A stretch of DNA of 64,000 nucleotides, from the NCBI GenBank assembly GCA_965644295.1, contig CBFFRP010000410.1:248001-312000 (forward strand). The letters are read 5' to 3'. How positions within the stretch are numbered: the first letter of the stretch is position 1; the number at the start of each line of letters is the position of its first letter. Shown here in pieces: positions 1 through 64,000 of the stretch. The translations under genes and the position numbers were made by a program. Below the pieces are notes generated by a model. The model had not been told where the DNA came from. It made no database searches and was given only the letters and a program-made list of their open reading frames with translations. This stretch comes from Paraphysomonas bandaiensis. Its lineage: Eukaryota; Protista; Chrysophyceae.

Positions 1-1399
1 TCCGCTTCGGCAGCTGGTGCTATACTGGACGTGTGCAGCTGACACCCGTCATCAACCTCACTGATGTGCCCTACGTCATTCCTGCTCTCCGTATGCAACA
101 GAGCCGCCTTAACTATTTTTGTGATGTTAACCGTATGCCAAACGCTTCGTACTTTACGAAACCGATGGAGCTCATTCAATCCCTCTCCCCCGTTATAGAA
201 GAAGAGATATACAAGTCGGAGGAGACCTTACGTGCGCTTATCGATAGACTGAGTAGAATGGGCCTTGGAGAGTCTGTGACAAAATGGCTGGAAGGTGACT
301 CGACTAACTCATTCTTCGAGTTCCGACTTGCACCAACTCCGGAGATGGAGAGGTACTACACACTCCGCATCATATTATCCTACATGCTTATTTTTTGTAC
401 ATAATAGTTCTTATTTTTGTGTGATATTTGTTGCGTAGAGCTTTAAAACGGATGGAGTTAATTGCTTCAAAGTGCTACCATCCTTCAGGAATCATTACAA
501 TTACGATTGTATTTCAGGTGCATTGATTTACATACTATAGTGCACTTTATTGATGTATGCATATCCCTCATTTGTTGTCGTGTTACATGTGAGCATATTA
601 TCACCTCCTAACTTATCACATCTATACAGAAAGTTATCTACGTAACGGTAATGGAGGGTGGCGAGGAGAATCCACTACTGGACTCCCGTTTTCCGGATGT
701 GTCTGCGAAAGGTCGGGGATATCAGTTACAGTCGTATCCTGAAGGGGTCGACAAGTGGCCATCACTGCGCCGTGTGACTATCTGGCAGACAGTGGCTGCT
801 CTTGAACAAGAGTTTCGTGATCGTGCTGCTCGCCTCGCGGAGGCCAAGAAGACCATTGAGACTGGAGGTGGAGAGAGTTCTTCTGAGCAGATCAACCCTG
901 AAGAAGCACCAGCCAGCAAAGCAGTGACTTCGACCCCTACAGGAGCAAAGGCAACGCTAACGCGTAACTGCCATTCTTTTGCGGACCGCATTGAAGATGC
1001 TGGGACAGTGTTTGACGACGAATTTGATATCGCTGAAGGAAAGAAGGTTTCAACTCCAAAATCCGCCGTCAAGGGCTCGACAGCCGATGTACCCAGGTCG
1101 AACTCTATGTCAGACTTTACTTCATCATCGAAGGCAGGGGTTGATCTTAAAGGGGAGTCTCCCGCGCAATCCCCAGTGAAAGGAGAGTCTTCGTCACCAG
1201 TTTCACGGTTTACTGTGGCCAGGCCTCATCACTTGCCTAAAATGGATTCACTTTCTAAAAAGTTGGATCAGATCAGAGCAGAAATGGGAGAAGAGGTAAA
1301 TGTCGTTAGAGTATACTATCTGTTTGTAATTGTATTTAGGGAGCACTGCCAAATTGGAATTCTTTTGGTAAGCCTTTAAAGAAGCTGGGAGAGAAGTAG
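1..1399 (+). CDS. 5'-truncated multi-exon hypothetical protein with a low-complexity S/E/K-rich C-terminal half
   Basis: Frame is open from the window start. GT-AG introns (353-438, 518-629, 1297-1340) join ORFs 33..404 and 651..1379 in frame; the last exon GALPNWNSFGKPLKKLGEK ends at TAG 1397-1399. No family recognised. Confidence 0.7.
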
Positions 1400-1987
1400 T
1401 TTGACAAAGAATGTGATGCAGTGAGTATTACAAGATAGTATGTTGTGCGGCGTTGCGGCATTAGTGTGGGACGAGGGAATTTTTTCGATATGAACACATG
1501 TGTTATTGTGATATGATTCCTATGTGAAAACTAACTGTAGTTAGCTGGCGATGCTAATCAGAAAGGCTCAATAAAATATTGCAGCAATCCCATAGCCAGT
1601 AATAATCAAAATATTATTTTCTATCTGTTGAAATTTGTCACGAAAGTTTTGATGTGCTACTAGAGAATATTAAAATAGAGATTATTGTATGAATCTAAAA
1701 CTATGAATAATTGTGGTCGCAGAAATACGCACCACAGTGAGATTTATAGTTAGAAATCCATTAAGCGTGACATATTTGTAACGAAAGGTATATATATAAA
1801 CTTCGTACTACTATTCCGTACTATAGTGATATCGATTCTAATATACACAAGACACAAGTAAACTTTTCTCCAAGAGAACTTGAAATCTTGAATTATACAT
1901 TACTTAACACCGAAACATCATAATCAAACTTGGAATGAACACCGGATACACAACTACCAGCTACCGCTAATTGGAAAGAAAATTTTT

Positions 1988-3784
1988 TCATATATTGGCA
2001 GAATTGTCATTGGGAGTCATCTGTACGCCATTAGACCTTCTGTCGTCATAGCCTTTTGCGCTCTGTGAAGAGCCGTCTATTTCAATAAAATGAAACAGTA
2101 TCGTGGCAACAATAGACAAGAACAACAGAAAAGTCCACATGAAGTATAAATATGCCCACATGTCGTGAAAACCGGTGTACGAGTCATCACAAACGCCATC
2201 ATGCATAAGACCTCGGTAATATCGATTCAGGGGTTTGCATTCGATTTGAGCGAGGGCATCATTGATTGCTGTCAAAATTACCTGGCATAGAGTGACGTGA
2301 GTAGAGATTTAGCAGGCCTTGAGAAAAATATTCAACCTGAATAGATGCCCTGGCGTCAAGCAAGTGAGGATTATCTTCACATACTCCCCCACTTCCACTG
2401 AGGTCTTCGATTTCATCATCAAGTACTAAAGTTGCATTCTTGGCCTCATCTGTATAACACACACATTAAATATTATTCCACGTGGACTCATAACATGTTT
2501 AAAGCAGTAGTGAGTTTCTGTCATTGCTTACTTAGTGATACATTCAGCGGATTAACTCCCTCACAATCCAAATAGAATTCAATGGTTTGAAGCGTGCTGT
2601 TCTCGTAGTTCTTTCTCGCAATTTCGATTACATTTTCGTCCGGACTCATACAGAAGTCCGCTATCCCCATCTGAAGAAATAAGAATACCCATTTAGTGAT
2701 ATATAACCCCAGTATTGCTACAAAATAACCCACCAGAAAAACCAGTAACAGTATACAAATCACTAGCAGACCGAACATTACAAAGACAGATGAGAATATC
2801 GAGCATCCAATGGCAGGTTTCGTTTTCGATGCATACCCCAGCAAGTAAAACGCAAGAAGAAAAAGAAGAATACAAAAAAATATCCACACGACAGTATTTT
2901 TCTTCTCAACACCATATTCGCGCATATTATCGCGAACAGTTTCAATTTTGCTAGGCATTTCGGCTGTACAGGAAAGATTAGGGCTAGCATACTTTCAGTT
3001 AACAATACAGATCCTACCAAAATACTCCACAAATTCTTCTGCTTTCTCCACATATTCATCCAGATAAAACTTAAGATCAGCTGCAAGAACGCAACCACTA
3101 TTGATGGCCTCGTCTATGTCATCTTCTATATTTTTTGCTTCTCTAAACATGACTTCAGAATCGTAAACGAGGGCTAAGAATGAACATGTTCAAAAGTATG
3201 TATGCTTAAGAAGTGTGAAATACCATACCATCAACAACGTCATCTACTGAATCGATTGAATCCAAACCTGTGGAACGACATCAGTGTCATACGTATCGTA
3301 TATTTCAATAATAACCTTTCTTCACGCCCTTTGTTACTGTGGCATTAGCCCCCACCATTGCAAATATAAGTGCCAATATTACAGCAACAAATAAAAAAAA
3401 GAGTAAACTGAGGCGTCTTTCCTCCCACATAGCATCTTTTACATTGGAGCTGTTGACCTGTAGAGGACCTCCATATCTACAGCATCTATATACCATCCAT
3501 AGAGTGAATAGGACCACAACTATGAAGCCAATAACACCCAATAGAACAGGAAATACTACTAATGATCTTGAGTATTCACTGTCACCTGTTTGGAACTGAT
3601 AGAGGGGGTTAGAATGAATAGATGAGGGAGTCTATCTGGAGATTGTTACCTCACTGTCCACTGGGGTTAAATCAGTGTCTAAATGAGGGAGATTATGAAT
3701 ATTCTTTACATTCTGATTAGGGCTATAAGCCATAGCAGTGATGAGAGGGAATGTTAATAGATAATGGAGATATATGTCGTTCAT
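1988..3784 (-). CDS. Tweety-family (TTYH-like) multi-pass membrane protein
   Basis: The spliced N-terminus YSPNQNVKNIHNLPHLDTDLTPVDSE|FQTGDSEYSRSL matches the TTYH N-terminal pattern. Also seen: TM1 followed by RCCR, the DFCMSPD motif, and YRGLMHDGVCDDSYTG before the last TM. ATG at 3784; joins ORFs 3305..3541, 2521..2958, 2259..2462 and 1988..2275. Confidence 0.8.
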
Positions 3785-4360
3785 GTTGTCTATATGTATG
3801 TCTACTGGGCCTCATATACATAGTTACCATCACCACACTCTCGTATCTAACAACCTGCCTGAGAATATTCGATGGAAGGATACTATGTATGTATTCACGT
3901 ACTGTACTTCTGAATGAAGTATAAACCAGAAGATCGTGACGTTAACTTTGTGTTCTGCAGCTCCGAGTCAGGCGGAGTGTTTCAATCATAGAATGACACA
4001 CTACTGTATCCCTCACTTCATTCTTTCTATTCTTTTCCATATAGACTAATCATATCCCTTGAAAACATCATTTCCATATCTGATTGGCTTGACTCCCTTT
4101 CATCAATCCTGAAAAACTGAAAACACTATCCATTCAAGATATCAAAACAATAGCCAATGAAATCACAGATGTCCAAAACTTCATTGATAGGATACCAAAA
4201 TATTGCTACATCTAACTACTGTATGAGATGCTACTGTACCATGATGTACCCATATGGTACATATGGTCACTATTACCACACTGGAATCATAACTAAAGAA
4301 TAGTTAAAGGATTGTTTACTTGTCAATATTCGTGACAGATATTGATCTGATAGTGTCGAG

Positions 4361-6179
4361 ATGTCTGTTGATACTGATTGTGATGGTGTTAGTAGTGGAA
4401 CTAAGAACAATGATGATGTCGATGTGTTAATTGTAGGAGCAGGTTGTATACATGTATATATATGACACACTTGTTGATTAAACGGTCACATTGCGGTGTA
4501 TAGGAATAGCTGGACTATCTGCTGCACGTGAGTTGATTGCTTCTGGCTTTCGAGTACGTGTTATTGAAGCTCAGTCCAGAATTGGTGGTCGAGTGTGTCC
4601 GGTCACCTGCTCCGCTAACCTCATCCCTGAAGAAGAGAGTGCTAACTTCAAGGACATTGTAGTTGAATGTGGAGCCAACTGGGTACACAATTTGAGTTCT
4701 GAGAACCCGATATACAACATAGCAGAGCGGGAGAATTTGAGATTTGTGCCTTCATTAGGAGATGATGACCTAGATGTCACCGCAATGATAGCTGACCGTA
4801 TTTATTACACACAACAAGGCACCCCACGTGTTTTCTCAACATCAGAATTAGAAGAAGCAAAAGAGGTCTGTGAGCGATTTCGCACACGCATGGCCTCTAC
4901 ACGGAAGAACCTTGGTAAGAAAACGGCCGAGAAAAGGCGAAAAACCACTGTAGCCGATATATTTCGTCGATATATTGCTAACGAAGAAGAAGCAGGCTCA
5001 TTGAGTGCCTCGACGCGACAGATACTGCATTGGATGCACGAGCAGCATGGCATCGCGGAAGCAAGGGATTTGGACATGTTGACTTTCAGTCGGTGGTTCG
5101 ATGTACCTGACGATGCTGCACACGGAGAAGGGTTAGTTATTGGTGGAATAAGCCAAATTCTCCCTAAATTGGCCGAAGGTGTTGATATTGTACTGAATTG
5201 CCCTGTCAGTGATATACGCTGGAAAAAGCCGGAGGATCCTGCCTCGAAATCGTACAAATCTCTCACCCACTCGCAGTGCTTCCATTGCTCTACCGCTTTG
5301 GACAACTGCGCATCAGAAATTACACTGGTCACCCCCAAAGGTGATATTAGTGCTAAACATGTCATCGTCGCTGTCCCATGTGGTGTTTTAAAACGCGGAA
5401 CATTGAGATTTCACCCTCCCCTTCCGCCTAGCATCCAGAATTCGATTGACATTTTACAACCAGGGTTAATGGACATTGTTGTCTTCCGGTTTGCGGAGCA
5501 GTTCTGGCCATCAGATGTCTTTGTTTTCGGTGTTCCTCCTACTGAATTTCATTCTGCCACTCATCCGAGGAATTCACAGGCTATACACGAATACGCAGAT
5601 TTCGCTTATCGACGCTCCACGAGGGCAATGAGCGAAGGCTCCAACCAGTCCAACCATTCCTCCCATTCTGATTGGGACTATGGTGAAGATGAGACAAGTT
5701 TATATGAGCATATACCCATCCCTCCTAATTGCCTGTTTTCATCATTTATGAACCTTTCCCAGAGTCGGTTAGATGGCAGTGCAGTGTTGCTAGCACAGGT
5801 CTACGGCCGTAGAGCCCGTATAGTGGAATCGATGACCCCACAAGAACTCAGCGCCGCTGCTGTGTCTACCTTGAAGATGATTTTCGGCGATAATGTTCCA
5901 TCTCCTATTGGATGTGCTACCCATAAGTGGGGAAGGGATGAGTTTTGCTTTGGGTCGTGGAATAACTTTAGGGTCGGGGTGACCCTCCAAGATATATTCC
6001 AATTTACACTTCCGGTGTCATGTCCGCTAGGTGAGGAGTCTCCATGCTGTTTGCAGATGGCTGGAGAGTGGACACATTCTACCAAAATGGGGCTTATGCA
6101 AGGTGCATTCGAAACTGGAGAAAGATGCGCGAGACATATAATCAGTCATCACAAAAAGAAAGCAGCAAATCATATATAA
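4361..6179 (+). CDS. Flavin-containing amine oxidase (polyamine oxidase/LSD1-like Amino_oxidase family)
   Basis: Exon 1 (4361-4442) DVLIVGAG + intron 4443-4503 + IAGLSAA rebuilds the GxGxxG Rossmann motif. Also EAQSRIGGRV, ECGANWVH, WGRDEFCFGSW and AGEWT...GAFETGERCA. Confidence 0.9.
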
Positions 6180-7170
6180 GTATGATCTTTTATCTTATGA
6201 ACATGCATATTTTATATTTTTGGGGGCTAGAATGCAGGTTCATGACATTGATGTATTTAGCTTTAATTTGGTGCTTAAGGTATTATGCGCATTTACATTT
6301 TACATATTCGCAATGATGATGGGTTTCGTTTACTTCATGGAATTAGACAATATTAAACTTTTATTCTTATCTAGTACATCCGTTCGATACCAGATTTTTA
6401 TCATGCCAAATTGATCCTTTGGATCGAATAATGTTTAAATATTTATATTGCTTTAAAAATCAATCATGTGGATATGCTCTTTGTTGCCTGGCATACGTTA
6501 CATCGATGTATTACAATTTCTTTAGTCATAGTAAGTGAGTCGCCCGTTTACCTCAACAATATCATGAGTAGTATTCAATAGTAATAAATCACATTTTTGA
6601 AACATAGAAGTAGAATTATGAAGTGCAGTGTTATGAATAATATTTTCTCTGTGGCTATGTCATTTGCACATCGTTGCATGAATTGATACCTTACGCCGGA
6701 ATTTTGAGTCCGCTCTTACATATGTCAACACAACCCGTTTTTTGCGGTATAGAAATTATATATTCTTTGTTGGTATGTGTATTACTTGCCTAAGTATAGT
6801 CTAACTTCTTACAAGTCAGCAAACGGACTTTATGAAGTTGATTTGCAGGACACATGATTCTGAAGAATAATGTCACTAAACATCGTTAGGTATTCAGGAT
6901 CCACTATATAAACTACAGTATTCTACGCATTGAAATGAGGTTCGTGGCAGTTTGTTCATTAACATTCAAACTTGTTGCGAAGAACAGATAGCGCAGTTCT
7001 CAACAGTTAAATGACAAGGGCTAGCCCACTAAAACTAAACAGATGTAAGTCATTCGGAGGAGCCTTAATCATATTCAGGTATTATAATTAATCGAAATTT
7101 CAATACAGACAGATGTGTACCGGGCAACTATGAACCCCTGCTACATTATCAGTTAAATATACCATCGTAC

Positions 7171-7569
7171 TCACATCTCTTCGTCGCTGCTTTCGCTATC
7201 TGTAACACTATTCAGTTTCTCCCGAAGAAAATCGACAATCGCACGCTGCGTTCTTCGTCGCAGTTTTTCCTGTTTCGGCTCCAAAAACTTTTTGATGTCC
7301 CAATTATTACTTTTCGGTAATATATTCAGTTCTTCTGAATTAAATTGGCGAAGTTCCTTCTTTATTGGGTTATCCGTTCCGCTTCCTTCAGGCACAGCAG
7401 GCTCATTTTCCGTTACCGCTGATTGGGATGTTGCAGATGGCTGTACTTCACTCGACGCTTCAGCCGCCTTGATAAGAGAGTGATCTCGTGGTTGATAGTT
7501 ACGGAATTTAATGCGCTTCGATTCTCCGCCTTTCGAGTTCCCGGCCTTCTCTCTTATGCTCTGTGGCAT
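7171..7569 (-). CDS. CWF18: Cwf18/CCDC12 pre-mRNA splicing factor
   Basis: IKFRNYQPRD and ILPKSNNWDIKKFLEPKQEKLRRRTQRAIVDFLREKL match the cwf18 family motifs. Confidence 0.88.
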   Translation of the reverse strand: MPQSIREKAGNSKGGESKRIKFRNYQPRDHSLIKAAEASSEVQPSATSQSAVTENEPAVPEGSGTDNPIKKELRQFNSEELNILPKSNNWDIKKFLEPKQEKLRRRTQRAIVDFLREKLNSVTDSESSDEEM

Positions 7570-8183
7570 TTATTTAAATAAAAATATATATGTTTATAAT
7601 ACTGGAGGGTATATAATACATACGTATAGCCCTGTATATGCATATTCATGTCTATCTACATATATATCACCTGTAACTTGCGCTTTCTCTCTTCTGTTGC
7701 TGTGTCACTCATTTCTATATATAAAATACGACTTAACGCCAAAGATGGAGTGTGAAGATATGGCGTTGAGAAGCAACAAGAGAATAGAAACTTGCTTGTC
7801 GCTCTCGGGTTTACGTTGCTTGCGTAAAAGGATTGCTATTGGGGTTAATTGTAATAACCGCACCTGCAATAGTGGTGATTATAGTGGTGATTGACTGTCT
7901 TAATACGATCACTTGCTGCTCCTCGTACCGCTGCTATATACTGTTGCTGTATTGTACATGCCACACATGGACGAGAGTATACAATATATACAGTATGGTG
8001 TAGCCACTTTCCGCCCTGAAAAAAGGGAAAAAGTTGTATTTTAGTGCTAAATATCAGAATCTACCTGGTTTTGGAATATGTATATGTAAAAATGCTACGA
8101 ATATGAGTTAGGAGATCAAATGACCTACGTATAAACTAACCACTTTACAAGACAAGCTTCAGTGAAGATCTTGGCAATCCGAA

Positions 8184-9122
8184 ATGAAGCACTGTAGTGA
8201 ATGCGATGAAGATTATGATGTAGAGGATGAGTATTGCCACATATGCGGGGCTAAGATGGAGAGTGTGAGCCCTCCAGAGGCTCAAACTGAACACACTGAG
8301 GAAGATATGTTTTCACAGCTTTCTTCCATTCTTGATATATTCGGAGTAGATTTCCAGGATGATATTCAGGCAGCTCTGTCACAATCTCAAGTAACAGCTA
8401 TATCCAGAGAGTATGCTTCGTCATTGGGGAAGGTTACTGTGGATAGACGAGGCAGTATATTGTATAATTGCTCCATATCAATGGGGCCATTAAAATTAAG
8501 TGCGACAACTTCTGAATTTAGTATTTTACCATTTGAGCGTACGCCATCCGCCCCGTTGGTGCTGGGGCAGCCACTCTGTGGTGAAAGTGAATTTGCCAAC
8601 GGTGCAGATATTGCTGGGGCAATAGTATTCGTGAAACGTGGAATTGTCACATTTGCCACCAAGGTCAAGCACGCTATGAATGCTGGTGCCGTTGGCGTTA
8701 TTGTTCATCAGACCGCTGAGCGGTGGCCTTTTGTTATGACCGATTCCTCTCAAGAGCTTCAAGGCATAGATGTAAATATTCCTGTTCTAATGGTTAATGA
8801 ATCGGACGGAAATCTTCTCACTAAACTACTAGAAGCAAAAAACCGAAATACCCAAAGTGTATCACTCTTATGCACAAAAGGTGCTACAGAATGTTCTATT
8901 TGTCATGATGACATGCATGAAGGAGAAGTGGTACTGAAGCTTCCTTGTAGTCATGTTTATCACAATGAGTGTGTAATGGGATGGCTGACAAGTCACAACA
9001 CGTGCCCCTTGTGTAGACATGAGTTACCTGCTGCATCTAGGCAAGAGCAAACAGAGAACATGAGGCAGCAGCGTGGGCGTAGAGATGAGAACGCTGCTCA
9101 TAGACAAGCATTCATGGTGTAA
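8184..9122 (+). CDS. Zinc-ribbon + PA domain + RING-H2 E3 ubiquitin ligase
   Basis: N-terminal CSEC...CHICG; PA motif GAIVFVKRGIVTFATKVKHAMNAGAVGVIV; RING-H2 CSICHDD...LPCSHVYHNECVMGWLTSHNTCPLCR. Intronless. Confidence 0.9.
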   Translation: MKHCSECDEDYDVEDEYCHICGAKMESVSPPEAQTEHTEEDMFSQLSSILDIFGVDFQDDIQAALSQSQVTAISREYASSLGKVTVDRRGSILYNCSISMGPLKLSATTSEFSILPFERTPSAPLVLGQPLCGESEFANGADIAGAIVFVKRGIVTFATKVKHAMNAGAVGVIVHQTAERWPFVMTDSSQELQGIDVNIPVLMVNESDGNLLTKLLEAKNRNTQSVSLLCTKGATECSICHDDMHEGEVVLKLPCSHVYHNECVMGWLTSHNTCPLCRHELPAASRQEQTENMRQQRGRRDENAAHRQAFMV

Positions 9123-9999
9123 TTAGATGAGGTACGGGAAGTACTTTCCACTTAGAGGTCTAACAAGTATTGACCGCTAATGTTATAGATTCTGTTGTAG
9201 CAAACAGAGAGTGTGTATAAAATATTTTACAGTATTAATAACTGTATCAAAACTTCATTACATAACCAGACCTAGCTATGACTTGTGCCTATTCCATTGA
9301 CTCTGTAGAAATCAGCTTCAACACATTAACTTTCCTACAAATATGATAGTTTCTTATGATACTTCATCCATAGACGTTATATACAAACGACCAGGTAGAA
9401 AATAGTACTATAACAAGCTACAAGCATCTAGCATCCAAGGTCTTATATAATTGGTATCAGATCTCTAAAATCATTGCATGTCTTAAGAACAGGTACTTCA
9501 CATCACAGCCGTTGAATTCTCACTCATTTCTCTTACAGAACGAAACAACTCTATCTATATCTCCACGGCAGCATACAGCACTTCTTATCTTTGAAACGCG
9601 CAATGCCCAAGCTCCATCGCCAACATATATGAATATATGAAAGATCTTACCCCGCAGTATCGTCACCTAATCATTCAATTTGCGGCATTCAAGCATATAT
9701 AGTGACACCATCTCTGTCTCGTACCATGAAACCAGAGGTCTGAATAGACTGTCTCCGTTCCCTTCAATCAATATATCCAATCCGGACAGCTGAGTACATG
9801 AATTCGTAGAACATAATAAGATCTGATGCATTCAACACTCACTCTCATGAGTATACATCCATCAGTACTCAAAGTAGTAAACAACTTTTCTAAGTAGCAA
9901 AGCTGTTTTCTCCACGATAAAACATCAGCTCTGCCAACCAGAAATCATGCCACTTAATTGTATAGTCTATATATATATTATGTATCAACTCTGTCGTGT

Positions 10000-10367
10000 A
10001 AATAGCGGTTTTAAAAGACAGACAAATAAGAAGTAAGACAATTAAATAAAGTGAACTTCGACTTCGTTTATTATGCGTGTATGATAGTATGATAGCTGCA
10101 TGTCGTATATGAATTTTTGTATATTGAGATGATAGTACGAGTGAGAGATCTCATATAAATGGCTTTACTTCTTCGTGTTGCTGTCTATTTATTAGGGATA
10201 GTGTCATCATATCCATAGCTGATACGGAGATATATATACCTCAAGGTAACGACATTCGTATGTTATATATGACCATGTAAATCTAGTTCACAGGCCCTAT
10301 ACTCGAAGAGTTTGATACAGATCTCAACTATGGTGGGTTAGTGTTGTATTTTGATCAGCCAGTGCTT
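10000..10367 (+). pseudogene. Truncated duplicate of the promoter, exon 1, intron 1 and start of exon 2 of the giant repeat-protein gene
   Basis: Near-identical to 16299-16667. Carries a 1-bp deletion in exon 1 (gtgtcatcat vs gtgtcagtcat) and a few substitutions; ends abruptly at gccagtgctt. Confidence 0.92.
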
Positions 10368-11825
10368 AGAGCTACCTGAGAAGTGGCTCAGGAAAATGGT
10401 GTAATAGTAGAGTAGCCTCGAGGGCACTTGATACTGCCATGTTAGTATGTTGTGAATGTGACTAACGATTATACACAATGGTGGTACGAAAAAATCCTGC
10501 GACCCGTGACGATGGGGCAGGTGGCTCGCTATGGACGCCGGCTATGGTGGATAGCATGTCAAGGACTGTGTCGTCCTTCAGTAACTGCCCGAGAGTAGTG
10601 TATGTACTGCGTCTAGAGAGAACAGTGTATGAGACACATGTGTATATGTACCACATCGACTGCGTCTAGGGAGACCAGTAAGAGTTGTGTTGGTACTGTG
10701 CGTACTGTATCTAGAGAGATCAGCGCGAACTGTGTCTGTGAAAATGTACCTTTTTTTGTGTCTAGTGAGATCAGTGGTACTGTACCTGCTGAGTCTAGAG
10801 GGAGACTTGCGTGGTAAGCGTACGGGTGTTGACTAGTGTGTTCACCCTGGGTGAGGTAAACCTTCTCCATGATGAGGAGATTGTCAATCTGTGTGATGAC
10901 AGTGACTGTGTCTAATAACTATAACATAATATGTCTAATTGTAGAGAGACCAAGGCATAATATATGCGAAGTTTGTTAATTGCGTTGATTCGCTCCAGTG
11001 TGTAAGTATCAGGCTATGTCACTGGTATGCAGGAACTGTGTGGCTTCGGGGGGTGTTGGTCGAACTGGGACTTCGATTATACGAACCCACTCCATTATTC
11101 CTGACAGCCAGAGCGCACGTAACATAGCGTGTTGAATGTTGTGGTGTGATTGATCTGAGGAGGATCAGAAATCATACGTGGTAGTTATCAGAGACAGAAG
11201 ATCATATGGATGTGTTGTTTATGGTGAGGCTAGCTGAAACGTCGGAGTTATACGTCCACCGGTTTGTCCTATGAGGTTTTGGTGGTTGCGTATCCGTCAG
11301 TGATGTCTTGTGATGTAAGGATTCAATCTACAGCGTATCCGCCAGTTATGTCTTGCGATGTAAAGATTCATTCTACAGCGTATCCGTCAGTTATGTCTTG
11401 CGAAGTGAAGATTCAATGTACAGCTCATGAGGTCTTGGTGGTTATGAGTCGTGGTTTGACAATTCAATGTACAGCTTTGAATTGAGAGGGAGTGTTGAGT
11501 TTTGCTGTTTAAGCAATTAAAAGCTGTAATTCTAAGATATTGGAATTATGACGGTTACTGGAGAATACAGTAGTGGTTAACTGTATTATGAGAAGTAGTG
11601 AGAACTGAATATAATATATTGACCATACAAGAAGATAGTGACGATATAAGATCGTACTAGAAATGAGTGGTAGTAGAGATAACATGATATTGATGAATGA
11701 GAAGAGATATTGATTATGATTTTATAATAAGATTAATGAGTAAATAAACGTCCAGTTAACTTAGTAAATCATCCAATTGTGTCATAACTTGACAGTACCG
11801 GCATATTTAGGGATATACAACAACA
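10368..11825 (+). mobile_element. 3' remnant of an LTR retrotransposon (3' internal region with tandem repeats, PPT and 3' LTR)
   Basis: Polypurine tract GAGAGGGAG (11484-11492) is directly followed by TGTTG (11493), with matching CAACA ending at 11825. This gives a ~333-bp LTR with inverted termini and an internal AATAAA. No 5' LTR or pol seen. Confidence 0.65.
11288..11470 (+). repeat. 45-bp tandem repeat (3 good copies + 1 degenerate)
   Basis: GCGTATCCGYCAGTKATGTCTTGYGAWGTRARGATTCAWTSTACA units start at 11288, 11333 and 11378, with a degenerate unit at 11423. Confidence 0.9.
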
Positions 11826-12192
11826 TGACCGTTAAGCGGCTTCGTAATCTTTACATTTATACCATAAAATATTCTGTTTGCGCTTTATAATTGTAATATG
11901 TTTTCTAAAAATGACACTGAATACCCGCGATGGTAGAATGTTATTGCCGCAAGTATCAACGATGCAATTGAACTGAGTCCCCTTTTCAAATATACTTCAT
12001 TTCTTATTCCTTAAGTAAAAAACAATATCTGGAACCTTGTTATAACCAACACAAATAATTTGCGCTTTATCCACCAATGAACAGTAACCGGGGAGCACCA
12101 TATATATTTTTTTACCGTGACCTAAAATTAAAATAATAGAATTCATTAATACATATATACACAGTTTGTTTATGTACGTACTTGCTCCTTTT

Positions 12193-12621
12193 TTAGAATT
12201 CAATATATGCGTGCTCGTTCAATGTTATTTTTCTCGGCTCGTGATCACGAGGTGCAGTTGTCGACAGTTTTATAATTACAGTGTCAATACGGCGCGATGC
12301 AATGGCTTCACATTTGGCAACCATCTTGTTATCAGAAATTGTAAAATGACAACTTTCATTATGTTGTCGAATTGTTTCAACTCCGTCGGAGCAACAAGTG
12401 AGTATCTCTGGCGTAAATTGAACAAGAATATCGCGATTCATCGAGTGCCTTTGAGTAATGGTTATATCATGACACAACGTTTGAAGGCTTTCACAGTGAT
12501 CTCTTTCATTTGATATGCAAACCTCATAATATATATAAGCCAAATAAGGATGGGGTATCGAAAATTTCTTTTCCTCGTCAGTTGCAAAGTGGAATTCAAA
12601 ATCGTGTGTCAGTTCAGTCAT
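12193..12621 (-). CDS. Orphan intronless 142-aa ORF inside the accessory insert
   Basis: ATG-started ORF with globular-protein-like composition and a TATA-like CTTATATAGG ~90 bp upstream on the minus strand. No family recognised. Confidence 0.4.
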   Translation of the reverse strand: MTELTHDFEFHFATDEEKKFSIPHPYLAYIYYEVCISNERDHCESLQTLCHDITITQRHSMNRDILVQFTPEILTCCSDGVETIRQHNESCHFTISDNKMVAKCEAIASRRIDTVIIKLSTTAPRDHEPRKITLNEHAYIEF

Positions 12622-12916
12622 TGTGCAACACGTAGAAACACAGAAAGTCGTAAATTTCCAAATAGAAACTTAACGAAATAGCAATAATGACAACCAGCTG
12701 GGACACTCCTATATAAGGGTATTCCTTATAGATTTACTAAAATGTTAGGGTGAGTCTTATTGAGGAATGTCAGTAAGTCTTGATGTTGTGTTCAATGTAA
12801 AGATATCGAATTCAAATTTCAAAAAAGAAGAGATTTCAGTTATCATTACCGGAAACCGGCCCTCGGGGCCCCACAAACCAACAAAAAACAGCCACTCCAA
12901 TATAATCAAATCGCAT

Positions 12917-13045
12917 ATCTTAGTTTTCGGAAATAAATTGAAGCAAATATACTCTATATATCTGCATTAAAACTACAGCTGGAATACAGATAAGTTTTGT
13001 CTCAATATTAGAGGCATCTTCGAACAAAATATACAAAAAGGATGC
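12917..13045 (+). repeat. Dispersed ~130-bp repeat, copy 1 (copy 2 at 58308-58436)
   Basis: Shared TCTTAGTTTTCGGAAATAAATTGAAGCAA...GAATACAGATAA...TTGTCTCAATATTAGAGGCATCTT...AAGGATGC. Confidence 0.85.
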
Positions 13046-13169
13046 GAATACGAATGCAAAAGATATGAAGAACAATGACATCTCCCTTTTAAACCAATAG
13101 CATGGAAGCAGTAGATAGAGATAGCAATATTGACGTGTCTTCCAATCAAGTTCCGAAGAGGTTGCAAGG

Positions 13170-15181
13170 TTGCCCTGTAAATACAAGAAGTTCTGTTGCC
13201 TACAAATAAAGAATCTCATCACATCAGAGCAAAAGAGTTGGCTATTCAGAGAAGTCGAAGGGTTAAACGGCCTGAGAGAAGACCAAATATGTACAAAGAA
13301 AGGACTTATTCGCCGATATAAACTACATAAGAGTTTCTTTTACAACAAGAATTCATACACGGCTAAGGAACGACCAAAGAACGAGGGCGATAGGCAATGG
13401 CATCCAAACCCAGTCAATTGAAAGCAATTAAAGAAGAATTTTGACAGTGATGAGAAGTAATTTGGATGAGTGCAGCTACAATGACTTGCGACATTTGATT
13501 GGTGAGCAGGATCGCGTTGATAAGAGGAAGCGAGGAATTATACATCCTGAAGACGATGGAAAGTTAGTATCTCACGAGGTGGCCAATGGGTTCATCAAAC
13601 GACATAAGCTAGATGTTGGAACAAAACAGGCATGCAAGGATGCCAGCGTAAAAGCCTGTAAATGTCCTCTGATGTCATATATGTGGTATTTAATTTGTTA
13701 TACTCTGTCAGCTACATTGCAAGCCTGTTGTAAGTTGAATGCGGATGCATCGGCCTTTGTCTTTGATTACGCTGTAACATGTGGTAAATATCACAAAAAA
13801 CAATTAGATTGATGCATACAGAGGAGTATGAATATATATCTGATGACTCTGTCCGAGTGAAAGCAACTCAAAAGGGCAAGTCCAAAAGTAGCACTTCTGA
13901 TATGCTCCTGTTTGCTATTAAATTCATGCACATGATCAATGCTTCCGGCGAGACAGCACCCTTTGTCGTAATATTAGCTTTAAAAAGCATGAGTGATGAA
14001 GAGTGGCATGTCGAAGAGGTATTAGGATTAGTTTTATCCAACCACATTGGGGCAAAGGGATATATATACTTCAGTAGGACAAGGTGTGGAACCAAGGCAA
14101 TGTGGAAGGACTATTTTTGCCGAGTTGTCATACCGACAATCAAGGTGTCGAATGCCATACATAAGCCGGTTAGTGCTGATGGATCCCCAATGAGAAATTT
14201 TTTAGTACGGATGGAGAAGATACTATTATATCGAATGCCTATGAGGATGAAGTGCGTGGATGGTTCGATGCTGTTCTGACCGACTATGGCCGGGTGGGTG
14301 CTGGTCTAACAGGTATTCATAATGCTTGTGATCGTCAGTACACATTTCGTGGAATTACTAGATTTATTCGATCATTCCTTTTCAAAGGCGAGGTGGTATT
14401 TAACAGGCAACTGGTAAGTGGTATACGAGCAGCATTTGATCGATTATGTCTACATATCCGTCCGTTCTTTTTGGATGTGGTCTTCGAGACAACTATGAGC
14501 AGGGCTTGTTAGTGTTATGTCATGCGTTTGATAATGTCATGACTCGAAATGTAGTTGCTGCCGGTTTTGCTTGCTATGGTCAGGATTACCCACCTGATGA
14601 GAACGGCGTCACTGTAGATTTTGAGAAAATGATGGATCAGTGTTACACGGACATCTCAGAAGAGCAATTGGAATTAATGAAACGTGCTGTTCCGACGTTG
14701 TCCGAATTTGTAAAACTTTGTGGAACTGTTACTTACCCTGAGATGATTGCTCAGGGTATATCACCGGGGACTTACGAGTATCAACAGAGCCGACCAGACC
14801 CATATCTGTCATTGGTCTGAAGTAGTGAGTCACGAGAGCGTTGTTGCAAGGTATCGGGAGGAAATGGCTTCAAGAGATCCTCCTGAAAGAAAACGGCGTG
14901 CAGCAGAGCTCACGCTCATGAGAGAAGAGGACCGCTGTGCTAAAGCCGTAAGAGTACAAGAAGAAAGAAGACGCAAGAAGGCGGCCAATATCATTGCTAA
15001 AGAGAAAGAGAAGCAACGGTTGGCCTTATTATCCGCGGCAGAAAAGGTAGCTGAAAGGAAAGAAAAGCAAGCTGCTAAGACATCTTTGAAAGCAGAAAAG
15101 GAAGAAGTTCGCATGAAACAAGTGAATGATACGCATCATGTACTACCAAATCTAACAATTACGAGGTGGCTTTTGATTTAA
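13170..15181 (+). pseudogene. Frameshifted Tc1/mariner-superfamily (pogo/DDE_1-like) transposase
   Basis: Five overlapping ORF pieces carry LNADASAF (D1), MINASGETAPFVVI, FSTDGE (D2, in the alternative frame at ~14200), LTGIHNACD (D3, T..QPLD-like), VVAAGFACYG and a KE-rich tail. Multiple frameshifts. Confidence 0.65.
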
Positions 15182-16457
15182 CATTCGGAATATTTTTTTA
15201 TATTTTACGTTCATTACCGTTTTGTTGATTACTTTCCTGTGATATTGTATAATTATTCATTAACTTAATGATCATTTGCTTTTTCACTATATTGGACATT
15301 AATACTCTCAGTGGTATGTAGTGTAATACACGTGTTGCAGTATGAAACAAATAACGGAATAATAATATGGTAGAATATGGTGTGTTTCTTCTTCAATTCG
15401 TGGATATCTGATTTCTAGATACATACAAAGGCAGGAATGAAACTAATTTAATTAGCTATTATATATAGGCACACGGAAACGTTACACAATCAATCAAGAA
15501 CCTATACTATACAAGGCAGGACTAACATAAATACAAGTTGCATCGCGAACCTACTGTACATGGTACGTAGTCATCAAGCAGACGTGATGATCTCTGTGAG
15601 TGGTGTTGCATTCCGGAAAAGCCAGGGAGATCAAATGGCAATTCCTATAGGGCGATAGTGGAGTGACATCTACACTCCACGTAGAGCACGCAACGAAGTA
15701 AACATACGCCAATAGGTTACTTTTAACAAGCCAGAGAGATTATTCAAGCTGTATTGGAGGAAAGTAAATAATCTTCGATGTAGATTCTCTACCTACAGTC
15801 ACTCTATGACATAAGGACTCAGTCCGCTATTATGAGGTTATATACATAATATATACACTATAGACAGAGTATTAACATTCCCGAGCCTTCATATGAAAAC
15901 ACACACCACATCACATAGAGTCAATGTCTCTAATTATCTCCATTCTTACCAGTGTAAAGTGCAAGTGAAGGCTTTACGGAGCACAGCGGATGGACACCAG
16001 GCAACACTGCCGACACAGTTGTTCACCTCACATTGCTGGTTGAAAGCAGCAGTAGTATGGAAGAGCGGAGAGGTGTCTTTATGATACGAACATTCGTGCA
16101 TACGAGGGACATGGCGTTGTATGTGTTAGTTGATTGGGTGTGTAGTTATTGAAGGAATAAGGTGGTTTATTGACGGTCATATGGGACTGTTTGGTTTTTG
16201 GGGGGCCCGATTTATCAGGTTTGTGGGTTTTTGTATATAAAAATCATATAAAATGAAGTTCCGTTTTGTCTTTTCAGTTTTTGATAAATATCTCCCTAAA
16301 ATAGCGGTTTTAAAAGACAGACAAATAAGAAGTAAGACAATTAAATAAAGTGAACTTCGACTTCGTTTATTATGCGTGTATGATAGTATGATAACTGCAT
16401 GTCGTATATGAATTTTTGTATATTGAGATGATAGTACGAGTGAGAGATCTCATATAA

Positions 16458-19400
16458 ATGGCTTTACTTCTTCGTGTTGCTGTCTATTTATTAGGGATAG
16501 TGTCAGTCATATCCATAGCTGATACGGAGATATATATACCTCAAGGTAACGACATTCGTATGTTATATATGACCATGTAAATCTAGTTCACAGGCCCTAT
16601 ACTCGAAGAGTTTGATATTGATCTCAACTATGGTGGGTTAGTGTTGTATTTTGATCAGCCAGTGCTTGCCAATACACTGGACATAGACAAGATATCACTA
16701 CAAGCCAATGCATCTATTCAAAGCGACACTGCTTTTCATTTCACTGAGAGAGTGTTTAATAACCTCACAGCGCAGGGAAATACAACTGATGTTTATTTCT
16801 ATATGAGTGCTGATGACTTTGCACGACTGACGGTTCATCCTCAGATTGCCAAGTCTCGAGATCAGACATACATATCGATTGATTTTGGAGCATTTAATTC
16901 GTCTATCGGTGTTCCTTCAGAAGAAATAAATAGTACTCATGCATTGAAAGCATCAGGTTATGTCGAAGACACGTCACAGCCATACGTGAAGCAGTTCGCC
17001 CTTGATATGAATGATGGTATCCTCACTATAGACTTTTCTGAGCCTATGAATGTGTCATCTTTCACTCTTGAAGGTCTTGCTTTACAGCGAGTAAGAAATG
17101 CTCTCTACGATAGTTCTTATGTGCGGCTCATAGAAAGGGCAGGATGTGCGTCTGGAGATGACTATCAGCGACGCATTGTTTGCACGTTGGGTGTTGAAAA
17201 CATGAATGAAATCAAAAAACTTCCGAAACTGTGCACTATGGCTTCGAATACTTATCTTTCTGCATGGAAATCATTTGTTAGTGATCTCTCGGGTTCATCT
17301 GTTGCAATTGAGGGGTTTGAACGGATATTCGGTATGCGTACTGTGAATTTCACCTTAGATACGACTAACCCTACACTTGACTCGTGGGACCTCGATCTGA
17401 ACACCGGGCGCATCACCCTTCATTTTTCAGAGACTATATATATGCCGCTGTTCAACTATAGTGGTGTCATACTATGCAACAACGATACGTTGAATGGAAG
17501 TACTGTAACTATGCGTGTGGACGATCCGCTGGTGACATCATATGCTAGCACTGAGGATGTGGTAATTCAGCTGAATAGCTATCAATTCAACATCATCAAG
17601 TATCACGAAAATATTGCCACAGGAAGTGGGAATGATACATACCTTATCCTCGAGCCCTACCTTGCTGTTGATTATGCTGCCATAGCCAACCGTTATCAAG
17701 GATTGGATGCCTCCGTGTCCAATGCCCGCAGAGTATCGAACCTCACTCTGGACACAATATCTCCTGATCTGGACCATGCAGAAGTGGACATGACTGATAT
17801 GACACTTACTCTTGTATTTACTGAAATTGTAGATATAGCCACCATTTCGATGAGGGAGTTCCAGCTGCAGTCCTCTGCGGAAGTGTACGATGACACTGAG
17901 ACTTATCAGTTTCCGGATGCCAGTGTGCTTGTGACCAGTGAAGATAGTACAACCATTATTTTCTCACTCGAGGAGGTGTTTGCAAACTTAAAAGTGTTAT
18001 CTCGACTTGGAAGGAGAGCTGAGTCAACTTTTGTGGCTTACACCTACCGCTTTATTGATGATCAAAGCGGTAATGACGTAGTGGAGATCCCTACGAAGCG
18101 TGCTCGTCAGGTAACAGTGTTCTACCCAGACATTAACCCACCATCAGTGGTTTCATGGTCAATTGATATGAGCATCGACAGACTAGCGTTATCATTCACT
18201 GAACCCATCGAGGTTAATTCTTTCGATGTTACCCAGTTGATATTACAGAGTAGTGCCACAGCGAATCCTGCGAATTCTTACGTGAAACTAACCGAGTCAT
18301 CTGTTGTCGATGAAAATGTCCTGAACGACGTATATATAGTACTCTCTTATGAAGATGCGAACAGTGTGAAGCGCACGGCTGATTTATGCAAGTCGAACAG
18401 CACGTGTTTTCTTTCCTTTGGGTCTCACTTGGGGTATGATGTGTCTACCTACTCACTGAGCGGGGAAGAGTTCCATAGCCCGATAGATCCCCTAGATTAT
18501 GCACTTCAGCCTTCTTTGTATGTTCCTGACACAAGGCCGCCCATTTTGCTCTCTTTCGAAGTAAACTTAAATTGTGGTCAATTTGTTATGTATTTTTCGG
18601 AACCTGTGAATACGAGAACAATCGATCCTACTGGAATCGTTCTTCACGAGTTTAATGCGACATCATCTTCCAGTTTTTCCACTCTGTCGAGCAAAGCATT
18701 CAGTCAATATACAGAAACAGATTCCGAAGTTATTACGCTGGTCCTCACAAGACCTAAGTTTTATTCAATAAAGAAGCAGGCAATATTCAGTCAAAATTAT
18801 CCCCTCTGGATAACTCTTACCAACAACACTTTCTTTGATAGTGCAGGCAATTACTTAGATGGATCTTTGTCGGGCACTGGTTCAAGCAACAGTGTTTTAC
18901 AAGGAGGAGGAGAGCCGGCTTTCATATCTCCCACGTTATATCGAAACGATGATGATGGCCCTACTATTGTAGCGATGAGTAGGTCTGCTGATGATGATAA
19001 TATGACGATATATTTTAACGATGCAGTCGACGTGAGTTCTTTCGTTCGATCTAAAGTTCGTATAGCCTCTTTTGAAGCCATAAAAACTGTTCCACTCACA
19101 CTGTCTCATGTGTTGTCAGAAAATATTTCAGATTACAAGATAGTGGTATCTTTGGCACCGATGACATCCGTAATTGCTGCAACACCACCAATTAATACCA
19201 ATCAAGAAAACTCCTATGTGTACCTTGAGACCAGCTCAGCCATATGGGATGCTTATAATAACCCGAATTCGGCAATGCCGCCGAATTCAGCTGTCCGTAT
19301 GGGTGGAGCGTTATTATACTTCACATTGGATGTAGATAATGGTATTCTCTCGTTCGAATTGGTTTACCCTATTACCATATCACTCAACGATATCGTACCG

Positions 19401-22400
19401 AGCGATTTCTTGCTGATTAACTCTCAATCAGGTCTGCAATACACTTTCATAAATTTCAAGACTATTGTGAGATCTCCTGACGGATATTGCATTGACGTAT
19501 ATATGTCTGAAAATGATGTTAGCAATATCAAGTCATCGCGAATAGTGTCGTCACGATCTGTCATGAAGCTCCAAGTTGAATCTTCGGCAATCACTGATTC
19601 ACTCGGTCTAGAGCTTAACGCCACCACAGTATTACCATGTGCACAGCTGAAGTCTGATAACATTCGTCCGCAAGTAGTGTCCTTTTCGATTAATATGGGA
19701 ACGGGAATCATGACAATCACTTTTTCTGAGCACATTGTCGTGGCTTCCATTGATCTTACGAAGTTAACTCTTGCGGATGCGGCATCCAATGCGAACAATA
19801 CTCTCACTTTGAAAAATTCCGAGCTATCCTCGATTACTGCGGCGCTATCGACTACCACTACGGTTATGATTAACCTAAGCACTGGTGTCACTCGCCCAAC
19901 TGATCGTGATCGTATTCATCTTTCGGAGGCAATCGCGTTGAGTGCGGACTCAACATATCTTATTGTTGAAGACGGCTTTGTTCACGATGCGTCGAATACC
20001 CCCAATTATGTGGAGCCAATTACTGAAAATGCTGCGCTACACGTTGATACACTGTCACCAGATACGACTCCTCCAAAGTTACTGAATTATGAACTAAATT
20101 TAGCAGAGCGGACGATAACGCTGACATTCAATGAAGCTGTTAACGCATCCACTAACAGGGTGTACCTTTATACCTTACTGGCTAATCCTAGTTATCCTAC
20201 AGTTGACTTGTACACTTTAACTGACTCGTCTCAAACATCGCCGGCTACCCTGGCTTATGAGGCAACATCAGTAATCGTGATTGATCTCTCAGAAGAAGAT
20301 GTTGACAATATTATGCTGCAGTATCCAAACTTATGCACATCACCGAGTAACACGCACTTAGCTTTTCCGACTGGAACTATCAAGGATATTGCCTTTTCGT
20401 CCAACTCTATTGAACGGGTTTTTGAAGTGTTCGCAATGCGGGTTTCCCAATATGTTCCTGATACTACGTTGCCGACCATAATGCATTTCGATGTATCCAT
20501 TGAGTCCAGGGAGATTTCTTTTCTTTTCAACGAAATGATTGACTGTTTTGCGACTGATGTGGATAAAATATCGTTTCAAAGTACAGAATTCATTGGAACT
20601 CTCTCTGAACGTTATACTCTGCAATCCAGCTCCACGAGTCTCATTAACTGTGAATCACATAACTACATCACTCGATCGGTAACTCTTGAAATAGGCCGAG
20701 AGGATATTGTGCGGATCAAAACTTATAACAAGTTACTGAAGTCTGGTGCGGCATCCAACCTTTATTTACAGAGTGGGGCATTTGTTGATGTCACTGGAAA
20801 TGGTATTGCTGCCATACCTGATGGTCACACACTACCCGTAAGAAATTACACCAGTGATAGCACTCGACCAAAGTTATTGGGATATACTGTTAATGAGCAA
20901 AAACATCTACGATTACGTTTCAGCGAACCAATGATGCGTAGGAGCTTTGATGTTACACAAATTTCCTTACATAATTCACGAAGCCCCTCCATTTCGTACC
21001 AGCTTACCCAATCAGCGACATCTATTGTGTTTGTAGACGAAAATCTGTTGACAATAACACTATCCCTGCATACGGATTATGATAACATTGATGGATATAC
21101 TGATATTTTTACAGCACAAAGCACCTGCTATTTGAGTATCACTGATGATTGTGTGAATGATATGGCTACCAATCCTGTGATTGAGATACCTGTTTCTCGT
21201 GCTCTCAATGTTGGACCAGCAGTTGTTGACTGGGACCTGGATTTGAACTCTGGTGAGATATCTGTCTACTTTTCAGAGAGAGTAAGAACCAACTTCACGA
21301 TAAATGGAATTGCCATACAGAACAATCAGACTGATCCTACAGTGGCTGTGACTTTCACAGAAACAAATCAGTTTGTTTCGCCATTGAACAATACCTTTTT
21401 TGATGAAGACACTGCCTTCGTAGTTACGCTATCGAGTGCAGACATTTCCAAGCTCAAGTTGTCTGGGCTACTTAATCCGTCTGGAGAAAATATGTTTTTG
21501 TACTCACCGCCTGGTCTGACAGCTTCACCGGTAACAACCACTGTTGTCCCACGTTTATTGTCGACTGAAACATTCTTTGCTCTTCCAATTGGATCTTATA
21601 CCTCTGATTCTACCGGGCCAGTTGTTCTGTCGGTTGTTCTTGACCTCAATGAAGGATATATCACATTGGTATTTGATGAACCAGTAATGGGCTCGTCATT
21701 AGATGTGACAAAGATCTCCCTACTCTCTAATAGCTATGGGAACTCTATCATGTTGACCTCCAGTGATAACGAAAACTTAATGAACTCATCTATCATCAAA
21801 TTCAATATGAGCACTGCGGATTTAAATGCTGTAAAAACGGCTTACATCGATGGCACACTGGACAAAATTATGTGTCATGTTAGTTTTATAACGGATTTGT
21901 TTGGAAACTATCCATCTGGTGACGATGACTTGGAAGGCCAGAGTTTCATTGTCGATATCACTTCATTTGTGCCTGATTCAACTCCTCCTGAGCTGGTTGG
22001 TTGTACCCTTTTTATGAGCACGAATACGATTGACGTTGCATTTAATGAAATTGTAGATATCTCTTCAATTCAGCCTCACTATATTAGCCTTCACTCTCGT
22101 TATATATTATCTCCTAGCACCGAAAATATTACTCTATCAAACTATTCTATTGTTGAGGGAGACTTGGCCCAGCGGGATAGTAACATCACCATAAACATGG
22201 GATTGCTTCGATATGATGCCTTCCAGGTTCAATCACATTCGTCAATTGGTAAAAACACGTCAACAACTTATATTCATATAAGAAATGCCCGAGACGTGAG
22301 TGGCAACCTCCGTACAGATGAAACATTGGTCCAGTGTGTACGCATTGATAATGATATGTCTTCGCCTGTTTTGGAATCATTCGACTTCAATCCGGATGGG

Positions 22401-25400
22401 TTTGGGGATGTGCAGATATCTCTATACTTTTCTGAGGTCGTTTCGATAATATCATTTGATTGTACAGAGTTTTCGTTTGCGTCCTCAAAGTCCTCGACTC
22501 CGAGTGAAACAGTTACATTGATTCCTTCTGACTGTACCATAATTACAGGTGTCGATTCCCGTTTGATTGAATACACTGTCTCGGCGACGAAGTTCAGCAC
22601 CATTGGGAGTTCTCACAGTAATACGTGGATGTACATTCCCTCTCCTTCTACTACAGCCGATATCTCTGGGAACGTTGTAGGTAGTGTGCTATCGAGTGAA
22701 GCCTTGCCGGTTGGTCCTCAAGTAACAGGAGTTTTACTGGATATGACGATAGGCAGAGTTGATGTAATTTTCTCGAAAGATGTCGATTTATCTGCTGCAT
22801 TCAATAGCTCTGGAATCGGATTTTATTCTTCAGTGTCGTCATTATCCCATTTTTTTAACGGGACATCTAGTCTCAGCGGCTATCTACCTGGTTCAGACTC
22901 TCTGGAATTTATACTTTCGGTTAATATTGGTGTTTCTGATTTAATCAGACTTAAGAGTATAGACGTCCAAGAACATCGAGTATTCTTTTTATTATTGGAA
23001 GATGTATTTTTTGACAGTGATGGAGTGCCAACAGGATCGATTTCAAGTGGAGACAGTTTTGGTATTCAACGATTGACTGAAGATTCTGAATCACCTATTT
23101 TTTATAGTGTTGACATAGACATGTCTTTAAATACTATCACGTTTCAGTTTGATGAGCCCATACGGTTGTCATCGTTCCGTTCTGAAAAATTTGTCCTGCA
23201 GTCTGCACCAGGTACACTGGACAGTGGTTTTATTAAGTATTATGAACTCTCTGGAGGGGTGACTGATCAATATTTGGGTAGTTACTCCGTCACTGTTGTG
23301 TATTACTTAACTGACACAGACTCCGGTAGTATAAAACTCCTTGAAGGAATTGCCGATAATTCGACAACAACGTATTTGTCAGTTGAACACTCTCCACTTG
23401 AAGATATGGCTGGAAATAGTCTGGCCAGCATATTCCCGGAGAATGCCGTTCAGTTTGATCGCTTTGTTGAGGACACACTTGCACCAATTTTACTGTCGTT
23501 TACGCTAGACATGAACGTTGGAGAGCTCGAGCTATCTTTTTCTGAGCCAATAGACGCAAGTTCTGTTTACACTCCAGCAATTGTTTTGCAAAATAGATAT
23601 TCACGAGGGAAAACAATAACACGACATCAGGCCTTAACAACTAATTCATATGTCACCAGCAGTAATGGCTTTGTTATAGCGATTCAGATAGGAGAAATCG
23701 ACATGACATCTATAAAGAATACAGATAATTTGGCCCGCAGGAGGACGTCTAGCTATCTTGCTGCGTCATCCCTCGCTGCCAAAGATTTGGCTGGCAACGC
23801 AATGATTGCTATCATAGATGGTGAGGCATTAAAAGTGGAGACCTTTGTGTTCGACACAACACGCCCCACAATCACTGGAATTGGGCTGGACATGTCCGCG
23901 GAAACATTGACGTTTTATCTCTCGGAATTAGTTGAGACAGCATCAGTGGACATTTCTGCTGTCGAAATCTCGGAATATGCTGATCCTGAACTTGGGTCCT
24001 CGTACCGATTTACATCGGGATCTAATGTCCTGGTAAATAGTGAAATGCGATTTTCATCGTATATAGCGTTCAAGTTGTCTTCTCGCGATGTCAATGGCAT
24101 TAAGTGGAGGAGACCTCTGGGGTTCGACAAGAGCACAACTTATTTTTCTGTTACTCAAAATCTCTGCTACGATACGTTTAAAAACAGACTTCTCGCGGTA
24201 GATGCGTCTGCAGGAAACGCAATGCAGGTGACAAGTTATACAAACGATTTCGATCCTCCCAGCTTGCGACACTACTATCTTGATATGGATTCGTTAACAG
24301 TATATTTGGAGTACAGTGAGTCGATCTTGTTGTCAAGCATTACACTTGAACAGGGAATTTTACAGCGAACTGCAGTCAAGAGATTTGGAAATCATGTTAA
24401 CTTGAGTTACTCAACACCCCGCCTTGGCTCAGATGTTGACAGCAATATTCTGCAGATAGTAATCGATCCTATTACATCACACGAAATGAAATGGAACCGT
24501 ATTGCTGTATCAGCCGAATCAAGTTATTTTACTTGGGGCTCGGAATTTGTCGCCGACGGTTTTGGTAACTATATTGTACCTCTATGGGATGGAAGCGTGT
24601 TAGGTAAGTTGCATGCACTTCATCCTATCATTAGTTCTGATATTAAGTTTCTAGACAATCATCCGATATTGCCTGAAGTTTACAATCCAGATGTAACTTC
24701 TCCAATATTGGTGAAGTGGTTTTTAGATCGCGCTAACCTCAGAATATATATGCAGTTTTCAGAGCCGGTGTCAATGCTGCGTTGCACTGGAATTAGTATA
24801 AGTTCGTCGAGTATAAATATGACGCTCGATACATGCAGCCCTCAGTATACTGAATTCGGTGTGAAGTTAATATTTAACTTGCTGGATGAAAGCGACACAT
24901 GTGACAGATGTCCTGCCGATGACATGTCGTATATTTCAGATGATGGAGAGTCTCTGTTTGCAGAAAATGTTGTTTCTACTTTGGACAATTCACTCGATCA
25001 ATTATATTTATCGATTGAGAGTAATACATTTGTTGACTTGGCTGAAAGCGCAAACTTCTTTGTCGAAGATTTTGACCGTTTAGAAAGCGGACCAGGTTTA
25101 TCATTTATCAATAATTTTGTGTTGGCACTAATTCTATAATTTAGAATGTGGTCCATGTGACGAGGGCACATTCTTGCTTAGTAATTGTACAACTGCGGAG
25201 GATCGAATCTGTGCTACTTGCTCGCAGTGTGGAGTAAGAGAGTGGGTAGTAAGCGAATGTACACTGGAGCATGATACGAGTTGTTTAGGTTTGTGCGCAA
25301 TAGACATTAATATAAAATATGTGCTTAACCATTATTATTACAGCGTGTTCCGATTGCCCATACGGAACGTACATTTCTTCACCTTGTCAGCAACGAGCTG

Positions 25401-25746
25401 ATACAGAATGTAAAACGTGCACTCAATGTGGTGCACTTGAATTCCAGTCTCGGGAATGCACGGCAGGGAAGGATGCCTTGTGCGATAGCTGCGAGCACTG
25501 CACTTTCACAGATGAGTACGTGGCACTAGCATGTCAGTCGGAGAAATATTTCTGGTGGAGTAGACAAAACTGTTGCCATACTAAAGAAGGAACCCAGGTA
25601 CTATTATATTTTTCTCTCTCTATGCACTCAACGTATGCAATCAGGTGCCGTGTGAAATTTTAGATTTGATGGAAATGCAGATAACCTTAACAGACGGAAT
25701 GAATCATCATGTTTTTGATACGACATCGCCGCATGTTGTGTCGTAG
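16458..25746 (+). CDS. Giant (~3,010 aa) secreted protein with ~20 tandem Ig-like beta-sandwich repeats and C-terminal TNFR-like cysteine-rich repeats
   Basis: Signal peptide MALLLRVAVYLLGIVSVISIA. Exons 16458-16545, 16594-24603, 24655-25095, 25145-25288, 25344-25597 and 25645-25746 sum to 9039 nt (in frame). Recurring DTTxPxLxxFxLDxxxGxLxLxFSEP every ~130 aa; C-terminal CxxCxxGxF/YxxxxCxxxxDxxC repeats. Confidence 0.88.
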
Positions 25747-26296
25747 TTGTTAATTGTGATGTAGACGTTTTGTATTTTAGTACGAAGTAGTAAATTATAA
25801 TGTTGATTTCTGAGAAAGAAGTTCTTTCATCGAGTATATATTGAATTTTAATTGATATTCATCAATGTGTGGAGGGGTGCAAACTAGTTGCGTATAATAT
25901 GCACAAGCCGACATTATTTCGGCTGATAATTCAACAACATACAGACTTGCAAGAAAGAAATATTCATGCCACATTTATAATTTATACTCTTGTGATTTTG
26001 TGCCAAGGGCGGGGAGTGCCCCAGCTAATGGGTTCATTAAATTTAATCCATAAAACATTTAAAAATATCAAACTCTCACATATTGTAGGCATGATTGGTA
26101 GCTTGCAGCTAATACCTGGTACACGTTTCGAAGTTGACTATCGCGCATACTATAGATTCTAATCATTATTTTCAAGCCTAGAAATATTTGTTTAAGTGGA
26201 TTATCATGATCAGTCGATATAAATATGTCATATGCCGAACTATCTAAGAAACACACAAGATGCTGTGGCGCATACATCAGGCACTCCAGTTTTATG

Positions 26297-28789
26297 TCAA
26301 TCAGTTCTGTCGTGTCTGCAATACAATGTCAGCAAATCAATACAAATATTGTATGCAATATATGCCAAAATATATACCTGCTGAGGTGAGCTAAGAGCTG
26401 TTGTCTCTGTCTCTCACTGAGCTGATGGATCACACACATCCTATACACGAACTCCCGAGTGCTAGATTGAGGGCAGCCCAACTCCATCATGGAGTGTGCA
26501 ATCGCCATGACTTGGCTGAATATTACGTCATGTACACGGCACACTGCCTCCATGCGATCACTATTCGTTGGAAGATCGTGCCAAGCTACACCATACTGAA
26601 TCATCTGCAGCTTCACAGCAAGTCAACACAAAACGTAACTCACACTGCCGTATACCTGCTCCAATACACATTGCCACAGCGCTTGCTCCCAAAATCTACC
26701 CTCCTGCCATATGGGATGCGCGATAACGATTTCTTTTAGGTATTGCCTTCTCCCTTCCCCATCGGACTCCCTTCGTGAATTATCACTTTCCTGGGTCTCG
26801 GAATCCAGTTCTTCCCCTGCTGCTTCATTACCTTCACAACCACCTTGATTATCATCCGTTGATTTGTTTCTTCTTTGCGAATTACTTTCGACCTCCACCA
26901 CCCTATAAAACGTCTGCAGCGTGGTCAAATGATGACAACATTGAAAGAATGTGTGCATACTTGGCTTAGGATCATAACTATCTTCCCATTGTGGACGTCG
27001 TTCGATGTTCTACATTTGTTCAGAAGGCTCCAGAGAACAGCTCCAAGTAATTTGAAACCGATCCCAACATCAACCTACCCAGCAAAAATTAGCACAGAAA
27101 ACCAGATACAAAGTCACAACCTTTTTGCTCCGAAATTGGTTTAAAACATTTACAAGTAATTTCCTGCCGTCGAGAGTAGAGCTCATGGCAATAAGACGAG
27201 ACATGGCATATTTAAGTTCTTCCGAAGCTGAAAAGCTCTTTCGTGTAGCTGGCCGTTGATTATTTTCTTGAGAGCCATCCGAGGAGCTGCCGGAAGATTG
27301 TATGTTGTCGTGGTTTACATCCTTATCTGCGTGCATGCCAACTATCTGTGCCGGTGTAGCGTCCTTTGGTATTTCCGCCGGCCACTCTGCCAGAAAGAAT
27401 ATCTTAGAGAGATGCATTGTAGTCTCTTCCATCGAGCATAGGGAAGGAGAAGTACTTCTAATGGGCACGGAGGGGGGTTCTATAGATTCCTCCATAGGGA
27501 ATTCTGCTGGGGCAGGCTGCGGGCCGGGAAGCGGCTTTCCCATGCTGAAACTTGGGATGTCGGCCGCAAGTTCCTGGTTCTGTTTATCAAGAACATGCAC
27601 GTCAAGTATGCTCAATGCTTGACTACACAACACAAGTTCCCCCTTTTCATCCTCAGAGTAGGAGCGAATAAACTCCGCCTCGTCATCCTCAACACTAAGT
27701 CGCTCCACCGCTGCATCCAACTTATCTACTACAACCTGCCGAGCCGCCAGAGCCTCCCGCTCCCGATCAACTAATTTCCGCAGTGTATTCCCGATCGCTT
27801 CTTTGCACTCCTTGTTGAGTCGTTGAAAGGCCCGCCGACTGGCAGCCAAAACTTGGTCCCGAAAGGCCATGGCGTTTAGCAAATCCCGTACACATTCCCT
27901 AACCTCCCGCTCCTGCCTTAAAATCAATTCGTCGGTCTCTTTGCACTTTTCGCTCCTGTCCTCCGATGGAGCAGCCTGTGTGGGCGCAGAGGTAGACACT
28001 GTGTTGGGACTCGACGGAGCAGAGGTTCCAAACCGATATGAGGACAATTTCGACACAGGGTTACTGGGATTTTCGCCTGTCTCCATCCTGTAGTACAACT
28101 GTCAAAGCGGCGTGCAAACACATTAAAAAAAACCTGCGCTGCTGCAACTGAAGTTTTTGAAGGCTTTCTTTCGACTTCATTAGAGCCTTCTCCGCTGTAT
28201 TTACATCGCTCTCAGCAGCCGCTATTTCTCGCTGACAGGAGTTTACGATACATTAAGTGATAGATGATACACACCGCACCTGAAAATCACTCGCTCTCTT
28301 CTGCGCATCGACTTTAACATCGGCTAAAAATCGTTTAAGATCTCCAAGTGAAAGTTGCTGTCTGGCTTGCTGCAACTCCTGTTCAACAAACACGAATAGC
28401 GCATCTAACGCCTGTCGTATCGTTCCTTCACTCTCTTGAAATGAATCAAATGACGATCGTGCCTTTCCCAAAGAATCTAAAAACTTTGAAAACGCTTGCA
28501 GTCTTTCATCAAGAATATGTTCAAATGACTTGACCATCAGAATATTCTTATTCGATTGATCCACAATACGATCTTGACTGAGTTGTTCATATGTTGGTTT
28601 CAATTCAATGGATTCATTAAAGTCTTTCTGGTAAGACATGTGCTCGGCGTGCTCATAGTTAATCTCTTCGATGAACTTCGCTAACTCTGACTTCTGTCTT
28701 TCTTGGAAGAGATATTTAACAGGCCATGACCCGTTCATGCCGAGCATAACACCTGCACTGGCGATGCCCTTCTTTGTCTTCGAGATCAT
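26297..28789 (-). CDS. Coiled-coil (possibly BAR-like) + SBF1/SBF2-domain-like protein
   Basis: Joins ORFs 28253..28789, 27070..28098, 26623..26958 and 26329..26616 through GT-AG introns. HPIWQEGRFWEQAL and ..MAIAHSMMELG.. resemble the SBF2 domain. Last exon RHDRTD* has its stop at 26297-26299. Confidence 0.65.
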
Positions 28790-29385
28790 GAGATGTATGT
28801 ATGTATATGTATGTGTGTATGTATGTAGAGGTAATAGGGGCTAATGGAGGTGAGGGAGAGGGTAAGATACTTCACTTGGTTTCTCTGTAGTCATGCAGGA
28901 GATGCGAGAGGGTTCAGTGAGGAGGTGGAGGTATGTTTGTGTTGGTATGTGTATGTGTGTATAATTATGATGATGAGATCTGTTAGCTGCTGTGCGTATG
29001 CTATGCACTGTATGCCGTATGTATGTATATACCGAGGAGGTGTACCGGTATACTATACAATGACATACACATACTGTACATCTCTACTGTAGTTATGTAC
29101 CGGTGGACCTCTACAGCAGTACATATACTGCTAGAGCTGTATACCGGTATACGGCGGTATTGTTGTACTAGGAATTCCTTATCGGAACTTTTCAGTTCAA
29201 TGCTACACGACTTGCTGCATATGTTTGTATGTGTATGTATACAGAGAGCAGGAGAGCAGAGCGCTATATGATACACACGCAGGCCAGATGAAGATACATA
29301 CATACATATATATGTGTACATTATTCTATCAACCGGATAACAAACAGACATAATCAGACCAGTAGTACAGACTCCCATAAGAAAT

Positions 29386-30508
29386 ATGAACGATTCACGT
29401 CAAGTACGACTACAACAAGCAGAAAGGATTGACAACATGTACGCCTCCACTGCCCTCTATTCACCCTGTGTATCCCTCTCTCTCACCTCCATCATATCAG
29501 GTCAGGAGCTCTCGTTAAGATAGGAGTCAATGCCGTCAAGAAGAACCCAGTCATGTTCTCCTCCTATGCGATTGGTGTCATTATCTGTATATTTTTTTCG
29601 GGTGTTGCTCTCACTATAGAGCAAAAGAATCAATTCGAATTAGATTTAGCTAAAATAGATTATAGATCACTGGATGATGCTACTTTAGACTATGAGGAAG
29701 CGTATCGCAGATATTCTAATGCAAAGGGTTTTTTTTCTTGTGATTCAGTGTGCCAAGAATGGAAAGAAATTGCAGACTCTAGAAGGTTTATACGGAGGTA
29801 TCATGAGCTGGTGAGTTTCTAACACACACTTGTAGACGTAGGGTTGACTCATTGCAAGCTGATATTGACAAGCAACTCTCTGATGCGAAATCTAAACTGG
29901 GTATGGGTCATGACACCTTAGTCAGAAATTCGGGATAATGTGAGGTATGTGCAGGGTTATTTTCAGAGGTTGGAGTTGGTGAAGCGCGGGAGTTATTCTG
30001 GAGGCGATTTGGTCAAGGTTTGATATGTACACTTTCATCATTGTATATGTGTAAAAATTTCATTTATACGTAGGAAAACAATTCGCTCAGCGACAAACTA
30101 AGTGGGATGCCCTGTTTATGGGCATTGGGGCAATGCGTCGTGACGAGGGGTTAGTTGGGTACCTCCTCCGTTTACTACTATCCATGCTTTTCAATTTTAC
30201 TATCGGTATGTAGTTACCGCGTTTATCTATGTATGTCGCACTGTAACCGTGACGTAGGCATGGTTGGTTCGGTGATTGGGTTTATGTGGTCGCTTTATTC
30301 GGTCATTGCTTCGTATCAAGCAAGTATTTGGGCGGCATTGGTGTTCTTTGGGTTTGCCTCACTAGCTGCAGTGTCATTTGCATTGACTTGGGTATTTGGT
30401 CTATATGCTGCGTCTGCGGGAGCTGTGTATGTGACCGCTAAACTTATCGCCTCTAACATGAGACTAGAGGATGGAACTCAACCACGACGCAGAGTTCATT
30501 TTGATTGA
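29386..30508 (+). CDS. Multi-exon hypothetical membrane protein
   Basis: MNDSRQVRLQQAERIDN|..., a first TM (SYAIGVIICIFFSG), FFSCDSVCQ, AQRQTKWDALFMG and three C-terminal hydrophobic helices; canonical short introns. Confidence 0.7.
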
Positions 30509-30922
30509 CGATGTCGATTTTAGTAGTTCAATGTAATCAATGATATTATCAAATCTTAGATATCCGCAATCTTATGTAGTAAAAGTAATTCAACATAAGA
30601 TAGTTATAGCAAGGGACATTGAGCAGCTACATATAAGAATCCGACTTTGTTGAATGCTTTTTTAAGTCAAATTCGCCAGTCATTTGTCATTTGGTACTAA
30701 TACTGTAATCCTGAGGACCACCGATGTCGCTACCTTATAATGCATCTGAAGTAATATTAAATAACGTAATTATTAATCACCACTTCTGTATGCTACAACA
30801 ACGACAAACTATATATATCGTGAATTTTATTTATATCAATGCGTCCTCAACATGTTCGTCAGGTGAATCGACAGGTTTGAGACATCAAAAGTATACTCAA
30901 TTTGAGATCTCAAAATCTCTTC

Positions 30923-32536
30923 CTACACAGCCATTTTCATTTTAATGGCAGCGTGCGGCTCATACCCCTCAATAGTGAAGTCGGAGTATTCAAACGAGTC
31001 AATATCTGTAACATTCGGGTTGATGCGTAACTTCGGGAAAGCCCTGGGAGCTCTCTTGATTTGCTCTTTCAGAGCATCCACATGGTTAAGATAGACGTGT
31101 GCATCACCTATACAGTGCACAAAATCTCCAGCCTTGAGCCCACATACTTGTGCGACTAGTCGGGTAAGTAACGAATAGGAGGCAATGTTAAAAGGTACTC
31201 CTAGGCCCATATCTGCCGATCGCTGGTACATCTGGCAGCTTAGTTCTCCGTTGGCGACATAAAATTGACAAAACATGTGGCAAGGAGGGAGAGCCATGAG
31301 CGCTAAGTCCGCAGGATTCCACGCTGTGAGGACGATTCTCCGGTCAGTTGGATTAGTTTTAATCTTCTCGATACACTGCTTGAGCTGATCAACGCCCTTA
31401 CCACTATAGTCAGCGTGCATGTCTTCGTATGTGGCGCCAAAGTGTCTCCACTGGAAACCATACACCGGTCCAAGGTCTCCCTCCTCTCTGTGGGTTAGGC
31501 CAAGGTTATCAAGGAACTCGCGCGATCCGTTACCGTCCCATATATGGATATTCTTCTCAGCGAGCTCATTGGCGTTAGTACGTCCTCTCACAAACCAGAT
31601 AAGTTCTTCTGCCACGCCACGCCAAAACACGCGCTTCGTAGTGAGAAGAGGGAATTGATCATCCCTCAGACTGAAACGCATCTGCATTCCAAATAAAGAA
31701 AGTGTTCCTGTGCCGGTTCTATCACCTCGCTCAACTCCACGAGTGAGAATGTCCTTCAGTGCCTGTAAGTATTGGTTTTCTTCATGGTTACAACACAAGC
31801 TAGGGGATGAGAGGCCTAATTCCATATCATATATTCGCTCAAACTCGGTGAAACGGTACATAAACCCATTCTCCTCACAAGATGATGATCGATAAGCGAG
31901 ACGGTACTTATCTGCGGGAATGGTGGGGAAGAAAGTGTCACAGTCAGGGACAGGAGTTTCGATAGATGTCAAGTAAATGCGTTCGCACATTGGAAGCGCA
32001 ACAGCCTCACGATAGACAGATTCACCGCCAATAACATATACTTTATCAATTGTTGGCACCATATCAGCCGCGGAAAGCATCCTCAAAGCTTCGATCAATG
32101 ATGGAGCGACCATAACAGTGTCAGGAAGAGATAGAGCCCTGCTGTACGTAAGTATAATATGAAGCTACTTCATAACTTACTCTTTGATCTGTGGATTTCT
32201 GCTCAACACAACATTGACTCTGTTCTTTAGGGGTCTGAACTTGACGGGAATGGACTGCAGCAGATGTGAGTGTACAGCTCGAACAGCAATGAACAGCACG
32301 TCACCTCCCATGTTTTGCGCCCCATAATAATAGCATTCTGAGTTGATTGAGCGCATGTTGTTGATACTTGCTTGAAGAATGCTGTATCTCCTGGAATACG
32401 CCACGGTAGACTTCCTCCCTTACCGATAGCTGATACACGTACATAGAAGATCACCGGAGTGTACATATACATACATACACTCACCGTATGTATCTGCAGT
32501 AGCAGCTACTAATATTCCGAATCTCTTCATCTCCAT
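30923..32536 (-). CDS. DHFR-TS: Bifunctional dihydrofolate reductase-thymidylate synthase
   Basis: DHFR motifs [24 protein letters not shown]|[24 protein letters not shown]; TS motifs [46 protein letters not shown] at 32536; three introns. Confidence 0.97.
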
Positions 32537-32971
32537 CTGTATCTCTGAGTACTCTCTCTGAATATGGTCTGCTGTGATAAGTGTTCTGATATCATGTGTG
32601 TGTATCTGTACATACATGTATGTATCATACACAGTGTCGTGTAGCACACAGCAGTACGGACACACCTTTACTCTGCTTTGAAATCCGAAATTCGAATTAT
32701 GACAACCGGATCTCTACCGGACACACTATGCCGGACATGTAGCCCGTTTGGACATCCCGAAATCTCGTCTTGTAGTTCCTAGCAGGAGTGCATCCCGCAT
32801 CGTAGTATACGACTGTACCATACTGTAGTATAGATATATATATACGCGATCAATATGCATACAGAGCAGTACATTCCACAGTCGCCCACAGCCAAGCTGT
32901 CCCAGTTAACTCCTACACCGGGATTAGAGCAATTGATCAAGATCAGATAACAGTAATTATACTCTCTATCA

Positions 32972-33725
32972 ATGACTGAAGTTGTGGAGATCAGTGATCT
33001 ATTGGTGAAGCCTCAGTGGTAATAATGCCTGTTGTTTGCAGTCTATATATGTATATATGTGTGCTAATGACTGTATGTGATCAGCTTCTGTCTTAACCAG
33101 CACCCGTCTCATCCTTTCTCGAACCTCTTTGTTGGTGATGAAACTCTATATCTTCGAAGTGATGTTGATGGTCAGTTATGTTGCAGTGTGTATATATGAT
33201 CCTCATCGCAGCATTGTGCAGAGCAACTCCTAATTAATTTGGTGTTTCGGACAACTGTCAGACTACACGCACTCAACTTTGTAGCTCCTGATGATGGTAA
33301 TCTAATGATATTCTTTCCTGTAGTATTCTTAATTATTACAGAGTCTGCACCAACTGGTATAAAGCTGTTCACTAACCTGCAGAACCCGGGATTTAGCGAC
33401 GTTGAGGATGTGGAGCCTGTCCAAAAGCTTCTTCTTGAGCCAAGTGACTTTCATCCAGATCATAAAACTAATCTCAAGCTTGTCAAATTTTTACACGTTA
33501 ATAGGTTGTATTTTTGACGTGATGGTATTCATCTTACACTTTTTCACAGCTTGACAATATACGTTGATGAAAATGGTGGAGAAGAATTCTCAACATTGAG
33601 CGGGTTGAAGGTAAAGTTATAATATGTAGACTTCGATAGGTATTTTAATATTGTGATAGATATATGGCCACGCACTCGATAGTGTTAATGTTGCGGCAAT
33701 TCATGAACGCAGGAATGAAGAATGA
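32972..33725 (+). CDS. PITH-domain (proteasome-interacting thioredoxin) protein
   Basis: Spliced product LYLRSDVD|EQLLINLVFRTTVRLHAL...SAPTGIKLFTN...GFSDVEDVEPVQ...LKLVKFLHVN|SLTIYVDENGG is a canonical PITH pattern; stop at 33723-33725. Confidence 0.9.
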
Positions 33726-34215
33726 GTACTATACGTACAGTGAAGATCTGTGCGCATTGCTAGTATTAAGTTGTAATAATATGCAGCGATAGCGTTAATT
33801 TCTGTAACTGTTCCAGTAGAGAAATGAATTTATGATCATACTTATTTTGATAGTTTGGGTGCTAAGGTAGGTCGCATTTACAGATACGTTCTGCAGAAGT
33901 TTGTAGAAATGATTACATAGCGTAAAAGTGCTGTAATAGGCTAGAATGAAATTAAATCGTTAGATTGCATTGAGAAATATAACGTTAACGAGCTTGCATG
34001 ATTCCACTGAAGAGGTACATATAAAATACAAATTCTTTGAGTGATGGGTCCTTCGTGTTACCACACAAATACACAAATGTAGTTTCAAGTATACAGCCAA
34101 CACAAGTGGTCAATGAACCGAAGATGCCCCATATTGACAGCGTAACTAATCACTGCGTGCGGCCCTCTAGTGAGTGCTGCGACCACGCACCTCTATCTAT
34201 GTACACATTGCATAG

Positions 34216-35920
34216 TACTGCTGGAAATTGCTCATTTTAAGCTAGATCTCAGAGAGAATATGTCGTTAGACTACTAGATAGATTTATTATTTATTATTTA
34301 TTAATAACATTTACGCGAAGTTGTGATAAACAACACTAACTCATTTTGTTCCATGCATAATCTCCTACATATGTTGACCTCTCGTTACTAAACATATCTT
34401 GAAAGATCGAACTATTTCAGTTTCTCAATATCATCACAGCATTTGTACATCACTATATTTCACTGTATTCTCGTACATTGTCTTCAAGTGACATACTGAA
34501 TATACTAGAATAAGATCCATATTCTTATACTCCCACTCAATGTAGAATGCAGTGAGATAAAGCAACAGTGATCACAATAATCTGATAATGCTATGACTAT
34601 CTAGTCCCATAGGTAAAACAGATGTGAAATCTTTTAAAGATACATATATAACTAGCAGTCAACTAGATATACAGTTATGTGGGATTTTCACCCACTAAAA
34701 CACACCTTTAACCTCTTCGGGGTCGTTTCTTCTGCTGCTCCTCCACTCTGTTAGACACACTTCTCTTAACCCCGGTAATCGTTTTCTCATGACGGCTGAA
34801 GATCTTCGTTGACAATGCCTTTGTAAAAATATCGGCCGCCATATCATCCGTAGATACATGAATCAACTTTGCTGTAGGAAATTTTCCAATAACATGTTCT
34901 CTTATCTAGTGATACTTGATGTCAATATGCTTCGACCTCTTATGATACACTGGATTTTCGGAAAGATACTTTGCACTCTTACTGCTCATAAAGAATGGAG
35001 TCGGCTTCGCTACCAAGAGTCCGAGCTCCTTGAACACCCCCCGAAGCCACACCAGTTCTTGCATAGCCGCATACTCCGCCATATACTCAGATTCCATACT
35101 TGAAGTCGCAACTGTGGTCTGAAGATTGGACTGCAAGGCCAAAATGCCCACACATAGAAACACGATATATCCCGTTGTGGACCTCCGAGTCATCCTATCA
35201 CCAGCCCAGTCTGAGTACTGAATACATGTAAATCAAACTCACTCCCACTGAATCTGATGCCCTCATCAACTGTACCACGTAAATATTTCAACAAATGAAT
35301 AGCTAATCTGCAAGCCGCATATGTTGGAGAAGTGCTAAATCGAGCCAATAACCCCACAGCATAAGCTAGATCAGGTCTAGTATGAATCGCCATATTCAAC
35401 ACCACTCCAATAATTCCTGTATACGGAAATGATGCAACCCATTGCTTCTGCTCCTCCGTCAGCTCACGTTGCTATGCCAAAAAATCCTGAACATCGGTAT
35501 TGTGTGGAGTCTCCTTGTTCTTACTGCTCTTTCCCATAAATGAACTGAATTTCTTAACGATATTCTTGGCATACTCAGATTGATCAAACATATACCAGTT
35601 ATCACCTCGTGTGATCCTGATATTCAAAATCGTTTACACACACCCAGACCGTGCATCTCAAACGTTTCGCAGAACCTACGCTTAACACTTTCTAAGTAGG
35701 TGAGATCAGCAGACGCAATTATGTTATCATCTACATATATCTACAATACATGCAATTTTCCGTTACTCCATCTCATATATAAGCATGTATCCAAAATGCA
35801 AGCAGTAAAATGTAACGACTAAATAAACTTTTCAATATGTCGCGGTGAGGACCTCAATGCCTTGATTAATTGAAAACACCATCCTGCTGGCAATACCTCA
35901 TCAGGTGGTGGTGCCATGTG
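34216..35920 (-). mobile_element. Degenerate Ty1/Copia RT-RNase H fragment with putative PPT and 3' LTR
   Basis: YVDD (~35725), TRPDLAYAVGLL, RRSTTGYI..QTTVATSSMESEY..HKRSKHIDIKYH, with stops and frameshifts. PPT-like TTGAGTGGGAG (34540-34530) is followed by a possible TA...TA LTR at 34529-34216. Confidence 0.88.
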
Positions 35921-36995
35921 TGCCACCGGGTGCAGAATGTATATGGAATGAATATGTAAATATGATAACAAAGTATCAAATGCAAAGATGAATATGTTTA
36001 TTACTATGCCCGGCAGCTGCCTGAGCTCCCTCAAGCACCTATCTGAAGACGCCTCCTCAAAAGTGTTAAAAAGCAAGTCTAGTAACTTATTAATTACAGC
36101 ACATATAACACAAACAACTCATTGAGAACCATTTACATTCTATGAACTATCTAGAAATACAACAGAGAACACAGAACAATATTCTACAAAAGATTCCACA
36201 AGATTTGGTTGATTATGTGGAGATATCCACGTTCTGGAAGATTCACGTAGAGGCCTATAGGAAGAGCCTTAAACCAACTCAACAGCCACAGACCAAAAAT
36301 GCAGTGACTAGCCAATCAGCGTTCAGCAGTAATTCATAATACAGCAGCTGTATACCTATAACTGTATCACTGCGTTCTATTCCATACAGTATACAAAGCA
36401 GTATAATCTGAGTACACCAATCAGATCTCTCCATTGTTCACACAGCAGTATAGGTATATATAGAGAGAGAGTGAAGTGTGTCTTCATTCGAAGATGCAAA
36501 CTGTACACACTTCGTAATACACACAGTCCTCTAGAGCCCCTGTAGCATATTAACCTCACTGGTCTTTAAGGAGTACCTCTCTCAAGATTCGGTGAGGTAC
36601 TCCTGCACACTCCCACTGCTGTATATCTATAACAACAACGTTAGCTCATAAAGGCTGTACTCTGTATTGTGATTATACGTGTATATGGTATACGTATATT
36701 GAGGTATACATATACAGCAGCAGTATATACTGACCGCAACTGTGTGTTCATATCTTTGCATGTTGAGATTGTTTTGTCCATAGTTGGAAAAAGATGGTGC
36801 TTTAGAAACTCTACAGATGTGTATATACAAGTTGGACGTATCTTTTCGAATATTCTACTAGTGGGGCAACACAATCATGCTCCACCACTTAGTCATGTTG
36901 ATGCTGCGTATCTTCTCTCTGTATATTCATATCTATACGATCTCATTATATTATCATACACTCAGAGCATCACAACTACACCACAAGTTACACAC

Positions 36996-39278
36996 ATGGC
37001 AGATGATGTTAGACGAGCTAATGTTCAGGCGAAATGCCGTATGATTATTGAGTGTCTTCAGAAGATACTAACGAGTGAAGATACAGCGGCTGATGTTCGG
37101 CCCCATATCAGTGACGTGATCAACAGATGCGATACGATTTTAACTAACTTAAATCCAACAAAAGTTGCTCTCTATGGCGGCACAGGAGTGGGTAAATCGC
37201 GATTCATCAATCAGTTACTTCAAGAGCCTGTTGTTATAGCGGGTGCACAGTCAAAGTCATCCACTTCAGTGGTGAGTGAGATTGTCTCTCGGTCAGACAT
37301 GAAGACATACAAAGCAACGGTGTATTTCATATCAACCCGAACTATGAAGGAACGCCTTGAATATGTGGCGGAAATGCTGCAGGAGAATCGTGCACTCGAA
37401 GGAAATAGCAGACTCGAAGCTATAATGACTGTGGTAAGGCACTGCTTCAGAAACGACCTTAGCTTTGAGAACCCCACTCCACTAACTCCAGACGAAGAAA
37501 ACCGTGTACTCTTACAGAACATTGGGCGCCAGCCACTAGTGCTTGAGCAAAACTCCTTGGTGGAGTTACGAGAGGCCCTGACGATCTATTCTCATCTACC
37601 TGCAAACAATGCGCCACCCGATCAATGGCAGGCCATGACTGTGGACTTTATTCGCATCGAAGGAAACTTTGAACACCTTCCCAGCAATGTGATTGTGGTG
37701 GATTCTCCGGGTCTCTTTGATGCGGTGGACATGAAGTCCCAGCGAGCCCTTGAGGTTGTGGATTCTTGGCAGCAGATTTGGTTCACGGATCGGACTAGTA
37801 GATTTCTGAAAAAGAGACAAGAACAACAGGCTTTTCGAGAGCTGTGTGCGACAGAATTGCGCATGAAAAAAGTTTCTGTTGTATGCACGTATGCCGATGA
37901 AATGTTGGGCATGGAAGGTGACTGTGGTGACGATCCCCACACACCAGCAGATCTGGATTTCGAAAGGATGGAAATAAATGCCAGAAACCATATCATTGAA
38001 GTCTTGTGTAGGGGCGACGCGGACGATGTTCGTAGAGAAGTGCGCATACCAGTCGGATTTGTATCGAATGCACGACGTAAGGACGATCAATTTGGCATGG
38101 AGTACTGGCGCAATAGGTTGGGAGCGCTTGGAGCAATGCAGGGTGAAACTTTAAATGCTATGGAGGACGCGCTGACTGAAGTCATCGGCATGCTAGAGAC
38201 TCTAGGCTTGCGAAATCCTCCACCTAATTTCCCCCAGGGCAATTTGGATGATCTGATCCGAAATATTCGTGCAGCGATTGATACACTCATGGATAAATAC
38301 GCCAACAGGTTTTCCAATCGTGATCAGGTTTACCGATTGTATAGTAACATCTGTGACACTGGTGATTGGGATGATATTCATGGGAATACTTGGAATTCTG
38401 TTATGGACACCGTCCGCAGAGGAATATTTCAGTCGAAAGGCAGACCGCGTCAATACATTGATGTCAACACTGATATTAGCAGCGCGTGGGTTCGAGCTGA
38501 GGATAGAAATATCCGAAATCTGAGGGAGCAGTTCGCTACATTTAGAAACGAAATTCGCCAACTGGAGAGTCAGTGGCAAGAAAAGCCAGCAGGATTCGCT
38601 AAGAGCCTTCGCATCGATGTTGACCGTTGGCAGAACCGCACAACTGTAGTAATGCGGCATGCGTTCGATGTTGCTACTCTCGCCGATCAGATTCGTACCG
38701 ATTTCACTGATGAGAAAGTATATGGACCAAGAGGAAAGAAAGAGAAATATCCAAAGAAAGGTGAAATTCGTAAACAGGTGACTCGTCTGCTGGATAGGCA
38801 GCGTTTGTATCGCGACAACCTGCTGAGGGAAGTAGACGCATTGCAAGCAGCGATTCTGCGCTACATCCAGCCTGTTCAAGAACTGAATCAAAATACTGTG
38901 ACTATCATCACCGGATTGATCCACACACTTAAACGCCTTCCTGATCAAGATAGGTTCTATCTCAACGAAGATCGTGTGCCTGTTGACTTCGTTTGCCCGC
39001 TGACCATGGAAATAATGAACGATCCTGTGTTGGTTGAGGATGGATGTATATTTGAACGCGATGCTATTAATCGCTATTTTGGTAGTCGCCATGAAGCTCC
39101 CTGTCCGCTTTGCAGAAGGCTTATCCGTATCAATGATATCATGCCTCATGACTTCCTCAGGTACCGCATCACTCTCTGGCGGGAGCAGAATCGCATTGAA
39201 GAGCCCGGTGAGTGGTGGATCGGTTTGTGGGAGGATATTGTTGCTCGTCTTCAAAACAATGCTGAAGACAACGGATAG
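36996..39278 (+). CDS. Dynamin-superfamily (NUGGC/SLIP-GC-like) GTPase fused to a C-terminal U-box E3 ligase, 760 aa, intronless
   Basis: G1 GGTGVGKSRFINQLL, G2 STSVVSEI, G3 VVDSPGLFD, G4-like VCTYAD; NUGGC-type helical motif IHGNTW...RRGIF...IDVN; U-box FVCPLTMEIMNDPVLVEDGCIFERDAI...CPLCRR...PHDFLRYRITLW. The first ATG (MADDVRR) is at 36996; the ORF-track extension to 36669 is non-ATG, promoter-like sequence. Confidence 0.85.
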   Translation: MADDVRRANVQAKCRMIIECLQKILTSEDTAADVRPHISDVINRCDTILTNLNPTKVALYGGTGVGKSRFINQLLQEPVVIAGAQSKSSTSVVSEIVSRSDMKTYKATVYFISTRTMKERLEYVAEMLQENRALEGNSRLEAIMTVVRHCFRNDLSFENPTPLTPDEENRVLLQNIGRQPLVLEQNSLVELREALTIYSHLPANNAPPDQWQAMTVDFIRIEGNFEHLPSNVIVVDSPGLFDAVDMKSQRALEVVDSWQQIWFTDRTSRFLKKRQEQQAFRELCATELRMKKVSVVCTYADEMLGMEGDCGDDPHTPADLDFERMEINARNHIIEVLCRGDADDVRREVRIPVGFVSNARRKDDQFGMEYWRNRLGALGAMQGETLNAMEDALTEVIGMLETLGLRNPPPNFPQGNLDDLIRNIRAAIDTLMDKYANRFSNRDQVYRLYSNICDTGDWDDIHGNTWNSVMDTVRRGIFQSKGRPRQYIDVNTDISSAWVRAEDRNIRNLREQFATFRNEIRQLESQWQEKPAGFAKSLRIDVDRWQNRTTVVMRHAFDVATLADQIRTDFTDEKVYGPRGKKEKYPKKGEIRKQVTRLLDRQRLYRDNLLREVDALQAAILRYIQPVQELNQNTVTIITGLIHTLKRLPDQDRFYLNEDRVPVDFVCPLTMEIMNDPVLVEDGCIFERDAINRYFGSRHEAPCPLCRRLIRINDIMPHDFLRYRITLWREQNRIEEPGEWWIGLWEDIVARLQNNAEDNG

Positions 39279-39481
39279 AGATGTGGTGTAGTTTCGCTGG
39301 GTTAAGATATTGTGATTTCGAACATCTGAAAGTAAAAAAACGAAAATAACTATATAATCTATAATATGCATTTATTTATACTATGGCTATGTATATGTGA
39401 TTGTGGGCTACGTGGGCAAGAACCTACCCTATATATGAAAGGGTCAATTACTTAGTTGCTGATGTGTTTTGCCGTTCTATT

Positions 39482-39735
39482 TGCCCCATATTGACAGCGT
39501 AACTAATCACTGCGTGCGGCCCACTCGTGGGTGCTGCGACCACGCACTTCTATCTATGTACACATTGCATAGTTCCCCACCCGGGTTCTCACTTTATATT
39601 CAGCGCTGAATATCGTGTGGTAATGATGTAGCTAGTTGGGTTCAGTAGGTAGCTAGCAAATAACGTATGGGACTTAATCAAGTATTAGTTAGGTACCCAC
39701 CCGGCTCAACCTAAGTACGCGCTCAGAATGGGGCA
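39482..39735. repeat. Complete 254-bp terminal repeat (LTR-like) with ~25-bp imperfect inverted ends
   Basis: Starts TGCCCCATATTGACAGCGTAACTA; the end reverse-complements to TGCCCCATTCTGAGCGCGTACTTA. A partial direct copy lies at 34125-34216. Confidence 0.85.
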
Positions 39736-40087
39736 GAAGACACTTATATCAGTGAAATGGAAACTTTGTTTTTCAAGAAAATATTAACATAATTAATACA
39801 GAATGTAAATTGAAAAATGAAGTAACAATATCCTACGAAATTGACTATATCTCATTCACCTCTATAGCAAAAGAACATTCACATCCACTTTTAGTGTTAG
39901 TAGAAAGGCAGAGAAGCTATGTAACCCTACTTCAAATTATTACAATACTAATCAACGCAGCCTTTTCTCTCTGCGAAATATATAACTTCACAGCTAAAAC
40001 GACTACAAACACAAGTTGTAACTTAACCACGTGACATCAACCCTCAATATCTATGCAGATTTTATAAACACTAAGCTGGACAGAAAC

Positions 40088-41582
40088 TTAATTGTTACTC
40101 TTCTGCATATGAACTGACGGACCATACTCAACGTAGTCTTCCCGAGATATCCACATTTGCTGAAAAGATCCACATATTGAAAGTATAGAGCCACCAATCC
40201 AAGCTGCATGATGCTTCTCGATCGGATCTTGTGATCCAATAACCTTTGCCTATAAGTACAGTATTATTATACATATACCCTTTAAAAATAGCGACTAAGC
40301 TAAACTCACCTTGGCGCAACTAGGCGCAACCTTGGAAATATCCTCAGCTAACCTCGTCGCTATACCATCACATAGTGAACCACCACCAACAAGAATAATA
40401 TTATTCAATAGCTCTCTGCGAATATCTACATCACAGTTAGCAACTGCAGTAAACACTAACTCTGGCAGGGGCGCAGCGGCCATAGATATATCACGATTGT
40501 AAATGCTAATCCTTTGCTGAAATTTTTCAAATGTGTGCTCATATGTACTTGAAAAGTAATCACGCTCTACACACTTGCATATTTCCTCCGACGGATATAT
40601 CAACGTGCCATCAGGTAGTTCATAGGGTGGGATATCTGCTACATCACTACTCGACCCAGAAGATTTATCAGAAGAAATAAAAGACATCCAATGCTTCAAG
40701 TCTCGAATTGTGTCTGATGTGTGCATTTGAAGGAACGAATTACTTACGCATGACAGCGTCTGCTTCCCAAAAACAGATGGTGGTTGAAAACTAGACAACT
40801 GTATTTTCTTGTGACCTTTGAGAACCTTATCTTTCACCAGGTCGTCGAAATAGTTTCCCCCTTGATTCGAACAAACCATAGAGCGAGTGAGGGCAAATCC
40901 GTCCACAACAGGTACAACACGAAGGTGACTTGCACCAATATCTACAATTAGACTTGTCTGGCGTGCAAAACAAAATGAACTCAATGCAGCATTGTGGCAA
41001 AAATACGCTGCAGGGAGCTGCATACTCTCGAATAATATTTCAAGCATCTGTAGTAGAAGTAAGTTATCTGAAAAAATTAGAAAGAAAGAAAAAACCTTTT
41101 CTTTTCGTTCATTTGTTGAGAAGTAGTTTTCAGCGAGTAGAAGTGGATACTTAACATCGGAGTTCCCTCGATTAGTTTCACGAATGCCGTGTTTTAATAT
41201 ACTTTCAGTTGCACACCAATCAATGCCTTCAATAGGGATTAGAGTAAGATTATAAATGCAGTGTGACATACTCTCAGGAGTAACAGCTTTCTTAATTTCC
41301 ATTCCCTCTCTACACACTCTCAGAGCAGAGTCTCCAATATAAAAATCATTAGGGCTGGTTTCCTTGTAACCGACATCCTGTATGGACACCTTAACAATAC
41401 TGTTAATATATAGAAAGGTGTGTACCGTTCTCATAACGAGGGAAGGTGTATCGTATCCTGCAGAGCCAAACCTACAGAGACTATTCCCCATATCAACAAC
41501 ATTAGCGCCGACTTCATCTGAATTAAAACAAAATCAGACAATCAGATAATAATAATAATCTTATCGTACCACCACAAAGCAT
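40088..41582 (-). CDS. ARP4: Nuclear actin-related protein 4 (ARP4/ACTL6)
   Basis: MLCG|DEVGANVVDMGNSLCRFGSAGYDTP, YELPDG, CDVDIRRELLNNIILVGG; last exon AAWIGGSILSICGSFQQMWISREDY with stop at 40088-40090. Confidence 0.88.
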
Positions 41583-42162
41583 GATGACGTCAGAGTGAGG
41601 TGTGTAGAGTCTATCTGGTTGGTAATAAGCAGCACAGTCGACTTTAATGAGTGATAATGCTGAATATACATACATGTACGCTCGTTCAGATGCCACTGTA
41701 TTCCTGCTGTATTCAGAGGGGTATACTATTCACCAATCAATTGTACGGAATACACACAGTATACCGTACATATACAGCAGAATACACAACATTTTTGAAC
41801 TCAAAAATCACCATGAAAATTCAGGATTTTCAGCTGACCTAAAAAACTCCGACAAAAAAATAACCGCTTAACCGCCCCCTACAAATACACACACCTCCAA
41901 CACCTCGCTCGTACTTATGTATGTATACTGCAGGGCAGTGTAGGTGCAGCAGGCAGCAGTGTGATATAACGCATACGTTAAGAGTGAGGTGAGTGCAGTG
42001 CAGTGGATCATCTGAGCACATCTGATCTACAGTAAGCTGTACATATTAAACTATCAGGACGCATTAGACTCCTTTAATGGGGTTTAATAGTATCACTCTA
42101 TACATCAGTCACAGCACTGATATGACTGTCGTGATATCTGACTACTAAACAGAGTCGTTCGT

Positions 42163-44070
42163 ATGGACTTAGAGACTGCAGAGATCTCATCTAGAGTATA
42201 TAATACTCGACCCAGTAAACAGCTCAGCTATGCTCCTGTCAGGGGCAAGAGGACAGACGCTGGAGACAGCGATGAAGACAAACCCACAGCGAATGAAGCG
42301 GTTTCTGATAACGACATAGCGGCTGATTCTGGAAGTAAGCATTATGTATCTGAGCCGTCCACAGAAGAAGTAAATAACGTGCGGTCAGAGGCACAGTCGA
42401 ACTCTGGAGGAGCTAATTGTCCACCAAATGCTCTCGCTATTAAATTAATAACTAAACTAAACCAAAAGTTGTCTGGTCGGATTGAACGGATCGAACAGGC
42501 GAAGTATATATCCCAAGCTCTACTAAAGTTACGCAAACTTTATTTGATCGATAACAGCATTTTTATGGTTATTATGAAAGAAGATCTTACAGGAAGGCTT
42601 CTCGCAAACACGGAGTACATCTGTCGCTATGAATTTTTAACGGAAGAATGTTTCAATTTTATTGTACCAATATCAAGGTGCCCTGAAATTCGTTTTACAG
42701 CTATGGATGATTTCTTGAACAACCAATGTCTGGTGTTTTGCTTGACGTCAATTCGTTATTTCAAGCACAATGCGAGTATTAGGACTCAATCGCTTGAATT
42801 GATTTCTAGAATAGTTGACTTTATTGATGGTGCTGTGGCATGTGACGACACTACCCAAAAAGCTGTGGAACGCGCAAGAAGAGTTGACGACACAGCCTTC
42901 ATTGTTCACCAATTTTTGCTTCATGGTGCAGCATCATCTCTTCCAAACGTATTGTCTACTTTCCTTGAAGCATCATCGGACATTGGTGTTTCACGTGTTC
43001 TGAAATGTAGGTGCATTTAAGTTCTATATTACTTGAGTAATGTGTGCCTCTCAGGTATTAAATTTTTGCTTGCTGAAACAACGAATGAAGTTGCCACGAC
43101 CATTGCAATGAATAGCAGATGGTCTGCACTAAGAGATTGTTTAACAGTTCTAAAGCGGAGGATGCCTGAATCACAACTTGGGGCTGCTGTTGTCATCACG
43201 GGGTAAATCACCATATAATCGTATGATATGATCCTAACGTTAATATATTGGTGTAGGCTTACTGCTAGTAGCGTAATGGTTGCTGAAAAGCTCATTGAAC
43301 TCCGCGGATGGGACATACTGAGTTCGTTTTTGACTACTCCTGATTTCGACACTACAGGTAGATTTGTAGCCATTATTTCACTGTAGTGTGACCTTTCTGC
43401 AGCTATACCAGCTTCATGGCTGCAGAAATCGATGAGCATTATGAAAACAATGCAGATGAGGAATACTGGGTCCGCGCATATTGATATTCCTCCCTCTCTA
43501 GAGGCCTACATAGCTAACCCACTGCAAAGTGATAATCTTCAATCCCTTGATCAGTTGCAATCAGGAATGAGTGATAGAGACTTAGCTACAGACTCAGGTC
43601 CTCTTGGTGGCGGTTTATCTGCCAATCATGCACGACAGATTACCTCACCAAAGTTATCTACAATGCCTAATAGCTATTGGTATAATGCTGATAACAGAAA
43701 ACCGAACAGTGGATCCCACCAGTCTACCCTCAAAGAACGGTTACAGAACAGTCCTTTTGGGGACGGAAAAAAAATCCTTGAAATGCAAGAACGTCGTGCA
43801 AAAAATGCACGGCGGTACCAACAAAAGCTGTCTGCTAGTTCGACATCGAAACCAAAACGCCGGGGCGATGACATGAGTAGCGCGGTGAAATCGAAAGAAG
43901 TACAGGATGTCTCCAGTGTGTATACAAAGCAGGCTGCCATAGCTGAAAGGCTTTTTGGACACACTCCGGGTAATCCAGATGATGGAATGGGCAAATCAGC
44001 AATAGATTCGTTGTCTCATGACGAAAAATTGGAAGTGATGATTATGCAAGTACGGGAAGCTCTCAATTAA
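42163..44070 (+). CDS. Multi-exon hypothetical protein (helical/ARM-like middle, disordered ends)
   Basis: ORFs 42163..43020 and 43432..44070 are linked by short exons with GT-AG introns. 3' end uncertain; no family recognised. Confidence 0.6.
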
Positions 44071-44334
44071 CCATGCTTAGTTATATTTGTATCATTACTT
44101 TGCTGGTTCTATGTGATATGCGCTATCTTTGCGTAAAATGACAACGCAGATGGTTACGGTTAACTTGCAGATAGTGATTGTACAGTGATAATGTGTACCT
44201 CATATACATACGAGTATGCAACATTAATAAACAGAAATAATACAGATTAGTTCATACCGGATTGTCCACCACATAATGAGGAGTTACTATCTAAACAGAC
44301 TATATATCATATATATAATATACCGAAGTGAATG

Positions 44335-44555
44335 TCCTATTATTAGTTATTAGCAATAGTCGTTTAGGATCCAGAACTAATTTAGCATTGTAATTTAACT
44401 GTGAGTAGTGCTTAACTCTGATATCCTATTATTTAATGCTACGAAAGCTGCTTGTGCGTCACCGCAAGCACCAAGGTGCAATCACTTTCGCTCTCCTATC
44501 ACTCAAAGCAAACGCAAAGAGCAAGCAGAATGTTGACACCTGTTATCTGCTGACT
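44335..44555 (+). repeat. Partial copy (left part) of the 296-bp element at 59155-59450; the right part is at 45664-45770
   Basis: AAGCTGCTTRTGCGTCRCCGCAAGCACCAAGGTGC is shared with ~59270-59305. 45664-45770 shares GTACTTATCCCCCAGAACAC...GGTGYGAGTCTGACTTT with ~59395-59440. Confidence 0.8.
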
Positions 44556-44619
44556 TCAGGATTTTTGAGTCCTTAGGGTGAACATCCAAGATGCTTGACA
44601 CTAGCAGTTTGAGGACTTT

Positions 44620-45500
44620 GCCTTCAGGGCCTCACTTGTGTATACACCATCACCAAATTTATGCACAATCACCGGTTATTAGACGAGTTTGTATTGCATA
44701 ATGTATTAGTCCTATGGAGGCGTGTGCAAGTCTTTTATGAGCTAAGACTGCAGGTGGTTCAGAGGCAGTTAAGGCGAGGTGGAATTCGTCAATGGGAGCA
44801 TCAAATTTCATATAGACCTCCAACATGCTGGCCTTTCGATAGCAGTATACCATCTTTGATTATCTCCAAGGACTGATTTCTGAATATAATTTCATATCCG
44901 AGGTCGTCTAATTGACTGATGGAAACAAGAGTCCTAGAAGCTTGGTCCACATATTTGCGTTTTTATGATTATACCAAGTCTTCCATGACCTAAGGATATC
45001 ATTGTTAACCCTGATTTGGCTGTTTGAATTTCGGTGGGACATTCAACTTATTTATTAAGATATCTGGCTTCACGTGTGGTGGATACTGTGCGCCTAGAGC
45101 AGAGATCCCATTCCCGCTTCTTGTTCAGAAACAAATTGTGATTCATCGCTTATTATCAGGTAAACAACCCCTCCATATAATCTCTTCCTTTCTGTTGTAC
45201 TGACCAAGGACCACTGTCTTAATAGTCTGCTAATTGGTCGGAGTCGTTGTGGTAATTTTCGGTGCTCTGATGAGTCTGAAATTTAACTTTCTTGAATTTC
45301 CCACTGGTAGCTTTATTTCCAGATAAATTCTACATTTGTTGAATCTTTTCCCAGGAGCGCTTGCAAAATCTAGATATGTCCCTTTCCATTGCATCTGAAG
45401 CAAGTATTGAACATCTCCGTTTTTGTTGCTCTTTTCGTTGTAGTTGGGTTTTTGTTGCTCAGACCTAATATTACCGCACAAGCGATCAAGACCTCATCTC
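44620..45500 (-). mobile_element. Degenerate Ty1/Copia gag-pol fragment (zinc knuckle to GAG-pre-integrase)
   Basis: Minus-strand CFRCNGKGHI(fs)RFC CCHC knuckle at ~45360-45405 and AHKRLAHASIGLIHYAIQTRLITG (GAG-pre-integrase H..LGH-like) at ~44670-44745; many stops. Confidence 0.7.
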
Positions 45501-46872
45501 ACGAATTCGACAAGACATCGTATCGGATGAAAATATGACCAGCTTCCCTTGAGGTGGGTCCATTTTTCCGGATGTCTGTTTATTCGTCAGGACCCAAAGA
45601 CGTCTACAAGTGACGCTTATTAGTGTTAGTGCCAGTGTCGTCCCTTGTACCACATAAGAGTTCGGCTATGAGTGAGCAGTGAGCAGAATGTTGTCTGCTG
45701 CCTATTTCCCGGAGAAATATCTCCGGTACTTATCCCCCAGAACACTATGAAATGGTGCGAGTCTGACTTTTTTTAAGGTATTATATGTTTGTTTCTGTGG
45801 ATGTTTGAATGTTCCTAAATATTGATGACATTTATCTAACCTTGGTTAGGAAACAATATATTTCCACAGTAGACTGTATATATATTGCACAGAATTATAC
45901 AGTAGTATGATTAGATATAATCCTAATAATGGTTCAGTCCAGTTGTCAACAACACAGCTACATATATATTCTATGATAATCTTCAAGTTGTGAAGTATTA
46001 GAATTTTACCAGATTTCCAATAAAGTATTGAAATGTTCATAGCATGTACCACATGTAGAATACGATACAGCAATATATGTCGAGATATATCTACCACATA
46101 CAACACAATGTTCCCTACTTTTTCCGTACATATTTGTTGATAAAAATGAAAAAATATCATAGTTTGTAAGTTTTAGTTAGAACTAGACTTACTACACTGA
46201 AGTTATCCATATTCTAATATACCTGAAACTGGACAATCACTTTCCAAAAAAGACTATAATGCTGTTGCGAAAGCCAAAGCGGATTGGAGAACACACTCAC
46301 TCGATCTAAGAAGGCGCAGTTCAAACGTTTTATTTGGACAGGAATGATGAAGAAGAAAAAGAAAATGATGGTGTCGACTCACTGATGTGAGGACACGAAG
46401 CGCACCAAGAACAATAGCAACTACGCACGGCCTAACCAACTTGGTACCGCTGCTTGAAGCATATTTGCTGTAAAAAGGCTTTCTAGTATAGCAAATATCA
46501 ACATGAGTGATCTGCACACTGCACATATCCATCATGGATCAATGGCACCTCATCGATTGGAGGCCATAATGTTCTAAGTTACGCTCTGTGGAATGCAAGT
46601 ACAGTTAAAGGTGCTATTCGTGCTTGTAATGAATAACTAATTTAATTAGACTATAATTGGCACCTTCGTTAGTGTACACGACTAACTCAAATCCATAGCT
46701 CGTATATCATATCGTACTCAACACATTATCATTAATTATTACCATATTCTCGATGGATATTACATTCAACACTCACTTCGTCTGGTTTAAACAATCTACT
46801 CATGTGCACAAATATCTTCTCATATCCATTAATCTGAAATTATTTATCGCAATCCACTACTTGAAGCGACAT

Positions 46873-49716
46873 TTACGAATCTTGACGATATCCTTGCCAA
46901 TCATGAGGAGCGGTTCCACCATGTTCATCAATCACCTTAATTAAAAATTTTGATGGACCATCTTGAGCATTTGAGCTTCTCATTGTTTCATGAAAAATAT
47001 CCCGAGCCTTCTGCCAGTCCCCTTTGATATAAGCAGCCATACCTTCCTTCCACAAAGACCTAAATGCATCATTCACTAGGTGCCGCAACTTCATCAGATC
47101 TGCATCAGTCTCCCATACACTCTCTTTGTATGGTGGTATGACAACATTCGGTTTCTTGTCTTGCTCGCTCTCTTTTTCAGTCGCTTCAGCTTTTTCTTGG
47201 GCTTCTATATCTCGAGTACTTTTCCTTTTCTTAAGTTTTGGCCTGCCTTTGATATCTGAAGAGCTGGTCTGAGATGGAAGTCCTCCCACCAATGCAGGGG
47301 AAACAGTCAGTGATCCAGAAATAGCAACAGATTTTCTGCGAGCATCATGTAGAACCCTATTAGATGGACCCTCTTTAAGCTTTTGGTCTTCTGCAAACTC
47401 GTAATTTAAATCCGCATCGTAGGTAAATAGTCCAAACGGTTCTTCTGCGTCGTTGCGTTTAATACGGTCAACTTGACGGCAAAATTTATTAGCATGAGGT
47501 GACAGGAGTCGAAAGAATGCCTCAGACATCAACAGGGGAACACCATACGCTTTCGTCGATGACTCCAAGTATTCAGACATATTAACATGAGGAGACAAGT
47601 ACGATGCATCAATCTTCATATTGCTACCAATGGCCCCCTCAATAGCCCAACCAACGTGTAGTCCACTTCCAATTCTAACTTTATAACCTGGGAAGCGCTT
47701 ATATAACCTATTCGTGGCTGCAATTGAGAAGTTACATACAAAGTCTTGGTATCGACATAGCTCAATTAGAGCCTTGCAGAAGGCTAACAAAGCTTGGTCA
47801 GCTAGAAACGACACTTCTGATGGGCTGAATGACTCGTCAATTTTCCAGGTTAACAGAAAAGCGTCACCAATATTTTTATTCGCCGAGCCAGAGCACTGGA
47901 CAACAATACCATGTAATATATGTGCGATTCTGTTAACGAAAAGCATTACTTCTTCTTGAAGACACTCAGTTGTATCAGTGAAGTTTCTGACATCACAAAA
48001 TCCAAATATAGAATGTATCAAATTTCCCGACCCCATCAGATTTAACTTGTGATCTTCTGATTCCCCGAGATTTTTGGCAATGACACTCGCACCTGCTTCT
48101 CCAAAACCTACCCGCATTAGACCACCAATCTTAGTAATGGTTTGTAAGAGGAGAGTTGTCTCCATTCCTTCTAAAAATCCGTCATCCTCACCCAGCATTT
48201 TATACTCTACACCCAAAGGATTCTTTGATATTTGTTGTACGAGAGACACCATCTTCTCAATAGGAATAATAACCAGTCGATTGACGTCGCTAGAAAAGAA
48301 GTATGTACCAACCTACAAGCACATTAAACAACTACGACTATGATTAAAGAATACGTACCACTAATAGAAACAGAATGAATATTGTCATGTAAATACCAAA
48401 TTCTGCTGTGGACCTCGATGTATCCTGTTTATCAAATACACCAACAGTTTTCACTTTCATTACATCCCCAGAAGGAGTAACAGCTTTTCCAGTGAACTCA
48501 TATTCAACGAGCTCAGAGGACCTTAACGAATCAAGTCTCCCTTTCCTATGAATATACACATCGTCGTTGATAGAAAGCTTCACTACGTCGAGGTTCCTTT
48601 CCAAATTCGATATAGCAATTAAGAGTCCATCCTGTACAGAAGTTACGGATATCGGGACAAAAAATTCCACCAACATTATATTCTCCAGGGCTGGATGTAT
48701 TTTCTTTTGCCATGCGCTGAACCATTTGAGTTCCAAAACTTGGTGCAAAGTCAGAAGTTGAGTATGACATCAGGGGAATAGCGATCAACATAACCAGCAC
48801 TAGTACGATGACACTACAATAAACGAGTGATTCATAAGTTCCAAACCTCATGTACTCTACCGTCTTGTCGTCAAATCCGACATCGCAGCACCCACATGAC
48901 TCTCTGCTGCTAGATTGGAGAGGTCGACTTCAGTACTTTCTTCTCTCTTTTCAATTTTAGTTTCTCGTCTCGATTGAGCAACAACACCACTTTCAAAAGA
49001 TGTCGAGTGCATCAGGGCACTTTCGTCATTCTTCGCTTGCGTCTTAAAATACTTGTATAGTTTCACCATTCGAACAAGTCTCACAATTCGACCAGCGCGG
49101 GCACCTGCTCTAGATGCTCGGCCAGCTCTGGCGGACTTTAAGCTCGATTGATCATCAGTTTCCACAGCATCACCAATTATCCAATGAATCTAGGACAGAA
49201 AATAACGAATTTACGTGATAACATTGCAAAATATACCTCAAAAATTAATGATGCAGTGGCAATGCAGTCTAACCAGAAGTAAAAGCTTCCGATATTGCAC
49301 AGTCTATAAACGGCATCCATGAAACTTTCGTGTGGTTCTGGTGTAAGTTTCGGCAAATTTAAATATCCATCTTTGTAATAACTGGCGGCTATAATCTCAA
49401 TAAGAAATAAGAAAAATGCACAAGAAATGACTCCTTCAAATCCATCGTCTGCTTCCACATCTGTTGCAGCAAGTCTGATGTCGTCACTGAATAGTGCCCA
49501 TATAGTGAATAGCGACATCACAATCGTAACCGGCAAACTCTCAGCAACCATCTCAACAATCTCACGCAGATGCATTTGATGATATGCATCACTCTCACTT
49601 GCACTTAACTGCTTCTGTGTTTGTTGTTGTTGAGTTGGATTAGCTTCAGATATTCTCGGGCTCTCATCCTCATTCTTATGTTTAGGTGGGGTGACCTCAA
49701 TTCCTTCTTTGTCCAT
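46873..49716 (-). CDS. Voltage-sensor (ion-transport) domain - class III adenylate cyclase fusion (ACalpha-type)
   Basis: TM segments IWALFSDDIRL and FWLDCIATASL; S4-like ARAGRASRAGARAGRIVRLVRMVK; cyclase motifs FGFCDVRNFT, NKNIGDAFL and GLHVGWAIEGAIGS..KIDASYLSPHVN; C-terminal TPR-like YIKGDWQKA...DGPS..APHDWQGYR. Confidence 0.9.
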
Positions 49717-50100
49717 TAATACTATGATTCGCTCTTATATCAATACATGGATATGACCCTTCACTTATGCAAAGCTGTATCAATGTGTATGTATGTGTGA
49801 GTGTCTGTTAGTCTGTGAGTGTGTTAAGTGATCAGATTGATCTGCCTATACATACATATACATACATATACATACATACACATACATACACACATAGGCA
49901 TGTCTGTGTAACGCTTCAAATATGCTCGCCAATTCTCACTGTGTGCGCTGCATACTCCCGATATTCATATGAAATTGTTATTTTTCATCATATAAATACA
50001 GGAATTTTATATAAATCACGTATTTTTATAAGTACAGTGCTGAGATAAAAGCAATTAGTGGTACTTCTTTGGCCATGCTGGCCTTCATGTTCTGTACCAC

Positions 50101-50250
50101 TATGGCAGTACAAGTATGACAGTACAAGTATGACAGTACAAGTACTTTATGACAGGACAAGTATGGCAGTACAAGTATGACAGTACAAGTATGACAGTAC
50201 AAGTATGGCAGTACAAGTACTGCTGTATGACAGTACAGGTATGACAGTAC
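50101..50250. repeat. 14-bp minisatellite (TATGRCAGTACAAG)n, ~10 copies
   Basis: Directly visible tandem array between the divergent cyclase and ferredoxin genes. Confidence 0.92.
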
Positions 50251-50380
50251 GAGGAGAGGTGGAATGAATATGAGTGAGTGTGGTTTATGGCCCATTGGCA
50301 TGCAGCTGTACACCTCACCTCACCTCACACGCTTCTAGTTGTCACTCCATCTGTGTTTACATTACAATCAGAAAAGAAAA

Positions 50381-50927
50381 ATGAAATGCATCAGTTCATT
50401 AGCCAGGAGATGCATTCCTCGCCGATATAACCATCTGTCTGTAGGTGGGTCCTATGCGTATGTCTTGTATGTTTAGTCTTAAAGTGCTTTCAGGATCAGT
50501 TCGAAACATCAATCTCACATTTGTTGAGGGTGGCAGTGGAGACAAGATCCATGTTGAGGCGACGCCTGGACAGACAGTTCTAGATGTTGCTGTTGCACAC
50601 GACATTGACATTGAAGGTGTGCGATGCGATGTGTGTTATGACTGTGTTGAATATGTCCACAGGTGCATGCGGGGGTGAGATGGCATGTTCTACCTGCCAT
50701 GTGATATTACAGAAAGAATACTACGACAAACTTCCAGAGAAGTGCCTGGAGGAGGAAGACATGCTGGATCTAGCCTGGGGTGTCACAGATACGTATGTTT
50801 ACTAGCATGTTTAAGATTCGGAATTAACGAAGTGTGCAGGTCAAGACTTGGTTGCCAAATAAAATTGACTGAAGAATTTGAAGGTGCAGAGTTTACTATT
50901 CCGGCAGAAACTAATAGTATGCTGTAA
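50381..50927 (+). CDS. Mitochondrial adrenodoxin-type 2Fe-2S ferredoxin
   Basis: Arg-rich presequence; IEG|[28 protein letters not shown]|SRLGCQI; three introns. Confidence 0.93.
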
Positions 50928-51620
50928 ATCGCTATTGAGCATCAATTTAATAGCCATAGTTAATGTTTCTCTACATATGTAGCACCACGCCGACCCTTGC
51001 GCTCACTATAAGAATGATATAATCCTTGTATTGAATATTGTAGAAGCTATATTTTGTCGGACGGTCTTGGTGTTGGAAGCAGTTGTTGTTGCAGATGTTA
51101 TCATATTCATATACATACGCACCAACGAAATCTAAAATTAAAAACTTTTTCGATTCAATTGTAGTTGTAGTTAATGGTTAACCCTATAGATAATGCCCCT
51201 ACCATCCAAACTTCATTTAGTCATTTATTTTCTAAAACCTGCTGTGTGGCATATATGTGTTTCGTGGAATAATAATTGTAAAAGAAGCGAGGTTATGAAG
51301 ACTGCTCCTCAGGTAGCTAATGGGTCCATTAACCATTAAATCGAATCCCTAAAATCTAAACTATATTAAAATATTTTAAAAGTAATATAATTCATTTGTA
51401 TATAACATTTTAATATATTATTTGATATATATCTTTTATATATTATATAAAAGGGTTGAGGGCTTATAGTTACATAGTTACTCTTAAGTTTTCAGGAGCA
51501 AAAGCCTCGATTTTTCATCCACTGATGCAGACTATATATTATTACTCAGTATATATTGTTCTTCAGTATCGAATCGCTAGCAATGATCTATGAGACCAGA
51601 AAGTAATCTTAATGAACTAT

Positions 51621-54473
51621 CTACATTCCTGGTAATCGTTGTGGTAAATTGAGAACATTACGTTCTTCATACATTCCAAACACCCCAGTCGGCTGGATGG
51701 ACACGATATGCTGATCAATAGGGTGATAAAACTTAAGTTGCTGTTCTAAGTAGAACTGAATGCGCCGACTAACCATTATACACGGTATGTTTATCAGAGG
51801 CTCTTCATCTGGGAGTGCCATGAGTCGCATCGTTTTCTTGTCATCCGTGTTGACTATTATAACAGCTTTTGCACCTAATTTTTGAGCATTAATGACTTTG
51901 ATACCGAAAGAGCATCCTCCTCCGCGAAGAATGGCTACAATTGTTCCAGATATGCGAACTTCGTATGCACTCGGATCACAACCTGCGAACATATGAGAAA
52001 AACGTTAACATAAATTACCACGGACCGTGAGGAGGAATCGCCATCTGCAGTCTATGAGGGCCTAAAGGTACTTCTTCTGGCCCAAATAGAGCCAAATGAT
52101 AATCAAAAAATGCCCAACCATTCTTCCCTGATATGGCAATTCTTCCACCCTCTTCGGCTCTCCCACGTAAGTTATCCCGTGAAGGCGATGGAAAACTGAT
52201 GACATCTTGTGGCTTCACATGAGGAACTAAAAAACAGGTACGTAAAGCACGCACAGGGTAATATTTTCAATTCAAGAATGGCAATATAGAATATACAAGG
52301 TCATCACCTCCTCCATAGGCATAACTCATCCATTTATGACATCTCAAACAATAACAAAAACGATAGGTAAATCCACTCACCAGAATGTGCCCACTTATCC
52401 AGTACATCTTCAGCCAGTGTAACAAGTCGAGTACATGACGGAGAAACACCGTATTGAGGATCGGACACTACAGCTAACACTTCGTTTTGCATTCCGGCTA
52501 TATGCAACAAGTCACCATCTTTTTGTTTAATTATACCTAATGGCACAGAACAGGTTGTTGTGTTTTCTTTTCCCGCAGGAATATCGATCATTGTGTCGTC
52601 GGTATTTATTATGACACCCAGGTCCGCTCCACCCGACACGAGTCCTTTGGCCTTATCAACAAATGTACAACTTCCACGTTTCATTAAAGATAAACTCTTA
52701 CTCTTTAAACCTATGTTCCTTTCTGCTGCCTCTCGAGAAAGCAGCACTTGCATCGGATACATTCGTTCAATTTCTTCTGAAACCTGACCCCGCGAATTTA
52801 GTATTTCTATTGACTCAGAGGGTACATTGTGTTGTCCGCTCGTAACTGAACAACCGAATACATCGTTGGGTGGGGTTCTGAGCTGATAAAAGGTACAGGC
52901 GTCTTCATGTATTATATCGAGTTTTGGAGTCCACTCTGCCAGGCGCACTTCAATCTCAGCAGTAAATGTCGGTGGGTATATGATAGTCATATTGAAAGTA
53001 CGTTTCATTGCAGATTCTAATTCCAATCGCTTGACATCAACCTTTGGTGGTGCTGTTTCAAAAACTAAAACGATCGGCCATGGCAAACTTTGAAGGATTC
53101 TGGTAGTAACCTTTGGAGGGGCTGTTGTCGTGTTTATTTCATTTATAGCCACCAATCTATCACCCTTCTGGACATCTGACTGCTGTGCTTGCATATTAGG
53201 CAATACGGATTCCACAATTGATGCAGATGGTTGCTTGTTGTCAAAAGCAACGCCAATAGGACCAGTTCGGAAGCGAACAGAATACATAAACGAGGTGGGG
53301 GATGTGCGCCTTTTCTTCTCGCGCTCATGTGCCATATTCCCAGGTATTTTTCCAGCCAAATAAGGCTCCGGATACACACCATCTGGGCCATAAAGTGATC
53401 GCAAATCGTTGTCCTTTTCTTTTTCCGCAGTACTCTGCCCTTTGGATGAAGCTGCGGCGTCAGGTGATTCACTATTGCTATCTTTCTTCGCTTTCCCTTC
53501 CCCTGGTTTGGGTTTTCCCGGCTTCTTTTTTCGTATTCCAGGCTTCGGTTTTTTCTCTGCCTTTGTTTCACGGTTTTCATTTGTATCAGCCGCTCTTTCG
53601 TTATTTTCAGCTGTCGTACTACGTCTTAATTGGGCAGAACCACTATCAACATCAATAAATGTATCCTCTTCTGGTGGTGGCTTTGGAACATCTGGATTCA
53701 CTTCGACCTGCACTTTTTTTCCTTTTTTCTGGAAGTTAGTATTTTTATGCTTCTGGGCCTCCGCTATTCCACTTAGTCCTAGTCTCTCACTCTTGTATAA
53801 CTGGCAATACGATCCTGTTTGATTTTGTCCACAAACACATTCACCTTTAAAAGAACAAGTTCCGTTAAAGTTATAGCAATCTCTGGAGGTAATGCATTTC
53901 CCACCACCATGTGGTGGAGGTACGTACTCGTCAGCATTTGTTTGCATTTCACCGTTTTGTCCAATTACAATATTTCCAACCGTAAGAAGCGGTTCAGGAC
54001 CACCTTCTTCCATATCGTACTCGATCTCACCTCTTCTCATAGATAACTTACGAGGAATTACTGATTGAATCATGACAAACCCAAGCAGTCGCTGGCCACC
54101 GTACTTCACATCCTCGTCATCCACAATGGGAACAACGGTTTCACGAATGCCAGACTCTAAAAAATCTTGTAAATTACCTGAATGATATATTACACGTCAA
54201 TAAAATTATCTCGAAACATGTACCAGTTAACAGCTTTATATTATCAGCGTGTGTGATGTAGTCGTCTGGTCTTAAGTCAGCCCCTTTACCCGAATACGTC
54301 ACACTGTATTCTCCGAACTGAGTCATTCCAATATACAGATCGCTTTGAATCACTTCATGCATTGGAATCTGAAAGTATTTAGCTCCTCGTGACTCTTCTG
54401 CTCGCTGTGCTGCATACGTATACGAGCAGTGCATACATACGACAGCCATCACAATATTAACAAACAGACTCAT
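51621..54473 (-). CDS. Secreted EGF-like + PDZ + two PA-domain protein
   Basis: Signal-like N-terminus; EGF CITSRDCYNFNGTC..CVCGQNQTGSYC; PDZ GPIGVAF...VQKGDRLVAINEI; PA motifs KRGSCTFVDKA and RGGGCSFGIKVINAQKLGAKAVIIVN. Confidence 0.8.
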
Positions 54474-54991
54474 TATGACTGATATCACTTCTATTGGATT
54501 GTGTGTATCATGACATATGCAGGGAATATCAATAAGAGAAGCCGCTGAGGGGTTATGTTGCTCCTGCAGTTATGTATATCTAACTGAACTTTAATATCAT
54601 CAAGAACACTGCGGCTCACAGCATCTCGCTCGATCTGCACTGTGCTGCTGTACATCTCCCGCATCTACTGTGAACTACTGTTGTATACGGCTGCTGTACC
54701 TGTGTACTGTACGTAGACATACAGTAGCAGCATGGCTGGGGTTTGTCAAAAACCCAGGATTTCTACACTTGTCGATTGAAACGTAATTTTACGTTAAAAT
54801 ACTCCCATTTTTCCTATGACTACGTACCTATATACTGCTGTATACACTGTAAGGAGATGTGACTGTGTTGTGATAACAATCATTTTTTAAATGGATCACT
54901 GAGCACTGAGCAACTGTTCGATATCAATGAACAGAGTCAAGAACTGAACCTGCTTAGGCTACTCGAGTATCTTTCACCCACACTCGTCCCC

Positions 54992-57264
54992 ATGCAGAAC
55001 GATAATGTCAGTGTGGATTTCTGGACCGAGCAACTGCGCCTTCATATTCCCGATATGTTCATCTCATCAGATGAAGCTCGCAGGAATGATATATATCAAC
55101 TATCACTACCAGAGTGCCTTCGGAGTATTGTGTTACCCAAATGGGGACCTCAGTTAAAATATGTGATATGTTATGGTGTTGAAAGGTGTTACGAGGCATG
55201 GACTAATGACGAGACGCATAGTTTAGATGACCTGAAAATATTAAGAGACTGTGGCCTACAGATTATATATGAGGATGATATTCTGGATCTATTAAGGATA
55301 AAAGTCGAGGAGCATGTATCCCAGACAGTACGTGGAGTATATGATCGTCCAGTGCTACCTGATATTCTAGATTTCATTAAGACCCGAATTTTGAGGTTTG
55401 CGGAAAACATCTTCACTAGCCAGAAATTAAGTGAAATCCAACTAATGTTTCAGTCTTTCGCGAATGACACTTTGTCATGCCACCGTGCAAACGAACTGTT
55501 TGACATCGTGACCGATTTCCCGGATAGTTCTGCGGCAGTAGTGGAGTTGCGAAATATATGTGACGGTGAATACTCGTTTAAAAGACTGGGGCGAAGATTT
55601 CGAAGCGACTTAAAACGACGTCTACTTCATACTGGGGCATCCACCCATAATATAATATATTTATACGTCTCAATGATACGATCATTGCGACTATTAGACC
55701 CTTCGAATATTTTGTTAAACTACGTTGCGAAGCCTGTGAGGAAGTATCTCATGAGTAGAAAAGATACAATTAGATGTATAGTGTCATCACTCACTGGTAG
55801 AGAAGATTTGCACAACGAACTGCGTGCTGGAGGCTCACTGGAGTATGGCTTAGACTCTGATGATGAGTTTGACGGTGTTAGTTTAACATGGAGTCCGCCG
55901 AAGAGGGCACTGGGATTTCCTGGAGCCGGTAGTCAAGACAAAGATGTGTTGGCTTTGCTCGTGTCGATATATGGCTCAACGGACCTCTTTGTTAATGAAT
56001 ATCGATCGGTTTTAGCTGACAGGCTGCTGCAAAATCATGACTACGCCATTGATAATGAAGTTGCGACTTTAGAACTCTTAAAAATTAGGTGAGTAGCCTG
56101 CGCAGCTTTAACGTTGTTTTTTAATATTTGATAGGTTTGGCGAAGACTCTCTTCATAGCTGTGAAGTAATGCTTCATGACGTTGACTCTTCGAAGAGGCT
56201 AAATATTGCTAAAGTAATGTTATCGCGTTTGAAATTAAGTCCGAATTTTTTGTTGACTTTTTTTCGTAGGATAGCGTTGGTGTGGTGGATTGTACGGTTA
56301 TTTCGGACTCGTATTGGCCGTCTTTGCAATGTGAAGAATTCAATCATCACCCACAGGCGGCCACGTTGCTATCTTCATTTGTAGAAGACTTTGCTGTTAA
56401 GAAAAAACCTAAGCGCCTGCAGATGGTTCCTCAACTTGGTATTTATGTTTTTCATTATTTGTATTGAATTCTAATGTCAGCGTAGGGCAAGTAACCATTG
56501 AACTGGATTTTGACGGTTGTATCAAAGAGTTCAACGTTAATCCATTGCAGGTCAAAGACCCGTTGTTTTTTTTTTTGCGGAACATAATCATTTTAATGTT
56601 GTGTAGGCGACATTGATTCTGCACATCGCTGATGAATCCAGTGTTTCATTACCCAAACTTGCAGCATTGTGCGATGTATCTGAAGCCGATGTGCAAAGAA
56701 AAATGACGTACTGGATATCTCGCGGAGTTGTACGTGAAACCCATATAACATCCCAAAATGGTGAAGGTGGAGTTTCATGTAACTCCCAAACGATAGTCTA
56801 TGAGGTCATTGCTGATCAGAATCGTGCAAATGATAGTGATAATGGGGAATCCTTGGCTGGTGTTCACTTTGAAGCTGCAGACAATGATGTGAGTTGATAT
56901 GTGACAATCGTAGTTAATAATAGTTTGTGGTAGGATATATTTATGAACAGTGGTTTATCATCAGAAGCACAAGAGAGTGCCACGTCATCTGTTTACGAAG
57001 CATACATCAAAGGTGATACATGTATTAAGACTGCGATTTTGTAATAACTGTGTGATAGGTATGCTACTCAGTCAAGAGAGTATGCACCTGGAACGCATTC
57101 ACGGTATGCTGAAATTGATCGTGTCTGGAAATTCTGATGGCAGTAGATTCGACATGACGATAGTTCAACTACGAAAGTTTCTGCAGACTATGGTTACGGC
57201 TGGATCATTAGAAATGGTTGATGGGTTATATCGAGTACGACAGAGTTCAAGTGGAAAATCTTAG
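54992..57264 (+). CDS. APC2: Anaphase-promoting complex subunit 2 (cullin-like)
   Basis: ELFDIVTDFPDS, RRLLHTGAST, YLMSRKDTIRCIV, LVSIYGSTDLFVNEYRSVLADRLL, LELLKIR|FGE..CEVMLHD, and a C-terminal winged helix (GML...LERIHGMLK). The frame is open upstream to ~54863, so the true start may be earlier. Confidence 0.93.
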
Positions 57265-57719
57265 CCGTAACTATGTTATGTAGTTGATAATGATCATGGG
57301 CAATACCTGTTGAGTTGATTTTGCTGTCATTGTGATTAATAATAAAAGTGCTTGATGTATTCCTTCAATTTACTGGTCAACATTCAAATACAAATGGGAA
57401 ATTACAATTTCAAGATTGCGTCTGTTGTGATGCTGCAATTAGTCGCTAGAATGATTACATTGTACATCGCGCTAATAATCTTATTTGTGACAAGTATATG
57501 TATGGGAAAATACACTCAAAGTGGGAAACAATATGCAGTCGCAGCAAATAGTATGATGTAACTAACTAAAGGTATACACATCCAGTAACCCAGAAAATAT
57601 GTCGCCATAATTTGAAGAGTTCGCCATTTATATCATTATATTATTATTATATTCATTACGTGCTTCAGAATTAACTGATAATCTCAGATACTAACTTTAA
57701 TACATATAAGACTACATGT

Positions 57720-58042
57720 TTACAGTTTTTTATTGCATTTCCGAATCCGCCGCACAGTTTTTTGCGATCTCCGCTTTCCTTCATGAGAAAGTGCTTTTAT
57801 CTCATCTAAACGCTGTTCATTTTGCTTCTGTTTAACGAATCGCGCAGCCTCTGTAAGATAAGAATTACTCATGATATGCTCACAATGACATACAGAATAT
57901 CACCTAGATAACTGCCGCTCTCATCACAAGCCTTCCTCTTCTTCTTCTTAACTTTATGTTCCTGTCTATCTGATTTCTCTGCTTGGGAACTTATAGTGCT
58001 CTTCATGCGGGCAAGATGTTGCTTCAGACAGTCTAAACTCAT
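57720..58042 (-). CDS. Small (89 aa) basic two-exon protein, missed by the ORF track
   Basis: ATG at 58042, GT-AG intron 57903-57851, stop at 57722-57720; total 270 nt in frame: MSLDCLKQHLARMKS...KVKKKKRK...RRSQKTVRRIRKCNKKL. Confidence 0.55.
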
Positions 58043-58307
58043 GGTAGTAATTCAATACTATACCTCAGTCACTAATATGCAGATGTTGTGTTGGTAATGC
58101 TGTCAAAGGGCTGGGGCCACATCAGATGGTCGTCTCTGTTGGCTGCCATTAACAATATTGGAAGGGCCGATTGTAGAGGTCACCAAAACACCAGATTTTT
58201 ATATTTTCCCACTAATAATGCCGCTTTTTGAACTCTATGTGATAGAAAGTACAATTATACAGTGCACTCACAGAGAATACGAGAGTACGGACGTATGGGC
58301 AGTCAGC

Positions 58308-58436
58308 ATCTTAGTTTTCGGAAATAAATTGAAGCAATAATACTCCATATTACTGCTATACAACTACGTCTTGAATACAGATAATTATTGTCTCAATATT
58401 AGAGGCATCTTGGAACTAAAATACACAAAGGATGCC
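58308..58436 (+). repeat. Dispersed ~130-bp repeat, copy 2 (copy 1 at 12917-13045)
   Basis: Direct alignment by eye with 12917-13045. Confidence 0.85.
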
Positions 58437-58648
58437 CATACGGAGTACAGACAATACAGCAGCACATAAGTACGAGGACTGGACATCATCTATTACATGG
58501 TTCACATGTCAGCAAGATGCTCTGCAATTCTTCTTCATACAGTGTTTAAGAGAGTCTTTCAGTGTTCTAATGCTTTCATTCCCTCGACGACAGCTTTTGT
58601 CTCTAGTTGGGTCTAACAGATATCACCACATTGCTGTGTGTCACTGCT

Positions 58649-59737
58649 GCTAGTGAAAGCCGTGGGCTTTTATAACACCCTTTGACACGTTTATGACATC
58701 GCTATAATGTGATAACTAACGATATATAATATGCAGATATGTAGGATGAGTACCCGGTTTAATGCTAACGAATGTAGTGGGTTTAGATTATTATTAAGAG
58801 AAAAGACTACAGACCGCTAGATGACTAGGATTTACCCTCAAACACACGATATTCATGGTCCACCCATCTCATTATCGATTTCGCAGGTCGGTGCACAATT
58901 TGATAAGGGGCCTTAGGTCTGAGGTGTAAGGATGGCATGGGTGATATTTTGGACAAGTATGAATGTGTAACATTCGCTGCGAATATTGTGCACAGTTGAT
59001 ATGTATTAATGCATTTAACGGTTGGAATGAGATTCACGGCAATGCAATCTCATTCCAACCGTTAAATGCATTAATACATATCAACTGTGCACAGCGAATG
59101 TTACACATTCATACTTGTACCAAAATATCACCCATGCCATCCTTACACCTCAGTTTAATATTGAAAGTCTTATTATTAGCAATAGGCATTAAAAACCTGC
59201 ACCAAATTAGTAGCTAGATGAATGCTAGACAAACTAGTTAGACCTCTACCTGTAACTAATCAGGTGCGGAAGCTGCTTATGCGTCGCCGCAAGCACCAAG
59301 GTGCGACCACTTCCGCTATGAGCTATGAGTGGGAAGAAGAATATCTGCTGACTATGTTTGCGGCTCACGTTAGTTTTCCAGAGAGAATCTCTCCAGTACT
59401 TATCCCCCAGAACACCACGAAAAGGTGTGAGTCTGACTTTGTTGATGGAGCCTCAGTCCTAATGCCCCTTATCAAATTGTGCACCGACCTGAGAAAATCG
59501 ATGGTGAGATGGGTGACCATGAATATCGTGTGTTTGAGGGTAAATCCTAGTCATCTAGCGGTCTGTAGTCTTTTCTTTTCTCTTAATAATAATCTAAACC
59601 TACTACATTCGTTTGCATTAAACCGGCTACTCATCCTACATATCTACATATTATATATATATATCGTTAGTTATCATATTATAGTGATGTCATAAACGTG
59701 TCAAAGGGTGTTATAAAAGCCCACGGCTTTCACTAGC
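58649..59737. repeat. ~1.1-kb fold-back inverted repeat (arms ~390 bp, 11-nt loop), right arm interrupted by an insertion
   Basis: 58649-59034 is the reverse complement of 59046-59154 plus 59451-59737; loop CACGGCAATGC at 59035-59045. Confidence 0.95.
59155..59450. mobile_element. 296-bp non-autonomous insertion with 7-bp TSD (CCTCAGT)
   Basis: CCTCAGT at both 59148-59154 and 59451-59457; the insertion is absent from the mirror arm; homologous pieces at 44335-44555 and 45664-45770. Confidence 0.85.
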
Positions 59738-60622
59738 TTTAACATGAGCTATTGATAGAAACTCATTGGACGACACGTATATTTTCTACCCATCTACATT
59801 AGTGTATCATTTCCTTCCTTACGATTCATAATATGAATCGACTTTTGTTTTCGTTTGGATTGCATACTGCATACTTATACCCACCGAGAATGAGGAACTC
59901 CTGAATACAGAGAGAGAATGTGTGGAGAAAATGTTTTTGCCAACTTTTAGAGCAACCGTTTTCAGAACTTGGTCATGGTACAGACAGCAAGTTTTAAGAT
60001 CATAATGTGAAAGTGGCCCATCCCTACAGTGATGTAGTAGATATTAGGATATCCAGGTGTAGAAAATGAATATTGAATTAGTGAGACTAAATAGTAAATA
60101 GCAGTTGTTGGTATTAAATATAGTCCTCATTTGGAAATTTGACGAGTGCCTGAATAGCTGTATTTATTATTATAGGGCCACTGATAAGAAATCATCCTTC
60201 CCATAAATAGAATAGGCATTTAGTTTCTCACTATTTTCATGGTCACTACCCAAATGTCTTTCAGGCTCAGACATCAATGACAGTAGCATTGGAGTATGTT
60301 GTAACCTCAATTGAAGTACTACTGTATAAGATGTGCCTAACACATAATTTAAGTCCTGCATTTACTCCAGTTATATATGAATATAATAAAGCTTGCTTAT
60401 ATTGCCTAGAATATGCAGTGGAAAATAGAGTCAGTTTGCACGATGCGGAGTTAGTTACATCTCAGGGACATATCGCAGTACCACGCATTCTAAATAAAAC
60501 TGAATATACTCAAAACTGCAAAGAAATGAGTCATATAACATTTAAAGCGCTATCATCTTTACTTCAGCAAAGAAACGATCACATAATCGACTTCTCAATC
60601 CAATATATCTTACTCCATAAGA

Positions 60623-62307
60623 TCAAGGGTTAGAAGTTTTCGGAGGCGAATTAATCAGAGAAGATATTTTCTTGTTTAATTCCGTGAATGCAGTGTGGAA
60701 CTCCATGATATCGCCCTTGCCCCTTCTCACCTGTGTGTGCACGCAACATTTAAAGATTACAAATGCAAAAGAAAACTATAACCTCTAACAAAGATATGGT
60801 CCCTGGATCTGCTAAAACGGCATATATCTGAACCGATATTCCAATCATTCCTTTGGCCGTTAAAAGAGTTGCCTTTGCCTTCATATTACTCGATTGTTGT
60901 GCCGTAACCTCAAATCCCATTTCACGAAGTGCCTCCGTTACACCACTCATCAGCCGATCGGGGCTTGAGTAGCTAGTGAACTGAAACGTTCTCTTGGTTA
61001 CTTTATCAGCCCGTGGTCGAAAAACTCTATCCAATGCGAATCCACCACACTGATTGACCAAGTCAAATGCATTCAAATGTTTCGGAGCCCGTGCTACTTC
61101 TTGCTGGCCATTATCACTGTCGGCACCACTGTCTGCCTCTTCAGCGTCTTCCACCGCGTTTTGTACTCCAGCCTCAATTTCCTTTTCCGTAGGAACTCTG
61201 GGAACTGCACGGCTGCTCTCGTGCCCTCCATCAACAGGAGCACCTGCCCTTCGGCGAGAATCTCTTCCACTTCCCATCACAGGTTTGCTGTCATCAGGTG
61301 GTGTATCCTGATCTTCTTTTGCCGCAGATCTTGCGGCAGCAACTGTGTTGTTAAGCGAAGGCGTCGGATGATAGCTCTTCGGCCCATCATCAAATGTAAC
61401 CCACGGGTGATTTCGCACATCAGTCAGAGTTACTCGTTCCTTTGGGTCAGCAACCAAAATCGAATCCAAAAGCGAACGAACTTCAGCAGAAAACCACGAC
61501 GGATAGGTGAAATCTGCCGCTTGAATCTTCGAAAATAAGGCCACAATGGTCGATTCGTCGAAAGGAAGAAACCCGGCAAGAAGAACATACAGTATAACTC
61601 CAATACTCCATACGTCTGCCTTCTTCCCTTCGTAACCGCGGTCAGCAAGAACCTCTGGGGCCACGTAATTTGGAGTTCCGCAAGTTGTGTGCAATAACTC
61701 TGTACGGGATGCACCATCACCATCAGCATCACCTACATATAACGATGACAGCCCAAAGTCGCTTATCTTAAGGTTTCCTTGCTCATCTAGGAGTAAGTTT
61801 TCTGGTTTCAAATCTCGGTGACATACTCCTAACCCATGACAGTATTCAACTCCTTCAACTAATTGGCGGAAATAAAAGCGAGCCATTTCTTCTGAAAAGC
61901 GGCCTTCGCTGACAATCTTATCGAACAGTTCCCCGCCAGTTACCAACTCCAAGACAATAAATATTTTCGTTCGCGATGCTAAAACTTCTTTCATGCCTAC
62001 AACATACTGATGTCTTACAATCTTCATGATTGATATTTCCTTCTTGATCTGTGGGCCCATATTTTGCTTCTGAATTTTTTCTTTGTCCAGAACCTGCAGA
62101 ACCCTCCAGTAAGAAACGACTGAAGCAGAGCGCACAGAATACCTTAATTGCAACAGGCTCTGAAGTTTCAGTGTTGACTGCATACTTAACCCTTAACGAA
62201 CAGCCATATCAATAAATTAAAATAGACGGAATTAGAGTGACGTACTTTCCGAACGTGCCTTCACCAAGAGTGCGAAACAGCTCGTACTTTCCGACTTTTT
62301 TAACCAT
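60623..62307 (-). CDS. CIPK: CBL-interacting (SnRK3/CIPK-type) Ser/Thr kinase with NAF domain
   Basis: MVKKVGKYELFRTLGEGTFGK, HRDLKPENLL, LHTTCGTPNYVAPEV, NAF motif HLNAFDLVNQCGGFALDRVF; last exon VRRGKGDIMEFH with stop at 60623-60625. Confidence 0.92.
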
Positions 62308-62800
62308 AATATTCAGGTAACTGTGACGACAACACACTGAGGGCCTATGAGCAGGCGAGGTTAATAATAAGTATCCCTGAACCCGTTTGTTAGGTGAAGG
62401 TGTTGGTGTTATGGGAGTGTATGTGCGTATATGTGTGTATACATATATATGCACTGTGGTATGGTGCTGTTGTATATCCATACTGCATACTCTGCATTGT
62501 ACAACGAACAACACAGCGGTATGTATCGTACACTGTATTCTCGGTATTCGAGGACATACCATGAACATACGGTGATGAGTCCCTAAGCATGTCTCAGTGT
62601 ACACACCGCCGCACATATAAACAGAGCGACGAAGCAAAGGCACACCATCTAAGACACGGCTGCCCATTTAGGCCATAGAAGTCTTTGAGTATGAGTCAAC
62701 GAGTGTTCTTCCCTAACAGACACATATCAGTATAGATAAGAGCCGTACAGATACACACTCACACTTATAGATAGATAGATATAGATACTGTGCTTACGTT

Positions 62801-63951
62801 ATGAGATTGTTATCACTGGCGGTCTGTTTCATTTTTGTGTTGCACTCTTTCAACTCCGCATCCGAACCATCACAACAACATGCCGGCCACCTCGGAGTTA
62901 TTGCTGTCTGTATCAGGTAAAGTCGTAGGGTTTGTTACTTCTTTATACGCCGATGTGTTAATACGCTCGATTTAGTGGACAAATTGGGCGCATGCAACCA
63001 GAGCATTTACGACAAAGTCTAGTCTCGGCGAATTTAGATTATTTCTTCAATATATATTTTAATCTGCATAGTGCGAACGCCGTATATACCTATCGTCGGC
63101 CTGCTGCTGAGTCACCTTATGCTGAAATGACCTCTCTCGAAATAGAAATGCACATGAAGTCAATGTTTCTCACTGAGAACTCGAAGTTAGAGAGCTTTAC
63201 CATACGTAATAGGAGAACGACGCAAGAGTGGATGGATATTTTACAGCACCCACTGGATCGAATAACGCAGTTCACAAGCAATCAAAATGTCATTTTAAAT
63301 ATGTACGAGCATCACCAATCATGTGCATCAGATATATTACAATCGGAGAAACGCTCAGGTATTCGGCATCAATGGGTAATTTGTACAAGAGAGGATGTGT
63401 ATTTCTTTTCACCGCTGCGACTTGGTGCTCTGCTTAACCGATATATGCTATCTGGGAGATATTGCGACCTTTTGACAAAGGATTGCTTGGGCTGGGGTGG
63501 ATTTAATATGCGATTGCAGTTGATGCGTCGTGACATAGGCTTAAAAGCGCTTCAGCGTATCACTTTCTACCGCGATATGTATAACTTAAACCTAACTGCA
63601 AAAATGCCGGAAATATTTGAGGTATTACAAGCGAATAGGCTTGGTATCACGTCATGTCTCTTGCCTGTCGAAGAGATGCCAGTCACTGCTGCCCGGCTCT
63701 CTTATATTAACGGTTCTCTGTGTTTTATTCATCCAGAGCTCAAGGATTACAACATTAGCAGCAGGCCATGTGTCCCGCAAGAGAGTATGGACTTCGCTAT
63801 TTCTCACATATGTCCCCGAGAAAAGACACGATATCAATTTATTCCCTGGCAGTCCTTTGCATTTGTTCCTAACTCTGCTTTTCCTAAAGCATCCAAGAAA
63901 TTGCTGTATTCCTCTGTCCGTAAACCTCATGCAAGTCGTAGGGGCTCTTGA
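62801..63951 (+). CDS. Secreted/Golgi hypothetical protein, possibly glycosyltransferase-like
   Basis: Signal peptide MRLLSLAVCFIFVLHSFNS; intron 62917-62975 gives IAVCIS|GQIGR; WVICTREDVYF (RxD) motif. Confidence 0.65.
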
Positions 63952-64000
63952 TATTAGAACCTAACTGTAATCTCTTTAATTTCGTAGTACTTGTAGTGTA

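What the first reader, a model, noticed from the sequence alone, without database searches (positions are those of the whole stretch)
34120..39740. Cargo-carrying mobile element mobilising a dynamin-GTPase/U-box gene
Seen: an exact 5-bp TSD (GAAGA 34120-34124 and 39736-39740) flanks a 5.6-kb unit with TG...CA ends and inverted termini TGCCCCAT/ATGGGGCA. The complete 254-bp right repeat has no TSD of its own, and a ~92-bp direct copy of its start marks the left end, so the whole block appears to have inserted as one unit between PITH and ARP4. Its only intact ORF is not a transposition enzyme but a 760-aa intronless GTPase-U-box fusion. Established: TG..CA ends with a 5-bp TSD are typical of retroviral-type DDE integrases (LTR elements, Ginger). 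Inference: a non-autonomous, trans-mobilised vehicle (LTR/TRIM-LARD-like or TIR composite) that spreads an effector gene, possibly a mobile defence or counter-defence module. No PBS or PPT was found next to the intact repeat, so class and orientation are unresolved.
Basis: partly seen in the sequence, partly recalled or inferred. Interest (0 to 1): 0.9.

Follow-up and report, generated by a model that had tools for sequence, protein, structure and literature searches.

The report
Copia retrotransposon fossil enclosing a GTPase-ligase gene
A decayed copia-type retrotransposon lies between two host genes, and the place of its own front genes is taken by an intact dynamin-like GTPase/U-box ubiquitin-ligase gene; gene capture by such elements is known, and nothing here shows that this copy ever moved with the gene.

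Summary
GAAGA flanks a 5,611-bp block (34125-39735). The right end is a complete 254-bp TG..CA repeat, and 92 bp of it recur at the left end (96% identity). The block holds an intact 760-aa dynamin-like GTPase with a C-terminal U-box.

The minus strand at 34714-36073 carries the broken C-terminal reverse transcriptase and RNase H of a Ty1/copia element. Next to it lie that lineage's polypurine tract and its own LTR start. Class and orientation are therefore resolved: copia, minus strand, with the 5' LTR on the right.

About 3.4 kb of non-copia DNA carrying the gene in antisense stands where gag, protease, integrase and the start of RT should be.

The "trans-mobilised vehicle" reading is only partly supported:
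- The two LTRs share only their last 92 bp.
- No TGG-type primer-binding site follows the 5' LTR.
- No second copy was found in the window or in public data.
- Seven other members of the gene family lie outside copia elements.

The copy as it stands cannot come from a single round of reverse transcription. Whether the gene arrived with the element or later is open. It is a moderately interesting example of a known kind, gene capture by LTR retrotransposons.

The parts
34120..34124 (.). Left copy of the 5-bp target-site duplication GAAGA
34125..34216 (-). Terminal 92 bp of the left (3') LTR, shared with the right LTR at 96% identity; probably R-U5; ends ..ATGGGGCA on the minus strand
34217..34529 (-). 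About 312 bp directly after the polypurine tract. It starts TATAAGAATATGG, like the LTR starts of copia relatives (TGTTGGAATATG in L007). It is a U3-like part unrelated to the U3 of the right LTR.
34530..34539 (-). Polypurine-tract-like motif. TGAGTGGGAG plus the first T of the LTR is invariant in relatives L002 and L007 at the same place. The 11-mer occurs once in the window (0.02 expected).
34714..36073 (-). Broken remnant of copia pol: the C-terminal part of reverse transcriptase plus RNase H. It corresponds to residues 1096-1382 of a 1408-aa relative plus that relative's 130-aa tail. It has four in-frame stops and at least two frameshifts. Gag, protease, integrase and the start of RT are absent.
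36074..36995 (+). 0.92 kb of non-copia sequence upstream of the GTPase/U-box start codon; no family hit
36996..39278 (+). Intact single-exon gene for a 760-aa dynamin-like GTPase with a C-terminal U-box
39279..39481 (+). 203-bp spacer between the stop codon and the right LTR. At least its first 49 bp are homologous to the 3' flank of the gene in relative L005. There is no TGG-type primer-binding site next to the LTR.
39482..39735 (-). Complete 254-bp LTR, the 5' LTR in element orientation. On the minus strand: 162-bp U3 with TATAAAG about 25 nt before the shared 92 bp, termini TGCCCCAT..ATGGGGCA, and an 18-bp palindrome at 39596-39613.
39736..39740 (.). Right copy of the target-site duplication GAAGA

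Best explanation
The block is one old insertion of a Ty1/copia-type LTR retrotransposon on the minus strand. It sits in the 3'-3' spacer between a PITH-domain gene and an actin-related-protein gene. The complete 254-bp repeat on the right is its 5' LTR. On the left are the broken C-terminal RT and RNase H, the lineage's polypurine tract, and a 405-bp LTR-like stretch that shares only its last 92 bp (probably R-U5) with the 5' LTR. Where gag, protease, integrase and the start of RT should be, there are 3.4 kb of cellular-type DNA. This DNA carries, in the opposite orientation and behind 0.9 kb of non-copia sequence, an intact single-exon gene for a dynamin-like GTPase fused to a U-box E3 domain. 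The block is therefore a retrotransposon/host-gene chimera of the kind made by gene capture in LTR retrotransposons. In its present form it is a fossil. At least one recombination or gene-conversion step with a related LTR followed integration, and it lacks the cis signals and enzymes needed for another cycle. Only the gene has stayed intact, so it most likely works as an ordinary resident gene. Inferred function: a GTP-driven, oligomerising dynamin-type scaffold that brings an E2 enzyme to its target. Shown: the anatomy, the copia identity and orientation, the fold and domains of the protein, and the contrast in decay. Inferred: a single insertion (from the duplication), R-U5 for the shared 92 bp (from the TATA position), the later LTR recombination, and selection on the gene. 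Open: whether the gene was already inside the element when it integrated (my estimate about 45%) or replaced the element's interior afterwards (about 35%).
For: The duplication and ends are as described; a chance 5-mer match has probability 1.1e-3, and the right LTR has no duplication of its own. A 95-aa open stretch of the minus strand has 27 relatives, with E values down to 3e-38; in L001 and L002 these relatives sit directly after RVT_2 ORFs. tblastn with the L002 polyprotein (rve 598-683, RVT_2 1046-1273) maps only residues 1096-1382 plus the tail to 34714-36073, minus strand. The motif TGAGTGGGAG|T plus an LTR start is conserved in L002, L007 and the window and is unique in the window. 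The LTR alignment shows 92 shared bp and a TATA-like motif at the same 14-nt offset. The pol remnant has 4 stops and 3 frames in 422 aligned codons, against none in the gene's 760 codons. The gene has full-length relatives of about 730-800 aa at about 25% identity. The model has pLDDT 83 and its best fold matches are SynDLP, BDLP, IniA and mitofusin. The U-box matches PUB12 at 3.5e-10. dN/dS is 0.34 against a TARA relative. Chimeras of retrocopies flanked by discontinuous LTR elements, and gene fragments inside LTR elements, are documented (PMC5131818, PMC2774510).
Against: Only one copy could be examined. The source genome and its close relatives are absent from the searchable collections. 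Copy number, empty sites and the donor locus are therefore unknown. The gene is antisense to the element, whereas template-switch capture of an mRNA predicts the same sense. The U3 mismatch needs an extra event in every scenario. The identification of the shared 92 bp as R-U5 rests on a TATA-like motif alone. The pol remnant may already have been broken before integration, which weakens the decay comparison. Substitutions alone at the LTR divergence leave the ORF open in about 15% of simulations.
Confidence: 0.55

Rival explanations
1. First reader's reading. The block is a non-autonomous, trans-mobilised LTR vehicle (a pseudo-LTR retrotransposon) that integrated here with the GTPase/U-box gene already inside, and that spreads this gene in the genome.
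For: The duplication brackets the whole block, and the right LTR has none of its own. The retained parts (5' LTR, 3' pol, polypurine tract, 3' LTR end) are those expected after template switching during minus-strand synthesis (PMC5131818). The foreign DNA (3,408 bp) has almost the same length as the copia part it replaces (about 3,360 bp in L002). The gene is intact while pol is broken.
Against: The U3 parts of the two LTRs are unrelated. No TGG-type primer-binding site lies next to the 5' LTR, although relatives L002 and L007 show TGGTA motifs at that place. The gene is antisense. No second copy exists in the window or in JGI metagenomes. Seven other family members are not near copia sequence.
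Confidence: 0.2
2. The gene arrived after integration. An ordinary autonomous copia inserted here. Later its gag-to-RT part was replaced by ectopic DNA, through break repair with filler DNA or an insertion plus a deletion. The left LTR was converted by a related element.
For: It explains the antisense orientation, the 0.9 kb of non-copia upstream sequence, the missing primer-binding site and the LTR mismatch without any need for mobility. The gene shows no decay, whereas the pol remnant has at least 6 breaks, which fits a younger arrival. Recombination among copia family members is documented in diatoms (PMC2806351).
Against: It needs several independent rearrangements confined to one element. 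Insertion of a 3.4-kb gene-bearing segment into a transposon has no simple known mechanism. The near-equal length of the lost and gained DNA would be a coincidence.
Confidence: 0.3
3. Insertion by homologous recombination into a solo LTR. A 254-bp solo LTR with the GAAGA duplication was present first. A related element carrying the gene, either as a circle or as an ectopic chromosomal donor, then recombined with it through the shared 92 bp. This gives [92 bp][insert][92+162 bp].
For: A single event accounts for both the direct 92-bp repeat and the different U3 parts. The resulting structure matches the observed order exactly.
Against: It requires that a donor element with this gene existed, which has not been observed. 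The sequence inside the right LTR lacks a primer-binding site, so a reverse-transcribed donor is unlikely.
Confidence: 0.15
4. Coincidence. The gene is native to this spot. A 5'-truncated copia lies upstream of it and an unrelated solo LTR downstream. The GAAGA match is chance.
For: It needs only common events. Other family members lie in ordinary gene neighbourhoods (L011).
Against: The 5-mer match has probability about 1e-3. The solo LTR would also lack its own duplication. The two pieces share 92 bp at their outward-facing ends, in the same orientation.
Confidence: 0.08
5. A DNA transposon composite with terminal inverted repeats (Ginger-like), rather than an LTR element.
For: The 254-bp unit has 8 perfect and about 18 of 26 matching terminal inverted bases, TG..CA ends and a 5-bp duplication.
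Against: There is no transposase. The left end continues into a copia polypurine tract, RNase H and RT in the orientation expected of a 3' LTR. A TATA-like box lies at the U3/R position. By my own knowledge, imperfect inverted termini of this length occur in copia LTRs.
Confidence: 0.04

Closest known systems
LTR-mediated retroposition chimeras / pseudo-LTR retrotransposons (Tan et al. 2016, PMC5131818; maize Bs1 as cited there)
   Same: A cellular gene copy sits between discontinuous parts of an LTR retrotransposon. The 3' pol part and the LTRs are kept and the 5' coding part is replaced. The block is bounded by a target-site duplication. The gene has no introns.
   Different: Here the gene is antisense to the element, is complete, and is preceded by 0.9 kb of non-element sequence. 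The LTR pair is mismatched. The parent gene and any junction microsimilarity could not be examined.
Gene-fragment capture by plant LTR retrotransposons (maize B73: 425 intact elements with gene fragments, PMC2774510)
   Same: Host coding sequence lies inside TG/CA-ended, duplication-flanked LTR elements, including copia families.
   Different: The maize cases are fragments inside otherwise intact, often multi-copy elements. Here a whole, apparently functional gene lies in a single decayed copy.
Diatom CoDi copia elements and their recombinant products (Maumus et al. 2009, PMC2806351)
   Same: A copia-type element from a marine protist, about 5-6 kb long, with short TG/CA LTRs in the reported range of 153-844 bp. 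Recombination between family members reshapes copies.
   Different: Membership of a CoDi clade was not tested. The reported recombinants lack the duplication, whereas this one keeps it. No host gene cargo is reported there.
Bacterial and organellar dynamin-like proteins (SynDLP 7zw6, BDLP 2j69, IniA 6j72, mitofusin 5yew)
   Same: The GTPase domain plus helical stalk fold (Foldseek E=2e-12 to 1e-7), with conserved P-loop GxxxxGKS and DxPG.
   Different: 12-14% identity only. A C-terminal U-box (RING in some relatives, a kinase in one) is added. No membrane-binding paddle was assessed.
Plant U-box E3 ligases (PUB12 7xed, PUB14 1t1h)
   Same: The U-box domain at residues 661-737 matches at E=3.5e-10.
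   Different: It is not linked to ARM repeats but to a dynamin-like GTPase.

Membership tests
Ty1/copia LTR retrotransposon | LTRs ending TG..CA with short inverted termini | tested here: met
   The right LTR runs TGCCCCAT..ATGGGGCA and the left end is ..ATGGGGCA.
Ty1/copia LTR retrotransposon | 5-bp target-site duplication | tested here: met
   GAAGA on both sides; chance 1.1e-3.
Ty1/copia LTR retrotransposon | Copia-type pol (RVT_2 reverse transcriptase followed by RNase H, with integrase upstream of RT) | tested here: inconclusive
   Only the C-terminal RT and the RNase H are present, and they are broken. They match residues 1096-1382 plus the tail of a polyprotein carrying rve, SH3_retrovirus and RVT_2. 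The pieces alone gave no Pfam hit. Integrase, protease and gag are absent.
Ty1/copia LTR retrotransposon | Polypurine tract directly before the 3' LTR | tested here: met
   TGAGTGGGAG|T is shared with L002 and L007 at the same place and is unique in the window.
Ty1/copia LTR retrotransposon | Primer-binding site directly after the 5' LTR | tested here: not met
   There is no TGG within 30 nt inside the right LTR. Relatives show TGGTA motifs there.
Ty1/copia LTR retrotransposon | Two LTRs alike over their whole length | tested here: not met
   Only 92 bp are shared; the U3 parts (162 and 312 bp) are unrelated.
Non-autonomous LTR element (TRIM/LARD-like vehicle) | Matched LTR pair, primer-binding site, polypurine tract, interior without element genes, several copies with different duplications | tested here: not met
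   The LTR pair and primer-binding site fail. The interior holds a pol remnant. Copy number cannot be tested, because the genome is not in any collection.
LTR-mediated retroposition chimera | Retrocopy flanked by discontinuous parts of one LTR element | tested here: met
   The order is 5' LTR, gene, 3' pol, polypurine tract, 3' LTR end.
LTR-mediated retroposition chimera | Retrocopy in the same sense as the element, as the template-switch model implies | tested here: not met
   The gene is on the plus strand and the element on the minus strand.
LTR-mediated retroposition chimera | Microsimilarity at the switch points; intron-bearing parent gene elsewhere | not testable with these tools
   No parent locus is available.
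Ginger-like or other terminal-inverted-repeat DNA transposon | Terminal inverted repeats plus a DDE transposase or its remnants | tested here: not met
   Imperfect inverted termini are present, but there is no transposase. The ends continue into copia LTR features.
Dynamin superfamily GTPase | Large GTPase domain with P-loop and DxxG, followed by a helical stalk | tested here: met
   Dynamin_N hit, weak in the query and 2e-11 to 3e-16 in relatives. G61, G66, K67, D236, P238 and G239 are invariant. Fold matches at E=2e-12.
U-box E3 ubiquitin ligase | U-box domain | tested here: met
   Pfam U-box at 46.8 bits against a cut-off of 21.4. Match to the PUB12 U-box at 3.5e-10. Ligase activity was not tested.

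The most novel reading that the evidence does not exclude
A copia derivative has swapped its gag-to-integrase region for a complete, self-promoted dynamin-like E3-ligase gene set in antisense, keeping the native length. It has been copied in trans by related elements, so an immune-type effector gene is spread by retrotransposition. On this reading, the unusually open 389-codon frame on the element's own strand, just behind the 5' LTR, is kept open because the element RNA needs a translatable first frame.
Probability: 0.12. Interest if true: 0.75.

Novelty: new member of a known kind. Interest (0 to 1): 0.4.

Why it matters
If the gene did travel inside the element, this would be a rare natural case of a whole working cellular gene moved by an LTR retrotransposon in a scarcely sampled marine protist lineage. 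Most known cases carry only a fragment. The gene would also be set in antisense, the arrangement used in engineered retroviral vectors. As the evidence stands, the block mainly shows how a transposon fossil can come to house a host gene. It also adds a family of dynamin-like GTPases with exchangeable C-terminal output domains (U-box, RING, kinase) that has no described function.

Tried and rejected
- Exact look-ups of ten window proteins found none in the 15-billion-protein collection.
- The synteny or empty-site test failed. The best relatives of the ARP4 neighbour are only 34-38% identical. Neither the predicted empty-site junction nor the LTR terminus has an exact match in JGI metagenomes.
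- The gene has no relatives in IMG/VR viral contigs.
- PADLOC gave only a marginal LeoA hit, E=0.008, so there is no support for a known defence system.
- Rfam and tRNA scans of the window were empty. The bacterial promoter/terminator scan was uninformative.
- Pfam on the separate pol pieces gave nothing. Identity came from relatives and their neighbours instead.
- I first thought that relatives share a native frameshift between RT and RNase H. Reading the junctions showed that they lie at different protein positions, so these are simply broken copies.
- The closest relative of the gene, L005, is joined mid-gene to plastid DNA with an abrupt GC jump, so it gives no context. L010 is similar.
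- Inversion and two-element recombination models were rejected, because they would not leave matching duplications on outward-facing ends.
- Steps left out under the rules. The pol pieces were never joined across stops or frame changes. No consensus of the element or its LTRs was built. Places of breaks are not listed. The primer-binding site was not compared with a tRNA, because none was available from a tool.
Full report
1. Observation.
GAAGA occupies 34120-34124 and 39736-39740. Between them lie 5,611 bp. The right end, 39482-39735, is a 254-bp unit that begins TGCCCCAT and ends ATGGGGCA. Its first 92 bp recur at 34125-34216 with four mismatches. No further copy exists in the 64-kb window. 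At the local base composition, two given 5-mers match by chance with probability about 1.1e-3. The right unit has no duplication of its own (CTATT against GAAGA). The outer duplication is therefore best read as the mark of one insertion whose ends are 34125 and 39735. The flanks are a PITH-domain exon (33239-33517; E=1.7e-10) and an actin-related protein gene (40295-41491). These two genes converge, so the block sits in a 3'-3' spacer.

The minus strand between 34714 and 36073 encodes the broken tail of a Ty1/copia polyprotein.
- A 95-aa open stretch from this region finds 27 environmental relatives, with E values down to 3e-38 and up to 84% identity.
- On longer contigs these relatives lie directly downstream of RVT_2 reading frames, in the same orientation (L001, L002).
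- L002 carries a 1408-aa polyprotein with integrase core (598-683), SH3_retrovirus and RVT_2 (1046-1273).
- tblastn of that protein and its 130-aa tail against the window maps only residues 1096-1382 plus the tail, all on the minus strand within the block.
- The remnant has four in-frame stops and lies in three different frames, so it has at least two frameshifts over 422 aligned codons.
- Everything upstream of residue about 1095 is absent: gag, protease, integrase and the first 50 residues of the RT domain.
I searched the pieces separately, and I give neither the places of the breaks nor any joined reading.

3. Orientation and the 3' end.
About 175 nt downstream of the pol remnant, on the minus strand, lies TGAGTGGGAG followed by TATAAGAATATGG. 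The same purine-rich motif, followed by TGTTGGAATATG (L007) or TGTTGAGTTGTG (L002), lies at the same place in two copia relatives. The 11-mer occurs once in the window, against 0.02 expected. This is the polypurine tract and the first bases of a 3' LTR. The element therefore lies on the minus strand: its 5' LTR is the complete right repeat and its 3' LTR runs from 34529 down to 34125.

4. The LTR pair does not match.
Aligned in element orientation, the two LTRs share the terminal 92 bp. Beyond that they share only a TATA-like motif (ATAAAGTGAG on the right, TTAAAATGAG on the left), at the same 14-nt distance from the shared part. The remaining 162 bp on the right and 312 bp on the left are unrelated. 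Because the TATA-like box sits about 25 nt before the shared part, I infer that the 92 bp are R-U5 and the differing parts are U3. Established retroelement biology says that both U3 copies of a new insertion are copied from one template. The present pair therefore cannot be the direct product of one round of reverse transcription. The right LTR has matched inverted termini and abuts the duplication, so it is original. The left U3, and perhaps the neighbouring pol, was probably converted later by a related element that shares R-U5. Alternatively, the whole interior entered a solo LTR by homologous recombination through the 92 bp, which would produce exactly [92][insert][92+162]. Recombinant copia copies are known from diatoms (PMC2806351).

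5. Primer-binding site.
Directly inside the 5' LTR the sequence reads AATAGAACGGCAAAACAC and has no TGG within 30 nt. Relatives L002 and L007 show TGGTA motifs shortly before gag. No tRNA gene is in the window, so complementarity could not be tested.

6. The foreign segment and its gene.
Positions 36074-39481 (3,408 bp) show no copia homology. They hold the plus-strand ORF 36996-39278.
- Pfam gives U-box (E=3.2e-12) and weaker MMR_HSR1 and Dynamin_N hits.
- An exhaustive profile-free search finds 68 proteins at E<=1e-10. About twenty of them are colinear full-length relatives of about 730-800 aa at about 25% identity. Their C-termini carry U-box, RING or, in one case, a kinase.
- The P-loop (G61, G66, K67) and DxPG (D236, P238, G239) are invariant.
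- An AlphaFold model built on 19 sequences has mean pLDDT 83.
- Its best structural matches are the dynamin-like proteins SynDLP, BDLP and IniA, then mitofusin, Drp1 and Mx (E=2e-12 downwards).
- The U-box matches plant PUB12 and PUB14.
"Dynamin-GTPase/U-box" is therefore correct.
- The gene is a single exon, while DHFR-TS, PITH and ARP4 next door are split.
- The closest relative is a TARA fragment: 72% amino-acid and 76% nucleotide identity over the last 149 codons, dS 0.64, dN/dS 0.34. Its homology continues 49 bp past the stop codon.
- The gene line is therefore much older than the LTR divergence (4/92) and has been under purifying selection.

7. Did the gene travel with the element?
For:
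- The duplication encloses it.
- The retained copia parts are those expected when minus-strand synthesis copies the 3' end, switches to another template, and switches back near the 5' end (the model of PMC5131818).
- The foreign DNA is within about 50 bp of the length of the part it replaces, as judged from L002.
Against:
- The gene lies antisense and brings 0.92 kb of upstream sequence, which a captured mRNA would not.
- The LTR pair and the primer-binding site fail.
- There is no second copy in the window and none in JGI metagenomes.
- Seven other genomic or transcript contexts of family members contain no copia sequence. One of them is an ordinary 21-kb cellular neighbourhood (L011).
The source organism is essentially unsampled: no exact proteins were found, and ARP4 relatives reach only 38% identity or less. 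Copy number, empty sites and a donor locus could therefore not be examined. I put about 45% on the gene having been inside an LTR element before it reached this site; this figure includes the homologous-recombination route. I put about 35% on later replacement of the interior, about 8% on coincidence, and the rest on other readings.

8. State of the copy.
At the break density of the pol remnant, about nine to eleven breaks would be expected in 760 codons. The gene has none, P about 1e-4 or less. The caveat is that pol may have been broken before integration. With substitutions alone at half the LTR divergence, about 15% of simulated copies stay open. The element is a fossil, and the gene is the only maintained part. 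Transcription from the right LTR, if any, would run antisense through the gene; this is inference only.

9. Function of the protein.
By analogy with dynamin-like proteins and U-box ligases, I infer nucleotide-dependent self-assembly that positions an E2-binding U-box. The exchange of the C-terminal output domain among relatives (U-box, RING, kinase; a four-GTPase protein with STAND-like hits) recalls immune-type families. No test supports a defence role: the best PADLOC hit is E=0.008, and there are no viral relatives.

10. Comparison and novelty.
Gene capture by LTR retrotransposons is well documented. Maize has 425 intact elements with gene fragments (PMC2774510). Chimeric retrocopies flanked by discontinuous LTR elements, some of which behave as non-autonomous elements, are described in animals, and the same paper cites maize Bs1 (PMC5131818). 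This case belongs to that kind. Its particular traits are a complete, conserved gene, antisense placement behind non-element upstream sequence, and a lineage with almost no genomic data. I rate it a new member of a known kind, with interest 0.4.

11. Limits and conduct.
All inferences on history rest on one copy. 

Noticed in passing
window 38202-39371 (minus strand): A 389-aa open frame runs exactly codon-aligned antisense to the C-terminal half of the GTPase/U-box gene and starts 110 nt inside the 5' LTR. All 17 TTA/CTA/TCA codons of the gene lie in its first ~400 codons, none in the last 359 (P about 6e-4 by synonymous shuffle). The frame is not open in relative L005 and has no Pfam hit.
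   Followed up: partly
L005:7054 and L010:~1450: Two metagenome contigs join a fragment of a homologue of the gene to AT-rich non-nuclear DNA with an abrupt GC jump. In L005 the partner is plastid DNA (TIC20, rpl19, sufB, rpl33, rps18). In L010 the partner side carries a SpoU methylase. They are probably assembly chimeras, but it is the same pattern twice.
   Followed up: partly
window 11026-11117 (plus strand): A second small crumb of copia RNase H: 75% nucleotide identity to the remnant in the block, tblastn E=6e-7. A lone TGCCCCAT at 10512-10519 is within chance expectation.
   Followed up: no
window 39596-39613: An 18-bp perfect palindrome, ATATTCAGCGCTGAATAT, lies in the U3 of the right LTR and overlaps the TATA-like box. 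CCCACCCGG-type direct repeats lie on either side.
   Followed up: no
window 36074-39481 versus L002: The foreign DNA (3,408 bp) is within about 50 bp of the length of the copia segment it replaces (about 3,360 bp in relative L002). The interior length of the block (4,952 bp) is close to the 4,953-bp repeat period of L002.
   Followed up: no
whole window: The gene content points to a photosynthetic or stramenopile-like protist: fused DHFR-TS 30923-32484, a CIPK-type kinase with NAF domain 60750-62183, PA-RING proteins, and a 2832-aa ORF 16641-25139 with a Big_5 hit. The neighbours have many short introns. The lineage is almost unsampled: none of ten proteins is in the 15-billion-protein collection, and ARP4 relatives reach only 38% identity or less.
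   Followed up: partly
L012:9846-12116: In one relative the GTPase part (588 aa) and the RING/U-box part (146 aa) are separate adjacent ORFs. They lie in a gene-dense contig with few family hits and a weak DUF5906 neighbour, which may be a viral or mobile context.
   Followed up: no

Follow-up and report, generated by a model that had tools for sequence, protein, structure and literature searches.

A SLIP-GC-like GTPase joined to a U-box very probably belongs to a previously unnamed protist family

The gene analysed here, within a 64,000-nt stretch of DNA (hereafter the window), encodes a dynamin-like GTPase domain, a helical stalk and a C-terminal U-box in one chain (Table 1). We are highly confident of this GTPase–stalk–U-box architecture and of the previously unnamed protist family (∼750–800 aa) to which it belongs. 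As to function, we lean, at slightly better than even probability, towards a soluble GTPase of the DLP/mitofusin/SLIP-GC type whose assembly would drive ubiquitylation by its U-box E3 in a surveillance or conflict role.

Table 1. Coordinates of the gene and of its predicted features (positions in the window; res, residues)
Feature	Position	Strand	Basis or remarks
Complete single-exon CDS	36996..39278	+	760 aa plus stop, 88 kDa, pI 5.6; colinear with orthologue P0151
Two N-terminal helices before the G domain, res 1–51	36996..37148	+	AlphaFold H2–26, H35–51; aligned with equivalent SLIP-GC segment
Dynamin-type G domain, res 52–345	37149..38030	+	Pfam, family profile against PDB, Foldseek
G1 P-loop GGTGVGKS, res 61–68	37176..37199	+	Motif; Gly66, Lys67, Ser68 invariant in five-sequence alignment A5
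G2 threonine, Thr90	37263..37265	+	Invariant in closest five sequences
∼100-residue mostly helical lobe between G2 and G3, res 112–215	37329..37640	+	Common to SLIP-GC clade
G3 DSPG, res 236–239	37701..37712	+	Motif
G4-like TYAD, res 298–301	37887..37898	+	Thr and Asp retained, Lys to Tyr; after strand E293–298 (model)
Helical stalk, BDLP/mitofusin-like, res 368–647	38097..38936	+	AlphaFold model, Foldseek
Best-conserved stalk element, res 456–497	38361..38486	+	Alignments A3 and A5, profile alignment
U-box, res 661–733	38976..39194	+	Pfam, PDB PUB12, zinc-ligand table; model pLDDT 78–92
C-terminal Trp-rich helix, W-W-x-x-x-W tail, res 738–758	39207..39269	+	Alignment, model
3′UTR stretch conserved with the orthologue's transcript-like contig	39299..39327	+	Sequence comparison

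In translation, the frame opens with an ATG at 36996, closes with a TAG at 39278 and has 760 codons without an internal stop; the upstream part of the longer, GTG-started ORF has no in-frame ATG. The orthologue P0151 (65% identical) shares this start Met, preceded there by an in-frame TGA at a distance of 15 nt, and is colinear with the window protein, the gaps totalling 8 residues. The members of the family are also single ORFs, on eukaryotic metagenome contigs. The sequence-only reading had called the ORF intact and intronless, and these comparisons bear it out. An exact look-up of the protein returned no existing record.

The assignment of the N-terminal part came from profiles and from the predicted fold. 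On the window protein alone, Pfam Dynamin_N scored 20.5 bits at residues 57–243, under its cut-off of 27 (MMR_HSR1, 27.4 bits), whereas the full-length relatives reached 38–61 bits; therefore, dynamin membership rests on the family and not on the single sequence. Against the PDB, the family profile matched the G domains of 5owv_A (9e-23) and BDLP 2j68 (7e-16). With the AlphaFold model (pLDDT 84.3, pTM 0.65), the best Foldseek matches were the C. jejuni DLP 5owv, BDLP 2j69, SynDLP and IniA, and then mitofusins, Drp1 and Mx; the probability was 1.00 and E ranged from 4e-12 to 1e-6 (DLP, BDLP, IniA, mitofusin, Drp1, dynamin, Mx). By fold similarity to solved members, the protein thus has the large G domain and following helical stalk of the dynamin superfamily, and the AlphaFold and Foldseek check proposed earlier came out in favor of a dynamin-like GTPase.

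The first three motifs (G1, the G2 Thr and G3) have the canonical form, which the family conserves. The fourth motif, TYAD, departs from [N/T]-K-x-D in having Tyr at the Lys position, so that the earlier description of complete G1–G4 motifs was accurate for the first three and slightly overstated for G4. Relatives have TKLD, TKVD or TKAD in this column (P0001, P0003 and P0019 have TKxD), and G4 is highly variable across the clade of the window protein. Given the missing Lys and this variability, guanine specificity, and even hydrolysis, are uncertain.

We therefore weighed the notion of a pseudo-GTPase, a G domain devoid of guanine specificity or hydrolysis that would serve as an oligomerisation or substrate platform for a constitutive E3. 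It would accommodate the variable G4 and the sub-threshold Dynamin_N score, as well as a precedent: RNF112 (ZNF179, neurolastin), the only characterised protein whose single chain carries both a dynamin-superfamily GTPase and a RING-class E3, autoubiquitinates regardless of its nucleotide state and of whether it dimerises (PMC12012479). This same precedent, which had been cited for a ‘nucleotide-switched’ sensor, fails to support that description. However, the family strictly conserves G1, the G2 Thr and G3 in canonical form, the G4 Asp is kept and the Tyr could still stack on the base, and we regard the scaffold as quite improbable.

In the stalk, conservation is focused on one element, in which Gly476 is invariant and Ala468 and Asp493 are at least 90% conserved in the 25-member alignment A3, and Trp458, Arg474, Phe478, Ser480 and Asn491 are invariant in the closest five sequences (A5). 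In alignment, its counterpart in SLIP-GC and the bacterial kin is the H-W-A-T-L-R-A / D-L-N motif, which in the bacterial and fungal members is the DUF7605 region. A basic patch occurs at residues 581–593, and a flexible linker of 10 residues joins the stalk to the U-box. We observed no membrane-binding element (TM segment or hydrophobic paddle) in the window protein, its highest 19-residue hydropathy being 0.97, and this speaks against the membrane sensor previously proposed. Nor was a recognisable ligand-binding domain found in it.

The relation to SLIP-GC extends well beyond the G domain. Aligning A3 with the SLIP-GC-containing alignment A4 by hhalign gave 100% with an E value of 1.9e-48 over 523 columns, pairing window residues 13–557 with SLIP-GC residues 72–666 (reference P0072, XP_029452084.1, from Rhinatrema bivittatum), helical region included. 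The homology that marks the SLIP-GC clade thus continues into the stalk, and the proposed NUGGC-type helical region is supported. In the tree, a quick search with a midpoint root and long branches, the 29-row window family was split from a 26-row SLIP-GC/fungal/bacterial group at SH-aLRT 99. As the window gene falls in this separate sister clade, we concluded that it is SLIP-GC-like and not a NUGGC orthologue; of the identity given earlier, the homology of the G domain and helical region stands and the orthology does not. Pfam DUF7605 had no match at E≤1 in the window protein, P0151, P0005 or P0015; it scored 67.8 bits in the bacterial P0162 and 78.2 bits in the fungal P0094, and did not match the amphibian SLIP-GC itself.

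On the prokaryotic side, a bacterial full-length SLIP-GC homologue lies inside an Hma anti-phage operon (one locus type). The prokaryotic genomes scanned with SLIP-GC-clade queries yielded no related loci. The PADLOC LeoA model matched the window protein at E 0.0079 and 13.3 bits with no domain passing, which by the PADLOC models places it outside Eleos (LeoA/LeoBC).

The C-terminal U-box proposed from the sequence was confirmed by a nearly full-length Pfam match (47.2 bits against a cut-off of 21.4, E 2.5e-12, profile positions 1–72 of 73) and, among PDB sequences, by the PUB12 U-box at 3.5e-10 as against 0.41 for NSE2. The family profile likewise preferred U-box and TRIM RINGs to NSE2. In the eight RING ligand columns, the window protein has C, T, D, C, E, A, C, C and the orthologue C, T, D, C, E, A, C, D, that is, a RING fold without two complete zinc sites, as in U-boxes. 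All eight zinc ligands are present in P0007 and P0008, and in most family members the C-x-H ... C-x-x-C site typical of SP-RINGs is the only one left. The E3 domain forms a series across the family from full RING through one-zinc RING to U-box.

The one-zinc members raise the question of an SP-RING. Vertebrate SLIP-GC is a nuclear GTPase with a reported genome-associated role and a role in the germinal centre, and the C-terminal domain might by analogy be an SP-RING-like SUMO (or ubiquitin) ligase acting on chromatin targets. Consistent with such a nuclear function are the SLIP-GC homology through the stalk, the basic patch, the bacterial kin in the DNA-targeting Hma operon and the prevalence of the single zinc site. 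Several family members have both this site and a passing SP-RING Pfam score; P0006 (zf-Nse 32.3, U-box 22.3) and P0003 (27.8 and 24.2), the two scanned U-box-type members that carry the site, match zf-Nse better than U-box. The window protein itself reaches 26.9 bits for zf-Nse (cut-off 27) but is far better as a U-box, and in it Asp replaces the first ligand, Cys, of the SP-RING (zf-Nse/zf-MIZ) site and Cys replaces the His. These substitutions and the preferences of the family profile make the nuclear SP-RING improbable in our judgement.

The gene is not unique. An exhaustive HMMER search returned 136 matches at E≤1e-10, including ∼30 cluster representatives with the GTPase–stalk core, most of them 740–800 aa long with the E3 at the same place. 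These are all unnamed proteins from eukaryotic metagenomes or metatranscriptomes, patchily distributed among environmental sequences only, and divergent (full-length relatives are only 18–26% identical). The same core also occurs with a HECT domain, in P0074 (Protostelium nocturnum) and P0092, and with a protein kinase, in P0013 (GCA_013566075.1); the long-branched HECT forms lie on the SLIP-GC side of the tree. Thus, one core carries a RING, a U-box, a HECT, a kinase or no effector, and is joined to two unrelated E3 catalytic types, RING/U-box and HECT. The Trp-rich C-terminal helix persists even in members without an E3 domain.

A word-index search with the single window protein gave only P0001, the closest relative being missed because a fragment of 156 aa stands for its cluster, and one with the 25-sequence alignment gave P-loop look-alikes only. 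Scans of viral contigs and JGI metagenome contigs detected no related loci. We found no description of a Dynamin_N/NUGGC fusion to a U-box or RING in the literature, in agreement with the earlier statement that none was known, and the fusion appears to be undescribed.

Against the orthologue, dN/dS was 0.34 (NG86) or 0.48 (YN00) and was highest in the stalk (0.43–0.58). Values of 0.3–0.5 show constraint, that is, purifying and not positive selection. The orthologue comes from run ERR1719487, whose adjoining accessions in the block are Tara Oceans metatranscriptomes, so the orthologous gene is likely to be expressed. Codon usage of the window gene is native. From dN/dS and codon usage, we concluded that selection acts on the gene and that it did not arrive recently; of the two options offered earlier, selection or recent arrival, only the first stands, the orthologue with its conserved 3′UTR stretch and the lack of viral relatives also speaking against the second. 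Horizontal transfer was rejected on the orthologue, dN/dS and codon usage. A giant-virus origin was rejected too: BFVD gave generic viral dynamins only, tblastn found no relative and the codons are native.

Among the neighbours, the DHFR-TS gene is split, its DHFR N-terminal part occupying separate frames at 32177–32484, and the actin-related gene continues in another 3′ exon at ∼40090–40250 (by reading), whereas others are long single ORFs, such as that at 16641–25139 (2832 aa). The claim that most neighbours have introns therefore applies to the DHFR-TS and actin-related genes, and ‘most’ was too strong. DHFR-TS, searched as a single exon, is 60–80% identical across stramenopiles, with no named match above 80%.

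Frameshifted fragments on the minus strand at 34.7–36.1 kb look like Ty1/copia RT/RNase H by eye and had no Pfam or PDB match. A 92-nt direct repeat flanks a 5.4-kb segment holding both these remnants and the gene, and this arrangement would suit a non-functional passenger, either carried by a transposable element or decaying and intact by chance. Such a passenger is hard to reconcile with an unbroken 760-codon ORF, native codon usage, a dN/dS below 1 and an orthologue that retains the start, stop and 3′UTR stretch. No further copies occur in the window, and the repeat does not extend beyond 92 nt: its flanks do not align, and it has no Rfam match and no significant fold (z = 0.86). We rejected transposon carriage accordingly and consider the passenger explanation extremely improbable.

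We return to assembly-driven ubiquitylation. Nucleotide binding would make the G domains dimerise, or form a higher-order assembly, on a bound target, and the conserved stalk motif is the likeliest target-binding or hinge element. Since E3s of the U-box and RING types usually work as dimers, assembly would bring the U-boxes together; these would then recruit ubiquitin-loaded E2, and the target or the protein itself would be modified. The joining of one core to two unrelated E3 types, RING/U-box and HECT, speaks for a functional tie to ubiquitylation. We put the coupling of the GTPase to the E3 at an even chance.

Whether such an activity would serve immune-like surveillance or conflict, and not core housekeeping, is a separate matter, and here our confidence is fairly low. 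Several features look conflict-like and lend the pathogen sensor proposed earlier indirect support: the 18–26% identity among relatives as against 60–80% for the DHFR-TS neighbour, the swapping of effectors, the patchy distribution and the kin in the Hma operon. The Hma evidence concerns the bacterial sister clade and one locus type, and the LeoA match amounts to 13 bits. Both dynamin-superfamily GTPases and RING/U-box ligases play central parts in innate immunity and in the control of organelles, and animals split the two jobs, GBP or Mx assembling on the invader and RNF213 or TRIM adding ubiquitin. In a bolder form, which we hold to be doubtful, the family would be a cell-autonomous immune effector from a prokaryotic defence-associated dynamin lineage, combining dynamin-like assembly on an invader or damaged compartment with a ubiquitin-coating E3; the stalk motif would recognise the target, and RING, U-box, HECT and kinase would be interchangeable outputs.

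The protein might instead work in housekeeping membrane or organelle dynamics or in quality control, remodelling membranes as mitofusins and BDLP do or regulating endosomes or mitochondria in the manner of RNF112, with the E3 in the same chain serving turnover or the control of substrates. Its nearest folds are indeed membrane-remodelling DLPs and mitofusins, the gene is under purifying selection and the role of RNF112 is developmental and not immune (PMC12012479). But the lack of a TM segment or hydrophobic paddle, the effector swapping and the extreme divergence with a patchy, environmental-only distribution, atypical of core organelle machinery, led us to judge this unlikely.

What is new is an unnamed protist family with a dynamin-like GTPase–E3 fusion, parallel HECT and kinase fusions on one core, and a graded series of E3 domains, from RING through one-zinc form to U-box, at a single homologous position. 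The family brings protists, marine ones among them, into the SLIP-GC/NUGGC lineage, which is poorly understood, and its naturally occurring variants make it possible to ask how ubiquitylation is coupled to the assembly of a GTPase. Should the immune reading hold, the family would constitute a new class of effector by which protists counter viruses or bacteria.

Compared with known systems, SLIP-GC/NUGGC shares with the window protein the Dynamin_N-type G domain, the helical lobe between G2 and G3, the N-terminal helices, the stalk motif W..T..A...R.G.F.S...D.N and a similar length (∼770–790 aa), but it has no E3 domain, and pairwise identity is ∼20% and in the G domain only. The bacterial DLPs and mitofusins (5owv, C. 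jejuni DLP1/2; 2j68/2j69, Nostoc BDLP; SynDLP 7zw6; IniA 6j72; Mfn1/Fzo1) are the best structural and PDB sequence matches for the G domain and stalk; they bind or insert into membranes by paddles or TM segments, none of which is detectable in the window protein, and none has an E3 domain. Plant PUB-type U-boxes (PUB12 7xed, 1t1h, 7c96) are the best sequence matches for residues 661–737, and their landmarks C-P-(I/L), D-P-V, G-x-x-(F/Y)-E-R and C-P are retained; in PUBs, however, the U-box is N-terminal and paired with ARM repeats or kinases, whereas here it follows the GTPase. The HECT and kinase relatives have the same core, which covers HMM positions to ∼577–594 of ∼596, and differ in the C-terminal catalytic module. 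RNF112, brain-specific in animals, has the reverse order, with an N-terminal C3HC4 RING in place of the U-box and an atlastin/GBP-like G domain instead of a BDLP/SLIP-GC-like one, and no atlastin, GBP or RNF112 chain was among the Foldseek/PDB matches listed for the window protein. The window protein is thus not of the RNF112 type, and the two fusions are of independent origin.

The product of the window gene joins a dynamin-type G domain, in which the P-loop, switch Thr and DxxG motif are intact, to a BDLP-like stalk; a flexible linker then leads to a U-box whose landmarks are conserved. The U-box gave a full-length Pfam match (47.2 bits, E 2.5e-12; cut-off 21.4) and a 77-residue alignment with the U-box of PUB12, whose structure is solved (E 3.5e-10); C-P-L, D-P-V, G-x-x-F-E-R and C-P are all kept as landmarks, and the U-box assigned in the sequence-only reading is genuine. 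In the GTPase region, Pfam recognised a P-loop GTPase (MMR_HSR1, 27.4 bits), while Dynamin_N reached only 20.5 bits, under its cut-off of 27. G1, G2 and G3 are canonical; however, the "complete G1-G4" of the sequence-only reading was overstated, because the G4-like motif has Tyr in place of the dynamin Lys and this column varies among the relatives (TKLD, TKVD, TKAD, TQAD, TNAD, SHAD, and worse). Base specificity is therefore uncertain.

Features of the window and of the GTPase-U-box protein
Feature	Position	Strand	Remarks
GTPase-U-box CDS	36996-39278	+	760 codons, single ORF, TAG stop
Antisense ORF	38202-39371	-	389 aa, over the 3' third of the gene; no Pfam matches
TE-like ORF pieces	34708-36076	-	Five, short, frameshifted, upstream of the gene
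92-nt direct repeat	34125-34216; 39482-39573		96% identity, same orientation, only two copies in the window
Long ORF	16641-25139	+	2832 aa, uninterrupted; sole Pfam match a weak Big_5 (bacterial Ig-like)
CIPK-type Ser/Thr kinase	60750-62183	-	NAF domain, single ORF
G1	residues 61-68		GGTGVGKS; family G-x-x-x-x-G-K-S-T-F
G2	Thr90		Family T-T-x-V-P-x-E-I
G3	residues 236-239		DSPG; family D-T-P-G-L-G-D
G4-like	residues 298-301		TYAD; Thr and Asp kept
Stalk conservation peak	residues 456-497		Gly476 invariant; Ala468 and Asp493 at least 90% conserved
Linker	residues 651-660		
U-box	residues 661-733		

An AlphaFold model built on a 25-sequence alignment (mean pLDDT 84.3, pTM 0.65) showed a single notable disordered stretch, the linker immediately before the U-box. 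Foldseek against the PDB placed C. jejuni DLP (5owv), Nostoc BDLP (2j69/2j68), SynDLP and IniA first (E 4e-12 to 5e-10), then mitofusins, Fzo1, Drp1, dynamin and Mx, with a probability of 1.00 for every ranked match. The family profile likewise matched the PDB sequences of 5owv_A (9e-23) and BDLP (7e-16), as well as U-box and TRIM RING domains (~1e-14 to 1e-16). From these structural and profile matches, the N-terminal domain does model as a dynamin-like GTPase.

A longer ORF can be listed from a GTG at 36669, with no in-frame ATG before 36996, and the closest full-length relative, P0151, has the same Met-(Ala)-Asp-Asp-Val-Arg-Arg start with an in-frame stop ahead of it; thus, the coordinates first assigned are those of the gene. 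Its product is an acidic protein of ~88 kDa (pI 5.6), in which Kyte-Doolittle analysis gave no transmembrane-like segment (top 19-residue mean 0.97). The antisense ORF is most likely a by-product of sense-strand codon bias.

A word-index search returned one full-length homologue, P0001 (785 aa, 25% identity over 95% of the query), which passes Dynamin_N at 44.6 bits and has a C3HC4 RING at the position of the U-box. An exhaustive HMMER search with a two-sequence profile gave 3660 matches at E<=1e-3; of these, 136 reached E<=1e-10 and 11 reached E<=1e-30. Among the best 150, the whole GTPase-stalk core is common to ~30 cluster representatives, mostly of 740-800 aa and with an E3 domain at the same place. 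Their shared plan runs from an N-terminal helix pair through G1, G2, a mostly helical lobe of ~100 residues, G3 and the variable G4 to a long helical stalk, the E3 domain and a Trp-rich W-W-x-x-x-W helix, which is retained even in members without an E3 domain (P0014, P0023). Every member looked up traces to a Logan, ENA or JGI assembly and lacks an informative name. P0151 itself (765 aa, 65% identity, colinear, gaps totalling 8 residues) lies on a 2.4-kb contig of run ERR1719487 and is probably mRNA, as its run shares the ERR1719 block with Tara Oceans metatranscriptomes (PMC9983209). A C-terminal fragment of its gene is found on TARA_SAMEA6029023_METAG-scaffold_9532 (L003:1-7615). This scaffold is visibly chimeric: a stretch of ~7 kb with plastid-type genes (SufB, TIC20, rpl19, rpl33, rps18; GC 26-40%) is joined at ~7040 to the 3' end of the nuclear orthologue (GC 48%).

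The intact, intronless ORF noted in the window has its counterpart in the relatives. The gene runs uninterrupted on longer metagenome contigs, where typical eukaryotic neighbours (for example Vps26, RRM, PIP5K, peptidase M16) are called in fragments, and the intronless state is hence a family trait. Its intactness had been ascribed to selection or recent arrival, and only the former stands: selection maintains the gene, and it did not arrive recently, as ω against P0151 is 0.34 (NG86) or 0.48 (YN00; dN 0.255, dS 0.761), GC3 and codon frequencies match those of the other window genes, a 29-nt stretch of the 3'UTR is conserved between gene and orthologue, and viral relatives were not found. The highest ω along the protein is in the stalk. 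The 64-kb window holds no paralogue.

The window is eukaryotic, with a bifunctional DHFR-TS containing small introns, an actin-related protein, a PA-RING protein and ANAPC2. The DHFR-TS exon is nearest to stramenopile sequences, all named matches being at <=80% identity. The genome is stramenopile-like, and the window also carries a CIPK-type kinase; NAF-domain CIPKs are plant-style calcium-sensor partners. The ORF pieces upstream of the GTPase gene appear 5'-truncated just ahead of it and by eye read like a candidate Ty1/copia reverse transcriptase/RNase H, with no matches in Pfam and PDB searches. The direct repeat brackets a 5.4-kb segment containing these fragments and the gene; its flanks do not align, and it showed no extension, Rfam match or significant fold.

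We compared the family with SLIP-GC/NUGGC. The GTPase-only matches included one annotated as nuclear GTPase SLIP-GC (Rhinatrema bivittatum, XP_029452084.1), fungal Dynamin_N proteins and a Bryobacteraceae "dynamin family protein". BLASTP aligned the window protein with SLIP-GC over the G domain only, at ~20% identity. Profile-profile comparison of the 25-member family alignment with that of SLIP-GC and its full-length kin gave a probability of 100% (E 1.9e-48, 523 columns), pairing window residues 13-557 with SLIP-GC 72-666, including the G2-G3 lobe and the stalk motif. The proposed NUGGC-type helical region is thereby upheld and homology extends through the stalk, but membership of NUGGC does not hold. 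DUF7605, which covers the stalk region of bacterial and fungal SLIP-GC kin, had no match in the window family, and a maximum-likelihood tree of 55 cores (quick search, midpoint root, long branches present) split the family (29 rows, including an N-terminal-extension subgroup and a kinase fusion) from the SLIP-GC/fungal/bacterial group (26 rows) with SH-aLRT 99. On these grounds we class the gene in a family sister to SLIP-GC among the BDLP-type dynamins rather than as an orthologue of NUGGC.

The same core also carries a C-terminal HECT in P0074 (Protostelium nocturnum transcriptome) and P0092 (JGI metagenome protein), or a protein kinase in P0013 (L004:1473-5243; unannotated NCBI assembly GCA_013566075.1); P0088 and P0105 are effector-free. 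That one GTPase scaffold occurs with two ubiquitin-ligase catalytic domains of unrelated type is the strongest in-silico argument that its job is coupled to ubiquitylation. Nucleotide would drive G-domain dimerisation or assembly on a target, this assembly would cluster the U-boxes, and the clustering would activate or localise ubiquitin transfer. Against such gating, RNF112, the one RING plus dynamin-superfamily protein that has been studied, autoubiquitinates irrespective of its nucleotide state and dimerisation (PMC12012479), and the degenerate G4 is a further caveat. The window protein has no recognisable module for binding a membrane or a ligand.

An immune-like role is possible. It is suggested, indirectly, by the extreme divergence of full-length relatives (18-26% identity), effector swapping on one core, the patchy distribution of the family, and a sister-clade bacterial SLIP-GC homologue that is full-length (773 aa, Dynamin_N plus DUF7605) amid Hma anti-phage genes (L010:2267-16467, also L011 and L012; GCA_029975915.1, JARKOC010000505.1). 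There, the dynamin and two small genes of unknown function (199 and 547 aa) lie inside the Hma operon; HmaA (1711 bits) is on one side of the dynamin, HmaB and HmaC (1129 and 1050 bits) are on the other, and gene ends overlap. The arrangement resembles a dynamin cassette set into a known defence system. PADLOC did not recognise the window protein.

Consistent with the fusion having been thought undescribed, our literature search found no description of a NUGGC/SLIP-GC or dynamin fusion with a U-box or RING, and a 2025 pan-eukaryote survey of the dynamin superfamily makes no mention of U-box, RING, ubiquitin or NUGGC. Both parts are of known kinds; the combination and the family carrying it appear new.

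Finally, we compared the eight RING zinc-ligand columns of the family alignment (window residues 667-706). All eight ligands are present in P0007 and P0008, and 13 members keep the C-x-H ... C-x-x-C site only, a one-zinc arrangement. At these four positions the window protein has Asp682, Cys684, Cys703 and Cys706, and P0151 has Asp, Cys, Cys and Asp. One homologous position thus grades from a full C3HC4 RING through a one-zinc form resembling the SP-RING to a zinc-free U-box, in agreement with the Pfam matches, which rank U-box, zf-Nse and C3HC4 RING differently from member to member. The family offers a natural series for studying the RING-to-U-box transition.
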